A stretch of 64,000 nt of DNA from assembly GCA_016208085.1 (NCBI GenBank), contig JACQYT010000015.1, forward strand, positions 2,775 to 66,774, written 5' to 3'. This document shows positions 1 to 64,000 of the stretch, one piece after another. The stretch is from Elusimicrobiota bacterium (GTDB taxonomy: Bacteria > Elusimicrobiota > Elusimicrobia > Elusimicrobiales > UBA9959). Position 1 is the first letter of the stretch. Each line of letters begins with the position of its first letter. The position numbers were made by a program, and so were the translations under genes. The notes below the pieces were generated by a model. The model saw only the letters and a program-made list of their open reading frames with translations. It had not been told where the DNA came from and ran no database searches.

Positions 1-1111
1 TAACTCTTTACTCTTTACGCTTCTTTCCGGCGCTATAACATCCATCAATACTTTGTATCCGTCGCACAGGAAAACTATCTTCACGGACAGTATGAATACG
101 CCGCCTTTAAGCGTTTGCGCCCAGTCGCCGGGAAATCGCGCGAAATCTTTATAGGTGGTTATTACGGGCAGATCGCCCCTTGCCGCCTCCAGCGCGGCCA
201 GTTCTTCATAGGTGAACTGATGATGATCCGGATAGCGCCAGATGTAGACGAGTTCGGCTTTAAGGCTTGCAAGGGTCGCTTCGAAAGATTTCGGGTCGCC
301 GATGCCTGAAAGCGCCGCGACGGACCTGTCCCTGAACTTTGACAGCGGCACGCGCTCATGCGTAAGCGCGTCGATGAACGTATCGGGCGAATGCATGCTT
401 TCTATGACAGGGGCCCCGGGATTTATTTTTTTTATCTCCGCGCGCAGGATTTCCAGGTTTTTTTGAGTCGCATGCTCGCAATGGGATATTATTATAGCGC
501 CGGCCCGTTTAAGGCCGGAGGGGCTTTCCCGCAGATTGCCGAGCGGCAGGAGCGAGTCGGCGTAAAAGGGGGCGGCGGCGTTTATAAGGACGATGTCGGC
601 GTCGCGGCGCAGTTTAAAGAACTGATATCCGTCGTCCAGCAGGAGTATATCGCTCCTGAATTTCTCAATGGCCGTGAGCCCGGCCCTGCGGCGGTCGGCG
701 CAAACCAGCACCGGCACGCCGGTATCTTTGAGCATATTATAAAGCATCAGGGCTTCGTCGCCGGCTTCGCCGGAGGAAAATATTCCGCCTGAATGAAGCA
801 CGGTCACTTTGTTTTTCGGAGCGCGTCTTTTGTAGCCGCGTATCAGCACGGCAGGATTTCGCCCCTGTTGTTTAAGCGCCCTGGCGGCCGCGGCCACCAT
901 GGAGGTCTTGCCGGTGCCGCCGGCCGACAGGTTGCCGAAACAGACGATCCGGGCGATCAGAGTCGCAGTCTTAAGAAGGCCGGCCGAATAAAGAGCCGCC
1001 CGTATTTTTATCGCCGCCAGATAAAATACGGCTAACAGGCCCAAAAACAGCCGGCCGGCGGCATGTTCCCTTATGCCGTTGCGGAACTCTTGGAGGCTCC
1101 ACTTTTTTTTG
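1..1111 (-). CDS. lpxK: Tetraacyldisaccharide 4'-kinase LpxK; 3' end runs off the window start
   Basis: Own translation of the minus strand from ATG 1109-1111: MVNKKKWSLQEF...VCFGNLSAGGTGKTSMV...LLLDDGYQ. P-loop GNLSAGGTGKT. Open to position 1, so absent from the ORF track. Plus-strand ORFs 358..792 and 793..1035 are antisense shadows. Confidence 0.8.
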
Positions 1112-1136
1112 TTCACCATTTTGAAAGGAATATTCC

Positions 1137-2084
1137 TTAAATTAGAATTCCGAGGCTTTCCAGATGTCTTTTTATTTTTTCAAAGACTTCGTCCGGCGCC
1201 AGGCCGGCCAGGTCGCCCTGCGCGTAGCCGTGGAGCGCCAGCGGCGGCCCCCAATTTTCCGGGCCGTTCCGCGCGCCGTAAACGGTGAAAGTGGGGGCGC
1301 CCTGGCTTACCGCTATGTGCATGGGGCTTGAAGTCGTACCCACATGCAGTTTGACCCTTTTAAAGAAGGCGGCCAGGTCCAGCAGGTCGAAATCGGCGGC
1401 CACGAGGTGAGGCCGCGCGGCGGCGGCCAGCGCTTTTTTTACACAGTTAAGCTCCCCCGGGCCCGCAAGGAATATAATCCTGGCGCCCAGTTTTTCGCTT
1501 AACGCGTCCGCAAGCGTCGCGAATTTTTCGCCGGGCCACATCCGGTGACCGCGGGGGCTGGTGATGTCGAAAGTTATTATAAGGTCCTTGGCGGGATCCA
1601 GGTTTGCGGCGGCCAAAAACGCGTCCGCTTTTGCGGCGTTTTCACCGGTGAAATTCAGGTCGAGTTTAATATCCCCGTCCCTGACGTCAAGCGGCTCCAG
1701 CAACCGAAGCCTGTTATGGACCGTGTAGCCCCGGTCGCGGTAGCGGGGCATGATATTGTAAAAGAAAAAACCGAGCGGATAGTGAAAGGCTATTCTTTGT
1801 TTTGCTCCGGACAGCCGCGTATACCAGCCCGACGGCGCGGAACGCATAAAGTCTATGACGGTGTCGAGCTTAAGCGCGCGTATCCGTTTTAAAGCCCCTT
1901 TGCCCCTTATGATTATCCCCGAAACGAGGGGATTGTTCCTCAGGATCTTTTCGGAAGGCTTTTTTGTCAGAAAAAATATCTCGGCCGAAGGGTGGCGCTT
2001 TTTAAGCGCCCGGATAAGCGGCGTGGTAAGGAGCACGTCCCCTATGCCTTTAAAGACTATCAGCAGTATCCGTTTAGGGTCCAT
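1137..2084 (-). CDS. Glycosyltransferase family 9 (LPS heptosyltransferase-like)
   Basis: ORF 1137..2147; N-terminal ILLIVFKGIGDVLLTTPLIRALKKRHP is the GT9 signature. I place the start at MDPKR (2084), because the upstream 21 codons lie in a word-repeat hairpin. Confidence 0.8.
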   Translation of the reverse strand: MDPKRILLIVFKGIGDVLLTTPLIRALKKRHPSAEIFFLTKKPSEKILRNNPLVSGIIIRGKGALKRIRALKLDTVIDFMRSAPSGWYTRLSGAKQRIAFHYPLGFFFYNIMPRYRDRGYTVHNRLRLLEPLDVRDGDIKLDLNFTGENAAKADAFLAAANLDPAKDLIITFDITSPRGHRMWPGEKFATLADALSEKLGARIIFLAGPGELNCVKKALAAAARPHLVAADFDLLDLAAFFKRVKLHVGTTSSPMHIAVSQGAPTFTVYGARNGPENWGPPLALHGYAQGDLAGLAPDEVFEKIKRHLESLGILI

Positions 2085-2086
2085 AA

Positions 2087-2191
2087 AGGGCAGGGTACAG
2101 GGTAGAGGGGTCAGGGTATAGGGTTCATTTGGGGTAAGGAGTTCCATATTTCCGCACCCTATACCCTTTACCCTAACCCCTATACCCTACC
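2087..2191 (-). repeat. Class A word hairpin (GGGTA-type G-tract arm / TACCC-type C-tract arm) in the GT9 leader
   Basis: Arms 2087-2124 and 2156-2191. Inner 12 bp are a perfect complement (agggtatagggt/accctataccct); outer words are permuted. The loop carries ATGGAACTCCTTACCCC on the gene strand. Confidence 0.7.
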
Positions 2192-2453
2192 GTATCCGGT
2201 ACCTGGGGTCGTTGTACATTTTAAACTGGCGATAGATTTTAAGCCTGGTCCTGCCGGCGATCACGCTTTTAAACAGTCCGGTGAGTTCGGCTTCCAGATC
2301 GGTTTTCTGGACGTTAAGGACGGCGAGCCTTGAACCCGCCTCGTTTTTATGCGCGGCGTCCGCGTCCGGGCGCTGGAACTGCTCGGCCATGTGGCAGATT
2401 TTAAGCTGGATTATGCTGATCTTGTCCACCAGGCTGCCGATAGTCTCAGCCAT
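2187..2453 (-). CDS. Small helical protein, paralog of the upstream gene (possibly DUF4254-like; unverified)
   Basis: ORF 2187..2498; start taken at [24 protein letters not shown] overlaps the upstream stop as ATGGCTGA. Confidence 0.55.
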
Positions 2454-2682
2454 TACTAAGCCTCCCGGAAATATCCAGGGCCTCCAGAACCGCCTCATCT
2501 ATACGTTCTATGAGGTCGTTGCGGGCCTGGTTAAGTTTGTCTATGTTGCGCTTGGCTTTGGCCACGACCAGGTCGTCTTTCAGGCGCGCTTTGTCCTCTT
2601 CGTGCCACAGCAGCACGTTCGTAAGGGAAAGTTCGCTGACTAGAGTTCCGATATTCGCCTTTTTCATTTTCAATCTCCGCAA
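2446..2682 (-). CDS. Small helical protein, paralog of 2187..2453
   Basis: ORF track [26 protein letters not shown]..., which aligns by eye with [21 protein letters not shown] of the neighbour. Confidence 0.55.
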
Positions 2683-2721
2683 TATGGCGTTTTTTTTTAA
2701 TCAGCGGACTTTGCGCGGCGA

Positions 2722-3534
2722 TTAAAAAAGCCTTGACGCGCCCCGGGTCAACTGCAAATACATGTCCAGTTCATTATCCCCGCCTCTTATGAACAGCCTG
2801 TCTATGGGTCCGGCTTCGCGTTGCCAGGGCCAGGGGGTTTTTCCCTGCCTGAAGCTGAAGTCAAAAGTATAGCCCGCTTTGAACACGCTCTCCCTTAAGG
2901 CCGGGTTGCCTGCGCCGGCGCCGTACGGATAGGCGAAAGCGCATATTTCGGTTCCCAGCGCGGCCTGAAGCTGTTTTCTGGATTCGGCGATTTCCCACGC
3001 GGCGTCCTCAAAGGGGAGCTTTTCAAGATCGGGGTGGTTCATGGTGTGGGAGCCGAGCTCTATCACGCCGCTGGAGAGCATTTTCCTGAGCATTTCCAGA
3101 TCGGCCATATTGATCCAGGGCTCGCCGGCGGGGTTATGCCACAGGTTGGCTTTTCCGATAGCGTTATACACCGCGAAAATATTGCCCCTGGCGTTCAGTT
3201 CTTTCAGGATCCTGTAAGCTTCGGCGTAATTATTCTCATAACCGTCGTCAAAAGTGATCAGGACCGCTTTTTCCGGGAGTTTTTTTCCGCCTTTATGCGC
3301 TTTCCTGAGGTCCGAAAAAAGCAGCGTGGTATAACCGTGGTTCAAAAGCCAGACGACCTGCGCGCGGAATTTTTCCGGGGTTACCCACAGGCTGCCGAGC
3401 CTGGAGCCGGCGGGGGCGCGGCCTATTTTGTGATAGACAAGGACCGGCAGGCCGGCCGCTTTTCTCCGCCACCAGGTCCAGCGGGCGCTCGCCGCCGCGG
3501 CGCCCAGAAAAACCGCCAGCTCAAGCATGCTCAT
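2722..3534 (-). CDS. Polysaccharide deacetylase (NodB homology domain)
   Basis: VLITFDDGYENNY and GSHTMNHPDL motifs; N-terminal TM helix. Confidence 0.8.
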   Translation of the reverse strand: MSMLELAVFLGAAAASARWTWWRRKAAGLPVLVYHKIGRAPAGSRLGSLWVTPEKFRAQVVWLLNHGYTTLLFSDLRKAHKGGKKLPEKAVLITFDDGYENNYAEAYRILKELNARGNIFAVYNAIGKANLWHNPAGEPWINMADLEMLRKMLSSGVIELGSHTMNHPDLEKLPFEDAAWEIAESRKQLQAALGTEICAFAYPYGAGAGNPALRESVFKAGYTFDFSFRQGKTPWPWQREAGPIDRLFIRGGDNELDMYLQLTRGASRLF

Positions 3535-5039
3535 GCTCGTTTCTCCCGCGATCTTTCAAGCAGTTCTTTCGCCGCGTCAAAGACCTTGTCCGGCGTTATC
3601 AGCCGCATGCACAGAAAATGCCCGCGGGGGCAGGAGGCGGAGCCGTGCAGCGCGCAGGGGCGGCAGGCCAGGTCCGCCTCAAGCACCGCGTTCCGTTCTC
3701 CGTAAGGGAAAAACCCCAGCTCTTTTGTGGTTGGCCCGAAGACGGCGGCGACCGGCACGCCGAAAGCCACGGCTATATGCATGGGGCCGGAATCATTGGT
3801 TATAAAAATTTTCAGCCTTTTAACGAGAGCCATCAACTCCTCTATTCCGGTTTTACCCGTCAGGTTAAGGCAGGTTCCAGGCCCGGCGGCGGCCTCTATT
3901 TGGGCGTTCCACGCGGCCTCGTCTTTTGCGCCCACCAGCAGGACGCGGGCGCCGTACGCGGCGGACAGCTTTTTTATAAGCCGGGCCCAATGCCGCGCCG
4001 GCCAGCGCTTGGTGGGCCAGACCGAGCCGGGGTTGGCGCCGATAAAAATGTCGGTCCCCGCTCCCTTCAGAGCGGCGGAGCTCTCGCGAAGCGGCGGGAA
4101 CCGGGTCTGCGCCGGGCCCGGGGTCAGCGGGAGCAGCAGGGTCAGATTACGTTCCAGGTCGTGTATCAGCCAGGAGAACGGGACCCTGTGCGTGAAAAAA
4201 AAACTCCCGGCGCTGGAGTCAAAACCGATGCGCACCGGTATCCCGGCAAGCCGGGCCAGCAGCGCGCTCCTGAACGACCGGTGCGGAACTATCGCGATGT
4301 CGAATTTTCTTCTCTTCAGTTCGCCGGCCAGCCTGCGGAACTCAGGCCAGAACGAGCCGGCCTCCCTTTTATTGTCCGTTATTATTTCGGCGGCAAGGCC
4401 GCAGGAGGCGAATAGCGCGGCCGTGTCGGGACGCGCGACCACGGTAATATCGGAGTCCGGCGCGGCTTTCCTTATTTTTGCAAGCAGCGGCAGCGTCAGG
4501 ACGCAGTCCCCCAGGAACGCGGTCTGCAGCAGGCAGATCCGCTTGCGACCTTGCGCGGAGACGGCCGGACCGGGCTCAAGGACCCAATCGCCCAGCAACG
4601 GCTCGCGGCAGACGACGGGCACGCCTATCTTCTCAAGGACCTGGAGGTACCGCTCAAGGGTGCGCTTTTCAAGCGCCGGGTTCGGCACCCTGAAATTGAC
4701 GAAGAGACGGCGCGCCAAAGAATCCTTTTTGTAGCGCGCTTTGACAGGTATTGCGGAACCCGCGCACAGCAGCAGGCTGCGGAGGTTGGCGTGGAGGTCC
4801 AGCAGGATATCGTACCGGCCGCGCTTTATCTCCCGAAGGGCTGAAAAAATCCCGGTGAAAGGCAGCGCCGCGGACACGAACGGGTTTTTCCGGACGGCGG
4901 CGGCGAACTGCGGCTTGACCAGCATGGTTATGCGCGCGGCGGGCCAGCGCTCCTTGAGATTCCTCAGAACCGGGGCCGTAAGTATGATGTCGCCCAGGGA
5001 GGACAGTCTTATTATAAGGATATCGGGAGCCGTTTCCAT
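3531..5039 (-). CDS. Glycosyltransferase family 9 with an extra N-terminal half-domain
   Basis: Two GT9 N-terminal signatures in one 502-aa ORF: ILIIRLSSLGDIILTAPVLRNLKERWP and ICLLQTAFLGDCVLTLPLLAKIRKAAP. C-terminal NDSGPMHIAVAFG. Confidence 0.8.
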   Translation of the reverse strand: METAPDILIIRLSSLGDIILTAPVLRNLKERWPAARITMLVKPQFAAAVRKNPFVSAALPFTGIFSALREIKRGRYDILLDLHANLRSLLLCAGSAIPVKARYKKDSLARRLFVNFRVPNPALEKRTLERYLQVLEKIGVPVVCREPLLGDWVLEPGPAVSAQGRKRICLLQTAFLGDCVLTLPLLAKIRKAAPDSDITVVARPDTAALFASCGLAAEIITDNKREAGSFWPEFRRLAGELKRRKFDIAIVPHRSFRSALLARLAGIPVRIGFDSSAGSFFFTHRVPFSWLIHDLERNLTLLLPLTPGPAQTRFPPLRESSAALKGAGTDIFIGANPGSVWPTKRWPARHWARLIKKLSAAYGARVLLVGAKDEAAWNAQIEAAAGPGTCLNLTGKTGIEELMALVKRLKIFITNDSGPMHIAVAFGVPVAAVFGPTTKELGFFPYGERNAVLEADLACRPCALHGSASCPRGHFLCMRLITPDKVFDAAKELLERSREKRA

Positions 5040-5040
5040 A

Positions 5041-5110
5041 AGGGCAGGGTATAGGGTAGAGGGGTTAGGGTATAGGGTAAAGGAGTTTCTTATTTCTGTA
5101 CCCTTTCCCC
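5041..5110 (-). repeat. Class A word repeat, paralogous to 2087-2191
   Basis: ccataagggcagggtatagggtagaggggttagggtatagggt directly abuts the GT9 start. It is near-identical to the sequence abutting the other GT9 start at 2084. Short C-arm at 5099-5110. Confidence 0.7.
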
Positions 5111-5259
5111 GCTATGCTGTACAGAATAAAAATTATATCATTTGTAGAACAGTAAAAAAGCAAGAGAGCCGGACAGCGAGAAAGCAAGAAAGTAAAAAAG
5201 TTTTTACTGTCACGCTCTCCGGCTGTCGCGCTGTCACGCTACGCCTGAAACGAGACTCT

Positions 5260-6669
5260 ATGAACGAAACCGCCGCCGAAGAAAAGCTGCCGCTGAAGGA
5301 AATAATGAGGATGCTCTTCAAAGCCTCCAGGGGCTTCTGGCTTGTCAATGTGGTTAATTTCGGCGACGGCATAGCCTATTTCGGCATGTTGAACCTGATG
5401 ACGCTTTTCCTGGGCCTCAAAGGCCTCGGCATGAGCGACGAGCTGACCGGCTGGAGCGTGTCGCTGTTCACGGGCCTGGTGACGCTGTTTATGTTCGGCG
5501 GGGGGTTCATTTCCGACCGCATCGGCGTAAGGCGCGCGCTCACTCTCTGCCTGGCGATGCTTCTGGGCGGCCGGCTTTTGCTGGTCCTGGCCCCCGGGCT
5601 CTCCGCCGCCGCGCCGGCAACATTCAGCCTGTTCGCAACCGAGATCAGCCTTTCGCCCTCTTTTATGCTGTGCTGGGCCGGACTGCTTGCAATGGCTTTC
5701 GGCGAAGGCGTCATACAACCCGCGCTTTACGCCGGGGTCAAGGAATATACCGATGCGCGGACCGCGACCATAAGCTACAGTCTGCTGTACGCGATAATGA
5801 ACCTGGGGATAGTAATGGAAAGCTTCGTCTCGCCCCTGATCCGCACCGACGGGCCTTTCATAAAAATCCGGGGACGGGAGATAATGGGGCTCGGGCTGGG
5901 CATACCCGGGGTCTTCTGGCTGTGCATAGCGGTAACGCTGCTGATGCTGCTGGTTCACACAGGCTTTTTTACCGCCAGAGTGGAAGCCCGCGACCGCGCG
6001 GCGGGGGACGCTCCGGTTACGGACGAAAAGCGCAGGACCCTGGCGGAAAAACTCAAGGGGCTGCCGTTCCTGGACGCCCGGTTCATGTTCTTTATCTTCG
6101 CTCTGCTGCCGGTGCGCACCCTTTTCGCGCATCAATGGCTGACCATACCCGACTACATCATGCGCTGTTTTCCGGCTTCGGTCGGGGCTAAGTACGAATG
6201 GATAACCGCTCTGAATCCCATTATCATCGTCATCTTCGTCCCGCTGATAGCCGCGCTCACGCGCAAGGTCAGCGTCGTGACCATGATGATAGCCGGCACC
6301 GCCCTCTCCGCCGCCACCACTTTTCTTCTGGTGCCCGGCCCGAACCTGACGGCCCTGCTCGCTTATGTGATCATCTTTTCGTTCGGAGAGGCCGTGTGGT
6401 CTTCCCGGTTCCTGGAATATGTGGCGGAGCTGGCGCCGGCGGGCCGGGTGGGAGCCTATATGGGCCTGGCCGGCATCCCCTGGTTCCTCGCCAAATTTAC
6501 CACCGGACTTTATTCCGGCAGGATGCTTGCCGTTTTTGTGCCGGCCTCCGGCCTCAAGGACAGCTCCACCCTGTGGCTCATCTACGCCCTTATCGCCTGC
6601 GCGACGCCGCTGACCCTGATCCTGGCCAGGCGGTGGCTGACCGCGCCGCTTTCCGCAACAAAAAGTTAA
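5260..6669 (+). CDS. MFS transporter (POT-like N-terminal motif)
   Basis: ORF 4741..6669. The first 173 codons are antisense to the GT9 gene. Real start is MNETAAEEK at 5260. Multiple TM helices; VNFGDGIAYFGM resembles the POT ExxERFxYYG box. Confidence 0.75.
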   Translation: MNETAAEEKLPLKEIMRMLFKASRGFWLVNVVNFGDGIAYFGMLNLMTLFLGLKGLGMSDELTGWSVSLFTGLVTLFMFGGGFISDRIGVRRALTLCLAMLLGGRLLLVLAPGLSAAAPATFSLFATEISLSPSFMLCWAGLLAMAFGEGVIQPALYAGVKEYTDARTATISYSLLYAIMNLGIVMESFVSPLIRTDGPFIKIRGREIMGLGLGIPGVFWLCIAVTLLMLLVHTGFFTARVEARDRAAGDAPVTDEKRRTLAEKLKGLPFLDARFMFFIFALLPVRTLFAHQWLTIPDYIMRCFPASVGAKYEWITALNPIIIVIFVPLIAALTRKVSVVTMMIAGTALSAATTFLLVPGPNLTALLAYVIIFSFGEAVWSSRFLEYVAELAPAGRVGAYMGLAGIPWFLAKFTTGLYSGRMLAVFVPASGLKDSSTLWLIYALIACATPLTLILARRWLTAPLSATKS

Positions 6670-6680
6670 CATAAAAGCTA

Positions 6681-6709
6681 TTGACAAGCAACAGTATTTA
6701 GACTATTAA
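6681..6709 (+). promoter_or_regulatory. Sigma70-like promoter TTGACA-N17-TATTAA, possibly giving a leaderless mRNA
   Basis: TTGACA at 6681-6686, 17-nt spacer, TATTAA at 6704-6709. ATG of the next gene lies at 6716, 7 nt after the -10, with no SD. Confidence 0.45.
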
Positions 6710-6715
6710 TATAGT

Positions 6716-7255
6716 ATGAGCAAACGGCGAAAGTTTGCGGTCTCCGCCATTGCCTGGGGGCTGGCTTTTTTGTCTTTTGCGGCGGTCAACGCCGTAATGA
6801 GTTCCAAACTCTACCGCATCCTCATAAGCGAGCTGGTATCAGCGGGCAACACCAGGCCCAAGACCGGCGCCGGCTACGTCCTTTTCGGCAGCACCGGGCA
6901 ACTGGGGTATGGCGCCGTTTCCGGCGGCAAATACTCCATAAACTGGGGAACCGTTAATTCCTCGCCTCCGTCCCGGGCCGATGTTTCCTCCGCGCACGCA
7001 TTCCCGAACCCATGCAGCTTTAAAGCCGGCTGCAACAGCGTCACTTTTACCGGCCTGACGCTGCAGGCTACGGTCAAGGTGTACACTATCTCCGGCGAGC
7101 TTGTGCGCACAATCGCCAAGAGCGGCAACACCGACCGCACGGAACCCTGGGACCTGAAAAATGCCGCCGGCAGACAGTTGGCAAGCGGCCTGTACCTGTA
7201 TCTTGTAGAGGGCAAAGGCGCTTTCAAAAAAGGAAAACTGGTGATAGTGCGGTGA
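6716..7255 (+). CDS. Small secreted protein with T9SS-type / FlgD-Ig-like C-terminal domain
   Basis: Signal peptide AIAWGLAFLSFAAVNA. C-terminus AFPNPCSF...VKVYTISGELVRTI...LASGLYLYLVEGKGAFKKGKLVIVR. GxYS motifs are shared with the 57655 protein. Confidence 0.75.
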   Translation: MSKRRKFAVSAIAWGLAFLSFAAVNAVMSSKLYRILISELVSAGNTRPKTGAGYVLFGSTGQLGYGAVSGGKYSINWGTVNSSPPSRADVSSAHAFPNPCSFKAGCNSVTFTGLTLQATVKVYTISGELVRTIAKSGNTDRTEPWDLKNAAGRQLASGLYLYLVEGKGAFKKGKLVIVR

Positions 7256-7307
7256 ACCCGGAAAATTTTAGAGGGGTAATCAAAATGAGGGTTAACAGGG
7301 AGACATT

Positions 7308-10300
7308 ATGAGAATATTTAAAAACCTTGCGCTGACGCTCGGCTTGCTGGGCGTTTTCAACCTTTCAGTTTCCGCCGGGGAAATAAAGCCCGGCGCGGTT
7401 TCCGGTTCAATAAACTACCAGGGCCGCCTTGAACGGGATAATGCGCCCGTTACGGGCATCGTCCACCTGACATTCAGGATTTACAACGCCGCCGAAGGGG
7501 GGACTCTGCGCTGGCCGACGCCGGCCTGTCCGAGCTCTGAAATAACGGCGACCGCCACCCAGGGCATTTTCAGCGCCTCTATAGCCCCGTGCTGGGAGGT
7601 TTTTTCCCTGGCGGAACAGTTGTATCTGGAAGTGCAGGTGGAAAGCGACGTGCTGTCTCCGAGGGAGCCCTTGAACAGCGTTGTTTACGCCATGGTGGCC
7701 AAAAAGCTCGAGGACGGCTCTTCCATTTCAGTGACCACGCTGGCCGCGTCTTACCAGGTGCTGCTGGCCACGGTTTCCGGCAATGTCGGCATAGGCAGCA
7801 TGGCCGCAGCTCCGGATAAAAAGCTGACGGTAAACGGCGGCATCAGGATTTTAAGCGACGGGTATTATTTTCCGGACGGCACGCTCCAGAACACCGCCGG
7901 CGTGGCCGGCGCGGGCAACCTTTCTAATCCTTCGGACGCCGTCGTCACCTCCGACTCGGATAATTCCGGGGGCGGCGACATCATACTGCAGATCTACAGC
8001 GCCGAGCGGGCGCGCGTGCTGGCCTCCAACGGCAACCTGGGCGTGGGCGCGGCGGCGCCGTCGGAGAGGCTTGAAGTCAACGGGAACCTCGCCAACACGG
8101 CCGGCACTTTCGCCATATATTCCCGCGACTATCTCGTGTCCCGGCCGAGGGACGCGTCCAACGCGGTCTTCAGGCTGATGCCGAGGGACGATAATTCCGC
8201 CGCTCCCAGCTCCATCTCCGCGCTGGAACTTTACACGCTGACGGACACTTCCACGGGGACGCCGGTCAATTATACGCGCGGCGTTATGATTATGACCGCC
8301 AACGGCCTGGAATTTTACCAGGAAAAAGGCGGCGCCGGCTCCGAGCTGCCGATACTTTTCAAGACCGGCGGCGCGGAGCGCATGAGGATCGTCACCGGCG
8401 GCAACGTCAGCGTAGGCGGGCTGCCCAACCCCACCGATAATTTCCAGGCGGCGGGCGATATTTCGGCCAACACGGGCGTGCGCGGCGCGCGGGTGTCCAT
8501 AGGCGATTATTCCACCTGGACCAACCTGCCCAACGAGATCCGTTCCGAAGCCGGCTACCATCTTCTTCTCCAGCAGACGAATAGTTACAATGTGGGCATC
8601 GGCACCGACAGCCCAAAAGAGAAGCTGCATGTGCGCGGCAGCGTGATGGCCGACTACGGCATAAGCGCCGCCACCGCGGCTTTTTCGGATGCGGTGACCG
8701 TGGGCGCCAATTTCACCGCCAACTCCGGCCAGGGCAGCGTAGTGAAACTTTCCTCCACGGTGATATACGGCACGCTGACGGTGTACGGCGCCGTGGGTTC
8801 CGATAAGGGCTGGCCCGCTTACCTGGCGTCCACCCAGACTTTCACGGGGCAGAACACCTTCGCCAGACAGGTGGCGGCTTTAAGCGATCTTACCGTCGCC
8901 AACCGCCTGGGCGTCGGCGCGGCGGGCTTTAGCTTCGCGCCTTCGGAGTATCTGCAGGTAGGCGACGGCCTGGTCGCCAACGACGACGCCCAGGCGTATC
9001 TGATGTCCGGCGCCGGGACAGGTAATTCCAAAATATATTTTTACCGCGGACCGACGGAGGCGGCGCGCCTTGAGACCCAGAACGGCAGTAACCTCGCTCT
9101 CGTGGCGGGCAACACCAAGTCGCTGGTGGACTCGACCTACTACAGGATCTACAACAGCGTGTTCTGGGTCTCCACCGGCACCAACAACGCCACGCCTGCT
9201 ATATTCGTAAGCTCGTGGATGGGCAACGTAGGCGTCGGGACCGCGGTGCTTGACCCCAACTGGAAGCTTACCGTCAGCGGGAACATTAGGATCTCAGGGC
9301 CCGCTTCCAACGGCATTATTTTTGCCGACGGCACCACGCTGACCAGCGCCAATCTCGGCGGCATTTCGGCGGGCGCCATCTCGCATAATGAGGACGCTAT
9401 AGTGCAGTCGGACGCCGATCTAAACGGTTCCGGCAGCGTCGTGCTGCGCGCGGGCGCGCTGGACGGGCTGGCGCTGAACACGGGCGGCAACGTGGGCGTA
9501 GGCACGCTGTACCCGGTTGCGCGGCTCAATGTAAGGGGCGGGGACCTGGTGCTGGGCACGCCCTACAATCCTTACGCTTCCGACAGCAAGGAAGATCTGA
9601 TATTGGGCGGCAATTTGGTGGTGGACGGCAGCATAGAGCAGCGCGCGGCTTCAATGGCCATTTTCAGCGGGCTGACCGTCACCAATAATGTCTATCTTTC
9701 CACGGTCGCGGCCGCCAGGACCGGCATAGGCACGGACAACCCGCAATATAAGCTGGACGTCGTCGGCGACGTCAACCTGTCCGGCGCGTTAATGAGCGGC
9801 GGTACGCAGAGAATGTCGGCTACCGGCGTTTTATCCAACACGACCTGGAACGGCGCCACGATAACGGTCCCTTACGGCGGGACGGGCGTAACCTCGCTTA
9901 CTTCCGGCGGCATCCTTTACGGCAACGGAACCGCGGCGATTGCGCCCACGGCCGTGCTCGCCAACGGGCAGCTGCTCATCGGCGACGGTTCCGGCGCCCC
10001 TACGCTGGCCACGCTTACCCCGACCGCCAACCAGGTGAACGTCACCAACGCCGCGGGCGCCATAACCCTTTCCCTGCCGCAGGATATAAATAGCGGGGCC
10101 AGCCCGGCATTCGCGGGGCTGACCGTTGGTTCGCTCACCGGCGTCATTAAAGGAGCTACTGGAGTCTTAAGCGCCATGACCGGCACGACAAACCAAATCA
10201 CCCGCTGGTCTGACGCCGATACAATCGGCGCAAGTTCAATTCTAACGGATGACAGCGCCAGGTTCACCGTCTCGGCCCCTGCCGACCTTACCGGCTCCAT

Positions 10301-11333
10301 AACAACCGCTTCCAGCGGCACTTTCAGGTTAACCGGCGCAAACCAATACAGCATAGAAACAAGCTCCGGCATAAAAGTCAACAACGGCTTAGTGGCTACC
10401 CCTGCTTTCAGGATGACCACCGGGGCAAACGCTGATTATGTGCTTGTTTCCGACGGCAGCGGTAATGCCAAATGGTCGGCGGACACAGCCGGCGCCGCAA
10501 CTTATATTCAGGCTACTGTTGCAAGCAACGATTATATCAGAGTTAAGGGCGGAGGATCAAGTAATGCGGGTTGGCTGGAAATAGCCACCGGCGATGACGG
10601 GACGGAGCCGATATATGTAAGGCAGTATAACACAGTTCCATCCATTGTCAACGAAGCCGTATTATTGGATGGCTCCGGAAACACTTCCTTTCCCGGCACC
10701 GTCACCGCCCCTACCTTCAGCGGCAACGCGACTTCAGTGGATGGTTTTAGCGTCAACACAGCCTACAATGATTTTACCGGCAGTGAAATTCCGGTGCGCC
10801 ACGCCAGCGGCTACCTATACAGCAACTGGTTTAATATGGTCGCCAATGTCGAGACCACCAACCCCGAGTATCTGGTGGGGGAATGGGGCGGGGATAAATT
10901 TCTGCGCTACGTAACCCCCGCCAATGTCACCGTCGGCAATGTCAGCGGCATCGTGGCGGTCGCCAACGGCGGCACCGGGGCAACTACCCTGACCGGTGTG
11001 GTGCGCGGCAACGGTACCAGCGCTTTTACCGCTTCCGCCATAGTCGATGCGGACGTGCCGGACACCATCACGCTCACCGACATTACCCAGATTACCAACC
11101 GCGCCATAAGTGACACCTCCGGCACGCTGGCGGTCGGCCGCGGCGGCACAGGGCAGTCGACGTTAACATCCGGTTACGTATTGGTTGGAAACGGCACTAC
11201 CGCCGTAAACCTGGTCGCCGGCCTGACAGTTGCGGCCTTTCAGGTCGTGGGCTCCACAATAAGTTCAACTTGTTATGATTTGACTTTTACCAATGGCGTT
11301 CTCACCGGAAAAACCACAGTAACTTGTAATTAG
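7308..11333 (+). CDS. 1341-aa secreted fibre protein (tail-fibre-like repeats and C-terminus)
   Basis: Signal peptide; INYQGRL N-terminal module. Eight copies of the G-N-V/L-G-I/V-G-T...KL-V-G motif. C-terminus has WLEIATGDDGTEPIYVRQY and GGTGATTLTG / GGTGQSTLTSG motifs typical of phage tail fibres. RBS agggaga before the ATG. Confidence 0.85.
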   Translation: MRIFKNLALTLGLLGVFNLSVSAGEIKPGAVSGSINYQGRLERDNAPVTGIVHLTFRIYNAAEGGTLRWPTPACPSSEITATATQGIFSASIAPCWEVFSLAEQLYLEVQVESDVLSPREPLNSVVYAMVAKKLEDGSSISVTTLAASYQVLLATVSGNVGIGSMAAAPDKKLTVNGGIRILSDGYYFPDGTLQNTAGVAGAGNLSNPSDAVVTSDSDNSGGGDIILQIYSAERARVLASNGNLGVGAAAPSERLEVNGNLANTAGTFAIYSRDYLVSRPRDASNAVFRLMPRDDNSAAPSSISALELYTLTDTSTGTPVNYTRGVMIMTANGLEFYQEKGGAGSELPILFKTGGAERMRIVTGGNVSVGGLPNPTDNFQAAGDISANTGVRGARVSIGDYSTWTNLPNEIRSEAGYHLLLQQTNSYNVGIGTDSPKEKLHVRGSVMADYGISAATAAFSDAVTVGANFTANSGQGSVVKLSSTVIYGTLTVYGAVGSDKGWPAYLASTQTFTGQNTFARQVAALSDLTVANRLGVGAAGFSFAPSEYLQVGDGLVANDDAQAYLMSGAGTGNSKIYFYRGPTEAARLETQNGSNLALVAGNTKSLVDSTYYRIYNSVFWVSTGTNNATPAIFVSSWMGNVGVGTAVLDPNWKLTVSGNIRISGPASNGIIFADGTTLTSANLGGISAGAISHNEDAIVQSDADLNGSGSVVLRAGALDGLALNTGGNVGVGTLYPVARLNVRGGDLVLGTPYNPYASDSKEDLILGGNLVVDGSIEQRAASMAIFSGLTVTNNVYLSTVAAARTGIGTDNPQYKLDVVGDVNLSGALMSGGTQRMSATGVLSNTTWNGATITVPYGGTGVTSLTSGGILYGNGTAAIAPTAVLANGQLLIGDGSGAPTLATLTPTANQVNVTNAAGAITLSLPQDINSGASPAFAGLTVGSLTGVIKGATGVLSAMTGTTNQITRWSDADTIGASSILTDDSARFTVSAPADLTGSITTASSGTFRLTGANQYSIETSSGIKVNNGLVATPAFRMTTGANADYVLVSDGSGNAKWSADTAGAATYIQATVASNDYIRVKGGGSSNAGWLEIATGDDGTEPIYVRQYNTVPSIVNEAVLLDGSGNTSFPGTVTAPTFSGNATSVDGFSVNTAYNDFTGSEIPVRHASGYLYSNWFNMVANVETTNPEYLVGEWGGDKFLRYVTPANVTVGNVSGIVAVANGGTGATTLTGVVRGNGTSAFTASAIVDADVPDTITLTDITQITNRAISDTSGTLAVGRGGTGQSTLTSGYVLVGNGTTAVNLVAGLTVAAFQVVGSTISSTCYDLTFTNGVLTGKTTVTCN

Positions 11334-11384
11334 GGGGTATAGGGGGTGTATAGGGGACGTTTCTCAATATCTCAATAACTTTGT

Positions 11385-11450
11385 ATGGAAACAAAATTCA
11401 GGAAAATTAGGGAAAATAGTAGGAAAATAGAGACAGACACCATTTATTAA
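11385..11450 (+). pseudogene. 5' stub of a RAYT (REP-associated tyrosine transposase) gene
   Basis: ATG GAA ACA AAA TTC AGG (METKFRK). The same 19 nt (tggaaacaaaattcaggaa) recur at 11791; the reading frame collapses after 21 codons. Confidence 0.45.
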
Positions 11451-11509
11451 TCTGGAAGAGGGTTACGATAAACCATTGGAGTTGACGATTCCGCTGGAGG
11501 TGGTCCAGG

Positions 11510-11689
11510 ATGAATAATAGCCGTTATCCAAAATCATTGGAAGAGGTATGGCGGTGGAAAGAAGCCGTGCATAGAGACATGAAAAACATGCCGCATATAA
11601 CGCGGAATATTTCTGCCCGTGCGAAAGCGGTCACGGAGCGGTTGAATCTGCGAAGGGTTTCATCTTCTTTTAATTCCGCGTCAAAATAA
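11510..11689 (+). CDS. 59-aa hypothetical protein (below the ORF-track cutoff)
   Basis: Own translation MNNSRYPKSLEEVWRWKEAVHRDMKNM...; GGAGGTGG RBS 8 nt upstream; AT-rich accessory patch. Confidence 0.3.
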   Translation: MNNSRYPKSLEEVWRWKEAVHRDMKNMPHITRNISARAKAVTERLNLRRVSSSFNSASK

Positions 11690-11790
11690 AGAATTGACGA
11701 GTTGAAGACAATTCTTATCCGGCATAAGCGGGAATTAAGAAACCGATTGTAACTACTGATATGAACGAGCCTGTCAAGTCCCCCAATCAT

Positions 11791-12011
11791 TTGGAAACAA
11801 AATTCAGGAAGAGTATCAGGCTGAAAAATTACGATTATTCCGTATTACAAAAATTGTAGCGGGCGGATTACCATCCGCCTTGAAAACGCCGCATAGCAAT
11901 GCGGCCGCAACAGATAAGGGAATATGGCAATGGAATTATTACGAACATGTGATACGAAATGAAAAAGCGTTATCAAAAATTGAATCGGGATGAGTTGGAT
12001 AATTGCGAATA
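11791..12011 (+). pseudogene. Decayed RAYT / IS200-like Y1 transposase remnant
   Basis: Frame A reads (M)ETKFRKSIRLKNYDYS, a typical RAYT N-terminus. A second frame reads GIWQWNYYEHVIRNEKAL, a typical RAYT C-terminal box. The catalytic core is missing and the frames are broken. Confidence 0.55.
11855..11912. repeat. REP element (TGTAGCGG family) inside the RAYT remnant
   Basis: tgtagcgggcggattaccatccgcc...gccgcatagcaatgcggccgcaaca; two inner hairpins closed by an outer stem. Confidence 0.7.
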
Positions 12012-12054
12012 ACCGGTGCAGCGGGCGGATTTTCGCCTTAGAGGAGACAAAAAT

Positions 12055-12408
12055 ATGGGTCATACATGGATTGATGTGCATATATCAAACACTGATAAAA
12101 CCAAGGCTAAAGGCGTGAAAGGATTGATAGACGCCGGCGCTACTTTGACTACCATACCAAGAGTTCTTGCTGATGAATTAGGCATTCAAACGTTTATGAG
12201 GGAACAAGTTGAAACCGGCGCGGGGAATATTGAAATAGACAAGGGCAGGATTATTATCACTATCGGCAGGAAAGAGGATATTCAAACAATCTGGATATCC
12301 GATATCATAGACAAAGTTTTAATAGGCCGCGTTACATTAGAGATGCTGGGCATTAAAGTGAATCCGGTAATCGACAAGATTGAGGAAACAACTTTAATGT
12401 TGTATTGA
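12055..12408 (+). CDS. Retropepsin-like (clan AA) aspartic protease
   Basis: GLIDAGATLTTIP contains the D-[TSA]-G active-site motif. Length about 117 aa. GAGGAG RBS before ATG 12055 (the ORF track starts at GTG 12016). Confidence 0.65.
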   Translation: MGHTWIDVHISNTDKTKAKGVKGLIDAGATLTTIPRVLADELGIQTFMREQVETGAGNIEIDKGRIIITIGRKEDIQTIWISDIIDKVLIGRVTLEMLGIKVNPVIDKIEETTLMLY

Positions 12409-12418
12409 GAAAATACCA

Positions 12419-13222
12419 TCACTTGCCGGAACCGGACGGGGCGGCCCATTTTTTCCAGGTTTTTTCGAACTGCTCCGCGCTCCCGAAGCCGTATGCGCTG
12501 AATAAGGCGCGCTCAACATCTTCCCCATCCCTCAATTGCCGGCAGAATTTTTCAAATTTAAACGGAGAATTAGCCTTTTTAAGAAAGCGGACGACGCTGT
12601 GAGCCTGAGAATAAAAATCCTGCACGGAATCGGGATCGGGAATTTTCTTCAGCTTTAAGAAAACCGCCGCAGGCAGCGGTTCGTTCACGTGAGGCCGGTA
12701 CGAAGACTTCACACGGCCAGCCGTCTCCTCCACCATCATTTCAGCCAGGCCTTCGTTCAGCCAGAGGGGGATGCGAGCGGGAGCCCGTTTAAAGAAACTC
12801 GCAAAATACAGGTGCGTCAGTTCATGGGCGACGGTTCGCGGGCAGAAAGGCTCATAGACGGCCAGGGACCATTGCGCGCCGCGCCGGCCGCAGTTATAAA
12901 CTATTCCGCCGGACCATGCCGGAGGCTTGAACCGGCCTTCAAGATAGCTGTTCCGGTCCTTATAAAGATAAACCTCCACCTTTTCCGTGTCCATCCACGA
13001 ACTTAAGGTCCACAATTCCTTGCGCAAACAGCGGAAGATCTTTTCCATCTCCGCGCCGATCCACTTAGCGGACCTGGTATTTTCCTGATGGATCAGGAAA
13101 TGGGACGTCCACCGGGTGTTCCAGCCGCTTTCCCCCGCGACCAGCAGGGCGGGGAGCAAAGCTAACCCGAAAAATGCGATTGGCCGGGGCAAGAAGGGGA
13201 TTTTTTTGCCGCATTTTTTCAT
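12419..13222 (-). CDS. Peptidase MA-like zinc metallopeptidase (HExxH)
   Basis: VAHELTHLYF plus WLNEGLAEMM. Start taken at MKKCGKKIPFL (signal/TM), to avoid overlap with waaA. Confidence 0.7.
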   Translation of the reverse strand: MKKCGKKIPFLPRPIAFFGLALLPALLVAGESGWNTRWTSHFLIHQENTRSAKWIGAEMEKIFRCLRKELWTLSSWMDTEKVEVYLYKDRNSYLEGRFKPPAWSGGIVYNCGRRGAQWSLAVYEPFCPRTVAHELTHLYFASFFKRAPARIPLWLNEGLAEMMVEETAGRVKSSYRPHVNEPLPAAVFLKLKKIPDPDSVQDFYSQAHSVVRFLKKANSPFKFEKFCRQLRDGEDVERALFSAYGFGSAEQFEKTWKKWAAPSGSGK

Positions 13223-13278
13223 CCGACATCCGCCTAAGGCGGACGGTTTTAACTGTAGCTTTTGGGCTGATAAACCCA

Positions 13279-14622
13279 TTATTTGAGCCATTTTTCTATT
13301 ATTGCTATCGTTTTTGCTGTGGCGCCCTGGAGGTTTTCAAGGGCTTTTCTGGCGTTGCCGCCGGCGGCCTTCCTGAGATCGGCGTCTTTCAGCAGGACCT
13401 CCAGCCTGGCGCGCAGTTCCTCTCCGTCTTCAACCATGAAGCCGCCCCGGACTTTTAAAAGCATTTCGGCGGCTTCCCTGGCGCTCTGCACATGCGGCCC
13501 GAACAGGACAGGTTTTGAGAAAGAAGCCGGCTCAAGCAGGTTGTGACCGCCCACGTTGACCAGCGTCCCGCCCACAAAAACGGCGGCGGAAAGAGGATAG
13601 AAATTTATAAGCCGGCCTATTTCATCTACCAGCAGGCAGTCGGGGCTGCCCCCACCCTTGCCCTCCCCCGCAAGGGGGGAGGAATATTGTGACATCCCTG
13701 CTTCGCTCCAGACTATAAAGGGGATGTTTTTAAGGGTGAGCAGCGCCCGCGCCTCCCCGGCCCGCTCGGGGTGGCGGGGGACAAGGACCAGTTTTAAGCC
13801 GGGAGCGGTTTCTTTGAGCGCCAGGTAGGAGTCCAGTATCGCTTCTTCTTCGCCCCGGTGCGTGCTGGCCGCGGTCCAGATAGTTTTTCCGGTCCAGGAT
13901 ATTTTTTCCAGAAAGGCGTTTATCCCTTCAAGCTTGTCCGGATTGGCGTCCGGCAGGTCGTATTTTATGTTTCCGGTGCAGACGACCTTTGAGCCGTCTT
14001 TCAGGAGTCCGGCGTAGTTGGCGGCGTCCGGGACGCTGGCCGCGAGGATCTTTTCCACGCCCGAGAATATTTTGGCCGTCAGCGGAGACAGTGCCCTGTA
14101 GAGGACGAGCGTTTTTTGCGACAGGCGCCCGTTTATTATGCAGATCTTGACGCCTGCCGCGGCCGCGCACACGAGCAGATTGGGCCAGAGCTCCGTTTCG
14201 GCTATCAGCAGAACCTTCGGCCCGGCCCTGTTTATGAACCGTTTCATGAACGGATAAAAATCAAGCGGCAGGAGCCTGGCGTGCGGGGTGAGTTTAAGCG
14301 CCTCCGTGCGGCCGGCCCGGGTGGAGGTGGTTATCATAATGGGAACCGCCGGGAATTTTTGCTTTATGATTTCCGCCAGTTTTTTAACGGCTTTCGCCTC
14401 TCCCACGGACGCCGCGTGAAGCCAGATCGGCTGCCGCGGCAGAGCCGCCCCGGAAAATGCGAACCTTTCGCCCAGCTCGGAAAGAAAACTTTTCAGCAAG
14501 TTCCGGCGCGGCGAAAAAAAGAAAAAAAGAAGATAAAAAACGGCTATAAACGGGGCCAGCAGATTGTAAAGAAAAAAAAGAATCGTTCCCATAAAAATTT
14601 TCGCGGCAAAAATTTTTACCAT
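13279..14622 (-). CDS. waaA: 3-deoxy-D-manno-octulosonic acid transferase (WaaA/KdtA)
   Basis: IWLHAASVGEAKAV and LLVDEIGRL motifs. The first 10 codons (MVKIFAAKIF) are encoded by a palindromic element, so the start may be M11 at 14592. Confidence 0.85.
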   Translation of the reverse strand: MVKIFAAKIFMGTILFFLYNLLAPFIAVFYLLFFFFSPRRNLLKSFLSELGERFAFSGAALPRQPIWLHAASVGEAKAVKKLAEIIKQKFPAVPIMITTSTRAGRTEALKLTPHARLLPLDFYPFMKRFINRAGPKVLLIAETELWPNLLVCAAAAGVKICIINGRLSQKTLVLYRALSPLTAKIFSGVEKILAASVPDAANYAGLLKDGSKVVCTGNIKYDLPDANPDKLEGINAFLEKISWTGKTIWTAASTHRGEEEAILDSYLALKETAPGLKLVLVPRHPERAGEARALLTLKNIPFIVWSEAGMSQYSSPLAGEGKGGGSPDCLLVDEIGRLINFYPLSAAVFVGGTLVNVGGHNLLEPASFSKPVLFGPHVQSAREAAEMLLKVRGGFMVEDGEELRARLEVLLKDADLRKAAGGNARKALENLQGATAKTIAIIEKWLK

Positions 14623-14693
14623 ACCCCGTTGCAGCGGCGGATGTAAATCCGCCTGAAGGGCGATTCACATCGCCCGCTACAGGGCGGGGTAAC
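14593..14693 (-). repeat. Partial composite element X (copy 4) with a REP in its CCCCG/CGGGG stem
   Basis: aaaaattttcgcggcaaaaatttttaccataccccg [REP 14629-14682] ggcggggtaac. Same frame as copies at 38040-38068 and 57510-57531. Confidence 0.65.
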
Positions 14694-14704
14694 GGAGTTA
14701 GCCT

Positions 14705-15499
14705 TCATCCTTTCTCCAGTAGCTCTTCGGCTTTCAGGCCGGTTTCATTCAGGACTTTTTCAAGCTCTGCCGCGCTTTCTTCAAGGCCGGCCGCCTGCGG
14801 GAGATAAAACGGCGCCGAATAGGCGACGACGGCCCTGCCGAACGGAAGAGGTATCTGAAACCGGTCCCAGGAGCGGGTCAGGATTTTATTGGACAGGGCG
14901 CCGGCGATGGCTATTATAGGCAGCCCCGTTTTCCGGGCCAGATAAACCGCGCCTTTCTGCACTTTGCGGGCCGGGCCCTTCGGACCGTCCGGCGTGATTG
15001 CCAGCGTTTGGCCGTCACGGGCGCATTGGATAAGCTGGATCAGGGAACGCAATCCGCCGGAACTGGTGGAGCCGCGCACCAGGACATAATTGAAACGCTC
15101 AAGCATCTGCGCCGCATATTCCCCGTCCCCGCTTTTGCTTGCCAGCGCGGTTATGCCCCGGCCGCGGTGGGCGTAAATGAGGAAGGCCTGCTGACAGTGC
15201 CAGATGACGTATATGACCTGCCCCGCCCTTTGGCCCGTTCGGAAAAAGGGCGGGGCCTGCCCAACGTCCGCAGGCTCGTTCGCGCCTTGAGGCGGGGGGA
15301 GGGTCCCAGCGGGCGGAGGGAGGGGCGCGCCGTAGAACTTGATGGAAGTGGTAAACCCCACCAGCCTCAGATAGAAACACCCGGCCAGGGCCGCCAGGCG
15401 GTGAATAAACCCGAAAAATTTAGTTGAATTTTCCGGGAAGGCTAAAGGATTAGGGATAAAGGCTAAGGGGCGAAAAAACCGTTGTATCTTTTCCTTCAT
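14705..15499 (-). CDS. DUF374-type lysophospholipid acyltransferase family protein
   Basis: LAITPDGPKGPARKV motif; sits next to waaA as is usual for DUF374. N-terminus MKEKIQRFFRPLAFIPNPLAF is encoded by a class B element. Confidence 0.7.
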   Translation of the reverse strand: MKEKIQRFFRPLAFIPNPLAFPENSTKFFGFIHRLAALAGCFYLRLVGFTTSIKFYGAPLPPPAGTLPPPQGANEPADVGQAPPFFRTGQRAGQVIYVIWHCQQAFLIYAHRGRGITALASKSGDGEYAAQMLERFNYVLVRGSTSSGGLRSLIQLIQCARDGQTLAITPDGPKGPARKVQKGAVYLARKTGLPIIAIAGALSNKILTRSWDRFQIPLPFGRAVVAYSAPFYLPQAAGLEESAAELEKVLNETGLKAEELLEKG

Positions 15500-15519
15500 C
15501 CTTTATCCTTTAGCCTTTC
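15435..15519 (-). repeat. Class B word hairpin (AAGGATAAAGGCT family) carrying the start codon of 14705..15499
   Basis: Arms 15435-15470 and 15489-15519. On the gene strand: gaaaggctaaaggataaaggATGaaggaaaag...ccttagcctttatccctaatcctttagcc. Confidence 0.75.
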
Positions 15520-16138
15520 AATTTCCGGGAGCGGCGGAGAGTTTCTTCTTTTTCCGGGACAGCCAGGGGAGGGCGAAAAGCAGAGAATATTTAGGGCTGA
15601 GCGTTCCGTTTTCAAATCCGACTCCGATTTTATCGGCCTGAAGCCTGGCCAACGCCGCCGCTGCGGTCCCAGGGTTCGCGGCGGACGGCCGGCCTTCAGT
15701 CTCCGGTTGGGGGCAGGCGAACAGGTACGCGGCGTCTCCGGGTTCAAAACTTTCCATGCCGCTTTCCTGCGAGATAAGCTCGGTTATCACTTTAAGGCCC
15801 GTGTCGCCGAACACCAGCGCGGCCGTTTCCGCCAGTCTCAAAAGGTCAGGTTCCTTAATACCCCCGAGCTTGTCCGCGAAGGGAGCGCCTAAAGTGAGCG
15901 CGCCCAGGGTGAGCGACCCGCCTTCAAGGGGTCCCGGCCCTTTGGCCAGCGGGTCCTTCGGATCCAGGAAGTCAAAAACAACGGCGGGCTCTATGGCGGC
16001 GGCCAGGGAGGCGATATATTCCCTGGCGCTTTCCTGCGCGGCCAGCCCCAGGGCGAACAGATCTATTTTGCGCTTTTTGGCCTTGCGCAGGATGTCGTAG
16101 GTGTAGACAGGTATTTTAAATTTTTTTATCTTTCGCAT
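15518..16138 (-). CDS. Hypothetical protein
   Basis: 206-aa ORF with no motif I recognise; the plus-strand overlaps look like shadows. Confidence 0.5.
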   Translation of the reverse strand: MRKIKKFKIPVYTYDILRKAKKRKIDLFALGLAAQESAREYIASLAAAIEPAVVFDFLDPKDPLAKGPGPLEGGSLTLGALTLGAPFADKLGGIKEPDLLRLAETAALVFGDTGLKVITELISQESGMESFEPGDAAYLFACPQPETEGRPSAANPGTAAAALARLQADKIGVGFENGTLSPKYSLLFALPWLSRKKKKLSAAPGN

Positions 16139-16256
16139 ATTTCCGTTTCTTTCCTGTATCGGCGAGGCTAAATCTCACCGGCGTTCACTGGTAAACCATA
16201 TAGCTATAGTCGTTTGACAGGCGAACGGTTACCCGAAAATTGCGGCAATTTTCGGG

Positions 16257-17147
16257 TTACTTCCTCCGTCTCTCCCACTGGTACACCAGCGGGGTGGCTA
16301 TGGCGATGGTGGAATAAGTCCCGCAAATACTGCCCACCAGCATGGCGAACGCGAAGTTGTTGATGACGTCGCCGCCGAATATGAAAAGCGTCAGCACCAC
16401 GCCGAGGACCGTAGCGTTGGTGATAAGGGTCCGGGAGAGCGTTTCGTTGACGCTGACGTTGACCAGCTCGCCGAGGAGCATTTTGGGAAACTTTTTTATA
16501 TTCTCGCGCATCCGGTCGAAGATGACTATCGTGTCGTTGATGGAGTAACCGGCGATGGTTAAAAGCGCCGCCACTACCACCAGGTCCACTTCCCGGTTGG
16601 TTATTGACATGGCGCCGAAAGTTACCCACACGTCATGCAGCAGCGCGATAACGCCCGCCGCGCCCCAGACGGGGTTAGAGAACCGAAACGCGACGTAAAT
16701 GATGATGCCGAACAGGGAAAGTATTATGGCGAACAGGGCTTTTTTGCTCAGGTCCCTGCCGACCACCGGCCCGACATAATCCCTTTTTTCTTCCGAAAAA
16801 GTATTGCCCCGGGTATTGGCCTTAAGACCCTGGAGGAGCTTATCGGCTGTCTCATTGACGTTTTCCTGCTTGCCTTTGACCTTTAAGGCGAAGGCATTGC
16901 GGCCGGTAAAGGTCTGAATGCCGGCTTCTATATTGGCGGACTTTACGGCTTGCCTGACCTGGGCGATGGTTATGGGCTTGTCGAACTTCACCTGGAGAAG
17001 CGTTCCGCCGGTGAAATCAAGGCCGAGGTTCGCGCCTTTGACCGCCACGGAAGCGGCGCCCAGGGCTAGGGCCAAGCCTGAAATGGCGAAAAATATATGC
17101 CGCCTGGCTATGAAATTGATGTTTGTCTTTCCGATGAGGATGATCAT
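16257..17147 (-). CDS. secF: Protein translocase subunit SecF
   Basis: Six-TM SecF pattern: NFIARRHIFFAISGLAL...FDRMRENIKK. Confidence 0.9.
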   Translation of the reverse strand: MIILIGKTNINFIARRHIFFAISGLALALGAASVAVKGANLGLDFTGGTLLQVKFDKPITIAQVRQAVKSANIEAGIQTFTGRNAFALKVKGKQENVNETADKLLQGLKANTRGNTFSEEKRDYVGPVVGRDLSKKALFAIILSLFGIIIYVAFRFSNPVWGAAGVIALLHDVWVTFGAMSITNREVDLVVVAALLTIAGYSINDTIVIFDRMRENIKKFPKMLLGELVNVSVNETLSRTLITNATVLGVVLTLFIFGGDVINNFAFAMLVGSICGTYSTIAIATPLVYQWERRRK

Positions 17148-18577
17148 ATGCTGAGCTCCTTGGGATTGGAAGTGAGCCAGAATTCATAAACAGCCCTGGT
17201 CACGAATACCGAAGTGAACATACCGCACAACAAACCTATGGTCAGAGTGACTGCAAAGCCTTTAACGGGCCCGGAACCGAACTGAAAAAGAAAGATGGCG
17301 GCTATCCAGGTGGTCACGTTGGAGTCCAGAATGGCGCTCCAGGCCTTGTCGTAGGCGGTAGGGATGATCAGCGGGATAGGCTTGGACAACGCCATTTCTT
17401 CGCGCATCCTTTCAAGGATAAGGACGTTCGCGTCTATGGCCATCGCAAGGCTGAGTATCATGCCGGCAATGCCGGGCAGCGTAAGTGTGGCCGAGAAATA
17501 GCTCATGGCCGCTATCAGCAGTATGACGTTGAGACCGATGGCCAGATTGGCGACAAAGCCGCCGGCTTTGTAATACACGACCATGAAAAGCACAACAGCC
17601 AGAAAGCCTATGACGGAAGCGGTCAGGCCTTTTTTGATGGAGTCTTCGCCCAGGTCAGGGCCGACGACCCTTTTTTCTATTATCTTCACCGGGGCCGGCA
17701 GGGCGCCCGCGCGCAGCACGATCGCCAGGTTCCGGGCAGTCTCTATGGTGAAAGAGCCTTCTATGACGCCGGAGCCGCCGCCTATCCTGGATTTTATGAC
17801 CGGGGCGGAGTGCACCACGTCGTCAAGCACTATGGCGAGGTATTTGCCGACGTTATCGCCGGTAAAGCTCTCAAAGATTTTGCCGCCCTCTTTATTGAAG
17901 GTGAACGCGATGTTGGGAGTGCCGAACTGGCTGTCGGTCTCAACCCTGGCGTTTTCAAGATAGGCGCCGGTGACGGGGACGGTGGATTCCAGGACATAAT
18001 ATTTCGTCCGGGCGCCGTCTTCTTCGCTGGCCGCCCTGAACAGCAGCGCGCCTTTCGGCATCAGTTTGGCTATTTCCGGGCTAAGCGCACCGCCTTTGGC
18101 GAAAGGGGATTCGTTAAGTTCGGCGACCCTGGCCAGCGCTTTCTCCGCTTCGGGACTGGTGTTTACCAGCCGAAATTCAAGCAGCGCGGTCCTGCCTATA
18201 AGGTCTTCCGCTTCTTCGGTATTGGAGATGCCGGGCAGGTCCACGGAGATCCAGCGTTCGCCCTGCCTGGAGATGGGGGTTTCGCCCACGCCGTACTGGT
18301 CTATGCGGTTGCGGATGATCTCTATGGCGCGGACAAGGGCGTCGGCTAAATTCGTTTTCTTATCAAGTTTCTCAACATCCAGTTCCAGCAGCATGTGGGT
18401 GCCGCCCCGCAGATCCAGGCCCAGATTGAGTATTCTCCTGGGGCGCATTTTGATGGCTTCAAGCTTGCCTCTTTCCTCCGCCGGCTTCGTGTACCATTCT
18501 ACGGTGGGATACAGCAGCCAGATCGAAAGTATCAGCAGGCCCAGCACAAGGCCTAATTTCCAGTGTAAGACGTTCAT
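17144..18577 (-). CDS. secD: Protein translocase subunit SecD
   Basis: LGLDLRGGTHMLLELD, SVIGFLAVVLFMVVYYK, ANVLILERMREE; 4-nt overlap with secF. Confidence 0.9.
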   Translation of the reverse strand: MNVLHWKLGLVLGLLILSIWLLYPTVEWYTKPAEERGKLEAIKMRPRRILNLGLDLRGGTHMLLELDVEKLDKKTNLADALVRAIEIIRNRIDQYGVGETPISRQGERWISVDLPGISNTEEAEDLIGRTALLEFRLVNTSPEAEKALARVAELNESPFAKGGALSPEIAKLMPKGALLFRAASEEDGARTKYYVLESTVPVTGAYLENARVETDSQFGTPNIAFTFNKEGGKIFESFTGDNVGKYLAIVLDDVVHSAPVIKSRIGGGSGVIEGSFTIETARNLAIVLRAGALPAPVKIIEKRVVGPDLGEDSIKKGLTASVIGFLAVVLFMVVYYKAGGFVANLAIGLNVILLIAAMSYFSATLTLPGIAGMILSLAMAIDANVLILERMREEMALSKPIPLIIPTAYDKAWSAILDSNVTTWIAAIFLFQFGSGPVKGFAVTLTIGLLCGMFTSVFVTRAVYEFWLTSNPKELSI

Positions 18578-18591
18578 AGCTCTCCTGCTCC

Positions 18592-18861
18592 CTATTTCTG
18601 GTTTACAAGGCCGGCGACGGCCGACCTGATAACGGTGACTTTAACGTTTTTGGCGATCTCCACTTCCATGTCGTCTTCCCTGATGCCGGTTATGAGCCCG
18701 ACAATCCCGCCGTTAGTGAGGATTTTGTCGCCGGTTTTGAGGCTTTTAAGCATGGCGTTTCTTTCTTTCATCTGTTTCTGCTGCGGCCGGATCAGCAGGA
18801 AATAAAATATGCCCATTATTATAATCAGCGGCACGAATTGCATTAAAGCGTTCTGGCTCAT
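18592..18861 (-). CDS. yajC: Preprotein translocase subunit YajC
   Basis: MSQNALMQFVPLIIIMGIFYFLLIRPQQKQMKE...GDKILTNGGIVG; AAAGGAG RBS before ATG 18861. Confidence 0.85.
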   Translation of the reverse strand: MSQNALMQFVPLIIIMGIFYFLLIRPQQKQMKERNAMLKSLKTGDKILTNGGIVGLITGIREDDMEVEIAKNVKVTVIRSAVAGLVNQK

Positions 18862-19017
18862 TGCAGCTCCTTTACCCAAAAATCGCAACAAGCGATTTTT
18901 GGGTCATCGTTCGTCTGTTTATAGACTTCGGCCAATAGACTCTACCGGTAAACGCCTGTGAAATTTTCCATCGCCGGTCAGGACTGCTTAATATTCTAAC
19001 AAATTTTTTTAACCTGC

Positions 19018-19073
19018 TGTAGCGGCGGATGTAAATCCGCGCAAAATGAGGGCGATTTGCATCGCCCGCTACA
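19018..19073. repeat. REP element (TGTAGCGG family)
   Basis: tgtagcggcggatgtaaatccgc...gggcgatttgcatcgcccgctaca. Confidence 0.75.
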
Positions 19074-19084
19074 TATTTTTCGGC

Positions 19085-20304
<1,220 letters not shown>

Positions 20305-21357
20305 CTACAGTATCAGCATCGCGTCGCCATAAGAGTAAAACCGGTATTTATTTTCAACGGCCCGGGTGTATGCGTCAAAAAGCAGTTCCCGGCCGGCGAA
20401 AGCGGCCGTCATGTAAAGCGGGGCGGAAGAGGGCACATGAAGATTGGTGCAGAAAGCGTCCGCCGCCCTGAACCTGTAGCCGGGATAGATAAAAAGCTCC
20501 GCTTTTGCCGCGCCGGGAAAAACCCTCCCGTCTTCGCCGGCGAAGGTTTCAAGCGCGCGCATCGAGGAGGTGCCGACGGCGATTATCCTTGAACCGTTCT
20601 TTTTTGCCGCGTTGATGACCGCCGCCGTTTCCCCGGGCACGCAGCAATCCTCGCTCAGCATCACATGGCGTTTGGGGTTGCCGTTTCTGACGGGTTTAAA
20701 CGTCCCCCAGCCTATATGAAGCGTCACATAAACCGCCTTGACGCCGTTGGCCTGGAGCCTTTCCAGCAAGCCGGGGGTGAAATGAAAACCCGCGGTGGGC
20801 GCCGCGATGGAGCCCGGTTCGCCGGCGAATATCGTCTGATACCCCCGCTCATCCTCGCCCGTCGCGGGGCTTAAGCCGGCTTTTTTCCTGGCCCTCAAAA
20901 TATACCACGGAAGCGGGACCTCGGCGTTTTTTTCAAGGTAGACGGGGTCCAGCGCCGCCGAAAATTCAAAAAGAAAACTGCCGTCCGGCTCCCGGCGCAG
21001 GCATTGGGCCGGGACGCCGCCGCGGCAGACAAGTTTTTCTCCCGGCCGGACCTTGCGGGCCAGGGCTTTCCAGGTCTTCAGCCCCGGCTCCGCCGGTTTC
21101 ATCAGCAACAGGTCCACTTTTGCGCCGGTCGGCCGCGCGGTCGGAAGCCGGGCTTTCCAAACCCTGCTCCGGTTAAGGACCAGGACGTCGGAAGGCGCCA
21201 GGAATTCCGGCAGGTCCCTGAAGGCTTTATGCGTTATCGTCCCGCTTTTCCGGTCCAGGACCATAAGCCGCGAGGAGTCGCGCGGCTCGGCCGGTTTTGC
21301 GGCTATAAGCGGTTCAATAGCGAGGGTTAAGAATTCTGGTAAGCTGTGGCCGGTCAT
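20305..21357 (-). CDS. queA: S-adenosylmethionine:tRNA ribosyltransferase-isomerase
   Basis: PRDSSRLMVL, GSIAAPTAGFHFT, IAVGTSSMRALE. Confidence 0.9.
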   Translation of the reverse strand: MTGHSLPEFLTLAIEPLIAAKPAEPRDSSRLMVLDRKSGTITHKAFRDLPEFLAPSDVLVLNRSRVWKARLPTARPTGAKVDLLLMKPAEPGLKTWKALARKVRPGEKLVCRGGVPAQCLRREPDGSFLFEFSAALDPVYLEKNAEVPLPWYILRARKKAGLSPATGEDERGYQTIFAGEPGSIAAPTAGFHFTPGLLERLQANGVKAVYVTLHIGWGTFKPVRNGNPKRHVMLSEDCCVPGETAAVINAAKKNGSRIIAVGTSSMRALETFAGEDGRVFPGAAKAELFIYPGYRFRAADAFCTNLHVPSSAPLYMTAAFAGRELLFDAYTRAVENKYRFYSYGDAMLIL

Positions 21358-21362
21358 TTTTT

Positions 21363-22550
21363 TTATTTTACATCGTCAATCGTAACGCCCGGATAATAGT
21401 GTTTGAGTATCCTTTTATAGTTTTTGCCGTTCAGAGCCATCTGTCTGGCGCCGTCCTGGCACATGCCCACGCCGTGCCCCCAGCCTTTGCCCTTAAACTC
21501 ATAGCCGCCTCTCAAGCGCGCCACGCGGGTGATGAAAGTGCTTCTTATGTCGGAGGCGCCGAAATGCCTGCGCAGCGCGGAAGCCGCGACCGTAACGGAG
21601 CCGGCGTCGGTCGCAAACCGGAAAGCCCGCGTCCGGCCGGAGCGGTCTTTTTTATGTATCCGCGCGCCCTTAATCTTGAGCGCCGTGGAACCGTTTTTCT
21701 GTATAAACGCCAGCAGGTCCCCGGCCGCGACGTAGAAATTCCAGCGATAATGCGGCGAATTGGAGCAGAAAGGGTCTCTGATGCCGGCCAGGGGTTTAAT
21801 GCTGTCTCCGCTCCACGCGGCGCCGGCGCTTGCCGTATGCCCGCCGCAGCAGGCGTGAAAGAAAGCGGTTATCAGTTTCCCTTTATAGGCGAGCACCGAA
21901 CCCCTGGTGGAATTCACGGCTTTAATGATCTTTGAGTTTACGAGGGAAGCTCCGTTATAGACCTGCATCTCCGCGCCGTCCGTGAGGTCGTAATCTTTTT
22001 TCGGATTTATGTTCTTAAGGGCGTAGGTGCGCGACGCGATTGCCTGGGCCTTAAGCGCTTCAAGGGGCCAATCCGGGCTCATCTCCACTCCCAGCACTCC
22101 GTAGAGATAATCCTCTACGGAAAGCTGTTCTATGACCTCCAGCTTTTCGTCCGCCGCGGTTTTAATGAAGAGCTCGCCTTTATAGAATCGGCCGTTGAGG
22201 TTCACTTTCCCGCCGCCGTCGGGGGGCATAAGCTTTACGGGCGACTCAAGCGTAGCGCCCGCAAGCGCAAGCCGTGAAGGGCTGATATACTTTATCTCGT
22301 ATGAAGACCTTTCAAGCAGCATGTATTTCTGACCGGTCCTGACTTCTATCGCATACACCCTGCTTGAGGTCTTGAGCGTGAAGCGCGGCGTATTCCTGGC
22401 GATGGCCACCCTTATGACGGCGCCGTTCCCGTCGCCGGAATCCGCAGCCGCGCCATGGAGGAAAAACAGTAAAAGAAGCAGGGATAAAGGATTAAGGATA
22501 AAGGCTAAAGGGCGGAAAAAATCTTTTTGTTTTCGTGTTTTTTCCTTCAT
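21363..22550 (-). CDS. SpoIID/LytB domain protein
   Basis: FFHACCGGHTASAGAAW and GHGVGMCQDGA. The signal peptide is partly encoded by a class B element. Confidence 0.8.
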   Translation of the reverse strand: MKEKTRKQKDFFRPLAFILNPLSLLLLLFFLHGAAADSGDGNGAVIRVAIARNTPRFTLKTSSRVYAIEVRTGQKYMLLERSSYEIKYISPSRLALAGATLESPVKLMPPDGGGKVNLNGRFYKGELFIKTAADEKLEVIEQLSVEDYLYGVLGVEMSPDWPLEALKAQAIASRTYALKNINPKKDYDLTDGAEMQVYNGASLVNSKIIKAVNSTRGSVLAYKGKLITAFFHACCGGHTASAGAAWSGDSIKPLAGIRDPFCSNSPHYRWNFYVAAGDLLAFIQKNGSTALKIKGARIHKKDRSGRTRAFRFATDAGSVTVAASALRRHFGASDIRSTFITRVARLRGGYEFKGKGWGHGVGMCQDGARQMALNGKNYKRILKHYYPGVTIDDVK

Positions 22551-22570
22551 CCCTTAGCCTTTAGCCTTCC
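22481..22570 (-). repeat. Class B word hairpin containing the ruvB stop and the SpoIID-like start
   Basis: Arms 22481-22512 and 22538-22570. ruvB TAA at 22561-22563 and ATG at 22548-22550 both lie inside the purine arm. Confidence 0.75.
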
Positions 22571-23580
22571 GACGGGGGCGGCTTCAGCCCGAGGTGCAGG
22601 CAGGCTTTCGGGGTCAGCGTCCTGCCCCGGGCGGTGCGCTGAAGAAAGCCGCTCTGCATGAGGTAAGGCTCTATTACGTCGGTAAGGGTGTCTATCTCTT
22701 CGCTGACGCTTACGGCGAGCGTTTCCAGGCCCACCGGCCCGCCGCCGAATTTCTCGGCAATGGTCAGCAAAAGCCTGCGGTCAAGCTTATCAAGGCCTTC
22801 CGGGTCTATTTCAAGGGAATCCATGGCGTTGACCGTAACCTCCCGCGTAATGACGCCGTCGGCACGCACCTGCGCAAAGTCGCGGACCCGCTTAAGGAGG
22901 CGGTTAGCTATCCGGGGCGTGCCGCGGGAGCGCCTGGCTATATGGCTTAAGCCCTCCGGCCTGGTTTCGGCTTTAAGTATCCGGGCGGACCGTGCCAGTA
23001 TTTTTTCTATATCGGCCTGCGAGTAAAAGCCGAGGTCAAACACTATTCCGAAGCGGTCCCTTAACGGCCCGGTCAGGAGTCCGCTTCTGGTGGTGGCGCC
23101 CACCAGCGTAAAACGCGGCACCGCCAGTTTAAGCGTGGTGGCGCCGGGCCCGGCGCCGGTGCTTATAAAGAACAAAAAGTCCTCCATTACCGGGTATAAG
23201 GCCTCTTCCACCGCGGCGTTAAGGCGGTGTATCTCGTCTATAAAAAGGATGTCGCCTTCGGCCAGTTCCGTGGTGAGCATGGCGGCCAGGTCGCCGGGCT
23301 TGGTCAGAACCGGCCCCGAAGTGATCTTAATGTTTACGCCCATTTCCACGGCCAGGATATGCGCAAGCGTGGTTTTTCCCAGGCCGGGGGGGGAATAGAA
23401 AAGGCAGTGGTCAAGCGGTTCCTTTCTGCCTTTAGCCGCGTCTATAAAAACGCGCAGGTTGTCTTTGAGTTTGTCCTGTCCCACGAATTCTCCGAGATCC
23501 CTGGGCCTCAGGCGCAGGTCCGCGTATTTAAGCTCTTCGTCCGTGGGCTTTGAAGATAAAAACTCGTTATTCGGGGCCAT
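22561..23580 (-). CDS. ruvB: Holliday junction helicase RuvB
   Basis: Walker [22 protein letters not shown]. Confidence 0.95.
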
Positions 23581-23610
23581 ATTCGTTAGTCTAAAGTCTA
23601 TACTTCTGTT

Positions 23611-24228
23611 CTATTTCGGCGACAGTCTTTTCAGCGTCCTTTTTAACAATTGTTCCGCGTTCTCCGGCCCATGAGGGGCTTCAGTCCCGGCCGCGTCAAG
23701 CGCCGCTTTGGCCTCTCCCGCCTTAAACCCGAGCGTGGCGAGCGCGCTCAGCACCTGGGCGTAAGCGCCGGACTTCCATGAGCGGCGGATATTTTCGTCG
23801 CCGGAAGTTTCAAAATCAGGCATCTTGTACTTCAGCGCCGCGATCAGCTTTTCCGCCGTTTTTGCCGTAAAGCCGAAGATGGTGACCAAAAGCTTGAGAT
23901 CGTTCTTTATGACGGCCTGCTTGAAGTCGGGCAGGGATTTAAGGGCCTTAGCCAGGTAGTCGAGGGCCTTTTTCGCGCCGGTATTGGGCACGGCTTCCCG
24001 GAAAAGCTCGAACAGGTTTTTTTCCTCGGCGCTCAAAAACCCGTAAAGAGCGGTGCCGCCGTACATGCTGACGGATTCCGCTATAAATGCCGCCGTCTCG
24101 GTTCCCTGGTCGCCCATGGAGTTAAGAGACTCGGCGCAGAAAAACACTTCATACCCGATGCCGCCGGCCTCTATGACCGCGCGGTCTTCCGTTTTAGCGA
24201 TCAGTTTTCCTTTGATGTAAGCGATCAT
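23611..24228 (-). CDS. ruvA: Holliday junction DNA-binding protein RuvA
   Basis: MIAYIKGKL...GIGYEV start pattern and typical length. Confidence 0.9.
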   Translation of the reverse strand: MIAYIKGKLIAKTEDRAVIEAGGIGYEVFFCAESLNSMGDQGTETAAFIAESVSMYGGTALYGFLSAEEKNLFELFREAVPNTGAKKALDYLAKALKSLPDFKQAVIKNDLKLLVTIFGFTAKTAEKLIAALKYKMPDFETSGDENIRRSWKSGAYAQVLSALATLGFKAGEAKAALDAAGTEAPHGPENAEQLLKRTLKRLSPK

Positions 24229-24251
24229 AAAAATTTTTGCAGCAAAAATTT

Positions 24252-24773
24252 TTAATCAACTGCAATTCCCTTTTTTCCGGCGTTTGCTACAGCCGCCTTA
24301 AAGGGGCCCAGCCTCAGGTGGCAGATGGCGGCGGCCATGGCGTCGGCTACGTCGTCCGGCTTTGGCGTTTCTTTCAGGTTCAGGATCAATTGCACTACCC
24401 GCTGCATCTGCCTTTTGTCCGCGTTGCCGTTGCCGCTCAAATTCGCTTTTATGGTCTTCGGGTTATAGGAATTTACCGCCAGCCCCGTTTTTTCGCAGGC
24501 GAGCAGTATCACTCCCCTGGCGTGGGTGGTATTGGCCTGGGTGTCCGCGCGCTTGGAAAAGAAGGCTTCCTCTATGGAGGCCGCGTCGGGAGCCGAACGT
24601 CTTATCTCCGCCGTGACGGCGTCGAATATTTCAAGAAGTCTTTTCCCCAGGCCCGTCCCTTTTTCAGTATGAATCAAACCCGCAGAGGCAAGTTTAAGAG
24701 GGCCGCCTCCGGTTTTTTCAACGACAGCCCAGCCGGTTCTGTCAAGCCCGGGGTCTATGCCGAAAATCTTCAT
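24252..24773 (-). CDS. ruvC: Crossover junction endodeoxyribonuclease RuvC
   Basis: MKIFGIDPGLDRTGWAV..., PDDVADAMAAAICH. Confidence 0.9.
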   Translation of the reverse strand: MKIFGIDPGLDRTGWAVVEKTGGGPLKLASAGLIHTEKGTGLGKRLLEIFDAVTAEIRRSAPDAASIEEAFFSKRADTQANTTHARGVILLACEKTGLAVNSYNPKTIKANLSGNGNADKRQMQRVVQLILNLKETPKPDDVADAMAAAICHLRLGPFKAAVANAGKKGIAVD

Positions 24774-24780
24774 ACGTGGA

Positions 24781-24874
24781 TAGTCTAGAGTCTAAAGTCG
24801 AGAGTCTAGAGTGTAGAGTTTAAAGCACATTTCTCTTTGATCTTTAGACTTTAGACTCTCCACTTTAGACTTTA
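24781..24874 (-). repeat. Class C word hairpin (TAGACTTTAGACT family) between yebC and ruvC
   Basis: Arms 24781-24823 and 24841-24874. The yebC TAA is the first triplet of one arm. The loop holds an ATG opening a 12-codon mini-ORF. Confidence 0.65.
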
Positions 24875-25624
24875 CTCCAGCTTGGCCAGAATAGAATCCG
24901 GAATGTTGAAGTTGGAGTGCACTTTCTGCACGTCTTCGTGGTCTTCCAGGGCGGTCATCAGGTTTACGACAGCTTGAGCCTTGTCTTCGCCCACGTTGAC
25001 CTCGTTCTCGGCCAGCATCGCGAGTTCCGCCTGGACAATCGGGATCTTACGCTCCTGGAGTTTTTTCCTGACGGTTTCAAAATCCGCGGGAGCGGTGATG
25101 ATCTCATACTCATCGGAGCCGTCCGGCGACTTAAAATCCTCGGCTCCGGCATCAAGGGCAAGCGTCATCAGCTCATCTTCCCTGTCGCCGGCTTTTTTGA
25201 CGGTAATATAGCCTTTCGGTTTGAACATCCAGGCCACGCAGCCGGTGCCGCCCAGGTTCCCGCCGGTGACCTCAAAGATCTTGCGTATTTCGCTGAATAC
25301 CCTGTTCCTGTTATCGGTGGTGACTTCCACCAGGACCGCGATGCCGCCGGGACCGTAGCCCTCGTACATTATCTCCTCATAGCTCACGCCGGGTAACTGG
25401 CCCGTGCCGCGCATGATGGCGCGCTTCACGTTGTCCACGGGCATATTGGCGTCCCTGGCGTCTTCCATGGCCTTGCGCAGGCGCGGATTCTCTTCCGGCT
25501 TGCCGCCGCCTGTTTTGGCGGCTACGGTTATTTCTTTTATGATTTTGGTGAATACTTTGCCTTTTTTCGCGTCGGTAACGGCTTTTTTGTGCTTTATTCC
25601 TGCCCAGTGAGAATGTCCACCCAT
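24872..25624 (-). CDS. yebC: YebC/PmpR family transcriptional regulator
   Basis: MGGHSHWAGIKHKKAVTDAKKGKVFTK; start at M39 of ORF 24872..25738. Confidence 0.9.
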   Translation of the reverse strand: MGGHSHWAGIKHKKAVTDAKKGKVFTKIIKEITVAAKTGGGKPEENPRLRKAMEDARDANMPVDNVKRAIMRGTGQLPGVSYEEIMYEGYGPGGIAVLVEVTTDNRNRVFSEIRKIFEVTGGNLGGTGCVAWMFKPKGYITVKKAGDREDELMTLALDAGAEDFKSPDGSDEYEIITAPADFETVRKKLQERKIPIVQAELAMLAENEVNVGEDKAQAVVNLMTALEDHEDVQKVHSNFNIPDSILAKLE

Positions 25625-25713
25625 AGTCGCTCCTTGTAATATCCGCCCGAATTTGCCCGGCCGGACGCATACGGGAACTGAACTTAAATTAGGCCCCCTT
25701 CGGGGGCAACTTT

Positions 25714-25765
25714 TGTAGCGGTGCGATTTATCGCACAAATTCGTCGCATGAATGCGACCGCTACA
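25714..25765. repeat. REP element (TGTAGCGG family, divergent inner hairpins)
   Basis: tgtagcggtgcgatttatcgcac...gtcgcatgaatgcgaccgctaca. Confidence 0.7.
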
Positions 25766-25878
25766 GCAAACATTGAAATTCCTAAGCCTTAAATTCTATA
25801 ATAATGCAAGCTCTTTCACAAGAAAGAGTTATCTGTACTATCTCGCTTTCACGCTTTCTTGCTATCTTGCTGTTGTTT

Positions 25879-25952
25879 GCCCCCTTAGCTCAACCGGATA
25901 GAGCGGCTGCCTTCGGAGCAGTAGGTTGCAGGTTCGACTCCTGCAGGGGGCA
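25879..25952 (+). tRNA. tRNA-Arg (anticodon TCG)
   Basis: Hand-folded cloverleaf. Acceptor GCCCCCT/AGGGGGC; D arm GCTC...GAGC; anticodon stem GCTGC/GCAGT with loop CTTCGGA; T arm GCAGG-TTCGACT-CCTGC; discriminator A. No encoded CCA. Confidence 0.85.
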
Positions 25953-26013
25953 CGCAACATTTATGTAATTAATCCTTAATGTTACTGAAAAATCTATATT
26001 AGATGCTATATCC

Positions 26014-27120
26014 ATGCAGACGAACGCGCTAGCTGTGGTTCTTTTTATGGCAGGGCGCCTTGGCGCCCAGGAACTATCCAATCATGACCTGGGGCGCAAG
26101 GCGCTTGAAACAGCGGTGACGTATACCAAAAGCGCGGATTCCGATGTCCGAACTATGGCGGCCGAGGTCCTGGGCCAGACAGGCAATAAGTCCGCCGCGG
26201 GTCTCCTGAAAAAACTGCTCGCGGATCCGGACAAGCATACGCGCATCGCGGCGGCCGAGTCGCTGTGGAAACTGGGAGACACGGGCGGCTTTCAGGCCAT
26301 TTACGCCATTATCAACGATGTGCCGGCGCAGGGCCCCGTGGGAAACACCGCGCTGGTCGAGCTTAAAATAATTTCCCAGAACAAAATACGCGAGCATGCT
26401 ATAGAGGCGTACGCGCGGATAAAAGGGGAAAAAGCTTCGGAGCTTCTTTTCAAGCTTAAGAACGATACTTACGGTTCCATCCGGGATGTGGCAGCCAGGG
26501 AACTTTCCGGGCTTGGTTACTCCGACGAGATGGCGCAGTTCCTGGACGCGCTGGAAAGCGACGACGAAGCGATAAGGTATGCGAGCGTAAAAGTGTTCGC
26601 TAAGATCTGCAATTCCGACGCCGTGGAACCGCTTGGCGCCCTGCTTATGAAGGAGATGTCCAGCCGCGTCAGAATTGCGGCGCTTGACGCCCTGAAATGC
26701 ATGAGCGCCAGGAAGAATGCGCTGCCCCAACTGCTGAAGCTCGCGGATGACGCGAACCCCTCCATCCAATTCAAAGCGGTAGGGGTTTTAAGCGCCATAC
26801 GGGATAAAAAGGCTTTTGAAAAATTGGCGGGAATATACGGCGCGACGACCGACTTGAATCTGAAAGTCGCGACGCTCAAAGGGCTTATGAGCGGAGGCCG
26901 GGCGCCGGACAAGGACCTGCTTGACCTCGCTTTCGCCTCCGCCAATCCGGACGTTAAAACGGAAGCCCTTAAAGTGCTGGAAAACATGGCTGAAGCCGAG
27001 GTTAAGCCATACCTGCGGGATGCTTTAAGCGATTCCAGCGTCAATGTGAGACTGGCCGCGGCCCAGCAGATCCTGAAACGGTTCGCCAAGCAACAGGCGC
27101 AAAGCAGCGGCGCAAAGTGA
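26014..27120 (+). CDS. HEAT-repeat protein (PBS-lyase-type repeats)
   Basis: Repeated D..VR..AA..LG...A...L..LL.D units throughout the 368-aa ORF. Confidence 0.7.
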   Translation: MQTNALAVVLFMAGRLGAQELSNHDLGRKALETAVTYTKSADSDVRTMAAEVLGQTGNKSAAGLLKKLLADPDKHTRIAAAESLWKLGDTGGFQAIYAIINDVPAQGPVGNTALVELKIISQNKIREHAIEAYARIKGEKASELLFKLKNDTYGSIRDVAARELSGLGYSDEMAQFLDALESDDEAIRYASVKVFAKICNSDAVEPLGALLMKEMSSRVRIAALDALKCMSARKNALPQLLKLADDANPSIQFKAVGVLSAIRDKKAFEKLAGIYGATTDLNLKVATLKGLMSGGRAPDKDLLDLAFASANPDVKTEALKVLENMAEAEVKPYLRDALSDSSVNVRLAAAQQILKRFAKQQAQSSGAK

Positions 27121-27197
27121 CAGGGAAAAGGCTGAAGGATAAGCTTAAGGCTGAAGGGCATGAGGAGAAAAGAAAAGTATTTAAGGTGAATACTTTT

Positions 27198-30100
27198 ATG
27201 AAGACTTTAAAGGCGGATAACTTGTCTATTGCGCAGCGGCCGGCCGCGTCCTTGCAGATTTTAAATATAAAAAAACCGCTTTGGGTCCTGCTCTTTGTTT
27301 TTGCCTCTACCCTCTACCCTCTCCCCTCTGCCTTCTCCCCTGCTTTTGCGGCCGGGCCGCGCAATAAAAACGCGCGCAGAATCTCGCCGCTGTCCGATTC
27401 GCTCCGGAAAGTCGGCAAAACCCCCGATCGCGCCGCCCGGGAAGCTTTCCGTAAATTCGTTTCAAAAACAGGCAATTCGCCCTGGCGCGTGCGCTATAGC
27501 CCGAAAACCGCCCTGCCCGAAGCCGTGGTGGGCGGCAAAACCGGCAAATATCCGGGCGGACCCCAGGCCGCGGCCCTGGCTTTCTTAAACGACAATAAGG
27601 ACCTGTTCAAAGTGGACGTCTCCCAGCTCAAGCCGGCGTTCTCCAGGACCTTTCTGGGCGTGACCCACCTGCAGTATTCCCAGTTCTACAATTCCATACC
27701 TGTTGAGTTCGCTTATGTCAGGGTCCACGTTACCGCCTCCGGCGAAGTGACAGGCTGCCAGTCTAAATTTGAGCCGGATATAAATATCGCCGTACTGCCG
27801 TCCATTCCGGCTGATTACGCCGCCGGGATCGCTTCAGGCGACTCCGGCTTTAAGGCCAGGGCGCATAAACCGGAATTGGTCATATTTCCGGATGCCGACG
27901 CGGGCGGCGCCTTGAAACTGGCCTGGAAACTAAAGGTCAGGGCTGCGGATGCGGCCAGCGGCGTCTGGATCTATTACGTGGACGCCTCAAACGGCGGCAT
28001 TCTTTTTAAATATAACGACCTGCGCTATGTCTGCTCGGATAACACAAAATCCACCGGCACAGTTTCCGGCACGGTCTATGACATTTCGCCCTGGCCTGTC
28101 GGCGTAAGCAATAACGCCCCCTATTGGACCAAGCCGGTCTTAAGGCCCATAACCGATCAGTATGTCTGGATAGGAAGCTATCTAGACAAGACCATCACCA
28201 GGCCCCTGAACGCGACGAGCGCCGAATATTGCGGCGATCTGATCGGCAAGACCGGCAAGGCGTTCGCCTCGCTTAAAGGCCCTTATTTCGCCGTTACCAA
28301 TTTCAGGGGCCAGAGCGCTCATTTCGACAACGGCGGCGGAGTCTGGAAGGAGAGCCCTGTATCAAAACAAAGCCCGCATCCGTATGAAAATTCCTATACG
28401 TATCCTCCCTATACCGTGACTATTCCCGATACCTGGACGGCCGACGGAGATACTTTTGCCAAGGCGATGCCGCGCTTCGCCGCTTCCGTCTCCGACCCGT
28501 TCCAGGTGGGGGCTATGGATATTGAAGGCACGATAACCGACTGGGATGTGCTTACCATCAAGAACGCGGCGGGCAATATAGCGGGAAACTATACAGGTAA
28601 AAGAACCAAGCCGTTTTACGGCGCGGCGGTTGAAAGCCCTGAATACAGCGTTAATCTCAAAACCGATGAAACCGGCGTCTATAACGGCTTTTCCATAGAC
28701 AGCTCAAGATACCTGGTACTGACCGATAATCCGCCCGGCGAAAACAATCTCACCGGCTCAATCGTCTGGTCCACCACGACCGCGGGGATCAATATGGACA
28801 CGAGCGCAGGCGTGGAAAACGCGCTGGACGAAGTAAACGCTTTCTACCATTTAACCAAAGCCCGCGATTATTTCGGCACTGTCAATAAAGACCCGAATAA
28901 CGGCGGCGCCGCGGCGGCCGACCTTTTAAAACAGGTGCCAGTGATGGTGCACGCGCACGGCACCGCGGACAATCTCTGCGCGCCCGGCAGCGCCGGCGGC
29001 GGGGATTGCGTCGGCGGGATGATGAACGCCTGGTACGACGCGGAAGGCGACAACCTCGTCTTCGGCGACGGCCCTATGGACGAATACGGCAATTACCGCT
29101 CTTTCGCGCTGGACGGCACCATCGTCCGCCATGAATACACCCACCTGGCAGTCAACCGAATCTATCCTGTCATCAATTTCGGGGAATTCGGGGCTATTTC
29201 CGAGGCGCTGGCGGATTATTTTTCCCTCGCGTCTTTCCGGGCCGGCGGAGCCGATCTGGATATTATCGGTAATTTCCTCGGCTCCGGATACCGCGATTTA
29301 TCAGGCGGCGCAGGCATAAAGAAAATGCCGGGGGATTGGACGGGAGAAGTGCACGACGACAGCCTGATCCTGTCCCAGGCCTTATGGAGGCTGAAAAACA
29401 GCACGCCGACGACCACCACGGACCTCGGGAACTTCTCCGCTTCAATCTATTTTCCGAATATGCCCCGGTCCGACGTGTTCGTTTATACCGCGCTGTTCTA
29501 TTTTCCGGATAATTTCGCCAATTTCTATGACGCCATGATCGAGGCCTGCAAACAGCTGCCCGGCAGCGGCTGCGACGCGGCCATGCAGAACAAGATAACC
29601 CTCGCTTTTTCGTCGCATGCCATAGCGGGCATACAGGCCGGGGGCGACGCCTTCGAGGGGAACAACGGCCCCGAATGGGCCACGGATATAAGCACGCTGT
29701 CTTCTCTTTCAGCCACCATTGCTCCCGTCGGAGACCTGGATTATTATTCAATACCGCTTGCGGCCGGAAATTTCACCGCCCGCCTGGACCTGCCCGCGAG
29801 CAGCGCTTACCTCTACCAGGCCTACTCCCTGTTCCTTTTTGATAATTTACGCAATTACATAACGCAATACGAGCCCGTGATCTACGGAGGCGGCGCCTGC
29901 CGCGATACCGGCCCCTGCTATACGGAGGCGGCCGGCGTTACGCTCAACTATAATGTCGCCGCGGCGGGCCGCTATTACCTGGTGGTCGCGGGTTCTCTTA
30001 ATCAATGGGGCGGCAATTCCCAGGCCAGCTCCCAGGTTCCGTACAGGCTGAACCTTTCCTATACGCCCAAAGGTTCCGCGAACGCGGCGATAGCCGCCGC

Positions 30101-30764
30101 CGTTTACGATAACGACACGATAAGTTTTACCGTGCCGTATCTTAAAGCCGCGATGGAGCTTCACCCGTCTTCCACGACCCCGGACATCCCGCCGGGGGTG
30201 GAAACGGTGTTTCAATACGCCCAGCTGCGCGATCATAACTACGTTCCGCTGGCCCTGGCCAGGACGGATACCGGCAGTTATCTTGAAGTGGACCTCAGCA
30301 GCCTGAGATACGACGATAAGGTTGATAACCGCGAGGTACTCAAAGGCAGCGTAAGACTTAAACCGGGTTTTGCCAGCCGCTATCCGGGAGTGGGAACGGT
30401 CTATCTTGAGATATTCGGCCGCAATCATATGGGCAGGGTCATGTCAATGGGCGTTTCTAACGCCATAAATCTTTCCACTAATAAATCCGCCGCGACGGCT
30501 TACAATAACATCATAACGGGCGCCGGCTCACGGGCGATAATAAAATACGACGTGCTGACGGCAGGAACCCTGTCCATAAAAATATATACCGCTGCCGGCA
30601 CGCTGGTAAAAACAGTTTATGACGGCCCCGTGCCGGCGGGCAAAGGCACCGTAGACTGGGATGGAACCAACAGCAAAGGCTCCAAAGCGGCCAGCGGCAT
30701 CTATTTCCTGAAGGTATCCGGCGCGGGCCTCAATACGGTGGATAAGATAGCGGTGGTTAGGTAG
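27198..30764 (+). CDS. Secreted thermolysin-like (M4-type) zinc metalloprotease with propeptide, PPC-like domain and T9SS-type CTD
   Basis: HEYTHL...GAISEALADYF aligns with thermolysin HELTH...GAINEAISDIF. FTP/PepSY-like N-terminal region; DLDYYSIPLAAGNFTARL PPC-like. C-terminus LSIKIYTAAGTLVKTV...ASGIYFLKV...KIAVVR. Start taken at MKTLKADN (27198) within ORF 27117..30764. Confidence 0.8.
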   Translation: MKTLKADNLSIAQRPAASLQILNIKKPLWVLLFVFASTLYPLPSAFSPAFAAGPRNKNARRISPLSDSLRKVGKTPDRAAREAFRKFVSKTGNSPWRVRYSPKTALPEAVVGGKTGKYPGGPQAAALAFLNDNKDLFKVDVSQLKPAFSRTFLGVTHLQYSQFYNSIPVEFAYVRVHVTASGEVTGCQSKFEPDINIAVLPSIPADYAAGIASGDSGFKARAHKPELVIFPDADAGGALKLAWKLKVRAADAASGVWIYYVDASNGGILFKYNDLRYVCSDNTKSTGTVSGTVYDISPWPVGVSNNAPYWTKPVLRPITDQYVWIGSYLDKTITRPLNATSAEYCGDLIGKTGKAFASLKGPYFAVTNFRGQSAHFDNGGGVWKESPVSKQSPHPYENSYTYPPYTVTIPDTWTADGDTFAKAMPRFAASVSDPFQVGAMDIEGTITDWDVLTIKNAAGNIAGNYTGKRTKPFYGAAVESPEYSVNLKTDETGVYNGFSIDSSRYLVLTDNPPGENNLTGSIVWSTTTAGINMDTSAGVENALDEVNAFYHLTKARDYFGTVNKDPNNGGAAAADLLKQVPVMVHAHGTADNLCAPGSAGGGDCVGGMMNAWYDAEGDNLVFGDGPMDEYGNYRSFALDGTIVRHEYTHLAVNRIYPVINFGEFGAISEALADYFSLASFRAGGADLDIIGNFLGSGYRDLSGGAGIKKMPGDWTGEVHDDSLILSQALWRLKNSTPTTTTDLGNFSASIYFPNMPRSDVFVYTALFYFPDNFANFYDAMIEACKQLPGSGCDAAMQNKITLAFSSHAIAGIQAGGDAFEGNNGPEWATDISTLSSLSATIAPVGDLDYYSIPLAAGNFTARLDLPASSAYLYQAYSLFLFDNLRNYITQYEPVIYGGGACRDTGPCYTEAAGVTLNYNVAAAGRYYLVVAGSLNQWGGNSQASSQVPYRLNLSYTPKGSANAAIAAAVYDNDTISFTVPYLKAAMELHPSSTTPDIPPGVETVFQYAQLRDHNYVPLALARTDTGSYLEVDLSSLRYDDKVDNREVLKGSVRLKPGFASRYPGVGTVYLEIFGRNHMGRVMSMGVSNAINLSTNKSAATAYNNIITGAGSRAIIKYDVLTAGTLSIKIYTAAGTLVKTVYDGPVPAGKGTVDWDGTNSKGSKAASGIYFLKVSGAGLNTVDKIAVVR

Positions 30765-30906
30765 GGTAGAAGGGAAAAGGTAGAGGGGAGAGGAAGAAAG
30801 AGTTGGCGGATTTATGCATATTTCCAATTATAAAAGGGAACATATTCTTGTCCCGGCATTTCTGCTGGTTTTTACCCTCTCCTTTCTAACCTCTACCCTC
30901 TACCCT
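30762..30906 (+). repeat. Class A word hairpin spanning the protease stop and the PorV-like start
   Basis: G-arm 30762-30797 begins with the TAG stop. The loop holds ATG 30814. C-arm 30873-30906 encodes FTLSFLTSTLYP of the signal peptide. Confidence 0.7.
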
Positions 30907-31998
30907 GTCTTCGCGGGCGGGCCCGGTTCCGCCGGCGTCCAGGTTTTAAAGACCGATATCGGCCCCAGGGCCATGGGCATGGGCGGCGCTTTTGTGCCGG
31001 CGGCGGACGATATTTATTCCGTGACTTATAACCCGGCCGGCCTGGGCCGGCTTTATCTTCCCGAAATTTCGGCGATGTATCTTTCCGGCTTTTCCGACGC
31101 AAAGCTCCAATTTCTGGGTTATGGCATGCCGCTGCCGATCAACGGCCTGATCGGTCTTGACAAGCCCGGCGTGGCCGTTTCGGCCATACTCTCGCAGAGC
31201 GGTAATTTTACGCACCGCCGCATAAATGACGACGGCTCCATTTCGTCCAGGAGCATGGACGCCGAAGGCACAAAAGTATTTGCTTTGAGCTACGGCGAAA
31301 GGGTATATTCAGCGGAGATGAAGATAGAGGGTTATGAAGCCAGGATCGATCAATTCCTGGGCCTCTCGGCCAAGTACGTAAAATCCGAACTGCTGGGAAC
31401 CTACCCCGCTTCGGCCCTGGCTTTCGACGCGGGCTGGCTGCTGGTGGAGCCCGGGCTCGGTCTTACGTGCGGCGCTTCTCTTTCAAATTACGGGGGCAGT
31501 ATAAAATATCTGGAAGAATCCTATCCCCTGCCGTCCATAATGCGGCTGGGCCTGTCCTGGCAGCGGCCCACCATAATGGACCAGTCCGTCCTGCTGGCCC
31601 TAGAATATGACTTCTATACGAACGAGGGAATCAAAAGTTTCAAGGGCGGACTTGAATATCATTTCCAAAAGTTACTCAACGCGCGTTTCGGTTATAAAGC
31701 CGTGGACGATAATAAAGGCCTGACCCTGGGCGTCGGCGTGCGCCACGAGGGCTTCGCGCTGGATTTTGCCATGTCACTTGCCAATGAAGTCTTCAATTCC
31801 TCACAGGCGTCCTTCAGCTATAAATTCGCGGGCTGGCGCATCAGGGAATATAAAAAGTCCGTACAGTACCGCGATCAGGAAGAAAATAAGCCGCCGCCCA
31901 AAAAAGTGGACAAACCCGCCAAAAAAGAACCGGCCCGGCCGAAAAAACCGCAGGAACCCGGTCAGAAGAAAGATTCCGATTTCTTCATGCTTTATTAA
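30814..31998 (+). CDS. PorV/PorQ-like outer-membrane beta-barrel with Lys/Pro-rich C-terminal tail
   Basis: N-terminal GPRAMGMGGAFVPAADDIYSVTYNPAGLG pattern; alternating beta-strand sequence; tail KPPPKKVDKPAKKEPARPKKPQEPGQKK. Confidence 0.6.
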   Translation: MHISNYKREHILVPAFLLVFTLSFLTSTLYPVFAGGPGSAGVQVLKTDIGPRAMGMGGAFVPAADDIYSVTYNPAGLGRLYLPEISAMYLSGFSDAKLQFLGYGMPLPINGLIGLDKPGVAVSAILSQSGNFTHRRINDDGSISSRSMDAEGTKVFALSYGERVYSAEMKIEGYEARIDQFLGLSAKYVKSELLGTYPASALAFDAGWLLVEPGLGLTCGASLSNYGGSIKYLEESYPLPSIMRLGLSWQRPTIMDQSVLLALEYDFYTNEGIKSFKGGLEYHFQKLLNARFGYKAVDDNKGLTLGVGVRHEGFALDFAMSLANEVFNSSQASFSYKFAGWRIREYKKSVQYRDQEENKPPPKKVDKPAKKEPARPKKPQEPGQKKDSDFFMLY

Positions 31999-32087
31999 AA
32001 ATTTTTGCGGCAAAAATTTTTAATATACCCCCCTCATCTCCCTGCCTGCCGGCAGGCAGGGCAGGCGGCGCGGGACGCGAGAAAAGT

Positions 32088-32209
32088 AAGCATTCAGTGA
32101 ACCCATTGTCATTCCCGCAATTCGTAGGCGGGAATCTATAAAATTGATTGGATTCCTGCCAAAAGATCGCAGGAATGACAAGCACGAATGACGGGTTTAC
32201 TGAATATTT
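32088..32209. repeat. Y-shaped palindromic element (outer stem plus two ATTCC(C/T)GC hairpins)
   Basis: Outer arms aagcattcagtgaacccattgtc / gacgggtttactgaatattt. Inner hairpins attcccgc-aattcgtag-gcgggaat and attcctgc-caaaagatc-gcaggaat. Confidence 0.65.
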
Positions 32210-32262
32210 AGCGAGAAAACCCCGCGCCAGGTACATAAAATGTTGCCCCGGCAACGTTTTAT

Positions 32263-32292
32263 TTGACAGGTAAAATGTATTATTTATAGAAT
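32263..32292 (+). promoter_or_regulatory. Sigma70-like promoter TTGACA-N18-TAGAAT
   Basis: TTGACA at 32263-32268, TAGAAT at 32287-32292, about 68 nt upstream of ATG 32360, which has an AGGGAGG RBS. Confidence 0.5.
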
Positions 32293-32359
32293 AAGAGCAG
32301 CATTCCCCGGGGACGGATCGGCATCCGCGCCGGGGGGGACAACCAGGGAGGCAATAATT

Positions 32360-32809
32360 ATGAAAAAAACGATGGCGATACTGGCTTTCGCGATACTGGC
32401 GTGCGGCTGCGCTTCTTCGCCCAATAAAAGCGTGGTTTCAAAAGATGGAGAAATAGAAAGGGAATGGGTCGAGGAAGGCATCACCAAAACCGCGATCTTC
32501 GCCCGCGGCATAGGCGCCGCCGATCAGACGCTGGAAAATAAGACCCAGCGCATGGCCACTTCCAAAAACGCCGCTATAGTCGGCGCCCAGTACAATATGC
32601 TGTCTTTTGTTAAAGGCGTCAGCCTTGAGGGCGGCATAACGGTTGAGAAAGCCATAGAGACCGATTCGGTGCTCGCCACCAAAATAGACGGCATTATCAA
32701 AGGCGCGCTGGTGGTTCGGACCAACTGGACCCCGGACGACGGCTGCGTGGTGATCTTAAAGCTTCCCAAACAGGTTCTTAAAGACTCCGGCGTAAAGATA
32801 CAGGAATAG
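32360..32809 (+). CDS. LPP20-family lipoprotein
   Basis: Lipobox ILACGC; ARGIGAADQT...RMATSKNAAIVGAQYNMLSFVKG pattern. Confidence 0.65.
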   Translation: MKKTMAILAFAILACGCASSPNKSVVSKDGEIEREWVEEGITKTAIFARGIGAADQTLENKTQRMATSKNAAIVGAQYNMLSFVKGVSLEGGITVEKAIETDSVLATKIDGIIKGALVVRTNWTPDDGCVVILKLPKQVLKDSGVKIQE

Positions 32810-32832
32810 CGCCGGCGCAAAAGGCCCTCATA

Positions 32833-33906
32833 ATGAAAAGATATACGCATATCTTGTGCGTCGGTTTTTTTGCCCTCCTTGTCGGCGGGTGCTCGGGCGC
32901 CCGCAGGTCCGCCCTTAACAGCGCGTACGAAACCGAGGTGGTGGAGGCGGAAGGCCAGGCCCCGATAGTCAACGGCGACGCGCAAGGGGCGAAGAAGACG
33001 GCGCTCCACGAGGCGATGAAGAGCGCCCTGGGGCTGGTGGTCGGCATCTACGTCTCGCAGGAGGCCATGGTTTCAAAGGCCGTCCTGATAGACGATACCA
33101 TCACTTCGCAGACCGAAGGCTACATCGAGAAATACGAAACGCTAAAAGAAGAAAAGACCGGAGATTCCTACAAGATCAGGATACGGGCGCACGTGCGCAA
33201 AGAGGATATCTCCGCCAAGCTCAAAAACCTTGAAAGCGAACCGCAAAAACTGGGGAACCCCGTTATCGGCTTTGAGATAAAGGAGGTCGTAGACGGGAAA
33301 ACCCAGGAAACCGATTACGCGGAACTGGAACTTAAAAACACGTTTACGAACGCCGGGTTTATGACAGGCGAAAAAGAGAAAGCCGACGTCCTTATAAAAG
33401 GCCTGGTCAAATCCGATTTCAACACCAAGGAAGGCCTGGGCGGTTTTATCTCATACAGGGCGGGGCTGTCGGTGGACGCCGTTAAGCAGGGTTCGGGTGA
33501 AACGCTTGCCGCGCTGCAGGAAACAACCGGCGGCATAGATCTGAACGAATCGGCCGCCGCCAGGGCCGCCATCATTAACGCGGCCAGAAGGGCCGGCGAG
33601 GAGCTGAAAGAGAGGGTGCTTAAGGGTCTGCGGGAAAAATCAGTGGTAAGGCTTTCTCTTTCAAAAGTGGACGGCATGAACCAGTTGAGCGATTTTTTAA
33701 AGTCCCTCAGGAACATCCCGATGGTGCGGGACTGCTGGCTGAGGTCTTTGACGGGGAATACGGCCGCCATAGACGTGGGGCTGCGCAAAGGGAACGCGTC
33801 GGATCTCTCCCAGTTGCTGATGAAGAACGCGCGGTTCCCAGTGAAGATAAACAGGACCTCGTCATACGACCTTGAAGCCGAACTTGAAGCGGCTGCAGGG
33901 AAATAA
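32833..33906 (+). CDS. Lipoprotein with FlgT-N/LPP20-like N-terminal domain
   Basis: Lipobox LLVGGCSG; AEGQAPIVNGDAQGAKKTALHEAMKSALGLVVG pattern. Confidence 0.5.
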   Translation: MKRYTHILCVGFFALLVGGCSGARRSALNSAYETEVVEAEGQAPIVNGDAQGAKKTALHEAMKSALGLVVGIYVSQEAMVSKAVLIDDTITSQTEGYIEKYETLKEEKTGDSYKIRIRAHVRKEDISAKLKNLESEPQKLGNPVIGFEIKEVVDGKTQETDYAELELKNTFTNAGFMTGEKEKADVLIKGLVKSDFNTKEGLGGFISYRAGLSVDAVKQGSGETLAALQETTGGIDLNESAAARAAIINAARRAGEELKERVLKGLREKSVVRLSLSKVDGMNQLSDFLKSLRNIPMVRDCWLRSLTGNTAAIDVGLRKGNASDLSQLLMKNARFPVKINRTSSYDLEAELEAAAGK

Positions 33907-33908
33907 AA

Positions 33909-33987
33909 CAGTTGATAATTTGATAAGTGGGAACGGCAGTTGACAAATAGAAAAGTTGCGGCACTTATCAACCAGTCAACTTATAAC
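33909..33987. repeat. Class D hairpin (GTTGATAAGT family), copy 1
   Basis: gttgataatttgataagtg ... cacttatcaaccagtcaac, between convergent stops. About 85% identical to the reverse complement of 35700-35775. Confidence 0.7.
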
Positions 33988-33992
33988 TTCCC

Positions 33993-34730
33993 TTACTTTT
34001 TATCGCGCTTTTCAAGCCTGTCTTTTATCCGCTTTTCACGGGCCCTTAATTTTTTATCCTGCTCGTTAAGAAAATCGTCTATATAGCCTTCCCGGGCCGC
34101 CAATTTCCGGCGAAGCGTGTCGGCGTATTTCTGAAGCTTGACATAACGCCGCTGTTCCGCCTGCATAAACTTTGAAAAACGTCCGCTTACTTTCACTTCG
34201 GCGTCGGCGCCCACCAGCGCCTCTTTTCCGGGATTCAGGCTTGTTTCCTTTCCGGCCGCCGTTACGTCCAGCGCGCCCTCAAAAAGGCCTATATTGGAAA
34301 TGTCCGATGAGACCACGATGGTAAAGCTTGTCCCGCGCACCGCGCACACGGCCCGCGGAGTTTTCACTTCAAGTCTGGAAATTTTTTCCTTCAGCTTGGG
34401 GATCAGCCACATTATTTTGCCCTTTATCAGATTGAAGACGTAATTGCGCCCGTCTTTTTCAAGCTTCAGCGTTTCCACCACGGTTTCGGAATTACTATCA
34501 AGGTCGATCAAGGTGCCGTCCCCGGCGAGGATTTTACAGAAACCTTTCGCCCCGGTCTTTACGCGCGAGCCTTCTTTAAGCGGCGCCGGTTTAGCCAGGG
34601 TCTGCCAGACGGCGGAACCCGGCTCAAGCAGGAGCACCGGGCCTTTGTATTCATAGACGCATGCCGTTTCCGCCCGGCATAAACCCGTCAAAAACCCCGT
34701 CAGCATAAGCGCGGCCAGAATTCTTTTCAT
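33993..34730 (-). CDS. FecR-domain protein (secreted)
   Basis: Start at MKRILAALMLTGFLTGLCRA with a GGAGGC RBS; FecR-like LKEGSRVKTGAKGFCKILAGDGTLIDLDSNSETVV; basic coiled C-terminus. Confidence 0.65.
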   Translation of the reverse strand: MKRILAALMLTGFLTGLCRAETACVYEYKGPVLLLEPGSAVWQTLAKPAPLKEGSRVKTGAKGFCKILAGDGTLIDLDSNSETVVETLKLEKDGRNYVFNLIKGKIMWLIPKLKEKISRLEVKTPRAVCAVRGTSFTIVVSSDISNIGLFEGALDVTAAGKETSLNPGKEALVGADAEVKVSGRFSKFMQAEQRRYVKLQKYADTLRRKLAAREGYIDDFLNEQDKKLRAREKRIKDRLEKRDKK

Positions 34731-34839
34731 TTTGCCTCCAGAAATTAGCAATCCTTTTTTAACAATTAAAATATACAATATATGAAGCGCTAATAAAAAC
34801 GGCACCAGCAGGCGGTCAAATTTCCTGGGAGAAGAATCC

Positions 34840-35694
34840 GTGAACTTTTTCAGATTACGCATAACAAATACGCTGCTGGTCCTGCTTATAGGCCTCATCC
34901 TCGGCTATCTCATAAAAGATCGCCTGGGCACGAAGGAAGCGGATCGTTATATCCCCATATATCCCCGCGGCCATATTGCGGCTAAACCGGCCCCGGACGA
35001 TAGTTTTGAAACCCTGGCCGCAAAAGATCCGGCGGCCGGCGACCGCTGGATGTCCGCTTCAACCGGGAGCCGGGCGGTTTCACCCCGGGCGAAAACCAGG
35101 GAGACCGCGGAGGATTTCGTTCTGCCGGTCAAGCCCGGGCCCGAAGCGGATTATGATATTACCTATAGCCGAAGCGATTTTCAGACCAGCGCCGGATTCA
35201 CGGGACCGTCTCAGGCCTATGGCGGCGCCGTATCAGGGCCTATGGCCTTCGGACGGCCAAAAACCTCCGGCCTGCAACCCTCCACAGGGGCCGCCCCGCA
35301 AACCCCCGGGGCCGCGGACGGGCCGCCGGCCAGGGCCGCCGACGCGGAAAATAAAGACGACGTAGTCAAAAACGCTGAAGAGGGTTTCTTTAAAAATCCG
35401 GAGCGCTACGCCGCGCAGGACCTTGAGCTGGAACTCCAGATGATCCTGGCCAGAAAAACGCAGAACGGCTGGCTGCTTAATTTTGTGCACGCCCGCGGCG
35501 GGAAAAACGTGGACTATGTCTATATGGAAGACGATTTCCTACTGGGCGAAAAACCGGAGCTTAAGATCGGCTACTTTTACAATGTCACGTTCAAATGCGC
35601 GAAAGGAGACTTAAGCGCCGGCAATAAACTGCTTGGGATAAATCCGAGCGGCAAGAAAGCCGCCTGGGCCACCGGAGTGAGCGCGATAGAATAA
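34840..35694 (+). CDS. Membrane-anchored Pro/Ala-rich hypothetical protein
   Basis: GTG start after GGGAGAAG; TM LLVLLIGLILGYLI; low-complexity middle; folded-looking C-terminal about 90 aa. Confidence 0.5.
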   Translation: MNFFRLRITNTLLVLLIGLILGYLIKDRLGTKEADRYIPIYPRGHIAAKPAPDDSFETLAAKDPAAGDRWMSASTGSRAVSPRAKTRETAEDFVLPVKPGPEADYDITYSRSDFQTSAGFTGPSQAYGGAVSGPMAFGRPKTSGLQPSTGAAPQTPGAADGPPARAADAENKDDVVKNAEEGFFKNPERYAAQDLELELQMILARKTQNGWLLNFVHARGGKNVDYVYMEDDFLLGEKPELKIGYFYNVTFKCAKGDLSAGNKLLGINPSGKKAAWATGVSAIE

Positions 35695-35699
35695 AAAAA

Positions 35700-35806
35700 G
35701 TTGATAAGTTGAAAAGTTATTAGTTGATAAGTACCGCAACTTTCTTACTTATCAATTGCCGTTCCTCACTTGTCAACCTATCAACTGCTGTTTCTTACTT
35801 GTCAAC
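35700..35806. repeat. Class D hairpin, copy 2 (inverted relative to copy 1)
   Basis: gttgataagttgaaaagttattagttgataagta ... tacttatcaattg ... cttgtcaac. Confidence 0.7.
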
Positions 35807-35814
35807 TATTTTCT

Positions 35815-36693
35815 ATGTCTTATTTCTTCATCATAAACCCCTGCGCCGGTAAGGACAGCGCCGCTCAGGTGCCGGAACTTATACATGATTTTTTTAAGGG
35901 GCGGCGACTCCGTTATGAGCTGGCCTTTACCGAGCGGCGCGGCCATGCCGGCGAACTTTCGAGAAGAGCCGTCATAAACGGGTTCTCCCATATAGTCGCA
36001 GCCGGCGGAGACGGGACCATATGCGAGGCTGCCGAATCTTTGATAGGCAAGACCCAGGCGCTGGGGATACTGCCCATCGGTTCAGGCAACGGCTTAGCCA
36101 GGAACCTCTATATCCCGCTGAAAATAGAGGAAGCCCTGAACGGGGTGCTCCAATGGCGTCCGCGAAAAATAGACGCGGGGCTGGCGAACGGTAAACCGTT
36201 TTTCTGCGCGGCGGGCGTGGGCCTTGACGCCGAGGTGGCCCGGATCTTCAATAACCGCACCGGCGGCCGCAGAGGTATCTTGCCGTATGTCTATCACTGC
36301 GCGGTCACATTCCTGACATACAGGCCCAGGGCCGTGGTGATCGCCATGAACGGTCACCGCTATGAATTTTCGCCCATGGTAACCGCTGTCCTGAACGGAC
36401 GCCAATACGGCGGCGGGGCCACGATCGCGCCTGACGCCTATATAGACGACGGCATCCTGAGCGTCGTGGTCGTGAAAAAAGCCGGTATTTTACGGACCTT
36501 GCGCGCCGTACCGGATCTTTTTAACGGCAAGCTGCCCAGGAACAAAGACCTGGTCGCAAATTTCACCGCCCGCACTATCGAACTCACCTGCCCGGCCGGC
36601 TCCCCGTATCATCTGGACGGGGAAGATTTTGAGAGCGACGGAAACCTGAAGTTTTCGGTCCTGCGCCAGGTCCTCAATGTCCACGCGCCATGA
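35815..36693 (+). CDS. Diacylglycerol kinase-family lipid kinase (YegS/BmrU-like)
   Basis: FFIINPCAGK, GGDGTICEAA, GSGNGLARNL. Confidence 0.8.
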   Translation: MSYFFIINPCAGKDSAAQVPELIHDFFKGRRLRYELAFTERRGHAGELSRRAVINGFSHIVAAGGDGTICEAAESLIGKTQALGILPIGSGNGLARNLYIPLKIEEALNGVLQWRPRKIDAGLANGKPFFCAAGVGLDAEVARIFNNRTGGRRGILPYVYHCAVTFLTYRPRAVVIAMNGHRYEFSPMVTAVLNGRQYGGGATIAPDAYIDDGILSVVVVKKAGILRTLRAVPDLFNGKLPRNKDLVANFTARTIELTCPAGSPYHLDGEDFESDGNLKFSVLRQVLNVHAP

Positions 36694-37745
36694 CTCTTCT
36701 TGAACAATTGCGCAAATATTCCGCGCCGGCCCTGCTGGCTGAAAAATTGTCCGGGGGCGCGTGCCGGTGCCTTGCCTGCGCCCATAAATGCGTTATAGCC
36801 GATAAAAGCTCGGGCAGATGTAAAGCGCGCTTTAATGACGGGGGGGCCTTAAAGGCGCCCTGGGGCTATATCGCCGGCTCAGGGCTTGACCCGATAGAAA
36901 AAAAACCGTTCTTCCATGTCCTGCCCGGCGCCCTGACTTTTTCGTTCGGGATGCTCGGCTGCAATTTTAAGTGCGATTTCTGCCAGAATTATTTAACTTC
37001 CCAGGCCCTGCGGGACCCCGGCTGTCCGGCCGATATCCAGGAAATTTCCGCCGGGGAGCTTGTCGCGGCCGCCCGGTCCGCCGGCGTAAAGCTGCTGGTT
37101 TCCACGTACAATGAGCCGCTGATAACTTCCGAATGGGCCGCCGAGATATTCGCCGGGGCGAAAGCGGCGGGGATGCGCTGCGCCTATGTTTCCAACGGCT
37201 ATGCTTCGCAAGAAGCCCTGGAATACCTGCGGCCGCTGGTGGACTTCTACAAAGTGGACCTGAAAACCTTCAACCCGGAGAATTACCTGAAAACGGCGGG
37301 GGGAAAACTGGAGCATGTCCTTAACTCCATAAAGAAAATACATGAGCTGGGTTTCTGGCTTGAAATAGTGACCCTGCTGATCCCCGGGTTTAACGATTCG
37401 CCGGCGGAACTTGCCGCGCTGGCCTCTTTCCTCGCCGGAATCTCAAAGGATATTCCCTGGCACATAACGGCCTTCCACCCTGATTACCGCATGACGGACC
37501 GGGAGGCCACGCCTCCCGGAACGCTGGCGAAGGCCAGGGAGACGGGCCTGAGGAAAGGACTGAAATACGTCTATACCGGCAATATCCCCGGCCGCGGTTT
37601 CGAGGACACTTGCTGTCCGGCCTGCGGCAGGACGCTGGTGCGGCGGCGCGGCTTTACAGCGCTGGAAAACGCGATCAGGGTATCCGAGCGCGGCGCGGGG
37701 GACTGTCCCGGCTGCTGCGCGGAGATCGCCGGCGTCTGGTCTTAA
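36690..37745 (+). CDS. AmmeMemoRadiSam system radical SAM enzyme
   Basis: GCNFKCDFCQNY radical SAM box plus N-terminal CRCLACAHKC...GRC cluster; ATGA overlap with the kinase gene. Confidence 0.8.
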   Translation: MTLLEQLRKYSAPALLAEKLSGGACRCLACAHKCVIADKSSGRCKARFNDGGALKAPWGYIAGSGLDPIEKKPFFHVLPGALTFSFGMLGCNFKCDFCQNYLTSQALRDPGCPADIQEISAGELVAAARSAGVKLLVSTYNEPLITSEWAAEIFAGAKAAGMRCAYVSNGYASQEALEYLRPLVDFYKVDLKTFNPENYLKTAGGKLEHVLNSIKKIHELGFWLEIVTLLIPGFNDSPAELAALASFLAGISKDIPWHITAFHPDYRMTDREATPPGTLAKARETGLRKGLKYVYTGNIPGRGFEDTCCPACGRTLVRRRGFTALENAIRVSERGAGDCPGCCAEIAGVWS

Positions 37746-37788
37746 AAATGTATAATCTTTAAGTGAAAGTTCAGGGGCATGACAATAG

Positions 37789-38068
37789 AAATAAAATGTT
37801 GTCCGACAACATTTTATCCTACCCGGCACGGGGTTTTCTTCAACACCTTGCCGGGGTGGAGCGAAGCGACACAATTCAACTGTATCCAACAGGATGAGGG
37901 GAAAATTTCTTTCCCCCTCAAACTCCTCCTTGCCCCAAGGTTACCCCGCCCGAAGAAAGGCTAAAGGATAAAGGCTGAAGGATGAAGGAAAAACAAAGAG
38001 ATTATTCCGGCCTTTAGCCTTTATCCCTGATCCTTTATCCTTTCTTTAGGGCGGGGTATGGTAAAAAT
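37789..38068 (+). repeat. Composite modular element X, copy 1
   Basis: 280 bp shared with 57190-57531. Modules: aaaatgttgtc-cga-caacatttt hairpin; cccggcacggggttttcttca; gaggggaaa-atttc-tttccccctc; and a CCCCGCCC/GGGCGGGG stem enclosing a class B hairpin. Confidence 0.8.
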
Positions 38069-38127
38069 AATTTTCAAATTTATATGTCTTTCTAATCACC
38101 GCGGCGGCAGTTATAACCGCGGTTCTT

Positions 38128-39369
38128 TTGGGCGCGCGGGCCGTTATGGCCGGGATGGCGCGCCCCATGGCAAAAGTCTCAGCAAGCGTAAAGCGCTTTA
38201 TAACGTCCGACTACAAGCTTGAATCCGTTCTCCCCAAAGAAGGCTGGCGGGAGTCTGAAGACCTTATCTCCGCGTTTAACCGGCTGACGCTTGAGCTCAG
38301 CGCTTACCATGCTTTTCACCTGAGCCAGATAGTGGAAGAGCGGGCGAAGGCCGAGGCTCTTGTAGAGACGATCCCGGACGGAGTTTTGCTTGTTGACGAC
38401 CGCGGCCGGCTTATTTATTCCAACAAAGTGGCCCTTAAAATGCTGGGGATCCCTAAACCGGACACCTCTATCGCGCTGCCCGGTTCGGTATCACGGGAAG
38501 CGTTCCAGGTAGTCTTAAAAGATATTCTAACCTCGCAGGAGGACTTCCTTAAGGCGGAGGTGGCGGTTCCGCATCCGGACGAAACCTATGCAATTGTCAG
38601 GAATTTCAGGGTTATTTCACGGCGATTCCCGCTTGCCACGCTCAAAGCGCCGGGCCGCGTTCTGATAATCCGGGATGTCACCGTGGAAAAGGAAATCGAG
38701 AGCGCCAGGGAGACGTTTTTCCACATGATAACCCACGATATGAGGGTGCCCCTTACCAGCATACACGGCTACGCCAGTCTCCTTGCCAGGTTCGTGTCCG
38801 CTTCTCCGGAAGCCGACAAGTGTCTGCGGGCCATACTGCGCTCCTCCGTGCGGCTGAAAGGAATGATAGAGGACATCCTTAATACGATAAAACTCGAGCG
38901 CGGGGCGCTCAAACTGCGGCTGGACACTGTTGACGCCGGCGTCTTGTGCGCGCAGGTGTTTGAAATCCATGAGCCCCTGGCGGCGCTGAAAAGCATAAAA
39001 TTTTCCGCCGTCCCGCCGCCGTCAAAGATAGAGTTCCAGGGGGACAGTTTACTGCTTGAAAGGATAATTACGAATCTGGTGGGCAACGCGCTCAAGTTTA
39101 CCCCTCGCGGGGGCGTTGTTACGGTTCACTGCCGGCAGGAGCCCGGAGAAGTTGTTTTTTTTATAGAGGATACCGGCCCCGGCATTCCGGAAGATAAGCA
39201 GAAGGAAATTTTCGCGAAATATACCCAGCTGGAGGAACATAAGTACTTGGGCTTCGGCCTGGGCCTGGCTATGTGTAGAATGGCGGTTGAACTGCATAAG
39301 GGCCGCATCTGGGTGCAGTCAAGCGAGGGGAAAGGCAGCAAGTTTATCTTCAGCATTCCGACAAAATAG
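38128..39369 (+). CDS. Sensor histidine kinase (HAMP-PAS-HisKA-HATPase); 5' end unresolved
   Basis: H-box FFHMITHDMRVPLTSIHGY; N/G boxes LVGNALKFTP, DTGPGIP, GFGLGLAMC. An in-frame TM helix without a start codon lies at 38083-38127. Confidence 0.8.
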   Translation: MGARAVMAGMARPMAKVSASVKRFITSDYKLESVLPKEGWRESEDLISAFNRLTLELSAYHAFHLSQIVEERAKAEALVETIPDGVLLVDDRGRLIYSNKVALKMLGIPKPDTSIALPGSVSREAFQVVLKDILTSQEDFLKAEVAVPHPDETYAIVRNFRVISRRFPLATLKAPGRVLIIRDVTVEKEIESARETFFHMITHDMRVPLTSIHGYASLLARFVSASPEADKCLRAILRSSVRLKGMIEDILNTIKLERGALKLRLDTVDAGVLCAQVFEIHEPLAALKSIKFSAVPPPSKIEFQGDSLLLERIITNLVGNALKFTPRGGVVTVHCRQEPGEVVFFIEDTGPGIPEDKQKEIFAKYTQLEEHKYLGFGLGLAMCRMAVELHKGRIWVQSSEGKGSKFIFSIPTK

Positions 39370-39454
39370 CCAGTGTAGCGTCCCATAAACAGCTTTACAA
39401 TAGCTTATGGCAAAAAAACTATTTTATAGCCGCAAAGCGAAGCTTTGCCCGGAA

Positions 39455-40363
39455 CTACACTCCTGTTTTCCTGAGGAAGGCGACGCTGTTCTGCCAATCT
39501 TCGGTCACTTTGACCGTCAATTGGAGCTTGACCGGCCGGCCCAGGAATTTACCTATCGCAGCCTGGGCGTTCCCGCGCAAGATCCTTATCTGCCGGCCGC
39601 CTTTGCCGATAATTATCGGCTTCTGACTTTTTTTCGCCACATGCACGACGGCCATAACATAATCCGGCAGGCCGGGCGTTTCCCGGAAAACCTCTATCTC
39701 CACGGCTGAAGCGTAGGGCAGCTCTTCCGCGTAAAGGTTGAAGAGCTGCTCGCGTATGATCTCGGCGGCGTAGAAACGTTCCCAGCGGTCGGTAAGCTGG
39801 TCCTGGGGGTAATAAGGCGGGTGGAGGGGCAAAGCCGCGAGCAGCTCTTTTTTCAGCTCTCCGACGCCGGTCCCCGCCAGAGCTGAAATGAAGAAAGTTT
39901 TTTTAACAGTCAGCAGCGAGCTGAAAACCCCGGCCGTCTTCCCGGGACCGGGCGAATCTTTCGCGGCCAGGTCTATCTTGTTTATTACAAGGTAGAGCGG
40001 AACCTGGAGATTTCTGAAGCGCTCAAAAAAAAACATTTTTTCCGGCGGGGGAAACCCCGGTTCCGCCAGCAGCAGCACCAGGTCGCTTTCTTCCGTGGCG
40101 GCTCTTTTTATGGCGTTGGACATGCTTTTTTCAAAAAGCGTGCGCGGCTCCAGTAGCCCCGGCGTGTCCACGAACACCGCCTGGCGTCCGGGAGCGTTCA
40201 AGATGCCCAGGATATTGTTCCGCGTGGTCTGTGGTTTGGGGGAGATGATGGAGAGCCGTGTTCCGCAAAGCGCGTTTAACAGAGTGGATTTGCCGGTGTT
40301 GGGCAGGCCCGTGATAGCCGCAAAGCCCGCCCGGAAAAGATCGTAGCCGGTTACCTGCGTCAT
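39455..40363 (-). CDS. era: GTPase Era
   Basis: GLPNTGKSTLLNAL, DTPG, NKID, C-terminal KH domain. Confidence 0.9.
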   Translation of the reverse strand: MTQVTGYDLFRAGFAAITGLPNTGKSTLLNALCGTRLSIISPKPQTTRNNILGILNAPGRQAVFVDTPGLLEPRTLFEKSMSNAIKRAATEESDLVLLLAEPGFPPPEKMFFFERFRNLQVPLYLVINKIDLAAKDSPGPGKTAGVFSSLLTVKKTFFISALAGTGVGELKKELLAALPLHPPYYPQDQLTDRWERFYAAEIIREQLFNLYAEELPYASAVEIEVFRETPGLPDYVMAVVHVAKKSQKPIIIGKGGRQIRILRGNAQAAIGKFLGRPVKLQLTVKVTEDWQNSVAFLRKTGV

Positions 40364-40809
40364 CTGGAGCCGAGCGGGTTGGCCCAGAGCGGGAGCTGCG
40401 TGGCCTTCTCAATTTTGCGGACCTTCAGGTCGCCGGTAAGCTCCTGGATGAACACCTCCAGGCTGAAAACCCTGGTGCCGGCCATCAGGTGGCCCCCGTA
40501 GGCTTTCCCTTCCAGATCGCCGAGCATGAGATGGGCGTGGACCATGGGTTTGTCGTCGAACAGGCTGACGTTGCCGGAAAGCGATAATACCTCAAGTTCC
40601 TTTTCTAGATTTATCTTCATATATTTTTTCGCCTTCTGGTCATAGACGCCGAAGGTGGCCCGTTCAACCGACCCTATGGCGGTTATCAGGCCGCAGCGGA
40701 CCTGGTGATGATGACAGAAATACTGCACGGCCTGCAGCAGGTCTTCGCCTTTTTGAATGCTGAACATGAAAGTCCGGCCGGTTAGATAGGGTTTTTCCTG
40801 GATCTGCAT
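40360..40809 (-). CDS. PPC/DUF296 domain DNA-binding protein
   Basis: ITAIGSVERATFGVYD...HAHLMLGDLEGKAYGGHL pattern. Confidence 0.7.
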   Translation of the reverse strand: MQIQEKPYLTGRTFMFSIQKGEDLLQAVQYFCHHHQVRCGLITAIGSVERATFGVYDQKAKKYMKINLEKELEVLSLSGNVSLFDDKPMVHAHLMLGDLEGKAYGGHLMAGTRVFSLEVFIQELTGDLKVRKIEKATQLPLWANPLGSR

Positions 40810-40829
40810 TATAGGGTGACCTCCATATT

Positions 40830-40925
40830 AAGGATATAAGGATTAGGGATAAAGGCTAAAGGACGGAACAATCTCTTTGTTTTCCTGTGTTTTTTCCTTC
40901 ATCCTTCAGCCTTTATCCTTTAGCC
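40830..40925 (-). repeat. Class B word hairpin encoding the C-terminus of 40906..41229 and a 19-codon mini-ORF
   Basis: On the gene strand: gaaaaggctaaaggataaaggcTGAaggATGaaggaaaaaacacag...ccctaa. Confidence 0.7.
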
Positions 40926-41229
40926 TTTTCTCCATATATTGCGCATAATCTTTTACGGCGTCAAACTGGGCGCGCTCGTCAAGGCCGGCTTCTTTAAGCG
41001 CCTCCGCAGCCTTGCCGCTGCCCGGGTAGCGGCCGTTTTTAAACGGGTGAAGCGTCCGGGCGATGCCCTCCGCGGACCTGACCCAGTAATACATGGTGGG
41101 CAGGGTAAAATCGGGTACCCTGTACTGGCTGCTCATTATGACGTCCGAGACATCGTAATAACCGGCCCGGCGCTGGTTCAAAGCGAATCTGGCGGGCTTT
41201 ACGCCGTTAAAAAGGGTCTGGTTTCCCAT
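40906..41229 (-). CDS. Hypothetical protein
   Basis: 107-aa ORF; the last seven codons KRLKDKG lie in the class B element. Confidence 0.5.
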   Translation of the reverse strand: MGNQTLFNGVKPARFALNQRRAGYYDVSDVIMSSQYRVPDFTLPTMYYWVRSAEGIARTLHPFKNGRYPGSGKAAEALKEAGLDERAQFDAVKDYAQYMEKRLKDKG

Positions 41230-41337
41230 AAGCGGTTATATAATTTTATCAAATTATGAGGGGATATCGGCCCGCTCGGTTTTTTTAATAACGGCAAAAG
41301 TATTATAATGATTTTAATCTGTCTGAACGGAGGCAAT

Positions 41338-42330
41338 ATGGCTCAAACGTTTGCGACTGTGTCTTATAAGGAACTGGGCTTCGTGAACACTAAAGAAATG
41401 TTCGCCAGGGCCAACAAGGGAGGCTACGCGGTGCCGGCCTACAATTTCAACAACATGGAACAACTGCAGGCCATTTTGACCGCCTGCGTCAAGAGCCGCT
41501 CGCCGGTGATCCTCCAGATCTCCAAAGGCGCCAGGGAATATGCCAACCCCACCCTGCTGAGGTGGCTGGGCCGCGGCGGCATTGAAATGATGAAAGAGAT
41601 GACGGATAAACCCATCCCGGTCGCCCTGCACCTGGACCACGGCGATTCTTTTGAATTGTGCAAATCCTGCATAGAAAACGGTTTTTCCTCCGTCATGTAT
41701 GACGGTTCCAGCCTCCCCTACGAAGAAAATCTCCGGATCACAAAACAGGTCGTGGAATACGCCCATCAGTTTGAGGTGACGGTGGAGGGCGAACTGGGAC
41801 GGCTGGCCGGAATAGAGGATGAGGTCTCTTCCGAAAAATCCCACTACACCGACCCGAACGTCGTCGAGGATTTTGTGAAACGCACCCAGGTGGACTCCCT
41901 GGCCATCTCTATCGGCACCAGCCACGGCGCCTTCAAGTTTAAGGTTAAACCCGGCGAGGCCGTGCCCGGCTTGAGGTTTGACATTCTTGAAGAAGTGGAA
42001 AAGCGCATACCAGGCTTCCCGATAGTCCTGCATGGGGCCTCCTCGGTGCTTGACGGCTATCTCGCCATGATCAATAAGTACGGCGGGAAGATGGAAGGCG
42101 CGGTGGGCGTTCCGGCCGAGCAACTGCGCCGCGCCGCCAAGTCCGCCGTCTGCAAGATAAACATAGACTCCGACGGCAGGCTGGTCATGACCGCCGTTAT
42201 CCGGAAAGTGTTCGGCGAAAAACCGGGCGAGTTCGACCCGCGCAAATACCTGGGCCCCGCCCGCGACGAACTGGTAAAGATGTACATGGACAAGAACCAG
42301 ACCGTGCTCGGCAGCGCGAACAGGGTGTAA
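41338..42330 (+). CDS. fba: Class II fructose-1,6-bisphosphate aldolase
   Basis: GGAGG RBS before ATG 41338; GGYAVPAYNFNNMEQLQAIL, PVALHLDHG, IGTSHGAFKF. Confidence 0.9.
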   Translation: MAQTFATVSYKELGFVNTKEMFARANKGGYAVPAYNFNNMEQLQAILTACVKSRSPVILQISKGAREYANPTLLRWLGRGGIEMMKEMTDKPIPVALHLDHGDSFELCKSCIENGFSSVMYDGSSLPYEENLRITKQVVEYAHQFEVTVEGELGRLAGIEDEVSSEKSHYTDPNVVEDFVKRTQVDSLAISIGTSHGAFKFKVKPGEAVPGLRFDILEEVEKRIPGFPIVLHGASSVLDGYLAMINKYGGKMEGAVGVPAEQLRRAAKSAVCKINIDSDGRLVMTAVIRKVFGEKPGEFDPRKYLGPARDELVKMYMDKNQTVLGSANRV

Positions 42331-42333
42331 AAA

Positions 42334-42407
42334 CAGGGTATAGGGGTTAGGGTAGAGGGTAGAGTTATAAGGAACTCCTTACCCTAAACCCTCTACCCTA
42401 TACCCTT
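42334..42407 (+). repeat. Class A word hairpin after fba
   Basis: G-arm cagggtataggggttagggtagagggtagag; loop ttataaggaactcc; C-arm ttaccctaaaccctctaccctataccctt. Confidence 0.7.
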
Positions 42408-42521
42408 AACGTTGAGGTTATCAATTTTATCAACGTTAAAAACATAACAATCATCGGCGCCGGGGCATCGGGTCTGGCGGCCGCGTGCGCCGCGGCCGGA
42501 GCGGGCGAGCGCGTCACGCTG

Positions 42522-43730
42522 GTGGAAAAAAACCAGGCGCCGGGCAGGAAAATACTTTCCACCGGCGCTGGCAAATGCAATCTTTCCAACGCAAAAATAA
42601 ACGCCGGGCATTATCACGGAGGGGCGCCGGGCTTCGCGGCCCGGACTTTAAAGGCCCTGCCGCCGGCGCATGTCCTTGATTTTTTCGGGGAACTGGGACT
42701 TCTTTTGAGCGCTGAAGCGGACGGCAGGATCTTCCCGCGCTCCAGGAAAGCGGCCGACGTGGTGAACGTGCTGGGCAACCGGCTGAAGGAAAAAGGCGCG
42801 GAGCTGCTGCTGCTCACTTGCGCGCAGAGCGTTAAAAAAAATCTTTCCGGCTTTGAGATAACCGTCCGCCGGGTTCCGCCCAAATGGGATAAAAAAGCCG
42901 CGCCGGGGCCTCTCAGAACCATTACAGCGGACGCGGTCATACTGGCGGCCGGCGGCCCGGCTCATCCGCAGATAGGCGGCTCGGCTCTCGGCTTGGACCT
43001 GGCCCGCTCCCTGGGGCATACCGTAAAAAACCCGAAGCCCGTGATAACGCCGCTTAAAATAAAGGAAAAAACTGTCCGGGAACTTGACGGAATAAGACTG
43101 GAAGCCGGGCTGTCCGTTTATTCCGGCGGCAGGCTGATAGGCAGCAAGCGGGGGGAACTGCTCTTTACCGATTACGGCGTTTCCGGCCCGCCGGTCCTTT
43201 CCTTAAGCAGGGCGGCCTTAACCGGGGTTGAAACCTCCGCTGTGACCTGCCATATAGATCTGTTCCCCGATTATTCCCGGGAAGCGATTTTTTCCCTGCT
43301 GGCGAAAAGGCGGGACGCCGGCCCGGAGCGTCCCTGGAAGGATTTTCTCTGCGGCCTGGCCGAGGAACGAACGATCAATTTATTGTCGTCCTCGCTTAAA
43401 ATAGAGCCTGCCGCCCCGGCGGGTTCGGTCAAAGACCCGCTTCTGGCCGAGTTTGGGGGGCTTTTAAAGGACTGGAGCCTGGAAGTCTCCGGCTCATTGG
43501 GTTTTGAGGACGCCATGGCCGCCGCCGGGGGAATTGATACGGCCGAGATCCGCCCCGAGACTTTTGAGTCGCGGATTGTTAAAAAGCTTTTCATCACAGG
43601 CGAACTTCTTGATATCAACGGCGACTGCGGCGGCTACAACCTGCATTTCGCCTGGACATCCGGCCTCCTTGCCGGCGCCGCCGCGGCAAAAACAATGTCT
43701 TTCCCTTCTTCCTTCAGCCCTCAGCCTTAA
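42522..43730 (+). CDS. HI0933/BaiN-like FAD-dependent oxidoreductase; true start upstream of the ORF-track GTG
   Basis: The Rossmann motif ITIIGAGASGLAAACAAAG lies in frame at 42444-42500, upstream of GTG 42522. The frame is open from 42363, but has no ATG/GTG/TTG before 42522. Confidence 0.7.
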   Translation: MEKNQAPGRKILSTGAGKCNLSNAKINAGHYHGGAPGFAARTLKALPPAHVLDFFGELGLLLSAEADGRIFPRSRKAADVVNVLGNRLKEKGAELLLLTCAQSVKKNLSGFEITVRRVPPKWDKKAAPGPLRTITADAVILAAGGPAHPQIGGSALGLDLARSLGHTVKNPKPVITPLKIKEKTVRELDGIRLEAGLSVYSGGRLIGSKRGELLFTDYGVSGPPVLSLSRAALTGVETSAVTCHIDLFPDYSREAIFSLLAKRRDAGPERPWKDFLCGLAEERTINLLSSSLKIEPAAPAGSVKDPLLAEFGGLLKDWSLEVSGSLGFEDAMAAAGGIDTAEIRPETFESRIVKKLFITGELLDINGDCGGYNLHFAWTSGLLAGAAAAKTMSFPSSFSPQP

Positions 43731-43817
43731 GTCTTCAGCCTTGACCAGCGTCAAAGCGGAAAATCAAGGCATATGTTATAGTATAGCTGTCTGGAAGCGC
43801 TAACCGGAGGGGAACAG

Positions 43818-44399
43818 ATGAAAACGGTAAGTATATTATTATTGTTAGTATGCGCCCAATCCATATGGGCTTTCGATTTTGAACAGCTGAGGCGGACCGC
43901 CTCTTTTGATAATTCCGCCCTCGGCCTTAACGCCTCCTCGGGAGAGCTGAACCTGGCGGCCCCGGAACCCGCCGCCCGGCAAGACGACGGTTTTATCTGG
44001 AGACGCGACTTCTGCTGGACCCGGGGAAAAGAGCTGAACGCCGACCGCATGGGCATGCCCGTCACGTTCTGCATAACTTCAATGGAGCTCACCGGCGGCA
44101 TTAACGAAAACCCGAAGCTTAAACTGCAGGGCTCCGCGCTGAGCGGCACTTTCAACCTCAAAATCGGCCCGCCGGGCGACGGGCTCTTCAAGGCCACGGC
44201 GGTTATTTTTGAGCGTATGCCCATGATCCAAGTCTGCGCCCCCGCGGAAGGCGCATACATAGAGTTTATCATCCTCATAGATGAGCGCGGCAAGATCGTT
44301 TCCGATCCCCAGACAAAATCCTTTTACGGCACGACGCCCGACACCTGCTCTTCCGCGTGGAACTACCGCGAGATAAAATATGAGATGAAAAGCGAATAA
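43818..44399 (+). CDS. Secreted hypothetical protein
   Basis: GGAGGGG RBS; signal peptide MKTVSILLLLVCAQSIWA. Confidence 0.6.
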   Translation: MKTVSILLLLVCAQSIWAFDFEQLRRTASFDNSALGLNASSGELNLAAPEPAARQDDGFIWRRDFCWTRGKELNADRMGMPVTFCITSMELTGGINENPKLKLQGSALSGTFNLKIGPPGDGLFKATAVIFERMPMIQVCAPAEGAYIEFIILIDERGKIVSDPQTKSFYGTTPDTCSSAWNYREIKYEMKSE

Positions 44400-44405
44400 T
44401 CCCGC

Positions 44406-44756
44406 ATGGTTACCAAGAGGAAACTGGGCGGCCAGAAACGAAAAACGCTGCTGAATATGGCGGCCTACTGCTATCGCAACCGATCACGGATGCGCTATCA
44501 TGAATATCTCGCCCAAGGCTTGCCGATTGCCGGCGGTTCCGTGGAGGGTGCCTGCAAGAACCTGATCAATGACCGGATGGAACGCTCCGGGATGAGGTGG
44601 ACTCCGCCCATGGCGGAGGCGATGGTCAAAATGAGGGCCGTCTACCTGTCGGGGGACTTCGACAAATACTGGGACTACCATGTCGAGCGATATCTTCGGA
44701 CGACCGCTAATATTGGGCGTATCGAGCGCTATTGCGAAATATTTACCGCACGATGA
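44406..44756 (+). pseudogene. C-terminal fragment of a DDE transposase
   Basis: GLPIAGGSVEGACKNLINDRMERSGMRWTPPMAEAMVKMRAVYLSGDFDKYWDYH resembles the C-terminal box of ISKra4-type transposases from memory. No catalytic region is present. Confidence 0.5.
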
Positions 44757-45655
44757 CCATGCCGGCGGCTGTAACCCAGTCCATGAATCTTTTCCAAAGT
44801 TATCCATTGTCAAAAGACACTTGGGCTTTTCCGTAACATCGGCTAGAAACAATCTGCCGTCTCTTTTCCAGAAACTGTAGTGATTCCCGTCCGGGGAATA
44901 AGCCGGGAACATACCCTTAAAAGTGGAAGCTTCACGCCGGCCGGCTGAGTCAATTTGATAAGCGATGTCGGTGTGAAAACCCCAGACCAAAATATTTCCG
45001 CTGGGCAGGAGTGCAAGTTTTACGATGTCCGGTTCCGGAAGCATCTTTTTGATTCTACCGGTATGTAAATCTGCTATCATGATATTCCGTTTCCGCCAGC
45101 AATAAAATAAACCAGCCCGCGTGTCGGCTAGGTCGGATGAGCCTGACTCGTGGAAATTAATAATTATCCGGCACGCATTATCGTTGAATGAATAAGCCAG
45201 CAGTGAATATTTGACCTTAAAATTGGGGCTTTTTCCTGTTTTTTTAGCACATTCAGAATGGTGTCCCATGGAGGGGAATATTTTTCGCGGATAAAATATA
45301 AGATATCTTCATTTTCGTTCAGCCAGAATTGCCCCGCTCTGAATAAATCACTGTCCAAAGCAACCAGCACCTTCTCCTTTTTTGCCGTCAGATTATACCC
45401 AACAATTCCCTGCTCTCGCCAGTATATCAATTTCCGTTTTCTGTGGGCCACAATGGCGGCGCCCCTCCGCTGGTGCATAATCGGAGTGGAAGGAAGAAGA
45501 ATTAGTTTCCGGCTTTTTGAGAGATACCACCGGATAAAGATGGGGCCTGGCCCGGATTTTTGGACCAGCAGTTCTCCGCCATTGCCAGCTTTGTGGCGCG
45601 TCTCCCAGCCGCGTTCCAGTTTAAAACCCAACGCCCCGGGATTAGTTCTTGTCAT
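44700..45655 (-). pseudogene. TolB-like beta-propeller gene, frameshifted and 3'-truncated
   Basis: ORFs 45164..45655 and 44484..45269 overlap in different frames. PAYSPDGNHYSFW and PPAWSSCGKYFAIAL blades. The reading frame runs into the transposase fragment. Confidence 0.5.
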
Positions 45656-46077
45656 AGGTCATATTTACAAAACGGGACATGGTAACCATCGTAATAAGAA
45701 CAGGGAGCTATTTCAAGATAAGCTTTTACGGACGTTATAAAATATCCAATAACGGTTTCCCAATCCCGGACTGCTTTATCAAAAATATTGACATCATTCT
45801 TTAGGGCTGCATAACGCTGCTTTAGCTTAGCGACATTGGCGTTATGCTGATCTATCGCCACGAGCAATGCGTCATGCTCTTTAATAAGGCGGTCATACTC
45901 TTTAGCGCAATCTGGATTGGTCTGCGGCCCGTTTTTGCAATTTTGTTTGTATGCAGCTAAATCTTTATTATATTTATCAGTTCGAACTATCAGTTTCTTA
46001 TAGTTTTCATCAGATGCCGTCCCATCAAGATATAACTGGTGGTCTTTGGGGTCAATTATATCTGCTGTAGCAAGCAA
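45652..46077 (-). CDS. Hypothetical coiled-coil protein (low-GC island)
   Basis: 141-aa ORF with a TTG start; Lys/Asn/Asp-rich and AT-rich codons, unlike the backbone. Confidence 0.45.
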   Translation of the reverse strand: MLATADIIDPKDHQLYLDGTASDENYKKLIVRTDKYNKDLAAYKQNCKNGPQTNPDCAKEYDRLIKEHDALLVAIDQHNANVAKLKQRYAALKNDVNIFDKAVRDWETVIGYFITSVKAYLEIAPCSYYDGYHVPFCKYDL

Positions 46078-46084
46078 TTGTACC

Positions 46085-46315
46085 CTATCTGCCTTTATTG
46101 CCTCCCATTCCCCCAGTAGATAATACGCTGTTTTTTACGACACTGCCGTCAATTCTGGACAATGGAACATATAGTTGGGTAGAATCCATCTCCTGGGCGG
46201 CTTTCAAGAATTCTGTCAGATTTGGTCCCTGATCAAAATTGGGATTGTACTTTTGCGCATAAGTCCCAATCGAGAATGACGTTAAGATTGCCACAACAAG
46301 CATTACACGTTTCAT
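46085..46315 (-). CDS. Small secreted hypothetical protein (low-GC island)
   Basis: Signal peptide MKRVMLVVAILTSFSIGTYA. Confidence 0.45.
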   Translation of the reverse strand: MKRVMLVVAILTSFSIGTYAQKYNPNFDQGPNLTEFLKAAQEMDSTQLYVPLSRIDGSVVKNSVLSTGGMGGNKGR

Positions 46316-46609
46316 TATTTCCTCCGCACTGTTATTTGCTCACTACGTTAACTATTCCGCTTACTTTGATACCCTATTTTAAACCACGAATCCCCTCCCA
46401 ATCTGGATTTTCTAAAACAGATGGCGAATCAATCTCCAGTAAAATTGGTTCCATTTTGCCGGTTGCACTTTTATCCGCCGGCAAAATTTTATCATCATTC
46501 GATGGCTTTGTAACTATTTCAAGCGTTTCCGTCCAAATATAGTGGATGCTCCCCGGCCAAATCCCCCCAAAGACCCATGATTAATGTCAACCCGCCGACA
46601 ATTCAGAAA

Positions 46610-47237
46610 TCAATAAAGCGGCCAAGCCGGGTCTGGACGGCCCCTATACGGCCAGGCCAGTCCCGGCTTGGCTTTCCTTATGGCTATTGCTGTTTCCGCC
46701 GCCGGCCGGTGGCGACATAATGTTAACAGAAAATACCACTGCGGCGGCCGCGCAAGCGGACGCCGGAGTGGTGTTTTTCCGGTCGTGGCCACCGGCATTA
46801 ATGCTGTTGAACATTATAAGGAACAGGCCCGCGCCGCGAGTGAATTTTTCCCGGGAAAATTTACTGGCGAGCGCGGGCAAGTCTGTAACAAATCAAACTC
46901 AACTCTTTGCAGTGGGCGAGGGCGGAAATATCCTGCTTTGTACGGCGGAACCGAAACCCGCGACCGACAGGGCGCGGGAAGGGGGTGAGGCCATGACAGA
47001 CAATGCCGTTTCCGCTGGAGCGGAGCGAGCCCGGAGCCGGCCCACCAATGGGGCGGCGTGAGGGCGAGCACGCGGACCCTTCTGCGGAAGCATGGGTGGC
47101 CGCGCGGCGTGGCCGACCGTGCGGCATCTCGCGGATAAGGAACTCATTCGACTCCGTCAGGGTGTTCATCGAAGTAACGGCGAACTTCGACCAACAGCCC
47201 CCACCGCGGGATTTTTATTTATCGCCGCTCAGTCTCC
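46610..47237. other. Unassigned GC-rich, non-coding, helix-rich region (candidate structured RNA or decayed element)
   Basis: Only short overlapping Arg/Pro/Gly-rich ORFs in all six frames. At least seven local helices were found by eye (see finding). Confidence 0.35.
46621..46672 (-). terminator. Long GC hairpin followed by a U-rich tract (either strand)
   Basis: gccaagccggg-t-ctgg...ccag-t-cccggcttggc. The minus-strand tail is CUUUAUUGAUUU; the plus-strand tail is UUUCCUUAUGG. Confidence 0.4.
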
Positions 47238-47269
47238 TAGTATACGCGGCGATAAATTCTGAGCGGGTT

Positions 47270-48410
47270 TCATGATTGAACCAATTCTATATGTCCAGCG
47301 AACTTTTCCCGCATCTTGGCGGAGGTGTAACTCCACCGAATTGGTCTTGGGTTTTTATTGCGATCAGCCAAATGCCGCAGTATCGTTGTTTTCATCTCGT
47401 CGATGTTTTCAAAATGTCGCGGAGTCAAAACTTTTCGTTGCAATGGCGAGAATACAATTTCTACTTGATCAAGCCATGACGAGTTTTTGGGCAACCAGTG
47501 AATTTGGACGGCGAAGGGCAGCCTTAAGCTTTCTATCCAGCTTTCAATCTGTTTGGGAGCGTGCGTAGGCCCATTGTCCAGGATAAAATGCAAGACACGG
47601 ATGTTTTTGGTCCAGAGACTGGAAAAGATCATGTTAAGAAAGTCCTGGAAGTCAACGAAACGCTTGCGCTCAAAAAAACGGGCCATCGTTTCTCCCGTAT
47701 GAACCAGAAGCCCTGCGAAAAGATTGGCAATACCAAGTCTCTTGTAGCGGCACCTGCGCTTCAAGGTTTTACCTGGACCGGCAGGAATAATTCCGCCGGT
47801 GACGCGCAAAGCCTGAATGCAGGTCTTTTCATCCGCGCAGACGAGAATTTCCCGGCGTTACGCCAATGCCTGGGCCTGCTCGTAAAGATCGAGTACGACG
47901 GTGGCTCTTTCCAGAAACAAAGGGGCGGTCGGCTTCTGCCACGAGCGGTGCTGCCAAGGCTTGATTTTATCCTGGCGCAACCACTCACGTATGGTTGAAG
48001 GACTTATGGTAGAGACAATGCCTTTTTCGACGGCAAGTTCAGCTAAATCCGGTGAAGACCAGCGAGATAACGGTTTATCAAAATCTTTAGGCAGCGTGCA
48101 CGCCAAAGCCGTGATTTGGGCTCTTTGGGCTGAGGGAAAAAAAACGCGGCGCTCCGGATCGCGGCGCTTCTTGAAGAACTGGTCCATTCCGGCACGCCTT
48201 GCGGCATCGGCGCACAGTAACCACGGAACAACCGGCTTTTCGGGCAATGGCAACATTGTCCCAATCAGGGTGTTCATAGGCCAGGACCAGAACTTTGGCG
48301 CGTACCACTTGGTAATGCGGCGCTTTGCGCAACCGGGTTGTATGTTGAAGTTGGGCATACTCCTGTGCTGTCAATCGAATAGGATGTTCGGGCTTGGGTC
48401 CACGAGCCAT
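47270..48410 (-). pseudogene. IS630-family DDE transposase, disrupted
   Basis: Three ORFs: 48087..48410 (HTH), 47858..48358, and 47270..47809 (DDE: FILDNGPTHAPK...HWLPKNSSWLDQVE). Frame change at the A8 run 48137-48144. In-frame TAA at 47858-47860, just before REILVCADEKTCIQAL. Confidence 0.8.
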
Positions 48411-48576
48411 TGGTTGATTCCTCCTTGGCTTTTTCCTGGACCCATTGTAGCATTTGCAAAATCATGACTCAAAAACTTCAGCACTAACCAGATTTGATCC
48501 ACTTCTGCTAATCAGAAGTGACCCAGGTGTAAGCGTTGACGCGCGTCAACAAAAATTCTCACTATGGGTATTGACT

Positions 48577-48712
48577 AAAAATTTTTGCCGCAAAAATTTT
48601 TACTATGCCCCGACCTTTGGTCGGGGAAACCTTGGGATAAGGGGGAGTTTGAGGGGGAAAGTAATTTCCCCCTCATCTCCGGCACGGGGATGAAGAAAAC
48701 CCCGTGCCGGGG
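48577..48712 (-). repeat. Composite element X, copy 3 (short form) inside the IS630 5' region
   Basis: The reverse complement aligns module by module with 37820-38068, but the CCCCG/CGGGG stem holds only accaaaggt. Confidence 0.7.
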
Positions 48713-48903
48713 CCACCAGGGGCAGTTGCGACACCTGTGCCTCAGGGTATAGAAGAAGGATGCCATAAAGCAAAATCTTCTGTTTGTCAGTGGAAATTGG
48801 GTGGGTCATTTTTCGTTAGCAAACCCGGGTCACTTTTCGTTAGCGCTGAAGCTCAAAAACCCGCTCAGAATTTATCGCCGCGCATACTAGTCCTATAAGC
48901 CGG

Positions 48904-49536
48904 TTATCCATGCTTCACCATGATGGACTCGATCATCTTTGCCACATGTTCGCAGGTGTCAAGCGTGCCCTCGGCCACTTCATATATCTCTTTCCATTTG
49001 ATGACCATGATGGGGTCCTTTTCGATCTCAAAAAGGCGGCTGATGGCTTTTGCCCTTATAATGTCGCCTAGATTTTCCAGGCGGTTGATCTCTATGCAGT
49101 GGTCCAGCACCCGGCGCTGGCGCTTGGCGTCGTGCAGATGCTTCACGGCGTTTAAAAGCGCGATGACCGACTGGTCTATGGTTTCTATGAATTGCGTGAA
49201 ATATTCGTCGCGCGGGTCCAGTTTGTAAAGCCTCATGCGGTTTGAAATGGCGTTTATCAGGTCCAGCACGTCGTCCAGGGTATTGGCAAGGGCGTAAATA
49301 TCTTCGCGGTCCAGCGGCGTTATAAAAGTGCGGTTCAACATGTCCACTATTTCATGGGAAAGCGTATCGCCTTCATGTTCAAAATCCCTCACTTTTTTCA
49401 CCACTTCCTCATCAATGGCGCCCTTTTTCACGGCGTCTTTAAAATATTCTATCGCTTTGACGGTATTTTCCGCCTGCAGAGTCAGGTAATCGAAAAACTT
49501 GACCTCTTTGGGAATCAGGTTGAAAGCCATTAGCAC
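48904..49536 (-). CDS. DUF47 (PhoU-like, TIGR00153-type) protein
   Basis: FFDYLTLQAENTVKA...HEGDTLSHEIVDMLNRTFITPLDREDIYALANTLDDVLD. Confidence 0.8.
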   Translation of the reverse strand: MLMAFNLIPKEVKFFDYLTLQAENTVKAIEYFKDAVKKGAIDEEVVKKVRDFEHEGDTLSHEIVDMLNRTFITPLDREDIYALANTLDDVLDLINAISNRMRLYKLDPRDEYFTQFIETIDQSVIALLNAVKHLHDAKRQRRVLDHCIEINRLENLGDIIRAKAISRLFEIEKDPIMVIKWKEIYEVAEGTLDTCEHVAKMIESIMVKHG

Positions 49537-49627
49537 GCTCCTTTGAATGTCCGGGCTGTTTTAGAATATAATTGATTATAGGATTTTAAAAACGCGCGGT
49601 CAAAACCGGCGAAATGAGGAGGCGGTA

Positions 49628-50860
49628 ATGGATTTTAAAAAAGCGCTTTACAAAAGGCTGAAAAAATACGCCCGGGTGGACACCAAAAGCGACGAGGCGG
49701 CGCATACCTGCCCGTCGTCAAAGGGGCAACTGGTCCTGGGCAGAATGCTCGCCGCCGAACTTGAAACCATAGGCGTAAAAAAAGTGAAGCTGGATAAATA
49801 CGGCTATGTGACCGGGACGATAGCGGCAACCGCGAAAGGAAAAACGTCCGTGATCGGCTTCCTGGCGCACATGGACACCTCGCCTGAAGCGAGCGGCAAA
49901 AACGTAAAGCCGCGGCTCCACAAAAATTACGCCGGCGGAAATATTTATATCAGCAAAAGAATGGGAGTTGTTTTGACGCCCGGGGGCTGTCCCGAACTTT
50001 TAGAATGCAAAGGGCAGGATATAGTCACCGCTTCGGGCGACACCTTGCTGGGCGCGGACGATAAAGCGGGCCTCGCCATAATAATGACCGCGGCCGAACA
50101 CCTGGTACGACATCCGGAAATAAAACACGGCGCGATAAAAATCGCCTTCACGCCGGACGAAGAAGTAGGGCAGGGCGTCAAATATTTTAATGTCAAAAAA
50201 TTCGGGGCGGATATCGCCTACACCTTCGACGGCGACATGGCGGGAACCATCGAGGAGGAGACTTTCAACGCGGACGGCGTAAAAATACATATTAAAGGCA
50301 AAAGCGTCCACCCCGGTACGGCCAAGGACGCGCTGGCCAATGCCGCGCGCATCGCCGCCGACATAGTGGCCTCCTGGCCGGAAAACCGGCTGCCGGAAAC
50401 CACGGAAAAGCGGGACGGTTTTGTAATGTTCACGGACATAAAGGCTGAAATAGAAAAGGCCGAGATCACCGGCATAGCGCGGGAGCACGACCTTGGAAAG
50501 CTTAAAAAGCTTGAAAAACATCTTGAGGCCATCGTGGCGGAAAAGCGCGTCAAATATCCGCTGGCCGAAATAAAGCTTGAATTTAGGGAGCAGTACCGCA
50601 ACATGGGTGTTGTGCTGGCGAAGCGCCCCGAGGTAATGGCAAACCTTATCGCGGCGGTAAAAAAAGCGGAGCTTGTTCCGCGCATAAAGCCGGTCAGGGG
50701 GGGGACGGACGGCGCGCGACTGTCGTTCCTGGGCCTACCGACGCCGAACGTTTTCACCGGCGGCTATAATTACCACGGCCGCTACGAGTGGGCCTCGCTG
50801 GATGGAATGAATAAATCCGCGGAAGTTCTGCTGAACCTCGTCCAGGAATGGGCGAAATAA
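49628..50860 (+). CDS. pepT: Peptidase T (tripeptide aminopeptidase, M20B)
   Basis: YARVDTKSDE, GFLAHMDTSPE, LGADDKAGLAIIM, GGTDGARLSF. Confidence 0.9.
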   Translation: MDFKKALYKRLKKYARVDTKSDEAAHTCPSSKGQLVLGRMLAAELETIGVKKVKLDKYGYVTGTIAATAKGKTSVIGFLAHMDTSPEASGKNVKPRLHKNYAGGNIYISKRMGVVLTPGGCPELLECKGQDIVTASGDTLLGADDKAGLAIIMTAAEHLVRHPEIKHGAIKIAFTPDEEVGQGVKYFNVKKFGADIAYTFDGDMAGTIEEETFNADGVKIHIKGKSVHPGTAKDALANAARIAADIVASWPENRLPETTEKRDGFVMFTDIKAEIEKAEITGIAREHDLGKLKKLEKHLEAIVAEKRVKYPLAEIKLEFREQYRNMGVVLAKRPEVMANLIAAVKKAELVPRIKPVRGGTDGARLSFLGLPTPNVFTGGYNYHGRYEWASLDGMNKSAEVLLNLVQEWAK

Positions 50861-50895
50861 ATTATTAATAAAGTATTATTTCTGTAACAAAATAG

Positions 50896-50904
50896 TGGTA
50901 TGCT
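50896..50904 (+). promoter_or_regulatory. Extended -10 promoter element TGGTATGCT
   Basis: Part of a duplicated upstream block, agtattatttctgtaacaaaatagtggtatgct, paralogous to 53536-53568. Confidence 0.4.
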
Positions 50905-50931
50905 TTTATGTCGGAACGCTGGATAGCCCGA

Positions 50932-53551
50932 ATGGCAAACTATCTTATCCTTTTACACGACAGGACGCTGGGTCCGGTTACGGCCGCCGAAGCCGTGGGC
51001 CTGCGCGGCTTCACGCTGGAAACCCCCGTAAAATATTCCGACTCCGCCTCGGCGGACTGGAGCGCGGCCGGCTGGATGCCGGAGTTAGCCGCCGCCTTCA
51101 ACCGCATAAACGAAATAAACCGGGAAGGGGAAAACCTTAAAGACTCCTTTGAGGCCATGCGCGGCGGCTGGGAGCGCGAGAGGGATCTCCTGCTCGCAAG
51201 CTGGAAAGAGGAGGCGGACTCTTTCAAGGCAACGCTTGCCGCGCTAAAATCCTCCGCGGAAGAGGTCGGCAAACTGGTAAGGGAGCACCAGGTACGGTTT
51301 TCCGAGGTCCGGCTCATGGAGGAGCGGGCCGCGGCGCACCTGAAGGAGCCCCGCAGGCTTGCCGAGGAGTATAAGCGGGAGCTGGAAAAGAAATTTGAAG
51401 GCGCTTTTTCCCAATTGAGCCTCCTGCGGGACAGCAGGCTCCAAGACTGGGCGGCCCAGCTGCGCGCGCGGCTGGACGGGCAAACTGAAAAGCTGGACGA
51501 GCAAGTTTCCGCCGAAAAGGAAAAGCAGAAGCAGCTGCTCCTGGCGTGGACCGAAGGATTTCTCCAATCGCTGAAAAAAACGCTTTCCCCGGGGCAGGGT
51601 CCGCCCGGCGGCGGCGTCCCCGGAGCCGGAGAACCGCCATCCGGCGACGCGCAAAAGCTCCTTGCCGGCGTGGATGGCCTGATCCGGGAACTAAGGGGGA
51701 AGGCCGGAGCCGAACTGGAAAAAAAGCTGGAGCGCGACATTCCTTCCGTCTACGCCGACCTCCGCCGGCGCGTCGAAGAAGAAACGGCCGCCATGATCCG
51801 GGAGTTCACCTCAATGGCCGCCGCGGAACTGGCGGACGGCCGCCGCGCCCTTTCAAGCGAACTGAAACCGGCGTGGGAGAAGCTTTCGTGTGCGGCGTCG
51901 GCCGAAATCGACGAAAGCCTGCGCGAGTTCAGGAGAACGCAGCAGGCCGCGCTTGACGAGGAAGTCCGCAAATTCCGCCAGTCCCTCGCTGGCAGGGTGA
52001 ACTCCGCCGGGGCGGAGGCCGGCAAAGCCATGGACGCCGAAACCGCCGATTTACGGGGGGAAATCTCGCTGCGGCTCGGGAAGTACTCCGCCGCGATGGA
52101 CGGGCTGCTGCGGGAAATGAGGGAACGGGCCGGGGCCGCTCTGGAGAAAAAACTGGACGGCGAAATTTCCTCCGTCTACGCCGACATCCGCAAGCGCTTC
52201 GACGAAGAGACCGCCGGCATGCTAAAGGGGTTCGCGGACCGCTCGGCCGGGGAATTGGAACCCCGGTGGGAAAAATTTTCGGCCCTGGCGGCAGCCGAAT
52301 TTGAGGGCAGCCTGCGGAAATTCCGGGAAGCCCTCGCCGAAAAACTGGACGCCGCCGGGGCGGAGACCGCCAAAGCGCTGGAAGCCGCCGCGCTGGAAGC
52401 CGGCAAAGCGGCGGAGGGGGAAACCGCCAATCTGCGCGGAGAACTGGCGCGGGAAGCGCAGGATTTCTCCGTCACAGCGGACAGGATGGTCCGGGAGCTG
52501 CGGGAGAAGATCGCGACGGAACTGGAAAAAAGACTGGAACGCGAGATTCCCGCCGCCTGCGCCGACTTCAACAGAAGCCTTGAAAAAGAGGCGGCCGACA
52601 GGCTCAGACAGTTCACGGAGCTGGCGGCCGGGGAACTGGAGGCCGGGCGCCGCGCCGTATTGAGCGGGCTGGAGCCCATGTGGGAAAAGTTTTCGTCCGC
52701 GATGACTGCCGAACTGGACGACAGCTTGCGGGATTTTAATCGGAAGAAGCAGGGCGCGCTTGACGACGAAGTCCGGAAATTCAGGGACGCGCTCGCCCGC
52801 GAGCTGGACGCCGCCGCCCTGGAAGCCGGCAAAACGGCGGAGGGGGAAACCGCCAATCTGCGCGGGAAACTGACGCTGGAGGAGAAAAAGTTTGCCTCCG
52901 CCGGCCAATCGCTTACGCGCGGGCACGGCGGCCGGCAAGGCGCTGGAAGCCGAAACCGCGGAACTGCGCGGGAAACTGACGCTTGAGATGAAAAAGTTTG
53001 CCGCCGCCGCTGCGGCGGCCGTGAGCGCCATTGAAACCGAATGCGCCGATCTGCGCGGGGAGCTGGCGCTTGAGATGAAAAAGTTCTCCGCGATACGGGC
53101 GGAATTTGATGAAAGCCTGCGCGAATTCAAGAGAAAAAGAGAGGAGAATTTCAGCAAGGTCCTGTCGGAGCAGGCCGCGGAGTCCGAATTCCTGAGCCGG
53201 GAAGCCCGCGAAAAGATGGAGAGCGTTTCCGCCGAATTCTTGAACCGGATAGCGGAGATGAAGGCGTGGCTTGAGCGCACCGCCGGAGAGCTGGATAAGG
53301 CGCGCGAAGCAACTACCGCAGCCCAGGCGAAGCTGCTTGCGGCGGCTGCGGGGGAAAAAGAAGTTCCGGCTCCGGACGGACAGTTGGGAGAGCGCCTGCT
53401 GGAGCTGGAGCGCAGGATCTCCAAAGAAATGCTGGACAGAAAGCTCGGCGCGGTCACGTGGCCCTTATCGCCGCGCTGCTGTCTCTTCTTTCATTTCTGG
53501 CAAGATGATCCCGATGCCCGGAATAGTCGGAAAAAAGTATTATTTTTGTAA
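50932..53551 (+). CDS. GYF-like N-terminal domain + coiled-coil repeat protein, reading frame broken near 52895-52935
   Basis: ORFs 50908..52986 and 52892..53551 are consecutive parts. Start moved to MANYLILLHDRTLGP (50932) by homology with MENYFILLNGRPFGP of the paralog. Three repeat units of about 130 aa. Confidence 0.6.
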
Positions 53552-53559
53552 CATGATAG

Positions 53560-53568
53560 TGGTATACT
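53560..53568 (+). promoter_or_regulatory. Extended -10 promoter element TGGTATACT
   Basis: TG-n-TATACT, 20 nt upstream of ATG 53588; no SD in the short leader. Confidence 0.45.
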
Positions 53569-53587
53569 TTTTAGCAAGCAAACCGCA

Positions 53588-54970
53588 ATGGAAAATTATT
53601 TTATACTTCTGAACGGCAGGCCTTTTGGCCCGCTCAAGGCGGCCGAAGCGGCCGCTTTGAGCGGCTTCGGCCCGGAAACACCCGTGAAGAACGCCGGCTC
53701 CGCGTCCGCCGGCTGGATCGCGGCCGGCGCCGTGCCGGAGTTGGCCTCAATTCTCAACTGCACCCTTACTCCCGCGCCCGGGGCGGCCGCGGCTGAAACC
53801 GGGCCGGAAACGGCGCGTGAGGGCGCAGCGCTTAACGCCGCCGACGAAGCCCTGAAACAGTGGCTGGACGACGCCCGCCGGAAAATAGACGATTTTTTCC
53901 CGGCCCTGCGCGAAAGTTGGGAAAGGGAGAAGGAGAAAGCCGCGGCCAGGCTGGAAAAAAAGCTGGACGGCGAAATTTCCTCCGTCTACGCCGAGATCCG
54001 CAAGCGCGTTGAAAAAGCGGCGGCCGGCAGGATAAAGGAATTCGCCGACATGGCGGCCGCGGAACTGGCGGCCGGGCGCCGCGCCGTGTTCAAGGAACTG
54101 CAACCCCTGTGGGAAAAACTTTCAGCCGAGACGGCGGCTGAATTCGACGACAGCCTGCGCAAATTCAGGGAATTCAACAGGAAGAAACAGCGCGAGATAG
54201 ATACGGAAGTCCGCAAACACATGGAATCGCTCACCCGCCTCAATACCGCCGGAGCAGAAACCATCAAAGCCATGGAAGCCGAAAACGAAAACATGCGCCG
54301 GACGCTCTCTATTAAAGCGCAGCAATTTTCCGATAGTCTGGACGAGCTGATACTGAAACTGCGGGAGCAGGCCGCCGACGAACTGGAAAAAAAGCTGGGG
54401 AGCGAAATTATTCCCGTCTCCGGCTACGCCGAGATCCGCAAGCGCGTTGAAAAAGCGGCGGCCGGCAGGATAAAGGAATTCGCCGACATGGCGGCCGCGG
54501 AACTGGCGGCCGGACGAAGCGCCATGCTGAAGGGACTGGAGGCCGGCTGGGAAAGTCTTTCGTCCAGGATGACGGCTGAATTCGACGGGAGCCTGCGCGA
54601 ATTCAAGAGAAGAGGAGAGGAGAATTTCAGCAAGGTTCTGTCGGAGCAGGCCGCGGAGTCCGAATTCCTGAGCCGGGAAGCCCGCGAAAAGATGGGGAGC
54701 GTTTCCGCCGAATTTCTGAACCGGATAACGGAGATGAAGGCGTGGCTTGAGCGCACCGCCGGAGAGCTGGACAAGGCGCGCGAAGCCGTCGCCGCCGCAG
54801 CCCAGGCGAAGCTGCTTGCGGCGGCTGCGGGGGAAAAAGAAGTTCCGGCTCCGGACGGACAGTTGGGAGAGCGCCTGCTGGAGCTGGAGCGCAGGATCTC
54901 CAAAGAAATGCTGGACAGAAAGCTCGGCGCGGTCACGCTGGCCCCCTTTACAGCGAAAGCTATTCTCTGA
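53588..54970 (+). CDS. GYF-like N-terminal domain + coiled-coil repeat protein (paralog)
   Basis: 460-aa ORF; two repeat units. The last 345 nt are about 95% identical to 53114-53457. Confidence 0.7.
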   Translation: MENYFILLNGRPFGPLKAAEAAALSGFGPETPVKNAGSASAGWIAAGAVPELASILNCTLTPAPGAAAAETGPETAREGAALNAADEALKQWLDDARRKIDDFFPALRESWEREKEKAAARLEKKLDGEISSVYAEIRKRVEKAAAGRIKEFADMAAAELAAGRRAVFKELQPLWEKLSAETAAEFDDSLRKFREFNRKKQREIDTEVRKHMESLTRLNTAGAETIKAMEAENENMRRTLSIKAQQFSDSLDELILKLREQAADELEKKLGSEIIPVSGYAEIRKRVEKAAAGRIKEFADMAAAELAAGRSAMLKGLEAGWESLSSRMTAEFDGSLREFKRRGEENFSKVLSEQAAESEFLSREAREKMGSVSAEFLNRITEMKAWLERTAGELDKAREAVAAAAQAKLLAAAAGEKEVPAPDGQLGERLLELERRISKEMLDRKLGAVTLAPFTAKAIL

Positions 54971-55042
54971 AAGACAACTTTACTCTCATAGCGGCCCTTA
55001 TCGCCGTGTTCCTTTCAATCCTGTCGCTTCTGGCCAGGTAAA

Positions 55043-56506
55043 ATGCGGATAAAAAACAAACTTATACTGCAAAGCGTCGTTCTGCTGGGGTCCGCCCTGG
55101 GGGGCGCGGATATATTTTTTTATATTTCCGAGCGAAACCACCTGCTGGCCGAGGAGGCTTCGGCCCAGGGCGCGGCGGCCATGAAGTTCTCCAACGTGTC
55201 GGCGGAGTGCATATTGTCCGGGAACGACTTCTTTCTGCTGAATTACACCAAAGCGGCAATGGAGAGATCCCCGGGCCTGCTCTGGGCGGCCGTCCTGGAC
55301 CCCGGCGGGAAATACTTGTTCCATTCAGACCTGACGCGGGGGGACGCCGGGCTTATCGGGAAAAGCGCCTTCGGGAGCTGGGCGGACTATGCCGTGAAGG
55401 CTTCAAGCGCTTCATTCAGGGACACTGAATCCGGCGCCGGGAAAGCGCGGCTGTGGTTTTACCCTGTCGCCTCCCAAAAGAAAATCCTGGCCGTCGCCGT
55501 TCTCGCCTATGACCGGACAATGCTGGAGCATAAGCTGTCCGCGATCCTTTCCGCCGGCCATAAGAGGTTCCTGTGGATAGCGGCCGCCGTGCTGCTGCTT
55601 GGGATAACGGCGTCCGTGTTCCTGGCGGTTTACTTCACGCTGCCGGTGCGAAAGCTCTCGGAAGGCGCCGCGGCCATCGGCGAGGGCAACTGGGATTTCA
55701 GGATAGAGCTGGGCCGCAGGAACGATGAACTGGGGCTGCTGGCAGGGGAATTCAACGAGATGGCGGCCAGGCTCAAAGAGCTGGACGAGCTTAAGAACGG
55801 GCTCATCCACCACGTCTCGCACGAAATACGCAATCCCCTCGGCGCCATAGACGGCTATCTGAAGCTCTTTTCAAGATCTTGCGCGGGTATGAGCCGGGAG
55901 CAGGAAGACTACGTGAGGATAATGCGCTCAAATCTGGCCCGCCTTAACTCCCTGGTGGACGATATACTGCTGCTGGCCGCGCTGGAAGCTGGCCGGATCC
56001 GCTATGATTTCCGGCCTTGCCCGCTTTCGGAGACCGTCCGTTCCGTGGCGGAGCTTTTCGCGGCCAGCACGCTGGAGAAAAATATAACGCTGGATTGGGA
56101 CGTGCCGAAAGATCTGACGGTCAGAATGGACCCGGAAAGGATACGGCAGGTGCTGGTCAACCTCACGGCGAACGCCGTCAAATACACGCCCGGAGGCGGG
56201 GGTATAAGGCTGGGCGCCCAGGCATGGAACGAGCTGTCGCAGGTGAGGGTCTTCGTGATGGACACGGGACCGGGCATACCGCCTGAAAAAATACAAACCC
56301 TTTTTCGGAAGTTATCCAGGGCCGACGATGTGCGGACCCGGGGAAAAGTAAAGGGGACCGGCCTGGGGCTTTATATCTCCAGGCAGATAGTGGAAGCGCA
56401 CGGGGGCGCCATCTGGGCGGAGTCCGCGCCGGGTGAGGGAAGCGTATTCTCTTTCACCCTGCCCGCCGCCGCGCCGGAGCCGCCGGAGGCTGCACTGGAT
56501 GCCTAA
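55043..56506 (+). CDS. Sensor histidine kinase (periplasmic sensor, HAMP, HisKA, HATPase)
   Basis: Two TM helices, HAMP LPVRKLSEGAAAIGEGNWDF, H-box HHVSHEIRNPLGAIDGY, DTGPGIP, GTGLGLYIS. Confidence 0.85.
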   Translation: MRIKNKLILQSVVLLGSALGGADIFFYISERNHLLAEEASAQGAAAMKFSNVSAECILSGNDFFLLNYTKAAMERSPGLLWAAVLDPGGKYLFHSDLTRGDAGLIGKSAFGSWADYAVKASSASFRDTESGAGKARLWFYPVASQKKILAVAVLAYDRTMLEHKLSAILSAGHKRFLWIAAAVLLLGITASVFLAVYFTLPVRKLSEGAAAIGEGNWDFRIELGRRNDELGLLAGEFNEMAARLKELDELKNGLIHHVSHEIRNPLGAIDGYLKLFSRSCAGMSREQEDYVRIMRSNLARLNSLVDDILLLAALEAGRIRYDFRPCPLSETVRSVAELFAASTLEKNITLDWDVPKDLTVRMDPERIRQVLVNLTANAVKYTPGGGGIRLGAQAWNELSQVRVFVMDTGPGIPPEKIQTLFRKLSRADDVRTRGKVKGTGLGLYISRQIVEAHGGAIWAESAPGEGSVFSFTLPAAAPEPPEAALDA

Positions 56507-57179
56507 CGTACTGCTTTGCCTGCGCGGCGCGGCGGAAGCCGCGTCCCTTGCCGCGGGGCTGGCCGCCAGGGGGCTGACCGTGTCCCGCGTGGCGACCGGA
56601 GAGCAGGCTTTGGAATCGGCGTTCGCCTCAAACCGCGATTTTGTGGCCGTTGAAACCGATCTTCCGGGCATAAACGGCTTTGAAGTATGCCGGGTCCTTA
56701 AAAGAGACCTGCGGACCGCCGCTGTCCCCGTTGTGCTTATAGGCACCTCCACCGGCCGCGCGGAAATACTGGCCGGGTTTGAAGCGGGGGCTTGCGAATT
56801 CCTGACCAGGCCGCTGGATCCCCAGCTTTTTGCCGCCAAGGTGGAAGCGCTGCTGCGGCACTTATGGGAATCGCTGCCGGCCTTGAAGCTTGCCGTGGGA
56901 CCGATAACGATGGACACCGCCGACCACATGGTGGAAGTTAAAGGTTCGCCGGTGCGCCTGACCGGCAAGGAATTCGCGCTGCTTGAGCTTTTCCTGCGAC
57001 GTCCCGGCAAACTTCTCAATTCGGATTTCATCCTGGGCATGGTCTGGGGCGGCGACAGGCGGGGGGGGTCCCACACCCTCACGGTCCACGTACAGCGCCT
57101 GCGCCAAAAGCTGGGCCCCGGCGCCTGCCGGCTCCTGGAGACCATCCACGGCCTCGGCTACCGGTTGAACCCCAAATAG
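56499..57179 (+). CDS. OmpR-family response regulator with atypical receiver domain
   Basis: Winged-helix C-terminus LTGKEFALLELFLRRPGKLL...VHVQRLRQKLG...HGLGYRL. ATGCCTAA overlap with the kinase stop. Confidence 0.85.
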   Translation: MPNVLLCLRGAAEAASLAAGLAARGLTVSRVATGEQALESAFASNRDFVAVETDLPGINGFEVCRVLKRDLRTAAVPVVLIGTSTGRAEILAGFEAGACEFLTRPLDPQLFAAKVEALLRHLWESLPALKLAVGPITMDTADHMVEVKGSPVRLTGKEFALLELFLRRPGKLLNSDFILGMVWGGDRRGGSHTLTVHVQRLRQKLGPGACRLLETIHGLGYRLNPK

Positions 57180-57189
57180 CGAATTACAC

Positions 57190-57531
57190 AAATAAAATGT
57201 TGTCCGACAACATTTTATCTTACCCGGCACGGGGTTTTCTTCAACACCTTGCCGGGGTGGAGCGAAGCGACACAATTCAACTGTATCCAACAGGATGAGG
57301 GGGAAATTTCTTTCCCCCTCAAGGCTATGCCGGTAATTGTAGCGGGCGATGTGAATCGCCCTTCAAGCGGATTTACATCCGCCGCTACATTTTTGCCCCA
57401 AGGTTACCCCGCCCGAAGAAAGGCTAAAGGATAAAGGCTGAAGGATGAAGGAAAAACAAAGAGATTATTCCGGCCTTTAGCCTTTATCCCTGATCCTTTA
57501 TCCTTTCTTTAGGGCGGGGTATGGTAAAAAT
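57190..57531 (+). repeat. Composite modular element X, copy 2 (with nested REP)
   Basis: Same as 37789-38068, except that 8 nt (actcctcc) are replaced by about 72 nt containing REP 57338-57389. Confidence 0.8.
57338..57389. repeat. REP element (TGTAGCGG family) nested in element X
   Basis: tgtagcgggcgatgtgaatcgccc ttcaa gcggatttacatccgccgctaca. Confidence 0.8.
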
Positions 57532-57654
57532 TTTTAATCAAGAACGAATTACGCGAATGTATTCGCGACATTCGTGTTTATAATTTGTTTACCTTTTGTT
57601 GAGGACTTTGTTACCGGCGGCGCTGTATACTATCAATAACTGATAAGGAATACA

Positions 57655-59064
57655 ATGCCACCGGTAATTATGCTTTTGTTGTTAATCACACAACTCGTTC
57701 TGAGCGGAATAGCGGCTGCCGCCGTTTCCCAGGGCGGCGAATATTCCCTTTACCCCCGGATATTTTCTAACGGCGCGGCAATTGACAGGACTTCGGGAGA
57801 ATACTCCGCCTCCTTCGCCATAGCCCAGCAGAATCCGACAGGCGAGCCTGCCGAAGACGAATATTCGGCCGCGCTGGGTTTCTACAGCGGGCTCGGAAGC
57901 GGAGCGCCTCCGCAGATACTGAACCTGGGCAGCGCAATCGCCGGTGCGCTGGGGCCTGAGGTTTCCGGCTTCAAGCTTGGAGTCCCCCGGTTGTCCACCG
58001 TTTCACTGCAGTTCGACGAAGATATGCTGAGCGAGTCTTTTGCCTCCGCCATTAAGCTTACCGCGATACGGGACAGGAACGGCCGGCAGATAATTTCGGA
58101 ACTGCCGGCCGGCTATTCCTACGATCCGCAAAACAGGACGCTGGAGATCTGGCCCATAAGCGGGTCATGGAGCGGAAATACCTTCCACGAACTCACCATC
58201 TCAACTTCGGTCATCGACTACCAGGGGCTTTCCCTGGCGCAGGCCCTGGAGTTCCGTTTTGTGACGATGCTTGAAGCCGGCCAGGATAACACCGTGGTTT
58301 CCCCCGACGGCGCGGCCAGGATAATCCTGCCCGCGGGAGCGCTCCAAAAAGACGCTTACCTGGTATTCAACAGTTCGCCGTCGGAAAGTCCGCGCCGGGT
58401 GGACCCGGGGAAGCTCCAGGCGGCCACCGCGAAGCTCCAGAGCAGCAGGGGGAAATTCTATCTGCCCTACGCTTTCAACGAAATAAACGCCTACGATGCC
58501 CAAAACAGCCTTCTCTCCGGCAATTTTGCCAAACCCGGCCGTTTAACGCTTTTCTATCCGGATGCGGATTCGGACGGCCTTGTGGATTCGGCTGCGACGC
58601 CGATAAAGCAGAAGAACAGTTCGCTTTACTGGCTTGACGAACCAAGCGCTATGTGGGTGAAGCTGCCGGATTCCGGCGTGAACGCCGTCGACAGGCAGGT
58701 CACGGCAAGCGTGCCTCATTTTACGGTCTTTGCGGCAGTCGGCAGCGCGGAGTTTTCGGCACAGGACGCGTTCGCCTACCCGGTGCCTTTCCGCCCGCAC
58801 GGGCCTAACGCCGGCACGGGGGCGGGGCAAACCGGCGCCGAGTCCTCCGGCATCACTTTTATGAATCTCCCTTCGGAGGCTGAAATTTCCGTTTTCAACG
58901 CCAGGGGCGAGCTGGTCTGGAAAGGCCGGGACTCCGACGGGGACGGCAAGCATGTCTGGAACGTGAAGAACGACGACGGGTTTGCGGCCGCAAGCGGCGT
59001 TTATTTTTACGTTGTCCGCAGCGCGCGGGATTCAAAGACCGGTAAGCTGGTGATAATAAGATAG
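57655..59064 (+). CDS. Secreted Ig-like (SbsA/Big_5-type) protein with T9SS-type CTD
   Basis: Signal peptide; GEYS repeats; VSLQFDEDMLSESFASAIKL Ig-like domain. C-terminus AYPVPFRP...ISVFNARGELVWKG...ASGVYFYVV...GKLVIIR. Confidence 0.75.
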   Translation: MPPVIMLLLLITQLVLSGIAAAAVSQGGEYSLYPRIFSNGAAIDRTSGEYSASFAIAQQNPTGEPAEDEYSAALGFYSGLGSGAPPQILNLGSAIAGALGPEVSGFKLGVPRLSTVSLQFDEDMLSESFASAIKLTAIRDRNGRQIISELPAGYSYDPQNRTLEIWPISGSWSGNTFHELTISTSVIDYQGLSLAQALEFRFVTMLEAGQDNTVVSPDGAARIILPAGALQKDAYLVFNSSPSESPRRVDPGKLQAATAKLQSSRGKFYLPYAFNEINAYDAQNSLLSGNFAKPGRLTLFYPDADSDGLVDSAATPIKQKNSSLYWLDEPSAMWVKLPDSGVNAVDRQVTASVPHFTVFAAVGSAEFSAQDAFAYPVPFRPHGPNAGTGAGQTGAESSGITFMNLPSEAEISVFNARGELVWKGRDSDGDGKHVWNVKNDDGFAAASGVYFYVVRSARDSKTGKLVIIR

Positions 59065-59262
59065 GGTAGAGGGTAGAGGGTTTAGGGTAGAGGGTTTAGG
59101 GTAGAGGGGGGAAAAGACGGACGAAGATTAGAGCAGACGAAGAAAAATTGTAAAGCGGAACAGGGCGAATTTTATGAATACTTTAACGCATAACAGAAAC
59201 CGCGCTTTTATCCCGGCATTTCTGTTTGCCTGCACCCTATCCCCTATCCCCTCTACCCTAAC
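59062..59262 (+). repeat. Class A word hairpin spanning the CTD-protein stop and the PorV-like start
   Basis: Seven GGG tracts at 59064-59110, starting in the TAG stop. The loop holds ATG 59174. C-arm 59233-59262 encodes CTLSPIPSTLTP. Confidence 0.7.
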
Positions 59263-60313
59263 CCCTGTTTTCGCCGGCAGTTCCGCCGGGGCCACGGCAA
59301 TGAGCTTTCTGCGCATGGACCCCGCCGCCCACCAGACCGGCATGGGGGGGGTGGGAGTGGGGCTTTTTGAGAATCTTCAGAACATGTCCTACAACCCCGC
59401 CCTGCTCGGGATGCTGAAGCACAACGAGCTGGTCTTCTCGCACGCCAACTGGCTGGTTGATTCCAGGTTCCAGGACGTGGCGTTCGCTTTCGCCACCCGC
59501 TCTAAAGGCACTTTCGGCGTGAGATATAAAACTTTCAGCTACGGCTCAATAGATTCCTACGACGCCGCGGGCGGGAAGCTGGCTTCTTTCAAGGCGCGCG
59601 ATTCCCTTATTTCCGCAAGCTGGGGCGCGCAGCTTGAGCGCGTGCACGGCATCTGCGCCGGGATAACGATACGCCAGGCGACGCAGGACCTGTCTTTCGT
59701 TTCCGCCGGCGCCGTCATGGCCGACGCCGGTTTTTCCATGCTCCCTTTCAAAGAGCGGCTCAACGGAGCTTTTTCCTTCGGCGCGGCGGCTAAAAACCTG
59801 GGGCAAGAAGTAAAGTTTGACCGGGAAAGCGAATACTTGCCGTCCACGCTGGATTTCGGCTTCGGCTGGACGGGGTTGCTGGAAAGGCTGTCCGCCGGGG
59901 TGGACGTTCACATGCCGAAAGCGCAGGGTATCTATTACAGCGCCGGCGCCCAGTACAGGGCGGCCGACATGCTGGACCTGCGGGCCGGCTTTGAAACCGG
60001 CCAGGAACAGGGCTCGGGTCTGCGCCTGGGAGCGGGCGTCAACTTCGGAGCCTGGCAGCTGGATTACGCCTGGCTCCCGTTCGGACTTCTCGGCGACACC
60101 CACCACGCGAGCCTGCTGTACAGATTCGGGGGGCCGGCCGAATCCGCTTATGCGGCGGGTCTGAAGGCGCTGCGCAAGACGAGGTACGCCGAGGCGGTGC
60201 TTTATTTCGCAACGGCGCTTGAAGAGGACCCGACGATGGACAAAGCGGCGCTGAAACTGAAAGCTGCGCACAAACTGCTTCAGGAACAAAAGGAGCTGAA
60301 AGAGGCGCCATGA
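59174..60313 (+). CDS. PorV/PorQ-like outer-membrane beta-barrel with C-terminal TPR-like helix pair
   Basis: Paralog of 30814..31998 (IPAFLF...PVFAG signal peptide, HQTGMGGVGVG...YNPALLG). C-terminus AGLKALRKTRYAEAVLYFATALEEDP. Confidence 0.6.
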   Translation: MNTLTHNRNRAFIPAFLFACTLSPIPSTLTPVFAGSSAGATAMSFLRMDPAAHQTGMGGVGVGLFENLQNMSYNPALLGMLKHNELVFSHANWLVDSRFQDVAFAFATRSKGTFGVRYKTFSYGSIDSYDAAGGKLASFKARDSLISASWGAQLERVHGICAGITIRQATQDLSFVSAGAVMADAGFSMLPFKERLNGAFSFGAAAKNLGQEVKFDRESEYLPSTLDFGFGWTGLLERLSAGVDVHMPKAQGIYYSAGAQYRAADMLDLRAGFETGQEQGSGLRLGAGVNFGAWQLDYAWLPFGLLGDTHHASLLYRFGGPAESAYAAGLKALRKTRYAEAVLYFATALEEDPTMDKAALKLKAAHKLLQEQKELKEAP

Positions 60314-61707
60314 AACACACAACGCTCGGACTGATCCTTTTGGCCGCCTTTTTGCCGGCCGCCGCCGGCGGAACCCCGTGGACGGCGCAATCCCTCGAAT
60401 CAGGGCTGGAGACGGGCGACAAGCTTGCGGACACGGGCCATGAGCACGAAGCCCTGTCGGTTTTTCTGGATGTCCTGAAATCCAGCCCCGGAGATAAACG
60501 GGCGCTTACGGCTATGAAAGAACTGGCCGCGCGCGCGGCCGCGGCCGCCGGCGCAAAATCCACGGCGGCCCTGGATAACGCGCGGCTTTACAACGCGCTG
60601 GACGACGCGGGGGTTGAAATGCTGAACGAAGTCCGGGAGCCGGAACTGCGGCTGGGCTTCGCGAGGGCCAGGCGGCTCTTCAACGACGGACAGCTTTTGC
60701 TGGCGTACGATGTGTTCCTGTTGCTTGAAAGCCGCAAGCCTTCCCAGGACTGGCTCAAGGACGAGATCAGGCGCTATCTCCGGGAAAGACTGCCCCGGGA
60801 AATAGAGCGCGCACGGGTGAGAGGTTTTTACGGGATAAACGCGGACCTTTATTGCCTAAACGCTTTAACGGCGTTGAGCAGAAGCGACTGGGAAGGAGTC
60901 TACAGGAATCTTGGACTGTGGCTGAACATTTCCGTGCCCGGAAAACCCGAGCAGGGCGCAAAACTGGAAAAAGAGGCGAAATTTCTGCTGGCGCGCATGA
61001 AAAGCAGGATCTCCCTGTCCCAAATCGAAGAAAGAGGGGTCTCCTGGCTTGTGGACGCGCGGCAAAGTTTTTTAAAGCAGGATTACGACGGCGCCGTAAA
61101 CATGCTGGAGGCGTTCATACCGGTTGCGGGCGGGGTGGAACTTTCCGCGAGGGCCTGGGAACAGCTTGGAGCCGCTTATGATTTCAACGAGCTTCTGGAC
61201 GGCATCGCCAAGACTGAAACCGCCCTCAGCCGGGGGCAATACGCCGAGGCCTCGGTTTTAATAGCGAACGCCCTGGAGCGGTACCCGGGCAGCAGAAAAA
61301 TGGCGGAACTTAAAAGCGCGCTGTTCGAAAAAATCCGGCCGCCCGCGGAACGGGGCGTAATGGCGCGCGTTCCGGCCGCGGAGGCCCCGTGGGCCGAAAC
61401 TCCGGAAGCTTCCCGGACCAACGCCGCCCAGTCGCCGGCCCGGATTTCCGCGGGCGCAGGCCCGAAACGGGTCCGGCCGTCGCGCAGCCAGGAGGAAGTT
61501 CCCGCTCCCGACGCCGGCGTAAAGCTCCCCACCGGGGAGGAAAAAGCAGCGGCCGATTCCTATTATCTCCAGGGGATTTCCGCTTACGCCACGGGCGATT
61601 TTGCCAAAGCCGTGAGCAGTTGGAACGCGGCGCTTAAGCTTGTGCCGGACCATCAGAAGAGTCTTAAGGCCCTTGAGCGCCTCGCGACGGAAACGAAAGG
61701 GCGCTAA
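60310..61707 (+). CDS. Secreted TPR-repeat protein
   Basis: ATGA overlap with the upstream gene; signal peptide; TPR-like DSYYLQGISAYATGDFAKAVSSWNAALKLVPDH. Confidence 0.6.
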   Translation: MKHTTLGLILLAAFLPAAAGGTPWTAQSLESGLETGDKLADTGHEHEALSVFLDVLKSSPGDKRALTAMKELAARAAAAAGAKSTAALDNARLYNALDDAGVEMLNEVREPELRLGFARARRLFNDGQLLLAYDVFLLLESRKPSQDWLKDEIRRYLRERLPREIERARVRGFYGINADLYCLNALTALSRSDWEGVYRNLGLWLNISVPGKPEQGAKLEKEAKFLLARMKSRISLSQIEERGVSWLVDARQSFLKQDYDGAVNMLEAFIPVAGGVELSARAWEQLGAAYDFNELLDGIAKTETALSRGQYAEASVLIANALERYPGSRKMAELKSALFEKIRPPAERGVMARVPAAEAPWAETPEASRTNAAQSPARISAGAGPKRVRPSRSQEEVPAPDAGVKLPTGEEKAAADSYYLQGISAYATGDFAKAVSSWNAALKLVPDHQKSLKALERLATETKGR

Positions 61708-61720
61708 GAGGAGACCGGAT

Positions 61721-62095
61721 ATGCCCAGAATACTGGCGGTTGAAGACGAAAAGGACCAGTTGAACATGCTGAAGGTTTTTTTCAAAGGGGAGGGCTGGGA
61801 TTTCACGGGGGCCGCTACCGGCGCCATTGCCCTGGAAGAGGCCGCCGCCAGGCCCGACGTGATACTGCTGGATGTGAATTTGCCAGACATCAATGGTTTT
61901 GAACTCTGCAAGGCCCTAAAGGAAAATCCCGCCACCTCCGGCATCCCCGTGGCGCTGATAAGCGGAGATGCAAGGGATAAAGAAAGAATAATGAAGGGCC
62001 TGGGGGTGGGAAGCGCGATCTACCTGCTCAAACCGGTGGACCTGGACGTTCTGAAGGCGAAGCTGGAGGCCGTGCTCAGGATGGGAAAGCTGTAG
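61721..62095 (+). CDS. Single-domain CheY-like response regulator (canonical residues)
   Basis: GAGGAG RBS; ILAVEDEKD, VILLDVNLPDINGFE, ALISGDA, LLKPV. Confidence 0.85.
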   Translation: MPRILAVEDEKDQLNMLKVFFKGEGWDFTGAATGAIALEEAAARPDVILLDVNLPDINGFELCKALKENPATSGIPVALISGDARDKERIMKGLGVGSAIYLLKPVDLDVLKAKLEAVLRMGKL

Positions 62096-62170
62096 CGGGC
62101 GGATTGCCATCCGCTCCTTGCAGCGGCGGATGTAAATCCGCCTGAAGGGCGATTCACATCGCCCGCTACA
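62091..62170. repeat. REP element, 1.5-unit copy supplying the response-regulator stop codon
   Basis: tgTAGcgggcggattgccatccgc...gcagcggcggatgtaaatccgcc...gggcgattcacatcgcccgctaca. Confidence 0.8.
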
Positions 62171-62200
62171 TGATGAATTGACATACAAGGCGGAGGGGTT

Positions 62201-64000
62201 ATGAATATTTTTACGGAAATTTTGCAGCGGCGCGCGGCAAGCCGGCGCGGCGGATTGTATGCCGTTGTTTTCGCGCTCTCTCTGCTTTTTTCATTCTTTG
62301 CCGCTGAGATCTCCAGCGCCGCCGTTCCCGCAAAGCTTAACTACCAGGGAATGTTAAAGGCCAATAATGTTCCTTTCCGCGGCGTTAAAACCATGAAGGT
62401 CAGGATAACCAGCTCCGACGGTTCGGCCGAGTACTGGAACTCCGGCGATATGAGCGTTGAGGTTTCAACCGGGCTCTTCTCTATTACGCTGGATGTTCCG
62501 GCTATGAACTGGGGCGCGGTCGTCCCCTATTTTGAGCTTTCCATCGGCACCACGACCCTGCTGCCCAGGGAACCCGTCACTTCTTCAATCTACGCCCTGT
62601 GGTCCTCCACCGCCGAACATGTGGTGGACGGCGCGATAACCAATTCAAAAATGTCCGGGGGAGCTTTTCCCGCCATCACAGCCATCGGCGCGCTTACCGC
62701 AAATATGGATTTCGGCGGGTTCAAAGGCGTGAATCTCGCGCTGCCGACCAGCCCCGGCGATGCCGCAAGCAAGACGTACGTAGACGACGCTATCGGCGAC
62801 GCGGGCGCCGCCGTGCTGGCGGCCACGCAAACCTTCACGGGAGTCAATACTTTCGCGGGCTGGAGCGTTTTCAGCGGCGCGCAGTTCGGGTCCGCCGCCA
62901 TGAGCACCTTCACCGCCGCCGGCGCTCTTAACCTCGCCTCCGGCCAGACCGTGCTGTTGGGCCGCGCGCCCTCCTCCGACCTGGAAGCGGCCACCAGGCT
63001 TTATGTGGACCAGGTCAGCATCGGCACCACCACCATTGCCGACGACCTGGCGACAGAGGTCGCCGATCGGACCAATGCCGACAACGCTTTAACAGCGGCG
63101 GTGAATTTAAAAGCGGTCTATCTGGACGTTAAGAACGATACCACCACCATAGCCGGCAATCTGGCGGGGGAAATGACCAATCGGATCAGCGCCGACAGCG
63201 GACTAAGCGGCCGGCTGGATACCGTCGCCAGCGACACCACGACCCTGAATAATTCAGCCGTGCATCTGGCCGGCGCGGAGAACATCGCCGGCGTAAAGAC
63301 CTTCACCTCTTCGCAGACTATAACCTCGGCGGCCGGCATTTCGGCGCCGGCGCTGACCCTGGCGGCCAATGTCGCCTTGTCGTCCGGCGCCGCGGCCGGC
63401 AACGGCGGCGGGATAGCGGTTTCAACCAATGTATACATAATCGGTTTTGCGTCCGCGACCAAATACTACGGCGACGGTTCCGGCCTGACAGGCATAAGCG
63501 CGGGCGTTGGGCACCGCCGCCAACCTCGGCATCGGAACCACTGCACCGGGAGCCAAACTGGATATCGCGGGCGTAGCAAGGATAACCACGGCCGACAACC
63601 CTCCGACATCCGGCGCCGGTTTAGAGTTCCAATACAATGCAAGCATAGGAGATATCTCGTCCCGCGACAGGGATATTCCAACTCTTAAAGCCTTAAGACT
63701 AAGAGGAGACAAAATTATACTGGAACCCACCGGCAATATCGGCATCGGGATGACGACCCCGGCAGCCAAACTGGATATTGCGGGCGCCTCAAGGATAACC
63801 GCTTCCGACAATACTCCCGCAACAGGCGCCGGCCTGGAGCTTCTATACGATTCATCTACCGGCGGGGATATCGCGGCCCGCGATAGAGAAAGCGCAGTTT
63901 TTAGGGATTTAAAATTGAGGGGGGATAAAATAATTCTGATCCCCACAAGCAATGTCGGCATCGGGACGACCAATCCCCAAGCGAAATTGGATGTTACAGG
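62201..64000 (+). CDS. Second fibre protein (paralog of 7308..11333); frame broken at about 63498-63512; continues past the window end
   Basis: Signal peptide; LNYQGMLKANN...PREPVTSSIYAL module. After the shift, the other frame reads TAANLGIGTTAPGAKLDIAG...GNIGIGMTTPAAKLDIAG...SNVGIGTTNPQAKLDVT with no stop up to 64000. Confidence 0.75.

Follow-up and report, generated by a model that had tools for sequence, protein, structure and literature searches.

A rare tandem pair of predicted tail-anchored GYF-domain rod proteins at the head of a kinase and fibre gene cluster in an uncultured Elusimicrobiota bacterium

The locus described here, from an uncultured groundwater Elusimicrobiota bacterium, consists of two neighbouring genes, very likely tandem paralogs, whose protein family is very rare and uncharacterised. 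Its members are laid out as an N-terminal GYF_2 adaptor, usually a Pro-rich stretch, a helical rod, a juxtamembrane motif and a C-terminal transmembrane (TM) helix. We consider this description as a whole, i.e., architecture, tail anchor, paralogy, conversion, cluster position and assembly errors, to be highly probable. Taken jointly with the scaffold mechanism proposed below, the complete best explanation may equally well hold or fail.

Results

All positions refer to the window, i.e., the entire 64-kb stretch of DNA that was analyzed (Table 1). The start of gene 1, the long paralog, was set by alignment to orthologs (ATG 50932, MANYLILL); its stop codon lies at 53506-53508 and its restored length is ~954 aa. 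A preliminary description of this DNA had proposed tandem paralogy, and indeed the upstream block, the heads and a 3' stretch are all duplicated between the two genes.

Table 1. Features of the gene pair and its downstream neighbours (positions in the window).
Feature	Position	Strand	Basis or remark
Promoter/operator-like element, copy 1	50867..50907	+	core 50880-50904 = TTCTGTAACAAAATAGTGGTATGCT
Gene 1 (long paralog)	50932..53508	+	ORFs; as assembled spread over three frames
GYF_2-like head of gene 1, diverged	50932..51099	+	homology to gene-2 head
Pro/Gly-rich segment of gene 1, candidate GYF ligand	51586..51648	+	PGQGPPGGGVPGAGEPPSGD
Three long helical units of gene 1	51673..52899	+	second without AAEL.AGRRAV segment
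Short sub-repeat array of gene 1 (29-35 aa each)	52800..53097	+	repeat families D4, D8
C-terminal module of gene 1, donor-type copy of conversion tract	53098..53456	+	95% identical to 54574-54935
Tail anchor of gene 1	53457..53508	+	..VALIAALLSLLSFLAR, then stop; out of frame in window
Promoter/operator-like element, copy 2	53531..53571	+	core 53544-53568 = TTTTGTAACATGATAGTGGTATACT
Gene 2 (short paralog)	53588..55041	+	restored length 505 aa; stop 55039-55041
GYF_2 head of gene 2	53588..53755	+	Pfam GYF_2, 27.0 bits
Two long helical units of gene 2	53909..54760	+	repeat and motif comparison
Conversion tract in gene 2, gene-1-type sequence	54574..54935	+	identity matrix, tree, mosaic alignment scores
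Juxtamembrane motif and tail anchor of gene 2	54936..55041	+	..PLYSESYSLKDNFTLIAALIAVFLSILSLLAR, then stop
Sensor histidine kinase	55043..56506	+	Pfam: two TM segments, HAMP, HisKA, HATPase_c
OmpR-type regulator, conserved pseudo-receiver	56499..57179	+	Pfam; three-ortholog alignment

As assembled, the frame of gene 1 is broken near 52900, and the hydrophobic C-terminal tails of both genes stand in another frame. Frame restoration rests on assembled Logan contigs, not raw reads, from five public runs of the same strain (10-58x word depth). These independent contigs carry extra stretches at three sites: 167 nt between 52921 and 52922, ~121 nt between 53456 and 53457 and 64 nt between 54935 and 54936. 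At the first site, all 4 runs contain a 523-nt contig that corresponds with its positions 1-86 to 52836-52921 and with its positions 254-523 to 52922-53191, with zero mismatches, and with the 167 nt added the reconstruction of gene 1 reads stop-free over 905 codons. At the second site, the absence of ~121 nt after 53456 throws the tail of gene 1 out of frame in the window; the loose end ahead of 53457 brings ..YSPRDAVILAVALIAALLSLLSFLAR and its stop codon in frame, and in a 662-nt contig 126 other letters, ending in ..GTCATCCTTGC, precede 53457. At the third site, contig L006 (SRR12113406) agrees with the window at every base for 2283 nt starting at 54936. Its 64 additional nt encode RSEIPVIIGSQKGARGKFPAAGAG and restore the tail of gene 2 as well as the family motif RSEIPVII.

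Since both frames are restored by the extra nucleotides, the breaks are most likely errors of repeat collapse, and we attribute with high confidence both the frame break and the loss of frame in the two tails to the assembly and not to biology. If the window were correct, this strain would carry both paralogs as decaying pseudogenes, or programmed frameshifting would give access to their tails. The given contig does show three frame-disrupting differences, its tails are conserved, though in another frame, and the flanking micro-homology that might be expected at deletion junctions was not seen. However, the assemblies of five independent runs contain longer in-frame versions while none has the window junctions, and 31-mers across these junctions were absent from all indexed runs. 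Furthermore, the missing 64 nt encode the conserved RSEIPVII, a part that frameshifting would skip, and each of the three sites coincides with a repeat edge, a place at which assemblers fail. A correct window is thus very improbable. Since assembled contigs were compared and not raw reads, a minority strain carrying real deletions at the window junctions may exist. For repeat-rich genes in metagenome-assembled genomes, three apparent frameshifts that trace to assembly collapses call for caution.

The heads of the two genes (50931-51106 and 53587-53762) share 70% nucleotide and 57% protein identity and align gap-free with 26 invariant columns. In isolation, the gene-2 head matches Pfam GYF_2 (PF14237) over profile positions 1-50 of 50 with 27.0 bits (cut-off 25.8), a score that falls to 22.2 bits when the full-length protein is queried. 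The heads of the gene-2-type orthologs P0001 and P0002 reach 26.7 and 30.3 bits over the same profile positions. The isolated gene-1 head of the window gave zero Pfam matches, and the gene-1-type head of P0004, which is 82% identical to it, stays under the cut-off with 15.3 bits; gene 1 is counted in GYF_2 because its head is homologous to that of gene 2. An AF2 model of the gene-2 head (mean pLDDT 83.8) displays a GYF-type fold, i.e., a small beta-sheet and a helix, in the order beta-beta-alpha-beta-...-alpha. When the model was compared with the PDB by Foldseek, the best match was the GYF domain of GltJ (7Z3C; probability 0.99, TM-score 0.60, rmsd 2.7 A), followed by the GYF domains of GIGYF1/2, Arabidopsis, Smy2 and CD2BP2, with E-values of 0.04-0.9, weak owing to the small size of the domain. 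Profile and PDB folds thus agree with the GYF-like head proposed before, and the earlier reservation that the head might lack such a fold does not apply.

Behind the head, the Pro/Gly-rich segment of gene 1 forms the peak of proline density within this gene. P0008 and P0009 carry poly-Pro runs immediately behind the head, which are candidate GYF ligands as well. Such a segment is strong only in these two proteins and in gene 1 of the window, and weak in the gene-2 types and P0004.

Across the family, the rod comprises 350-850 all-helical residues, built from units of 127-144 aa and short sub-repeats of 29-35 aa. The three and two unit copies seen earlier were confirmed by mapping their starts to aa 248, 390 and 517 in gene 1 and to aa 108 and 252 in gene 2, with spacings of 142, 127 and 144 aa. 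The units carry the motifs ELEKKL..EI..VYA, AAEL.AGR, WEK and SLR.F, and the sub-repeats in the gene 1 array are of the type ..AGKALEAE.A.LRGKL.LE.KKFSAA... Outside the head, AF2 predicts long helices and, at 457-478, a terminal one, with low confidence for the rod (pLDDT 50-65, pTM 0.19). In six members, the hydrophobic period is 3.66-3.74 residues (power 2.4-7.8 vs. a shuffle maximum of <=2.0), and there is no periodicity signal at 3.5 residues (power 0.06-0.52, noise level). With a period of ~11/3 and nothing at 3.5, a canonical left-handed (heptad) coiled coil was rejected; of the coiled coil originally suggested, the helical character is retained and the heptad is not. Neither the rod nor the juxtamembrane motif gave a match in Pfam, NCBIfam or the PDB.

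Every full-length member possesses exactly one hydrophobic segment, located in the last ~20 residues. Kyte-Doolittle 19-residue windows >1.6 begin only at residues 481, 458, 635, 788 and 975 of proteins with 505, 479, 658, 812 and 999 aa, respectively. In gene 2, the tail is the sole hydropathy peak of the protein (2.68 over 19 residues) and agrees with the ortholog tails PLYRERYSLKDNFTLAAALIAALLSILALLAK; the tails of gene 1 and gene 2 show 11 differences, 6 of which are synonymous in the frame of the gene-1 tail. The conserved juxtamembrane motif of the family reads SEIPVII ... PLY..SLKDN, and the chain ends 1-2 residues past the TM helix. Thus, the last ~25 residues contain the only predicted TM segment, and there is no N-terminal signal sequence. 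Since this helix stands at the very end of the chain, the proteins are predicted to be C-tail-anchored membrane proteins, which corrects the preliminary description. As part of the highly probable overall description, the GYF-rod portion is predicted to be cytoplasmic and to hang from the inner membrane, an orientation deduced from this topology.

A 3' stretch of about 95% identity and a gene conversion had been suggested before, and both stand. Between 53098-53458 and 54574-54937, 344 of 361 positions match (95.3%), and the final 143 nt are identical. Residues 336-505 of gene 2 align to the gene-1 ortholog P0004 with a score of 519 (74% identity) and to gene-2 orthologs with 302-311 (43-46%), while residues 1-335 score 868-872 against gene-2 orthologs and 352-517 against gene-1 types. 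The tree likewise places the 3' third of gene 2 with gene 1, the C-terminal module of which is 71% identical to P0004 at the amino acid level. Since the 3' third of gene 2 is of the gene-1 type, the gene conversion is regarded as real: to judge from these alignments, long-paralog sequence overwrote the 3' third of the short paralog in this lineage. Mosaic gene 2 presents a clean, phylogenetically supported case of conversion between tandem paralogs. A further exact conversion of 90 bp is found within the short gene (53986-54075 = 54424-54513).

The duplicated upstream block described previously is present, with 88% identity over 41 nt between its two copies. The core of copy 1 consists of a GTAACA box, 9 nt and a -10-like TATGCT preceded by TGG. 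The core motif TTNNGTAACA-N9-TANNNT occurs exactly 2 times in the window vs. 0.00 expected occurrences, and it is conserved immediately 5' of every family gene, with one match at each of 8 independent loci. Each paralog retains its own family-specific promoter/operator-like element (GTAACA box, 9 nt, TAnnnT).

Wherever the flank is known, a conserved cluster opens with the family gene, followed by a histidine kinase, an OmpR-type pseudo-receiver regulator, a CTD-type surface protein, a PorV/PorQ-like barrel, a TPR protein, CheY and the fibre. The acceptor position of the regulator is Glu, conserved in an alignment of three orthologs. Loci L001, L002 and L004 show the order pepT, family gene, kinase, regulator. 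In L008, which encodes the distant member P0009, the whole 8-gene order is kept; in L009, the 212 nt downstream of the family gene contain no kinase start. The stop of gene 2 and the kinase ATG at 55043 lie one base apart (TAA-A-ATG), and the corresponding junction in L008 is an overlapping ATGA, i.e., a 4-nt overlap onto the kinase gene. The kinase start is accordingly placed for what we predict to be translational coupling to gene 2. The pair had been reported to sit directly upstream of a kinase operon; this adjacency holds, but the pair is more than a mere neighbour, being the conserved first position of the cluster with its stop adjoining the kinase start.

Members of the family are exceedingly scarce, as 1.84 billion representatives include only ~7 clusters. 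A search of these representatives yielded 19 matches, 6 of them at E<=1e-10, and a search of 5.8 billion clusters yielded 5; GTDB genomes and JGI metagenomes contributed one locus each, and none of the RNA runs contains the locus. The family is known so far only from uncultured groundwater-type bacteria, and its named members are Elusimicrobiota. The rod repeats differ in number and length by lineage, and the proteins range from 476 to 999 aa. Every homolog is annotated "hypothetical", in line with the earlier statement that no characterised family has this architecture; homologs that are widespread and of known function, which would speak against it, were not what the searches returned.

Discussion

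To our knowledge, bacterial GYF-domain membrane proteins are widespread and GltJ is the only one studied, and we know of no genetic system for the phylum Elusimicrobiota. The family described here displays a new layout of GYF domain, Pro-rich stretch, giant non-heptad helical rod and tail anchor. It offers a concrete, testable candidate for wiring a cytoplasmic scaffold to an envelope fibre apparatus and an atypical two-component system.

We tentatively propose that these proteins act as a membrane-tethered cytoplasmic scaffold or adaptor for the cluster, a role that we deduce from layout and gene context and regard as plausible, if somewhat short of probable. The GYF head would dock onto a proline-rich partner, which might be its own or the paralog's Pro-rich segment or another protein of the cluster. 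The rods might self-associate beneath the membrane, and an assembly of this kind could modulate the kinase translated together with them, the pseudo-receiver regulator and the fibre apparatus of the envelope, or hold these in position. The same tentative standing applies to oligomerisation, to the binding of a partner and to the link with kinase and regulator. In functional terms, such a scaffold would be akin to a single polypeptide that unites Myxococcus GltJ (GYF, membrane) and AglZ (Pro-rich, long coiled coil). One might even speculate that a single chain here stands in for the myxobacterial "focal-adhesion" adaptor pair GltJ-AglZ, although we consider this rather doubtful. In that case, head-to-ligand polymerisation of the rods would create a platform under the membrane. 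Regulator and kinase would be held there, and cytoplasmic signalling would thereby be coupled to how the surface fibre with its T9SS-like anchor is placed or deployed, while the ~954-aa and 505-aa paralogs would co-assemble via the identical membrane-proximal module kept by conversion.

Two other functions could be envisioned. The proteins might act at the membrane surface as stress or lipid-binding proteins of the apolipoprotein/LEA/PspA/LiaH/ElaB kind, with amphipathic helices of ~11/3 periodicity on the cytoplasmic face of the inner membrane that sense or protect the membrane, while the adjacent kinase reads its state in the manner of Lia/Psp. The hydrophobic period of 3.7 instead of 3.5 fits this idea, as do the operon coupling to a sensor kinase and a tail anchor like that of the Escherichia coli stress proteins ElaB and YqjD (PMC6389858). 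Matches to Apolipoprotein A1/A4/E and ApoLp-III were also obtained, but they are weak, with 10.5-16.3 bits for Apolipoprotein A1/A4/E (PF01442), far under the cut-off of 90, and profile searches gave no PspA/IM30 or DUF883 match. Moreover, the GYF adaptor head and the poly-Pro runs would be left unaccounted for, the rods are far longer than known membrane-stress proteins, and the cluster concerns surface fibres, not envelope repair; we thus find this function unlikely.

Still less can be said for a purely structural, cytoskeleton-like element that is attached to the membrane and shapes or polarises the cell, with a kinase link that is only transcriptional. Very long helical repeats that vary in number and length between lineages (476 to 999 aa), the membrane anchor and a weak likeness of the rod to the long ZorA tail models would suit such an element. 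Yet even distant members retain both the stop-start coupling with the kinase gene and the leading place in the fibre cluster, the distribution is much too narrow for a core cytoskeletal function, and the GYF head suggests specific docking. Such a purely structural function therefore appears improbable, and the scaffold remains our preferred reading.

The scaffold proposal draws on the Agl-Glt gliding machinery of Myxococcus xanthus, in which the GYF domain of GltJ (AgmX) binds a proline-rich sequence of the long, receiver-domain-associated coiled-coil protein AglZ (PMC11135422). The present family joins GYF domain, Pro-rich stretch, helical rod and anchor in one chain, and like GltJ/AglZ it adjoins receiver-domain proteins and an envelope-spanning surface apparatus. 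In contrast to GltJ, it lacks a zinc-ribbon domain, an MglA-binding linker and a periplasmic domain, and its sole membrane segment is the C-terminal tail anchor; the head is 22% identical in sequence to the GltJ GYF domain. The locus contains no Mgl, Agl or Glt genes, but a two-component system and T9SS-like anchor parts instead. A ZnR-GYF switch of the GltJ type was rejected, as there is no zinc-ribbon match, no Cys/His pattern (Cys near 0%) and no C-terminal periplasmic region.

Bacterial GYF domains usually lie N-terminal to a membrane module, and both the head and this layout are common to the family and to the Pfam GYF_2 proteins (formerly DUF4339; PMC11135422). The repeat rod of 350-850 residues and the juxtamembrane motif are peculiar to the family, and its gene-1-type heads fall under the GYF_2 cut-off. 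Like ElaB and YqjD, the family members have no signal peptide, are helical in their cytoplasmic part and end in a lone C-terminal TM helix (PMC6389858). However, proteins of the ElaB/YqjD type comprise ~100 aa, belong to DUF883, are regulated by RpoS/OxyR and are ribosome- or stress-associated; they have no GYF domain, repeats or kinase operon, and no sequence similarity to the family was found.

A very long membrane-anchored helical tail is also known from ZorA of the Zorya anti-phage system. ZorA was rejected, since an N-terminal MotA/ExbB channel domain and ZorB-D neighbours are absent. PADLOC ZorA models match the rod weakly and in their tail part only (P0009 at 2.7e-9; e.g., 320-634 of 699). 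This match covers low-complexity helical sequence alone, and composition and periodicity are its probable cause.

Gene Organization and Assembly

The two paralogs were described as lying directly upstream of the kinase and regulator genes and the fibre cassette, and the gene order on the + strand agrees with this placement. A repeat finder and local alignment likewise recovered the duplicated upstream block (41 nt, 88% identical between gene 1 and gene 2), the paired heads (70% nucleotide identity over 176 nt) and the internal repeats, which fall into families of 300, 188 and 144 nt. The three long units of gene 1 start at aa 248, 390 and 517, the two of gene 2 at aa 108 and 252. The preliminary description is confirmed in its observation and supported in its first reading, with corrections.

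Gene order of the region in the window
Feature	Coordinates	Strand	Order
M20 peptidase gene	49628-50860	+	first in order
Gene 1 (long paralog), protein beginning MANYLILLHDRTLGP	from ATG 50932	+	after M20 peptidase gene
Gene 2 (short paralog), protein beginning MENYFILLNGRPFGP	from ATG 53588	+	after gene 1
Sensor histidine kinase	55043-56506	+	after gene 2
OmpR-type regulator	56499-57179	+	after kinase
Surface cassette: CTD/CHU_C protein, PorV-like barrel, TPR protein, CheY, fibre protein		+	downstream of regulator

As assembled, both genes stop soon after ..LDRKLGAVT, and a conserved hydrophobic stretch ending in LAR-stop sits in a different frame in each of them. Gene 1 also shifts out of frame near 52900, its reading being carried on by ORF 52892-53551 in another frame. 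Taken at face value, such breaks would denote real pseudogenes or recoding in this strain, which we regard as improbable. Logan contigs (assembled contigs of public sequencing runs) of four groundwater runs, which contain 0.90-0.91 of the region's sampled words, were placed on the region. One contig of 523 nt aligns in two blocks with zero mismatches, positions 1-86 to 52836-52921 and positions 254-523 to 52922-53191; because it spans both sides with 167 nt between them, the window lacks 167 nt at 52921/52922. With this piece, gene 1 has 905 open, stop-free codons, and the residues added are more of the ..AGKAL.E.A..RGEL.LE.KKFSAA.. sub-repeats, as in its long-type ortholog P0004. At the 3' ends, the contig covering 53457-53992 carries 126 different letters before 53457, the last 30 of which place ..YSPRDAVILAVALIAALLSLLSFLAR-stop in frame, and the contig that ends at 53456 and 54935 continues with GGTCGGAGATACCGGTGATAATCGG (RSEIPVII). 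A contig of a fifth run (L006, SRR12113406), retrieved via the kinase protein, is identical to the window over 2283 nt from 54936 and has 64 extra nt. With these restored, gene 2 encodes 505 aa ending in ..GAVRSEIPVIIGSQKGARGKFPAAGAGPLYSESYSLKDNFTLIAALIAVFLSILSLLAR-stop, and a single base separates this stop from the kinase ATG.

Taken modulo 3, the lengths 167, 121 and 64 leave exactly the remainders required to restore each frame, and all three break sites are located at repeat edges. The 31-mers across the window's two 3' junctions occur in no indexed run, a weak result with two sampled words each. A minority strain with real deletions may explain the breaks as well. Based on the comparison with assembled Logan contigs, we nevertheless consider it very probable that the three breaks arose by collapse during assembly, the true products being about 954 and 505 aa long. 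The contigs cover gene 1's missing piece except for about 66 nt in its middle.

Two further details concern the start of gene 1. An in-frame ATG is found 24 nt 5' of the conserved start (50908-50931). In L001, a locus of an Elusimicrobia MAG, this leader encodes a brief upstream ORF (1626-1655, MSQRWTA-stop), the stop and the start codon of the gene overlapping (TGATGA); the leader ATGTCG.AACGCTGGA.AGC is conserved between the two.

Protein Architecture

The proposed GYF-like head stands. Isolated gene-2-type heads reach 27.0, 26.7 and 30.3 bits with Pfam GYF_2, over the whole profile, against a gathering score of 25.8; gene-1-type heads are diverged (15.3 bits or no match). The AF2 model of the head (pLDDT 83.8) has its best PDB match in 7Z3C, the GltJ GYF domain solved by NMR (probability 0.99, TM-score 0.60); next come the GYF domains of GIGYF1/2, Arabidopsis, Smy2 and CD2BP2. 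A fold search with the full-length model returned GYF domains only, via the head, and the low-confidence rod matched nothing. Sequence searches of the PDB, by head profile and by repeat-unit profile, gave no significant match (best UGGT, TraI, vinculin and CdiA-CT, E 0.2-0.4). In bacteria, GYF domains mostly precede a membrane module on its N-terminal side, and that of GltJ binds a proline-rich sequence of the coiled-coil protein AglZ (PMC11135422). The proteins described here are outside the GltJ ZnR-GYF class and belong among the bacterial N-terminal GYF membrane adaptors, where their architecture is new. As for a ligand, the Pro-rich C-terminal extension of the kinase (LPAAAPEPPEAALDA, 56459-56503) was considered and rejected, because the orthologs in L001 and in the distant locus L008 lack it.

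The repeat part, in contrast to the head, requires a correction, as the label 'coiled coil' in its classical sense is not supported. For the rod, AF2 predicts long helices at low confidence and no tertiary packing. All six members tested have a hydrophobic period of 3.66-3.74 residues, with a signal well above that of shuffled sequences, and a heptad signal is absent; such a pattern is typical of amphipathic helices of the 11/3 type. NCBIfam and PADLOC scans yielded sub-threshold helical noise only (asparagine synthetase, ZorA tails, LegC2/C7, Cas8e), and the rod's matches to apolipoprotein and ZorA-tail models are at noise level. The C-terminus, ..SEIPVII..(G/P-rich)..PLY..SLK(D/E)N.TLAAAL.AA..S..ALLAK, is common to all homologs and forms a single TM helix. 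Hydrophobicity is confined in each member to exactly one segment, at the very C-terminal end, and a signal peptide is absent; the proteins are therefore predicted to be C-tail-anchored, and we infer that their bulk is cytoplasmic.

Gene Conversion between the Paralogs

A recent gene conversion between the paralogs had been suggested, and identities, alignment scores and a tree agree that the 3' third of gene 2 is of gene-1 type. The near-identical ends (53098-53458 and 54574-54937) share 344/361 positions, the final 143 nt being identical. Residues 1-335 of gene 2 are collinear with the short orthologs P0001 and P0002 (score 868-872, 58% identity) and align much more poorly with the long types (352-517). 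The orthology of these 5' two-thirds rests on alignment scores and not on the head tree, as the tree of the 60-aa heads has no resolved branching. The last 170 residues, however, fit best to long types, with 95% identity to gene 1 and 74% (score 519) to P0004 versus 43-46% (score 302-311) to the short orthologs. A tree of the C-terminal module groups the two short orthologs on a long branch with 100/100 support, to the exclusion of gene 2 of the window, which adjoins gene 1 at a distance of 0.03. From mosaic scores and tree together, gene-1-type sequence replaced the 3' third of gene 2 in this lineage. In two other loci (L003, L005), the members of the tandem pair have not been homogenised in this way (25-40% identity); the conversion is thus specific to the lineage and does not necessarily serve a function.

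The Logan graph represents the shared 3' part by one contig, which is about twice as deep as its flanks and is entered and left by two paths each. Both copies therefore truly contain this part, and their actual similarity may exceed that seen in the window. The stretches 53162-53456 and 54638-54935 are represented by this single contig. At 54772-54793, run X1 shows gene-1-like letters, unlike runs X2-X4, and therefore some of the 13 differences between the window copies may be assembler-phased strain variants. Gene 2 also carries an exact 90-bp duplication between its two long units (53986-54075 and 54424-54513), which is real in the window. Outside it these units are about 87% identical, and Logan depth over the duplication is about doubled. 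The exact identity suggests a second, intragenic conversion event.

Conserved Upstream Element

The motif TTNNGTAACA-N9-TANNNT occurs once per locus with a family gene start, always just upstream, including L008 and L009; the 64-kb window contains exactly two (zero expected). Judged by this conservation, the duplicated upstream block represents a phylogenetic footprint. The variants TATGCT, TATACT, TATCCT, TATAGT, TATAAT and TAAATT, often preceded by TGn, make TANNNT a good -10. The element contains no canonical -35, and a sigma-70 consensus scan of the + strand found no promoter. We read it as a putative dedicated promoter plus overlapping operator, and the obvious candidate for binding it is the winged-helix regulator encoded in the cluster itself. 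The GTAACA element was also considered as a PhoB-like box, a reading that was dropped because the second half-site lacks conservation. In L008 (174-349), the GTAACA element lies about 180 nt 5' of the start, compared to about 30-45 nt elsewhere, and the long leader is rich in short repeats containing GAAC and GGGTT.

Family Members and Gene Neighbourhood

That no characterised family has this architecture was borne out by database searches. A word-indexed search retrieved 5 proteins among 5.8 billion clusters, and 1.84 billion representatives searched with a full HMMER profile gave 19 matches, 6 of them with E<=1e-10; the remaining ones match by the head only or are generic helical proteins. 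Scans of GTDB species genomes and of JGI metagenomes each recovered a single locus, the MAG locus known already, and none of the RNA runs contains the locus. All named members are 'hypothetical protein' entries of Elusimicrobia/Elusimicrobiota MAGs or of an unclassified MAG. The distant members P0008 (812 aa) and P0009 (999 aa) have head, long rod and tail anchor in common with the family, with poly-proline right behind the head (PAPPPPPPAP and PVPPPPPLSAP); P0009 also has the juxtamembrane motif. Only a few uncultured genomes thus carry the family, whose function is one that we infer.

Linkage to the cluster is tight and conserved. Three loci of Elusimicrobia MAGs (L001, L002, L004) have the order M20 peptidase, one family gene, kinase, regulator, and L003 and L005 carry a tandem pair, long before short, as in the window. 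In L008, the P0009 gene overlaps the kinase gene by 4 nt, followed by an OmpR-type regulator, a CHU_C protein, a 397-aa protein, a TPR protein, CheY and the start of a large protein. Since this eight-gene order is the same in the window and the distant L008, the family gene is the conserved first gene of the cluster.

In each of the three lineages compared, the regulator (56499-57179; L001:5234-5914; L008:4787-5470) has Glu at the acceptor position (VAVETDLPG; VTIETELPG in L008), lacks the N-terminal acidic pair and carries Arg instead of the conserved Lys; it is therefore a conserved pseudo-receiver. The downstream CheY appears canonical by eye, from its translation, and this CheY-like protein (61640-62095) may be the true phospho-partner of the kinase.

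Proposed Function

With architecture, tail anchor, operon position, dedicated upstream element and rarity established, our best reading, held tentatively, is a membrane-tethered cytoplasmic scaffold. The GYF head would dock a Pro-rich segment, either its own, its paralog's or a partner's, the rods would associate beneath the membrane beside the co-translated kinase, and their assembly might organise or modulate the signalling and fibre apparatus. A membrane-surface stress or lipid-binding protein, whose state is read by the kinase, seems unlikely. Still less credible is a purely structural, cytoskeletal element.

Two observations concern the surroundings of the family genes. On a Logan contig of L003 (3567-4096), the first ~70-85 residues of the kinase are fused straight to the C-terminal winged-helix part of the regulator, either through a ~1.9-kb deletion in that population or in a chimeric contig. 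In the window, frame-split ORFs resembling an IS630-type transposase (47270-48410, - strand; seen in the ORF list only) lie two genes upstream, with a PhoU-like gene and then the peptidase gene in between.

Follow-up and report, generated by a model that had tools for sequence, protein, structure and literature searches.

Slam (type XI) secretion systems combine an outer-membrane barrel with TPR elements, and their substrate gene adjoins. Surface proteins with a C-terminal domain (CTD) of the kind used in type IX secretion (T9SS) are known to be held by outer-membrane barrels (PMC5562754, PMC9143113, PMC12618676, PMC10947112), while the FadL-type barrel BamG also anchors a surface protein (PMC12611786), and a CTD can act as a signal to a kinase, since the sensor kinase PorY is bound by the CTD of PorA (PMC12152298). 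For the mosaic adhesive trimer (MAT) fibres of Bdellovibrio, the surface partner of the N-domain is given as unidentified in the accessible part of the report by Caulton et al. 2024 (PMC10769870). The cluster described here has parts with clear precedents in PorQ-PorZ, type-B CTD proteins with PorP/SprF barrels, PorA-PorXY and the MAT fibres; literature searches returned no description of a cluster of this composition, in keeping with the preliminary description of this DNA, whose author knew of none. It joins secretion-system-like anchor parts, a phage-tail-fibre-like adhesin and signalling genes of its own, and could reveal the way in which fibres of this kind are attached to bacterial cells.

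The DNA analysed (the window, 64,000 nucleotides from an Elusimicrobiota bacterium) carries on its + strand, at 57655-64000, a run of genes for a CTD protein (g1), a barrel (g2), a TPR protein (g3), a CheY protein (g4) and a protein resembling tail fibres (g5). The ORF layout agrees with the five co-oriented genes and single ATGA overlap first described, the start of g3 (60310) falling within the end of g2 (60313), and profile searches uphold the domain calls for all five proteins, each assignment in the cassette being above or close to its curated cut-off. The unit is, however, larger than five genes. The kinase gene at 55043, already suspected of belonging to it, does so on conserved synteny, as does a gene for an atypical OmpR-type regulator at 56499 that had not been listed, so that the cassette has seven genes: kinase, atypical OmpR-type regulator and g1 to g5. 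Pfam scans of ~48 window ORFs found neither T9SS core genes nor phage structural genes, as had been claimed. Between regulator and g1 lies a 476-nt spacer (57180..57654, no strand assigned), which is likely to be the promoter or regulatory region of g1; it carries genome-wide repeat elements, with inverted heptamer arrays (AAAGGAT)n / (CCTTTAT)n at 57419-57506 and a TGTAGCGGGCG hairpin at 57335-57392, and sigma-70 promoter and terminator scans of it gave scores no better than chance.

The secreted CTD protein g1 (57655..59064, + strand, 469 aa) was delineated using profile matches, an AF2 model and fold matches. It comprises a signal peptide, a hairpin-repeat segment with GxYS motifs (residues ~20-95), a Big_5 Ig-like domain (~100-205; 28.1 bits, cut-off 23.6), a middle beta-sandwich with one helix (~210-365) and a T9SS-like C-terminal domain (~370-469). 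Profile scores for the last of these are marginal: 28.2 bits for the T9SS type A sorting domain TIGR04183 (cut-off 23) and 28.9 bits for Pfam CHU_C (cut-off 27), with FlgD_ig (18.4 bits) and Pfam Por_Secre_tail (16.9 bits) both under cut-off. CHU_C models the gliding-motility-type T9SS C-terminal signal, which belongs to the type-B class. The AF2 model (pLDDT 87.8, pTM 0.77) has as its top fold matches PorZ (5m11, E 1e-8) and PorU (6za2, E 4e-7), albeit with low TM-scores. A word-indexed search at E <= 0.001 yielded 92 related proteins, including the window's own; one of them is named 'T9SS type A sorting domain-containing protein [Elusimicrobiota]' by NCBI.

The next gene, g2 (59174..60313, + strand, 379 aa), encodes an outer-membrane barrel of the PorV/PorQ family (residues ~41-318), followed at the C-terminus by a tail with a single TPR (~320-379). 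It matches the family model NF033709 at 139.4 bits (cut-off 90; residues 41-318) and the PDB PorV chain 6h3i_F at E 2e-14, but stays under the equivalog cut-offs for PorQ (112 bits, cut-off 220) and PorV (67 bits, cut-off 250); for every cassette barrel, PorQ is the better-scoring of these two models. At profile positions 336-382 the tail matches consensus TPR proteins; it is kept as far as the 30%-identity ortholog P0009, and is presumably periplasmic. Following it, g3 (60310..61707, + strand, 465 aa) encodes a TPR protein that is secreted, having a signal peptide and lacking a lipobox Cys. In it a Pro/Ala-rich, disordered linker (~345-410) leads to a terminal TPR at 415-448 (TPR_2 34.7 bits, cut-off 27), the only part conserved in deep orthologs (42-45% over 45-47 aa). 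A g3-type gene overlaps the barrel gene also in loci L007, L010 and L026. A barrel, TPR elements and an adjoining substrate gene recall the Slam systems, and it might be supposed that g2 with its tail and g3 constitute a self-contained translocon of Slam/T11SS-like type that translocates g1, the fibre or both across the outer membrane, the more so as the locus shows no other export route and the TPR protein of L010 matches TPR_Slam, if weakly (E 5.6e-4, under cut-off). This is nonetheless improbable: the barrel is of PorV/FadL and not DUF560 type (Pfam and NCBIfam profile searches gave no DUF560 match), its TPR lies C-terminal rather than N-terminal to it, and the PorV-type barrels that are known serve as anchors or shuttles whose lumens are plugged, rather than as channels for folded trimers.

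The tail-fibre-like (MAT-like) protein g5 (62201..64000, + strand) runs past the end of the window, and consists of a signal peptide, an N-terminal beta-sandwich module (the N-module; residues ~38-150, coordinates 62306-62650) and a shaft with YGDGSGLTGI and GIGTTxPxAKLD repeats. Its reading frame is broken by a 1-nt frameshift at ~63500-63506, where the frame opened at 62201 turns to junk (stopping at 63688) and the true continuation is the frame opening at 63498; such a break would arise from a single surplus base within a GGG run. Searches of Pfam and NCBIfam gave no family for g5, while its repeats match phrog_9942, a family of phage tail fibres (E 6e-12), and its ortholog L019:14760-17588 matches Bdellovibrio Bd2133 (PDB 8ond_A, E 2e-5). 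The N-module, ~115 aa directly after the signal peptide, is modelled by AF2 as seven strands with core pLDDT above 90; it matches no Pfam family and nothing in the PDB, yet occurs in 16,198 cluster representatives. It is the constant part of these proteins, their C-termini varying between a tail collar domain, a weak C1q-like match and long shafts (Peptidase_S74 was seen solely on a neighbouring giant fibre of L027, which is without the N-module). Profile searches found no CTD on the fibres, and other means of attachment are therefore needed. The PHROG matches, together with the tail collar domain of the L024 variant and an integrase gene near it, could be taken to mean that g5 is a leftover phage tail fibre, the remnant of a prophage or tailocin, among coincidental neighbours. 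This idea is effectively refuted by the Sec signal peptide, by the conserved chromosomal setting among housekeeping genes, and by the lack of any further phage structural gene among the scanned window ORFs or the called genes of the examined loci.

Conservation of the neighbourhood had been set beforehand as a test, and it holds far beyond close relatives: the seven-gene set is found again in Elusimicrobiota MAGs at identities as low as 27-35%. Synteny is kept at 49-79% identity in L004/L005, L007 and L008, and at 27-35% in L010, L015, L017 and L019, where gene junctions overlap. In L024 and L028 the order is permuted (barrel, g1, short N-module protein, TPR, kinase, receiver::sigma-70), in L026 it is g1, barrel, TPR-like protein and a 2141-aa fibre, and in L025 and L027 a short g1 is followed by N-module fibres with no adjoining barrel. 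The invariant core consists of g1, g2, g3 plus a gene that encodes the fibre-type N-terminal module; exactly one such N-module gene lies <=5 kb from g1 in 9/9 examined g1-type loci having enough downstream DNA, and in L010 the motif is visible in a 45-aa fragment at the cut end of the locus.

The same pairing of one N-module gene with a CTD protein holds at both sites in the window. At the second, as the preliminary description had noticed, a paralogous small CTD protein (6716..7255, + strand, 179 aa), made up of a hairpin-repeat N-terminal part and a CTD (TIGR04183 29.7 bits, cut-off 23; 32% identity to the g1 CTD, E 1e-12), precedes a complete paralogous fibre (7308..11333, + strand, 1341 aa), which also carries the N-module (local N-module HMM E 3e-41) and has neither a CTD nor a Pfam or NCBIfam family above cut-off. 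The N-modules of the two fibres share 30% over 126 aa (E 4e-12), and GIGT..KLDV motifs occur at 8037, 8592, 9492, 63525, 63738 and 63954; site 6716-11333 has no adjoining barrel and no signalling genes. Recurrence of the pairing thus supports a functional link between CTD protein and fibre, and to this extent the export-and-anchoring module originally envisaged survives, whereas no observation supports its export half: the fibre has no CTD, and PorV-type barrels are known as shuttles or anchors, not translocons. The synteny itself fits both an anchor for the fibre and co-regulated surface proteins.

The CTD-cargo/barrel pair likewise recurs further along the window, as had been proposed, within a separate conserved three-gene cassette (26014..31998, + strand, recognised by profile matches) coding for a HEAT-repeat protein (26014-27120; HEAT_2 130 bits), an FTP-domain protein of 1215 aa that bears a FlgD_ig-type CTD (27117-30764; FlgD_ig 42, FTP 27.8 bits) and a second PorV/PorQ-family barrel (30814-31998; NF033709 104.4 bits). 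The two barrels of the window share 26% over 349 aa (E 9e-25), and Elusimicrobiota contigs L011 and L012, from groundwater, carry the trio as well (25-36% identity). Cargo/barrel pairs with a CTD but no N-module gene at the locus are found in Ignavibacteria (L018, two tandem pairs), KSB1 (L020) and Zixibacteria (L021). Such pairs in phyla of the FCB group, to which T9SS is attributed, raise the question of whether a complete T9SS is encoded elsewhere in the genome, with g1 a CTD cargo, g2 its dedicated PorV-like shuttle, and the fibre and two-component genes co-regulated neighbours; were a canonical T9SS present, g1 would indeed be ordinary cargo with a private shuttle. The NCBI name quoted above points the same way, and a shuttle adjoining its own cargo is established for type-B CTDs (PMC12618676). 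We regard this as a serious but doubtful alternative, in that T9SS is described as restricted to Bacteroidota in one published account (PMC11611037), the SprA translocon is termed FCB-specific (PMC12611786) while Elusimicrobiota lie outside FCB, literature searches gave no paper tying Elusimicrobia to T9SS, and T9SS core families are absent not only from the ~48 scanned window ORFs but also from the Pfam lists of the Elusimicrobiota loci examined. It also leaves unexplained the strict co-occurrence with the N-module and the embedded kinase and regulators.

These signalling genes begin with a sensor histidine kinase (55043..56506, + strand; Pfam HAMP 47.6, HisKA 54.6, HATPase_c 101.7 bits), whose topology, as read off the sequence, is TM1 ~7-27, a ~147-aa periplasmic domain, TM2 ~175-198 and then HAMP-HisKA-HATPase_c. 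The OmpR-type regulator (56499..57179, + strand; Trans_reg_C 74.2 bits, Response_reg 42.3 bits) starts 8 nt inside the kinase gene end and has a degenerate receiver: its Response_reg match begins only at profile position 14, and in the alignment LCLRG replaces the acidic pair, the acceptor position is occupied by Glu and the conserved Lys is exchanged for Arg. It adjoins the cassette in L004-L008, L010, L015, L019, L024 and L025. In contrast, g4 (61721..62095, + strand, 124 aa; Response_reg 71.6 bits, cut-off 30.2) is a single-domain CheY-type response regulator whose alignment retains the canonical acidic pocket, acceptor Asp, Ser and Lys-Pro; its listed TTG start at 61640 is too early, because orthologs have 124-125 aa. 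Kinase orthologs recur in the cassettes, but their place differs in the deep clade (L010, L015): there the gene stands between the TPR and CheY genes and overlaps the latter. In L024 and L028 a receiver::sigma-70 fusion replaces g4. One could thus envisage a trans-envelope sensor modelled on PorA-PorV-PorY or FecA-FecR, in which g1, g2 and g3 report contact or envelope state to the kinase and the fibre is a regulated output, unattached to g1. The conserved kinase, canonical receiver and OmpR-type regulator, the deep-clade gene order, the periplasmic domain of the kinase, the PorX-SigP-like fusion and the binding of PorY by the PorA CTD (PMC12152298) are all consistent with this; yet the core of L026 (g1, barrel, TPR-like protein, fibre) is without two-component genes among its called genes, which cover ~1.9 kb upstream and ~1.6 kb beyond the fibre, and the CTD protein and fibre at 6716-11333 have no signalling genes. 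As an account of the whole locus it is unlikely, though it overlaps with the display explanation below rather than excluding it.

The reading that we favour, with a probability of roughly 0.4, is that the locus displays a tail-fibre-like adhesin on the outer membrane, g2 holding g1, g1 docking the fibre, and the kinase and regulators monitoring or controlling assembly. After Sec export, g2 would bind the C-terminal beta-sandwich of g1 and keep it on the cell surface, much as PorQ holds PorZ and PorP/SprF barrels hold neighbouring type-B CTD cargo, while the periplasmic TPR tail of g2 would pair with g3 as a scaffold or chaperone. Surface-held g1, through its hairpin-repeat N-terminus, its Ig domains or both, might then dock the constant N-terminal beta-sandwich of the trimeric fibre, leaving the variable tip to bind targets. 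Via its ~147-aa periplasmic domain the kinase could sense the state of assembly (e.g. free CTD or g3), as PorY does the PorA CTD, and phosphorylate the canonical receiver (CheY, or receiver::sigma-70 in other variants), so tuning expression of the locus. The absence of an adjoining barrel at L025, L027 and 6716-11333 means that a barrel would there have to act in trans. This display model offers no route by which g1 and the fibre would pass the outer membrane, and if these genomes do contain a full T9SS, its first two steps (retention of g1 by g2, and pairing of the tail with g3) become ordinary cargo handling.

Set against the known systems, the cassette shares with Slam (type XI) secretion the logic of an outer-membrane barrel and TPR elements encoded beside a surface-displayed substrate, but its barrel is PorV/FadL-like and not DUF560, its TPRs form a C-terminal tail and a separate protein, and its substrates are not lipoproteins. 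In PorA-PorY/PorX-SigP (PMC12152298) a PorV-type barrel binds a small protein whose CTD is detected by a sensor kinase, and a receiver is coupled to a sigma factor; the cassette holds a kinase with CheY, or the receiver::sigma-70 fusion (L024, L028), although its regulators are non-orthologous (no PglZ domain; an atypical OmpR-type partner) and the link is one of gene order only. The MAT fibres of Bdellovibrio bacteriovorus have, in the accessible part of their report (PMC10769870), the same order of signal peptide, conserved beta-rich N-domain (~115-130 aa), phage-like trimeric shaft and variable tip, and according to that part the MAT N-domain, like the N-module, has no structural homologue in the PDB; the likeness is one of architecture, with shaft homology for ortholog L019 only (Bd2133, 8ond_A, E 2e-5), and the phylum differs. 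PorQ-PorZ (and PorV-PorU) of Porphyromonas gingivalis likewise pair a PorV/PorQ-family barrel with a surface protein ending in a CTD beta-sandwich, and PorZ and PorU are the best PDB matches of the g1 model; however, the cassette barrels miss the PorQ and PorV equivalog cut-offs, g1 is without the PorZ beta-propellers, the host phylum is outside the FCB group, the barrel bears a TPR tail, and the g1 and g2 genes adjoin and share a locus with kinase, regulator and fibre genes. Finally, type-B CTD cargo such as SprB, with its PorP/SprF-like barrel SprF (PMC9143113, PMC12618676), also adjoins its own barrel gene and includes large surface-anchored adhesins, and g1 passes the CHU_C model (28.9 bits, cut-off 27); here, by contrast, the barrel is of the PorV/PorQ and not the PorP/SprF family, the large fibre has no CTD, and a CTD protein of medium size comes between barrel and fibre.

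All five genes of the proposed surface cassette were found on the + strand, as the preliminary description had it, and the paralogies that it named within the window all proved to be statistically real. The first gene, g1 (57655-59064), encodes a signal peptide, a Big_5 Ig-like domain and a C-terminal domain (CTD); g2 (59174-60313) matches the PorV/PorQ family model; g3 (60310-61707), which has an ATGA overlap with g2, encodes a secreted protein whose terminal TPR is confidently identified; g4 (61721-62095) encodes a canonical single-domain receiver of the CheY kind; and g5, a fibre gene without a curated family, runs from 62201 onward, past the end of the window. A scan of the window's genes gives ordinary chromosomal surroundings of a diderm type (RuvABC, Tgt, QueA, SecDF, Era, a class II aldolase, a Kdo transferase and heptosyltransferases) at a G+C content of about 56%. 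The barrel encoded by g2 is 78% identical to that on a contig labelled "uncultured Elusimicrobiaceae bacterium", and its remoter relatives all lie in Elusimicrobiota MAGs, which places the organism in that phylum. An IS630-like element at 47270-48358 (- strand) is split into an HTH_32 and a DDE_3 open reading frame.

The CTD of g1 passes the cut-off of TIGR04183, the T9SS type A sorting model, marginally (28.2 bits against 23), as g1 does that of Pfam CHU_C (28.9 against 27), while Por_Secre_tail (16.9 bits) and FlgD_ig (18.4 bits) both fall below their cut-offs of 27; the 179-aa CTD paralog at 6716-7255 also exceeds the TIGR04183 cut-off, with 29.7 bits. An AlphaFold (AF2) model of g1 built from 61 homologs is confident (pLDDT 87.8, pTM 0.77) and comprises a poorly ordered hairpin-repeat segment, the Ig domain, a second sandwich and the CTD, the last of these (residues ~370-469, pLDDT ~95) being predicted as a beta-sandwich like those of known T9SS CTDs. 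The best PDB matches of the model are two surface components of the T9SS, PorZ (5m11, E 1e-8) and PorU (6za2_A, E 4e-7), the low global TM-scores being due to the multi-domain nature of these proteins. The N-terminal hairpin-repeat segment is common to g1-family proteins, the 179-aa protein included. A weak NCBIfam match of this short protein to PamT, the tip pilin of CPR pili, was also considered and set aside as not significant (E 5.6e-4; 19 bits, cut-off 240).

As for g2, it scores 139.4 bits on the PorV/PorQ family model NF033709 (cut-off 90) and matches PorV in the PDB (6h3i_F, E 2e-14); the second barrel of the window (30814-31998) scores 104.4 bits on the same model, and the orthologs of the cassette barrel 108-195 bits. 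Membership stops at the level of the family, since g2 lies under the equivalog cut-offs both for PorV proper (NF033710, 66.9 bits against 250) and for PorQ proper (NF033711, 112.3 against 220), as do all of its cassette orthologs; neither window barrel matches the PorP_SprF family. The last ~60 residues of g2 form a true single TPR, kept down to an ortholog of 30% identity. A barrel with an attached TPR might bring to mind a Slam-like translocon, but no match to DUF560, the Slam-type barrel, was found, and in g2 the TPR follows the PorV-type barrel, at the C-terminus, where Slam proteins have it at the N-terminus, so that neither barrel family nor domain order fits, and we consider this explanation very unlikely.

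The fibre begins with a module (the N-module, at g5 residues ~38-150 and at residues 25-138 of the 1341-aa paralogous fibre encoded at 7308-11333) that is predicted by AF2 to be a seven-strand beta-sandwich with a core pLDDT above 90. It is covered by no Pfam family; a Foldseek search with the model found no PDB structure at E below 1e-3 and a single marginal viral match, while its profile gave only spurious gp41 matches among PDB sequences. A word-indexed search with the N-terminal half of the fibre returned only relatives of the shaft repeats. An exhaustive search with a profile built from two sequences yielded 16,198 cluster representatives at E <= 1e-3, of which 903 reach E <= 1e-10. Almost always the module lies at residues ~20-140 of its carriers; these are anything from 122 to 2658 aa long and highly diverse in their C-termini. 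In a check of the taxon of 30 matches, every named one belonged to Elusimicrobiota, and none to Bdellovibrio.

Beyond the N-module, the repeat region of g5 matches the tail-fibre PHROG phrog_9942 (E 6e-12), and the complete ortholog on contig L019 matches a solved mosaic adhesive trimer (MAT) fibre of Bdellovibrio, Bd2133 (8ond_A, E 2e-5), as well as two tail-fibre PHROGs; the window's own fibres have no significant PDB sequence match. The tips found at related loci include a tail collar domain (L024) and a weak C1q-like match (L015), whereas Peptidase_S74 was seen only on the giant fibre of L027, itself without an N-module. Matches to tail-fibre families are what a prophage remnant might also leave, but this origin is rejected because no other phage structural gene was found among the scanned ORFs of the window or the called genes of the fetched loci, and we regard it as extremely improbable. 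The reading frame of g5 breaks at ~63500-63506 (within 63497-63510), at a GGG run, most simply through one extra base there. The source's own gene call (P0018) also ends at 495 aa, so the break is present in the assembly; it may reflect a sequencing error, a real pseudogene or a slippage site.

The case for treating these genes as a unit comes from related loci. In relatives at 49-79% identity the order is a large GYF/coiled-coil protein, kinase, OmpR-type regulator, g1, barrel, TPR protein, CheY and fibre; in a deep clade of groundwater Elusimicrobia MAGs (27-35% identity) it is OmpR-type regulator, g1, barrel, TPR protein, kinase, CheY and fibre, with overlapping gene junctions at several places. 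A fragment at the cut end of one contig of this clade, L010, begins with a signal peptide followed by VPQRILYQGTLRQ. Other arrangements are barrel, g1, a short N-module protein with a small tip (in L024 the phage tail collar domain), TPR protein, kinase and a receiver::sigma-70 fusion, in L024 and L028; g1, barrel, a small TPR-like protein and a 2141-aa fibre, in L026; and a short g1 without an Ig domain, after which come N-module fibres and a giant fibre, in L025 and L027. When the fetched loci were scanned with local HMMs, exactly one N-module gene was found within 5 kb in all nine of the g1-type loci that have enough downstream DNA, whereas none was found at the CTD-plus-barrel pairs of Ignavibacteria, KSB1 and Zixibacteria. 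It is this distribution, 9/9 g1-type loci as against no such FCB pair, that leads us to regard the neighbourhood as conserved, and the conservation in related MAGs on which the preliminary description had made its proposal depend is thereby borne out. Co-inheritance extends to g1, the barrel, the TPR protein and the N-module protein, usually together with the kinase and receivers.

Several further observations were made at these loci. The giant fibres that lie beside g1-type genes, at L026 5205-11630 (2141 aa) and L027 14250-21059 (more than 2270 aa, the called product being 3062 aa), carry FGE-sulfatase-like (C-type-lectin-like) domains. The variant in L024 (JGI 3300017988, from peat or soil), at 4175-18412, lies among ParB, RadC, ORF6N and a phage-type integrase gene, which hints that it can sit on a mobile element. 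Within the window, a second cassette at 26014-31998 consists of a HEAT-repeat protein, a protein of ~1100-1200 aa whose CTD is of the FlgD_ig type and which bears an FTP (fungalysin/thermolysin propeptide) motif, and a PorV/PorQ-family barrel of the cassette's own; these three genes recur in groundwater Elusimicrobiota from Hainich (L011, L012), and just downstream in the window there follow a FlgT_N-domain protein (32833-33906) and a divergently oriented FecR-domain protein (33993-34898). Adjacent pairs of CTD cargo and PorV/PorQ-family barrel were also seen in Ignavibacteria (L018 5113-12310, two tandem pairs), KSB1 (L020 7894-10909), Zixibacteria (L021 6087-11776) and the JGI contig L013 (19-3419), a picture suggesting wide occurrence of private PorV-like shuttles that serve type-A-like CTDs.

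The kinase (55043-56506), under whose control the cassette had been proposed to stand, is confirmed as a member by the conserved gene order, and the OmpR-type regulator (56499-57179) belongs too. As read from its sequence, the kinase has two TM segments around a periplasmic domain of ~147 aa. The g4 receiver (71.6 bits on Response_reg) has the full set of phosphorylation residues, namely the acidic pair (VEDE), the acceptor Asp (LLD), the Ser/Thr (ISG) and the Lys-Pro (LKP); the receiver::sigma-70 fusions, too, have residues of these four kinds. In contrast, the receiver of the OmpR-type protein is degenerate, LCLRG replacing the acidic pair, Glu occupying the acceptor column and Arg replacing the conserved Lys; it is degenerate also in the orthologs in L004-L008, L010, L015, L019 and L024. 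On these residues the OmpR-type protein is probably a phosphorylation-independent atypical response regulator, and since the g4 receiver is canonical and the OmpR-type receivers degenerate, g4 is the kinase's likely phospho-partner. Directly 5' of the kinase lie two proteins (50908-52986 and 53588-54970) that combine a GYF_2-like domain at the N-terminus with long coiled-coil repeats, a counterpart of which occurs at the same position in L004, L005, L007 and L008 and not in the deep clade.

Two kinds of repeat occur around these genes. The element TGTAGCGGGCG occurs 8 times in the window with up to one mismatch, against 2.1 expected (at 11855, 12017, 14671, 19063, 25755, 57338, 62091 and 62160), and those of the sites that were placed are intergenic, often hairpins, and include an inverted pair in the CheY-fibre spacer. 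The idea that it might be a cassette operator, suggested by its placement upstream of g1 and g5, was rejected as it is intergenic across the whole window; it is REP-like and not cassette-specific. Units of 7 nt also make up paired arrays in inverted orientation, for example (AAAGGAT)n...(CCTTTAT)n or (AGGGTAG)n...(CCCTATC)n; this genome-wide, mostly intergenic family is found at 57419-57506, 59063-59108 with 59235-59266, 37956-38043, 40829-40928, 15443-15518, 22482-22568, 2091-2189, 5046-5087, 42349-42406, 24782-24874, 27304-27341 and 30873-30906. The pair 59063-59108/59235-59266 flanks the start codon of g2, its second arm lying within the signal-peptide codons, and the second barrel gene has a comparable array within its own signal-peptide codons; the arrays could be REP-like elements or translational hairpins. 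Promoter and terminator scans gave results at chance level only.

How, then, might the products work together? The CTD is absent from the fibres in profile scans, yet a CTD protein always adjoins them. In the T9SS, barrels of the PorV family bind CTDs and keep PorU and PorZ at the surface (PMC5562754, PMC10947112). The most economical model, to which we would assign a probability of roughly 0.4, is one of anchoring: g2 would hold g1 by its CTD, g1 would dock the constant N-module of the fibre, g3 would pair with the TPR tail of the barrel in the periplasm, and the kinase would monitor how assembly stands, much as PorY senses the CTD of PorA (PMC12152298). A reading that overlaps with this one, in which the locus is mainly a trans-envelope sensor, seems to us unlikely. 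A checkpoint on the assembly of surface fibres, comparable to PorA-PorXY-SigP, is suggested by the kinase and regulators within the cassette and by the receiver::sigma-70 variants.

A different explanation is that g1 is ordinary T9SS cargo provided with a private shuttle. The SprA translocon is described in print as FCB-specific (PMC12611786), and no report linking Elusimicrobia or Elusimicrobiota to a T9SS was found in the literature searched. Among the ~48 window ORFs scanned, and in the Pfam lists of the fetched loci, there is no SprA/Sov, PorK/L/M/N or PorU. We regard ordinary cargo as a doubtful explanation. What we have, then, is a phylum without a reported T9SS in which a CTD signal occurs together with a PorV/PorQ barrel, and either the range of the T9SS needs extending or CTD-barrel recognition can work alone. 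The anchoring model can be carried further in the second direction, by supposing that Elusimicrobiota lack the T9SS translocon and that CTD protein and PorV/PorQ-like barrel form a T9SS-independent platform that holds the constant N-terminal domain of MAT-type fibres, with the kinase circuit reading assembly; such a platform could be related to the T9SS attachment complex or have preceded it. This extension is tentative and on balance rather improbable; if true, it would be a case of CTD-barrel recognition outside the T9SS and would name the long-sought class of surface partner for the MAT N-domain.

In comparing the cassette with known systems, it should be said that NCBI already labels Elusimicrobiota proteins as "PorV/PorQ family" and "T9SS type A sorting domain-containing", so that the domain matches as such are not new. 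There are precedents for barrels that hold surface proteins: PorP/SprF barrels hold type-B CTD adhesins encoded beside them (PMC9143113, PMC12618676), the cassette differing in that its barrel is of the PorV/PorQ family, and BamG is a FadL-type barrel that anchors a surface lipoprotein (PMC12611786). In Slam/T11SS systems a periplasmic TPR domain precedes a DUF560 barrel, in contrast to the PorV-type barrel and C-terminal TPR found here. The architecture of g5-type fibres matches the description of MAT fibres by Caulton et al. 2024 (PMC10769870), the N-domains being likened by architecture only. What anchors MAT fibres on the cell is left open in that Bdellovibrio study, and the present locus is a concrete candidate answer, tying a widespread N-module (16,198 cluster representatives, without a curated family) to a specific and conserved set of partners. 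The overall combination was not found in the literature searched. Its individual parts are of known kinds; it is their combination, of a T9SS-like CTD protein, a TPR-tailed PorV/PorQ barrel, a TPR partner, a kinase and receivers embedded in the locus, and a MAT-like fibre, that is conserved over deep Elusimicrobiota lineages.

Follow-up and report, generated by a model that had tools for sequence, protein, structure and literature searches.

Near one end of the 64,000-nucleotide stretch of Elusimicrobiota DNA analysed here (the window), two genes on the plus strand meet at a junction that contains short tandem repeats. The upstream gene (57655..59064) encodes a secreted protein of 469 amino acids with a Big_5 Ig-like domain and a T9SS-type C-terminal sorting domain (CTD); the Pfam matches are CHU_C at 1.3e-6 and Big_5 at 3.6e-6. 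It ends in KLVIIR-TAG, and this C-terminus is identical in all orthologs. The downstream gene encodes a PorV/PorQ-like outer-membrane barrel with a TPR-like tail, the relatives of which are named PorV/PorQ family by NCBI. Its mature part occupies 59279..60313 on the same strand and begins with AGxSAGxTxMxFLR (AG[SD]SAG..FLR), a motif conserved in all orthologs. The element that joins the two genes, 59062-59278, is referred to here as junction 2; junction 1 joins a protease gene to a second barrel gene elsewhere in the window.

The stop codon of the CTD protein (TAG, 59062-59064) is itself the first word of a G-rich heptamer array. This 5' arm (59062..59111, plus strand) consists of six GGGTAGA or GGGTTTA words followed by six G residues. 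Seven tracts of at least three G with 4-nt spacers, running from that TAG, had been described in an earlier note on this DNA, and we find them at 59063-59111 with a period of 7 nt. Tandem Repeats Finder reports period 7 at 6.6 copies as well as period 14 at 2.8 copies, the latter with 100% match. With 3, 1 and 3 stop codons in the three frames, the arm closes all of them. A purine-rich spacer of variable length follows on the plus strand (59112..59160); it is GATTAGAGCAGACG-like and related to the spacers of two of the junction-1 cassettes described below (L018 and L021). The remainder of the element (59161..59278, plus strand) carries the conserved GGCGAATTTT, the ATG at 59174 and 35 codons ending VFA|G. 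Inside this block lies the 3' arm (59229..59266, plus strand), a C-rich heptamer array that is translated. It is imperfect (80% matches), every word is different, and its complementarity to the G-rich arm is 84% over 32 nt and 95% over 19 nt. Read as (C)TLSPIPSTLTP, it forms the c-region of the signal peptide; the codons ACC CTA TCC CCT ATC CCC TCT ACC CTA ACC CCT bear out the translation TLSPIPSTLTP proposed earlier, which falls at codons 20-30 of the 35. The ATG had been placed in a 120-nt loop. It does lie between the arms, and the distance between them is corrected to 117-128 nt, according to where the arms are cut.

The barrel ORF (59174-60313) opens at ATG 59174, the first possible start after the in-frame stop. 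The next in-frame ATG falls within the conserved mature protein, and ATG 59174 is the only start that gives the barrel a signal peptide. By eye, the peptide has the parts of a Sec signal peptide, with a basic n-region (MNTLTHNRNR), a hydrophobic h-region (AFIPAFLFA) and then CTLSPIPSTLTPVFA|G, with an AxA-like cleavage site just ahead of the conserved mature N-terminus. A lipoprotein reading of the site as LFA|C was rejected because the place of the Cys is taken by Tyr in a ~90% identical relative, and by Leu, Tyr or Phe among cassette homologues. A search of the protein collection with residues 1-40, in which only nine candidates were scored, found the query alone.

Rfam returned tRNA alone above threshold in the window and no match at the junction-2 element. 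No promoter-like or terminator-like site was found in the junction-2 spacer, and no terminator-like site in 59064-59300. An intrinsic terminator was rejected on the latter ground, together with the length of the loop (117-128 nt) and the tail UGUUUUC. A search for the marks of a MITE found no flanking direct repeat besides the heptads; as the element is bounded within the stop codon on one side and within a conserved coding motif on the other, a target-site duplication could be hidden there.

Predicted fold and quadruplex potential

RNA spanning 59050-59285 folds at -78.1 kcal/mol, with z = -2.8 relative to dinucleotide shuffles. The predicted structure is a long imperfect hairpin with the AUG between its arms, in agreement with the start-in-hairpin architecture claimed previously. 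The start codon, however, is not sequestered: in both the MFE and the centroid folds the AUG and 13 nt upstream of it lie in an open loop, 63 nt past the 5' arm and 55 nt ahead of the 3' arm. A riboregulator that sequesters the ribosome-binding site or the start was rejected, since the AUG and the upstream block are unpaired and the orthologs show no compensatory changes.

The 5' arm is also the longest canonical G3N1-7 motif in the window. By sequence it is G4-capable, as the earlier note had held, and the G4 prediction proposed there as a check gives a G4Hunter score of 1.67. The same note had let its functional reading depend on the G-tracts being kept in orthologs. On that test it is refuted: canonical G4 motifs were found at 3 of 7 junction-1 loci and in 0 of 6 orthologs of junction 2.

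Orthologous junctions and the origin of the cassette

The gene order kinase, regulator, CTD protein, barrel, TPR protein and CheY is conserved in L001, L004 and L006. Scans of metagenomes and genomes for further junction-2 orthologs yielded one new locus (L013) plus the known L007. Among the ortholog barrels the mature parts align and the signal peptides are all different. In L004, L006 and L014, whose barrels are 61-62% identical to the window barrel P0001, the two genes overlap by ATGA; the barrel ORF contains both a purine and a pyrimidine arm, made of other words and read as polar and then hydrophobic residues. L001 and L013 (barrels 75% and 78% identical to P0001) have plain spacers of 25 and 5 nt, Ala/Leu signal peptides and no arrays. 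In L007 (86%) the layout is as in the window, with the words GTAGGTR / CTACCTA and a loop that is unalignable.

The same parts in the same order make up the cassette at junction 1 of the window (30762..30918, plus strand), between the protease and its barrel: TAG, G-rich array, spacer, ATG 30814 and a 35-codon signal peptide with C-rich heptads. It folds at -68 kcal/mol (z = -3.8). It had been argued that the layout recurs at two paralogous junctions with loop sequences that differ. The layout does recur, but the loops are half alike: a gap-free alignment of the two junctions, begun 13 nt ahead of the ATG and extended to the signal-peptidase site, shows 67-68% identity and an identical 14-mer, TCCCGGCATTTCTG. 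The signal-peptide regions of the two window barrels, 105 nt and ungapped, are 67.6% identical, compared with a mean of 52% and a maximum of 61% for the mature parts.

The order of parts is constant in all six junction-1 orthologs examined as DNA (L016-L021). The protease stop codon abuts a heptamer array, being its first word in five of the six, and is followed by a spacer of 41-88 nt, a conserved GCGAATTTT-ATG and a 35-codon signal peptide with C-rich heptads. The 3' arm stays in frame throughout; the sole indel is one of 21 nt, or three heptads, in L021, a natural deletion which suggests that the segment encoded by the arm can be dispensed with in export. Over a range of 54-82% protein identity, 6 of 7 junction-1 loci have G-rich heptads after the stop. 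The junction-1 barrel of the window, P0002, has more than 100 relatives, with a subclade signal peptide of the form MNxLKHNRKRAFxxAFLFAFTLSPLPSTLxPxFAG. P0039 is 56% identical to P0002 and matches P0001 at only 95 of 378 positions in the mature part, yet its signal peptide is identical to that of P0001 at 29 of 35 residues, whereas the orthologs of P0001 itself have unrelated signal peptides.

Identity along the DNA follows the same division. Over the segment that starts 13 nt ahead of the ATG and runs to codon 37, junction 2 and L016 share 88% identity, with flanks at 60% and 51%; when junction 2 is compared with its true ortholog L007, the cassette is 54% identical and the flanks reach 92% and 78%. 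This pattern indicates that junction 2 received a block, bounded by the stop codon and the signal-peptidase site, from a junction-1-type locus. The import postdates the split from the L007 lineage, and it replaced an older state in which the two genes overlapped by ATGA, as they do in L004, L006 and L014. The recurrence at two junctions thus reflects one origin and copying rather than convergence, and it is not to be counted twice as functional evidence. The earlier argument that recurrence speaks for function rather than chance stands as far as chance is concerned; with a copied block, it does not amount to a separate line of support for function. Of all the concrete results of the analysis, the import is the most interesting.

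A comparison of arm complementarity in related genomes, which had been suggested as a further check, gave no sign of partner-specific co-evolution. Arm pairing beats that of shuffled partners in 5 of 8 validly scored loci (z = -2.4 to -5.2). In a matrix of arm duplexes, from which the L007 row was excluded because its 3'-arm window had been set too far 5', cognate arms average -52.4 kcal/mol and non-cognate arms -49.3 kcal/mol, with no cognate preference; the window's C-arm is a weaker partner for the window's G-arm than are the C-arms of L017 and L016. The arms no longer pair in L018, where the 5' array is replaced by non-complementary GTGNNTA words (z = -0.4), or in L021, where the 21 nt are lost from the 3' arm (z = +0.9). 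What is conserved, therefore, is stop-rich purine heptamers that end the first gene and in-frame pyrimidine heptamers in the signal peptide of the second. No particular helix or quadruplex is conserved across these loci. The persistence of the G-rich arrays after the stop codon at junction-1 loci exceeds what is expected of a neutral spacer, which could reflect selection or continual homogenisation against other copies.

The ~90% identical relative, with the same cassette, occurs in two other groundwater studies (runs X5 and X6). Its G-arm is 15 nt shorter, with about two tracts lost, and has word changes at 59075, 59076 and 59082; its C-arm has no indel. There are 14 substitutions between the arms, and 7 substitutions in 59112..59160. 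Within the four source runs no length variants were seen, at the level of contigs, which hide rare variants.

Heptamer arrays in the window and in known systems

Junction 2 has many counterparts in the window. The pattern GGGTWKAGGGTWKAGGG has 26 matches, against 0.11 expected. Arrays of period 7 number 23, compared with 0-4 for other periods from 4 to 12 and 0-1 in shuffles. Most of the 23 form inverted pairs, at 2088/2154, 15438/15485, 22475/22539, 24776-24874, 30765/30877, 37952/38006 (duplicated at 57415/57469), 40835/40886, 42333/42377 and 59058/59227. The purine-rich arm comes first in 8 of 8 independent clear pairs. The words vary from element to element (GGGTAKA, AAGGMTA, AGTCTAG), and G3 tracts are therefore not a common feature of the class. 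In the sense direction, all three frames contain stops in the 5' arms of seven of nine elements, and the 3' arms keep at least one frame open in eight of nine. The upstream stop codon lies inside the first word or within 4-8 nt of it in six elements, and the downstream start lies inside the loop or an arm in four. When the elements were folded as sense and antisense, the more stable strand did not track the coding strand, so that this test is uninformative for function.

The genes that flank the elements are unrelated to one another. By names assigned by eye from N- or C-terminal sequence, they include GT9-type glycosyltransferases, RuvB/SpoIID-like and YebC-like/RuvC-like genes, an unannotated gene (41308-42330), a histidine kinase and the protease/barrel pair. 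Versions with the G-poor words AAGGMTA and AGTCTAG sit at unrelated housekeeping-gene junctions; the architecture is thus not confined to cargo/barrel pairs. Across the four groundwater runs that contain the window, the G-arm matches ~80 contigs per run, and contigs break at the arm. A search for RNA runs with this stretch returned none. Summed contig depth at the G-arm is 170-350 times that of the flanks in these runs, a rough proxy for copy number that is taken from assembled contigs and not from raw reads.

The REP, BIME and REPIN elements of proteobacteria are abundant imperfect palindromes at gene junctions that are transcribed within operons and break short-read assemblies. REP elements have no heptamer periodicity, are extragenic by definition, and owe their spread to RAYT transposases, which recognise a GTAG head. 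The Elusimicrobia elements resemble this group in junction position and in assembly breaks, and differ from it in their heptamer periodicity and, at junction 2, in the coding 3' arm. Membership of the REP/REPIN group as an extragenic palindrome was rejected for junction 2 because its 3' arm falls in the barrel ORF, at codons 19-31.

The closest published class is that of the heptamers of Rehm et al. 2015 (PMC4692102), which are likewise dispersed tandem heptamers containing G3. In vitro, the GGGNATC and GGGGA(C/T)T repeats of Xanthomonas and Nostoc fold into G4s; they are found 0-50 nt after, or overlapping, stop codons; in Xanthomonas, 70-75 convergent inverted pairs per genome provide potential stem-loops that compete with the G4. 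Length and sequence vary between close species with the type kept, and no function was identified (PMC4692102). Junction 2 shares several features of that class, with at least four tandem G3+ heptamers, the stop TAG as first word and a partner arm at 59229-59266. It departs from the consensus GGGNATC or GGGGA(C/T)T, its words being GGGTAGA and GGGTTTA (GGGTAKA), and it comes from another phylum. Unlike the repeats of Rehm et al., the second arm here is translated in a signal peptide, a start lies between the arms, and there are sister elements with G-poor words.

A further likeness is to the cyanobacterial STRR hairpins (PMC2670836), which are built of 7-bp repeats and lie between genes of one operon, including hupS-hupL. 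Their function is given there as unknown, with transcript stability or translational coupling proposed. As described there, STRRs are confined to cyanobacteria, use other words and are entirely intergenic, unlike junction 2, and they are not reported as supplying stop codons, start codons or signal-peptide residues (PMC2670836). In Beggiatoaceae, TAACTGA heptamers form direct repeats upstream of start codons and differ by indels in 7-nt steps between strains (PMC4679880). They are clustered next to start codons like the Elusimicrobia arrays, and unlike them are direct only (with a single inverted case), have one fixed word and are untranslated. Heptamers are the most abundant class of long SSR in most genomes surveyed by Mrazek et al. 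2007, as cited in PMC4679880.

Our literature search found no account of such repeats from Elusimicrobia, nor any of heptanucleotide repeats that lie within signal peptides. The junction-2 element is an ordinary member of its lineage-wide, as yet unpublished class and a variant of known heptamer-repeat hairpins. New in relation to the cited papers are the translation of one arm as part of a signal peptide, a start located between the arms and the transfer of a cassette between junctions.

Interpretation of junction 2

Taking these lines together, we think it likely that 59062-59278 is a repeat-built junction cassette belonging to a lineage-wide class of heptamer, purine-arm-first inverted repeats at Elusimicrobia gene junctions. 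The first word of its 5' array, which closes all three frames, provides the stop codon of the CTD-protein gene and so ends that ORF right at the conserved final residue. The spacer provides an independent ATG for the barrel, and the cassette contributes the 35-codon signal peptide, including the residues of the complementary C-rich array, which would later be cleaved off. The arms change independently by heptad-scale indels and word swaps, on a scale of 7 nt where untranslated and of 21 nt where translated. The repeat may persist because the site is permissive and nearly cost-free, given that the 5' arm is untranslated and that the Pro/Ser/Thr-rich stretch of the 3' arm is removed by signal peptidase; slippage and exchange with other copies may keep the arrays recognisable. 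A hairpin could form on the mRNA before ribosomes open it. On the analogy of known repeats, it may have at most generic REP- or STRR-like effects, such as stabilising the upstream segment or uncoupling the cistrons. The G4 potential would be a by-product of the GGGTAKA word. Two observations speak against this reading of the cassette, namely the long persistence of G-rich arrays at junction-1 loci and the significant arm pairing at 5 of the 8 validly scored loci.

It is possible to see in the hairpin a dedicated RNA device that sets the cargo:barrel ratio, the stem slowing termination or protecting the upstream mRNA, and the barrel needing the stem to open. The stable stems predicted at both junctions (z = -2.8 at junction 2, z = -3.8 at junction 1) are consistent with this, as is the position of the stop codon at the foot of the stem at both junctions and in all junction-1 orthologs; for the hupS-hupL STRR hairpins, roles in transcript stability or translation coupling have been proposed (PMC2670836). 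However, the fold leaves the AUG and the block before it unpaired, the arms of L018 and of L021 no longer pair, and arms show no preference for their cognates. Two junction-2 orthologs have no hairpin at all and three have the ATGA overlap, the architecture is also found at unrelated gene pairs, and in the ~90% relative the arms change independently. We therefore consider such a device unlikely.

Still less can be said for a quadruplex switch, in which the seven-tract arm would form a DNA or RNA G4 that competes with the hairpin and modulates transcription or translation at the junction. The arm is a canonical seven-tract G3N4 motif with a G4Hunter score of 1.67, and the related GGGNATC repeats of Xanthomonas and Nostoc form G4s in vitro (PMC4692102). 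Yet the canonical motif is found in 0 of 6 junction-2 orthologs and at only 3 of 7 junction-1 loci, about two tracts are lost in the ~90% relative, sister elements are built of words without G3 tracts (AAGGMTA, AGTCTAG), and Rehm et al. could identify no regulatory role for such repeats (PMC4692102); a switch of this kind is very improbable. Just as improbable is a phase-variable (contingency) locus at which heptamer slippage toggles the barrel or alters its signal peptide. The G-arm does differ in length on the heptad scale between close relatives, and the gene products are surface-exposed, but the arm that varies is untranslated and has no promoter-like site. The arm that is translated is imperfect, and only an in-frame indel of 21 nt occurs among orthologs. 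No length variants appear in the four source runs, as contigs in which rare ones are hidden, and the class also occurs at housekeeping genes. In sum, the quadruplex and start-in-hairpin readings as dedicated regulators are not supported, and the junction-2 element is probably no purpose-built G-quadruplex or hairpin switch. The case also carries a caution, that G4 motifs or hairpins at a single locus can be by-products of a repeat word rather than regulators.

If the reading as a member of a junction-repeat class is right, junction 2 is a clean, datable case of a dispersed repeat becoming part of genes, in which a block of ~120-215 nt moved between junctions and one arm serves as the stop codon of one gene, the other as signal-peptide residues of the next. 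It bears on the origin of new signal peptides and operon junctions. Such repeats will affect the calling of start codons and signal peptides in the annotation of Elusimicrobia and similar uncultivated lineages, and the contig breaks at their arms are of consequence for assembly. More speculatively, and as an idea that we hold with considerable doubt, heptamer-hairpin blocks might be portable stop/start/signal-peptide modules, with the arms and the conserved FAG-coding motif offering homology for swapping whole N-terminal export cassettes between junctions, unrelated or paralogous, within and between Elusimicrobia genomes. Were that so, repeat-driven recombination would routinely rewire operon junctions and replace signal peptides in this lineage.

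Three compact GGGTAKA copies lie elsewhere in the window, and in each the G-arm is joined to the C-arm by a short AAGGAGTTCC-type loop. The copy at 2088..2190 precedes a GT9-type glycosyltransferase gene. That at 5046..5112, the second arm of which has decayed, abuts the start of a second GT9-type gene, and the one at 42333..42406 begins 4 nt past the stop of the gene at 41308-42330. In contigs of other runs, the G-arm likewise leads to the C-arm through a short loop of this type.

Junction orthologs and array load

Two orthologs of the protease/barrel junction exhibit one-sided changes. In the orthologous locus L021 (positions 1501-1600), the C-rich arm at the start of the barrel protein P0053 is shorter by exactly 21 nt, corresponding to three heptads or seven codons. 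Because the signal peptide of P0053 remains plausible without those 21 nt, the segment encoded by the heptads seems to be dispensable. At L018 (1441-1500), the 5′ heptamer array consists of quite different words, GTGGTTA, GTGATGA, GTGAATA and GTAGTTA, and these do not pair with the C-rich 3′ arm of the same locus, which shows that replacement of an array can be confined to one side.

For the CTD-protein/barrel junction, the 61% ortholog at L006 (4003-4164) retains the ATGA overlap and carries a 64-nt inverted repeat of 10-nt words (GGAAGGCTAC). Both arms are translated, the purine arm as REGYGRLGKAMESYGRLRKVMES and the pyrimidine arm as FLLTSFAFCRLLSLSLAFFCLL. The contigs of two hairpin-less orthologs of this junction, L001 and L013 (7.5 kb and 2.7 kb), contain zero period-7 arrays, and array load may therefore differ strongly among neighbouring lineages.

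Strand asymmetry of fold stability

Regardless of gene orientation, the fold is more stable on the plus than on the minus strand in nine of the 11 hairpin elements in the window, which means that one of the two DNA strands carries most of the G:T-type mismatches. This asymmetry may reflect a replication-strand mutational bias rather than selection at the RNA level.

Related arrays elsewhere in the window

The protease located 5′ of the protease/barrel junction has a signal peptide of its own (LLFVFASTLYPLPSAFSPAFA, window 27198-27345) that contains the C-rich heptads CCTCTAC and CCCTCTC, alignable to the barrel cassettes. Upstream of these heptads there is no clearly complementary G-arm, only an AAGGCTG-type array (27128-27157).

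A hairpin of AGTCTAG words occupies the entire spacer between two minus-strand genes at 24776-24874, YebC-like and RuvC-like as judged by eye. The first triplet of its 5′ arm is the TAA stop of the upstream gene, and its 3′ arm ends 2 nt before the ATG of the downstream gene.

Two mutually unrelated minus-strand genes, at 14705-15499 and 21363-22550, both start with MKEK...FFRPLAFI(P/L)NPL. In both cases the codons for this stretch lie in the loop and 3′ arm of a hairpin made of AAGGMTA words, and the AAGGMTA family thus also supplies start codons and N-termini. An AAGGMTA heptamer hairpin is nested in the outer stem CCCCGCCC...GGGCGGGG of a 121-nt composite present in two copies (37940-38060 and 57403-57523), one of which precedes a sensor-kinase gene while the other precedes the CTD-protein gene. 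The two copies agree in their array coordinates, in their words and in their fold energies.
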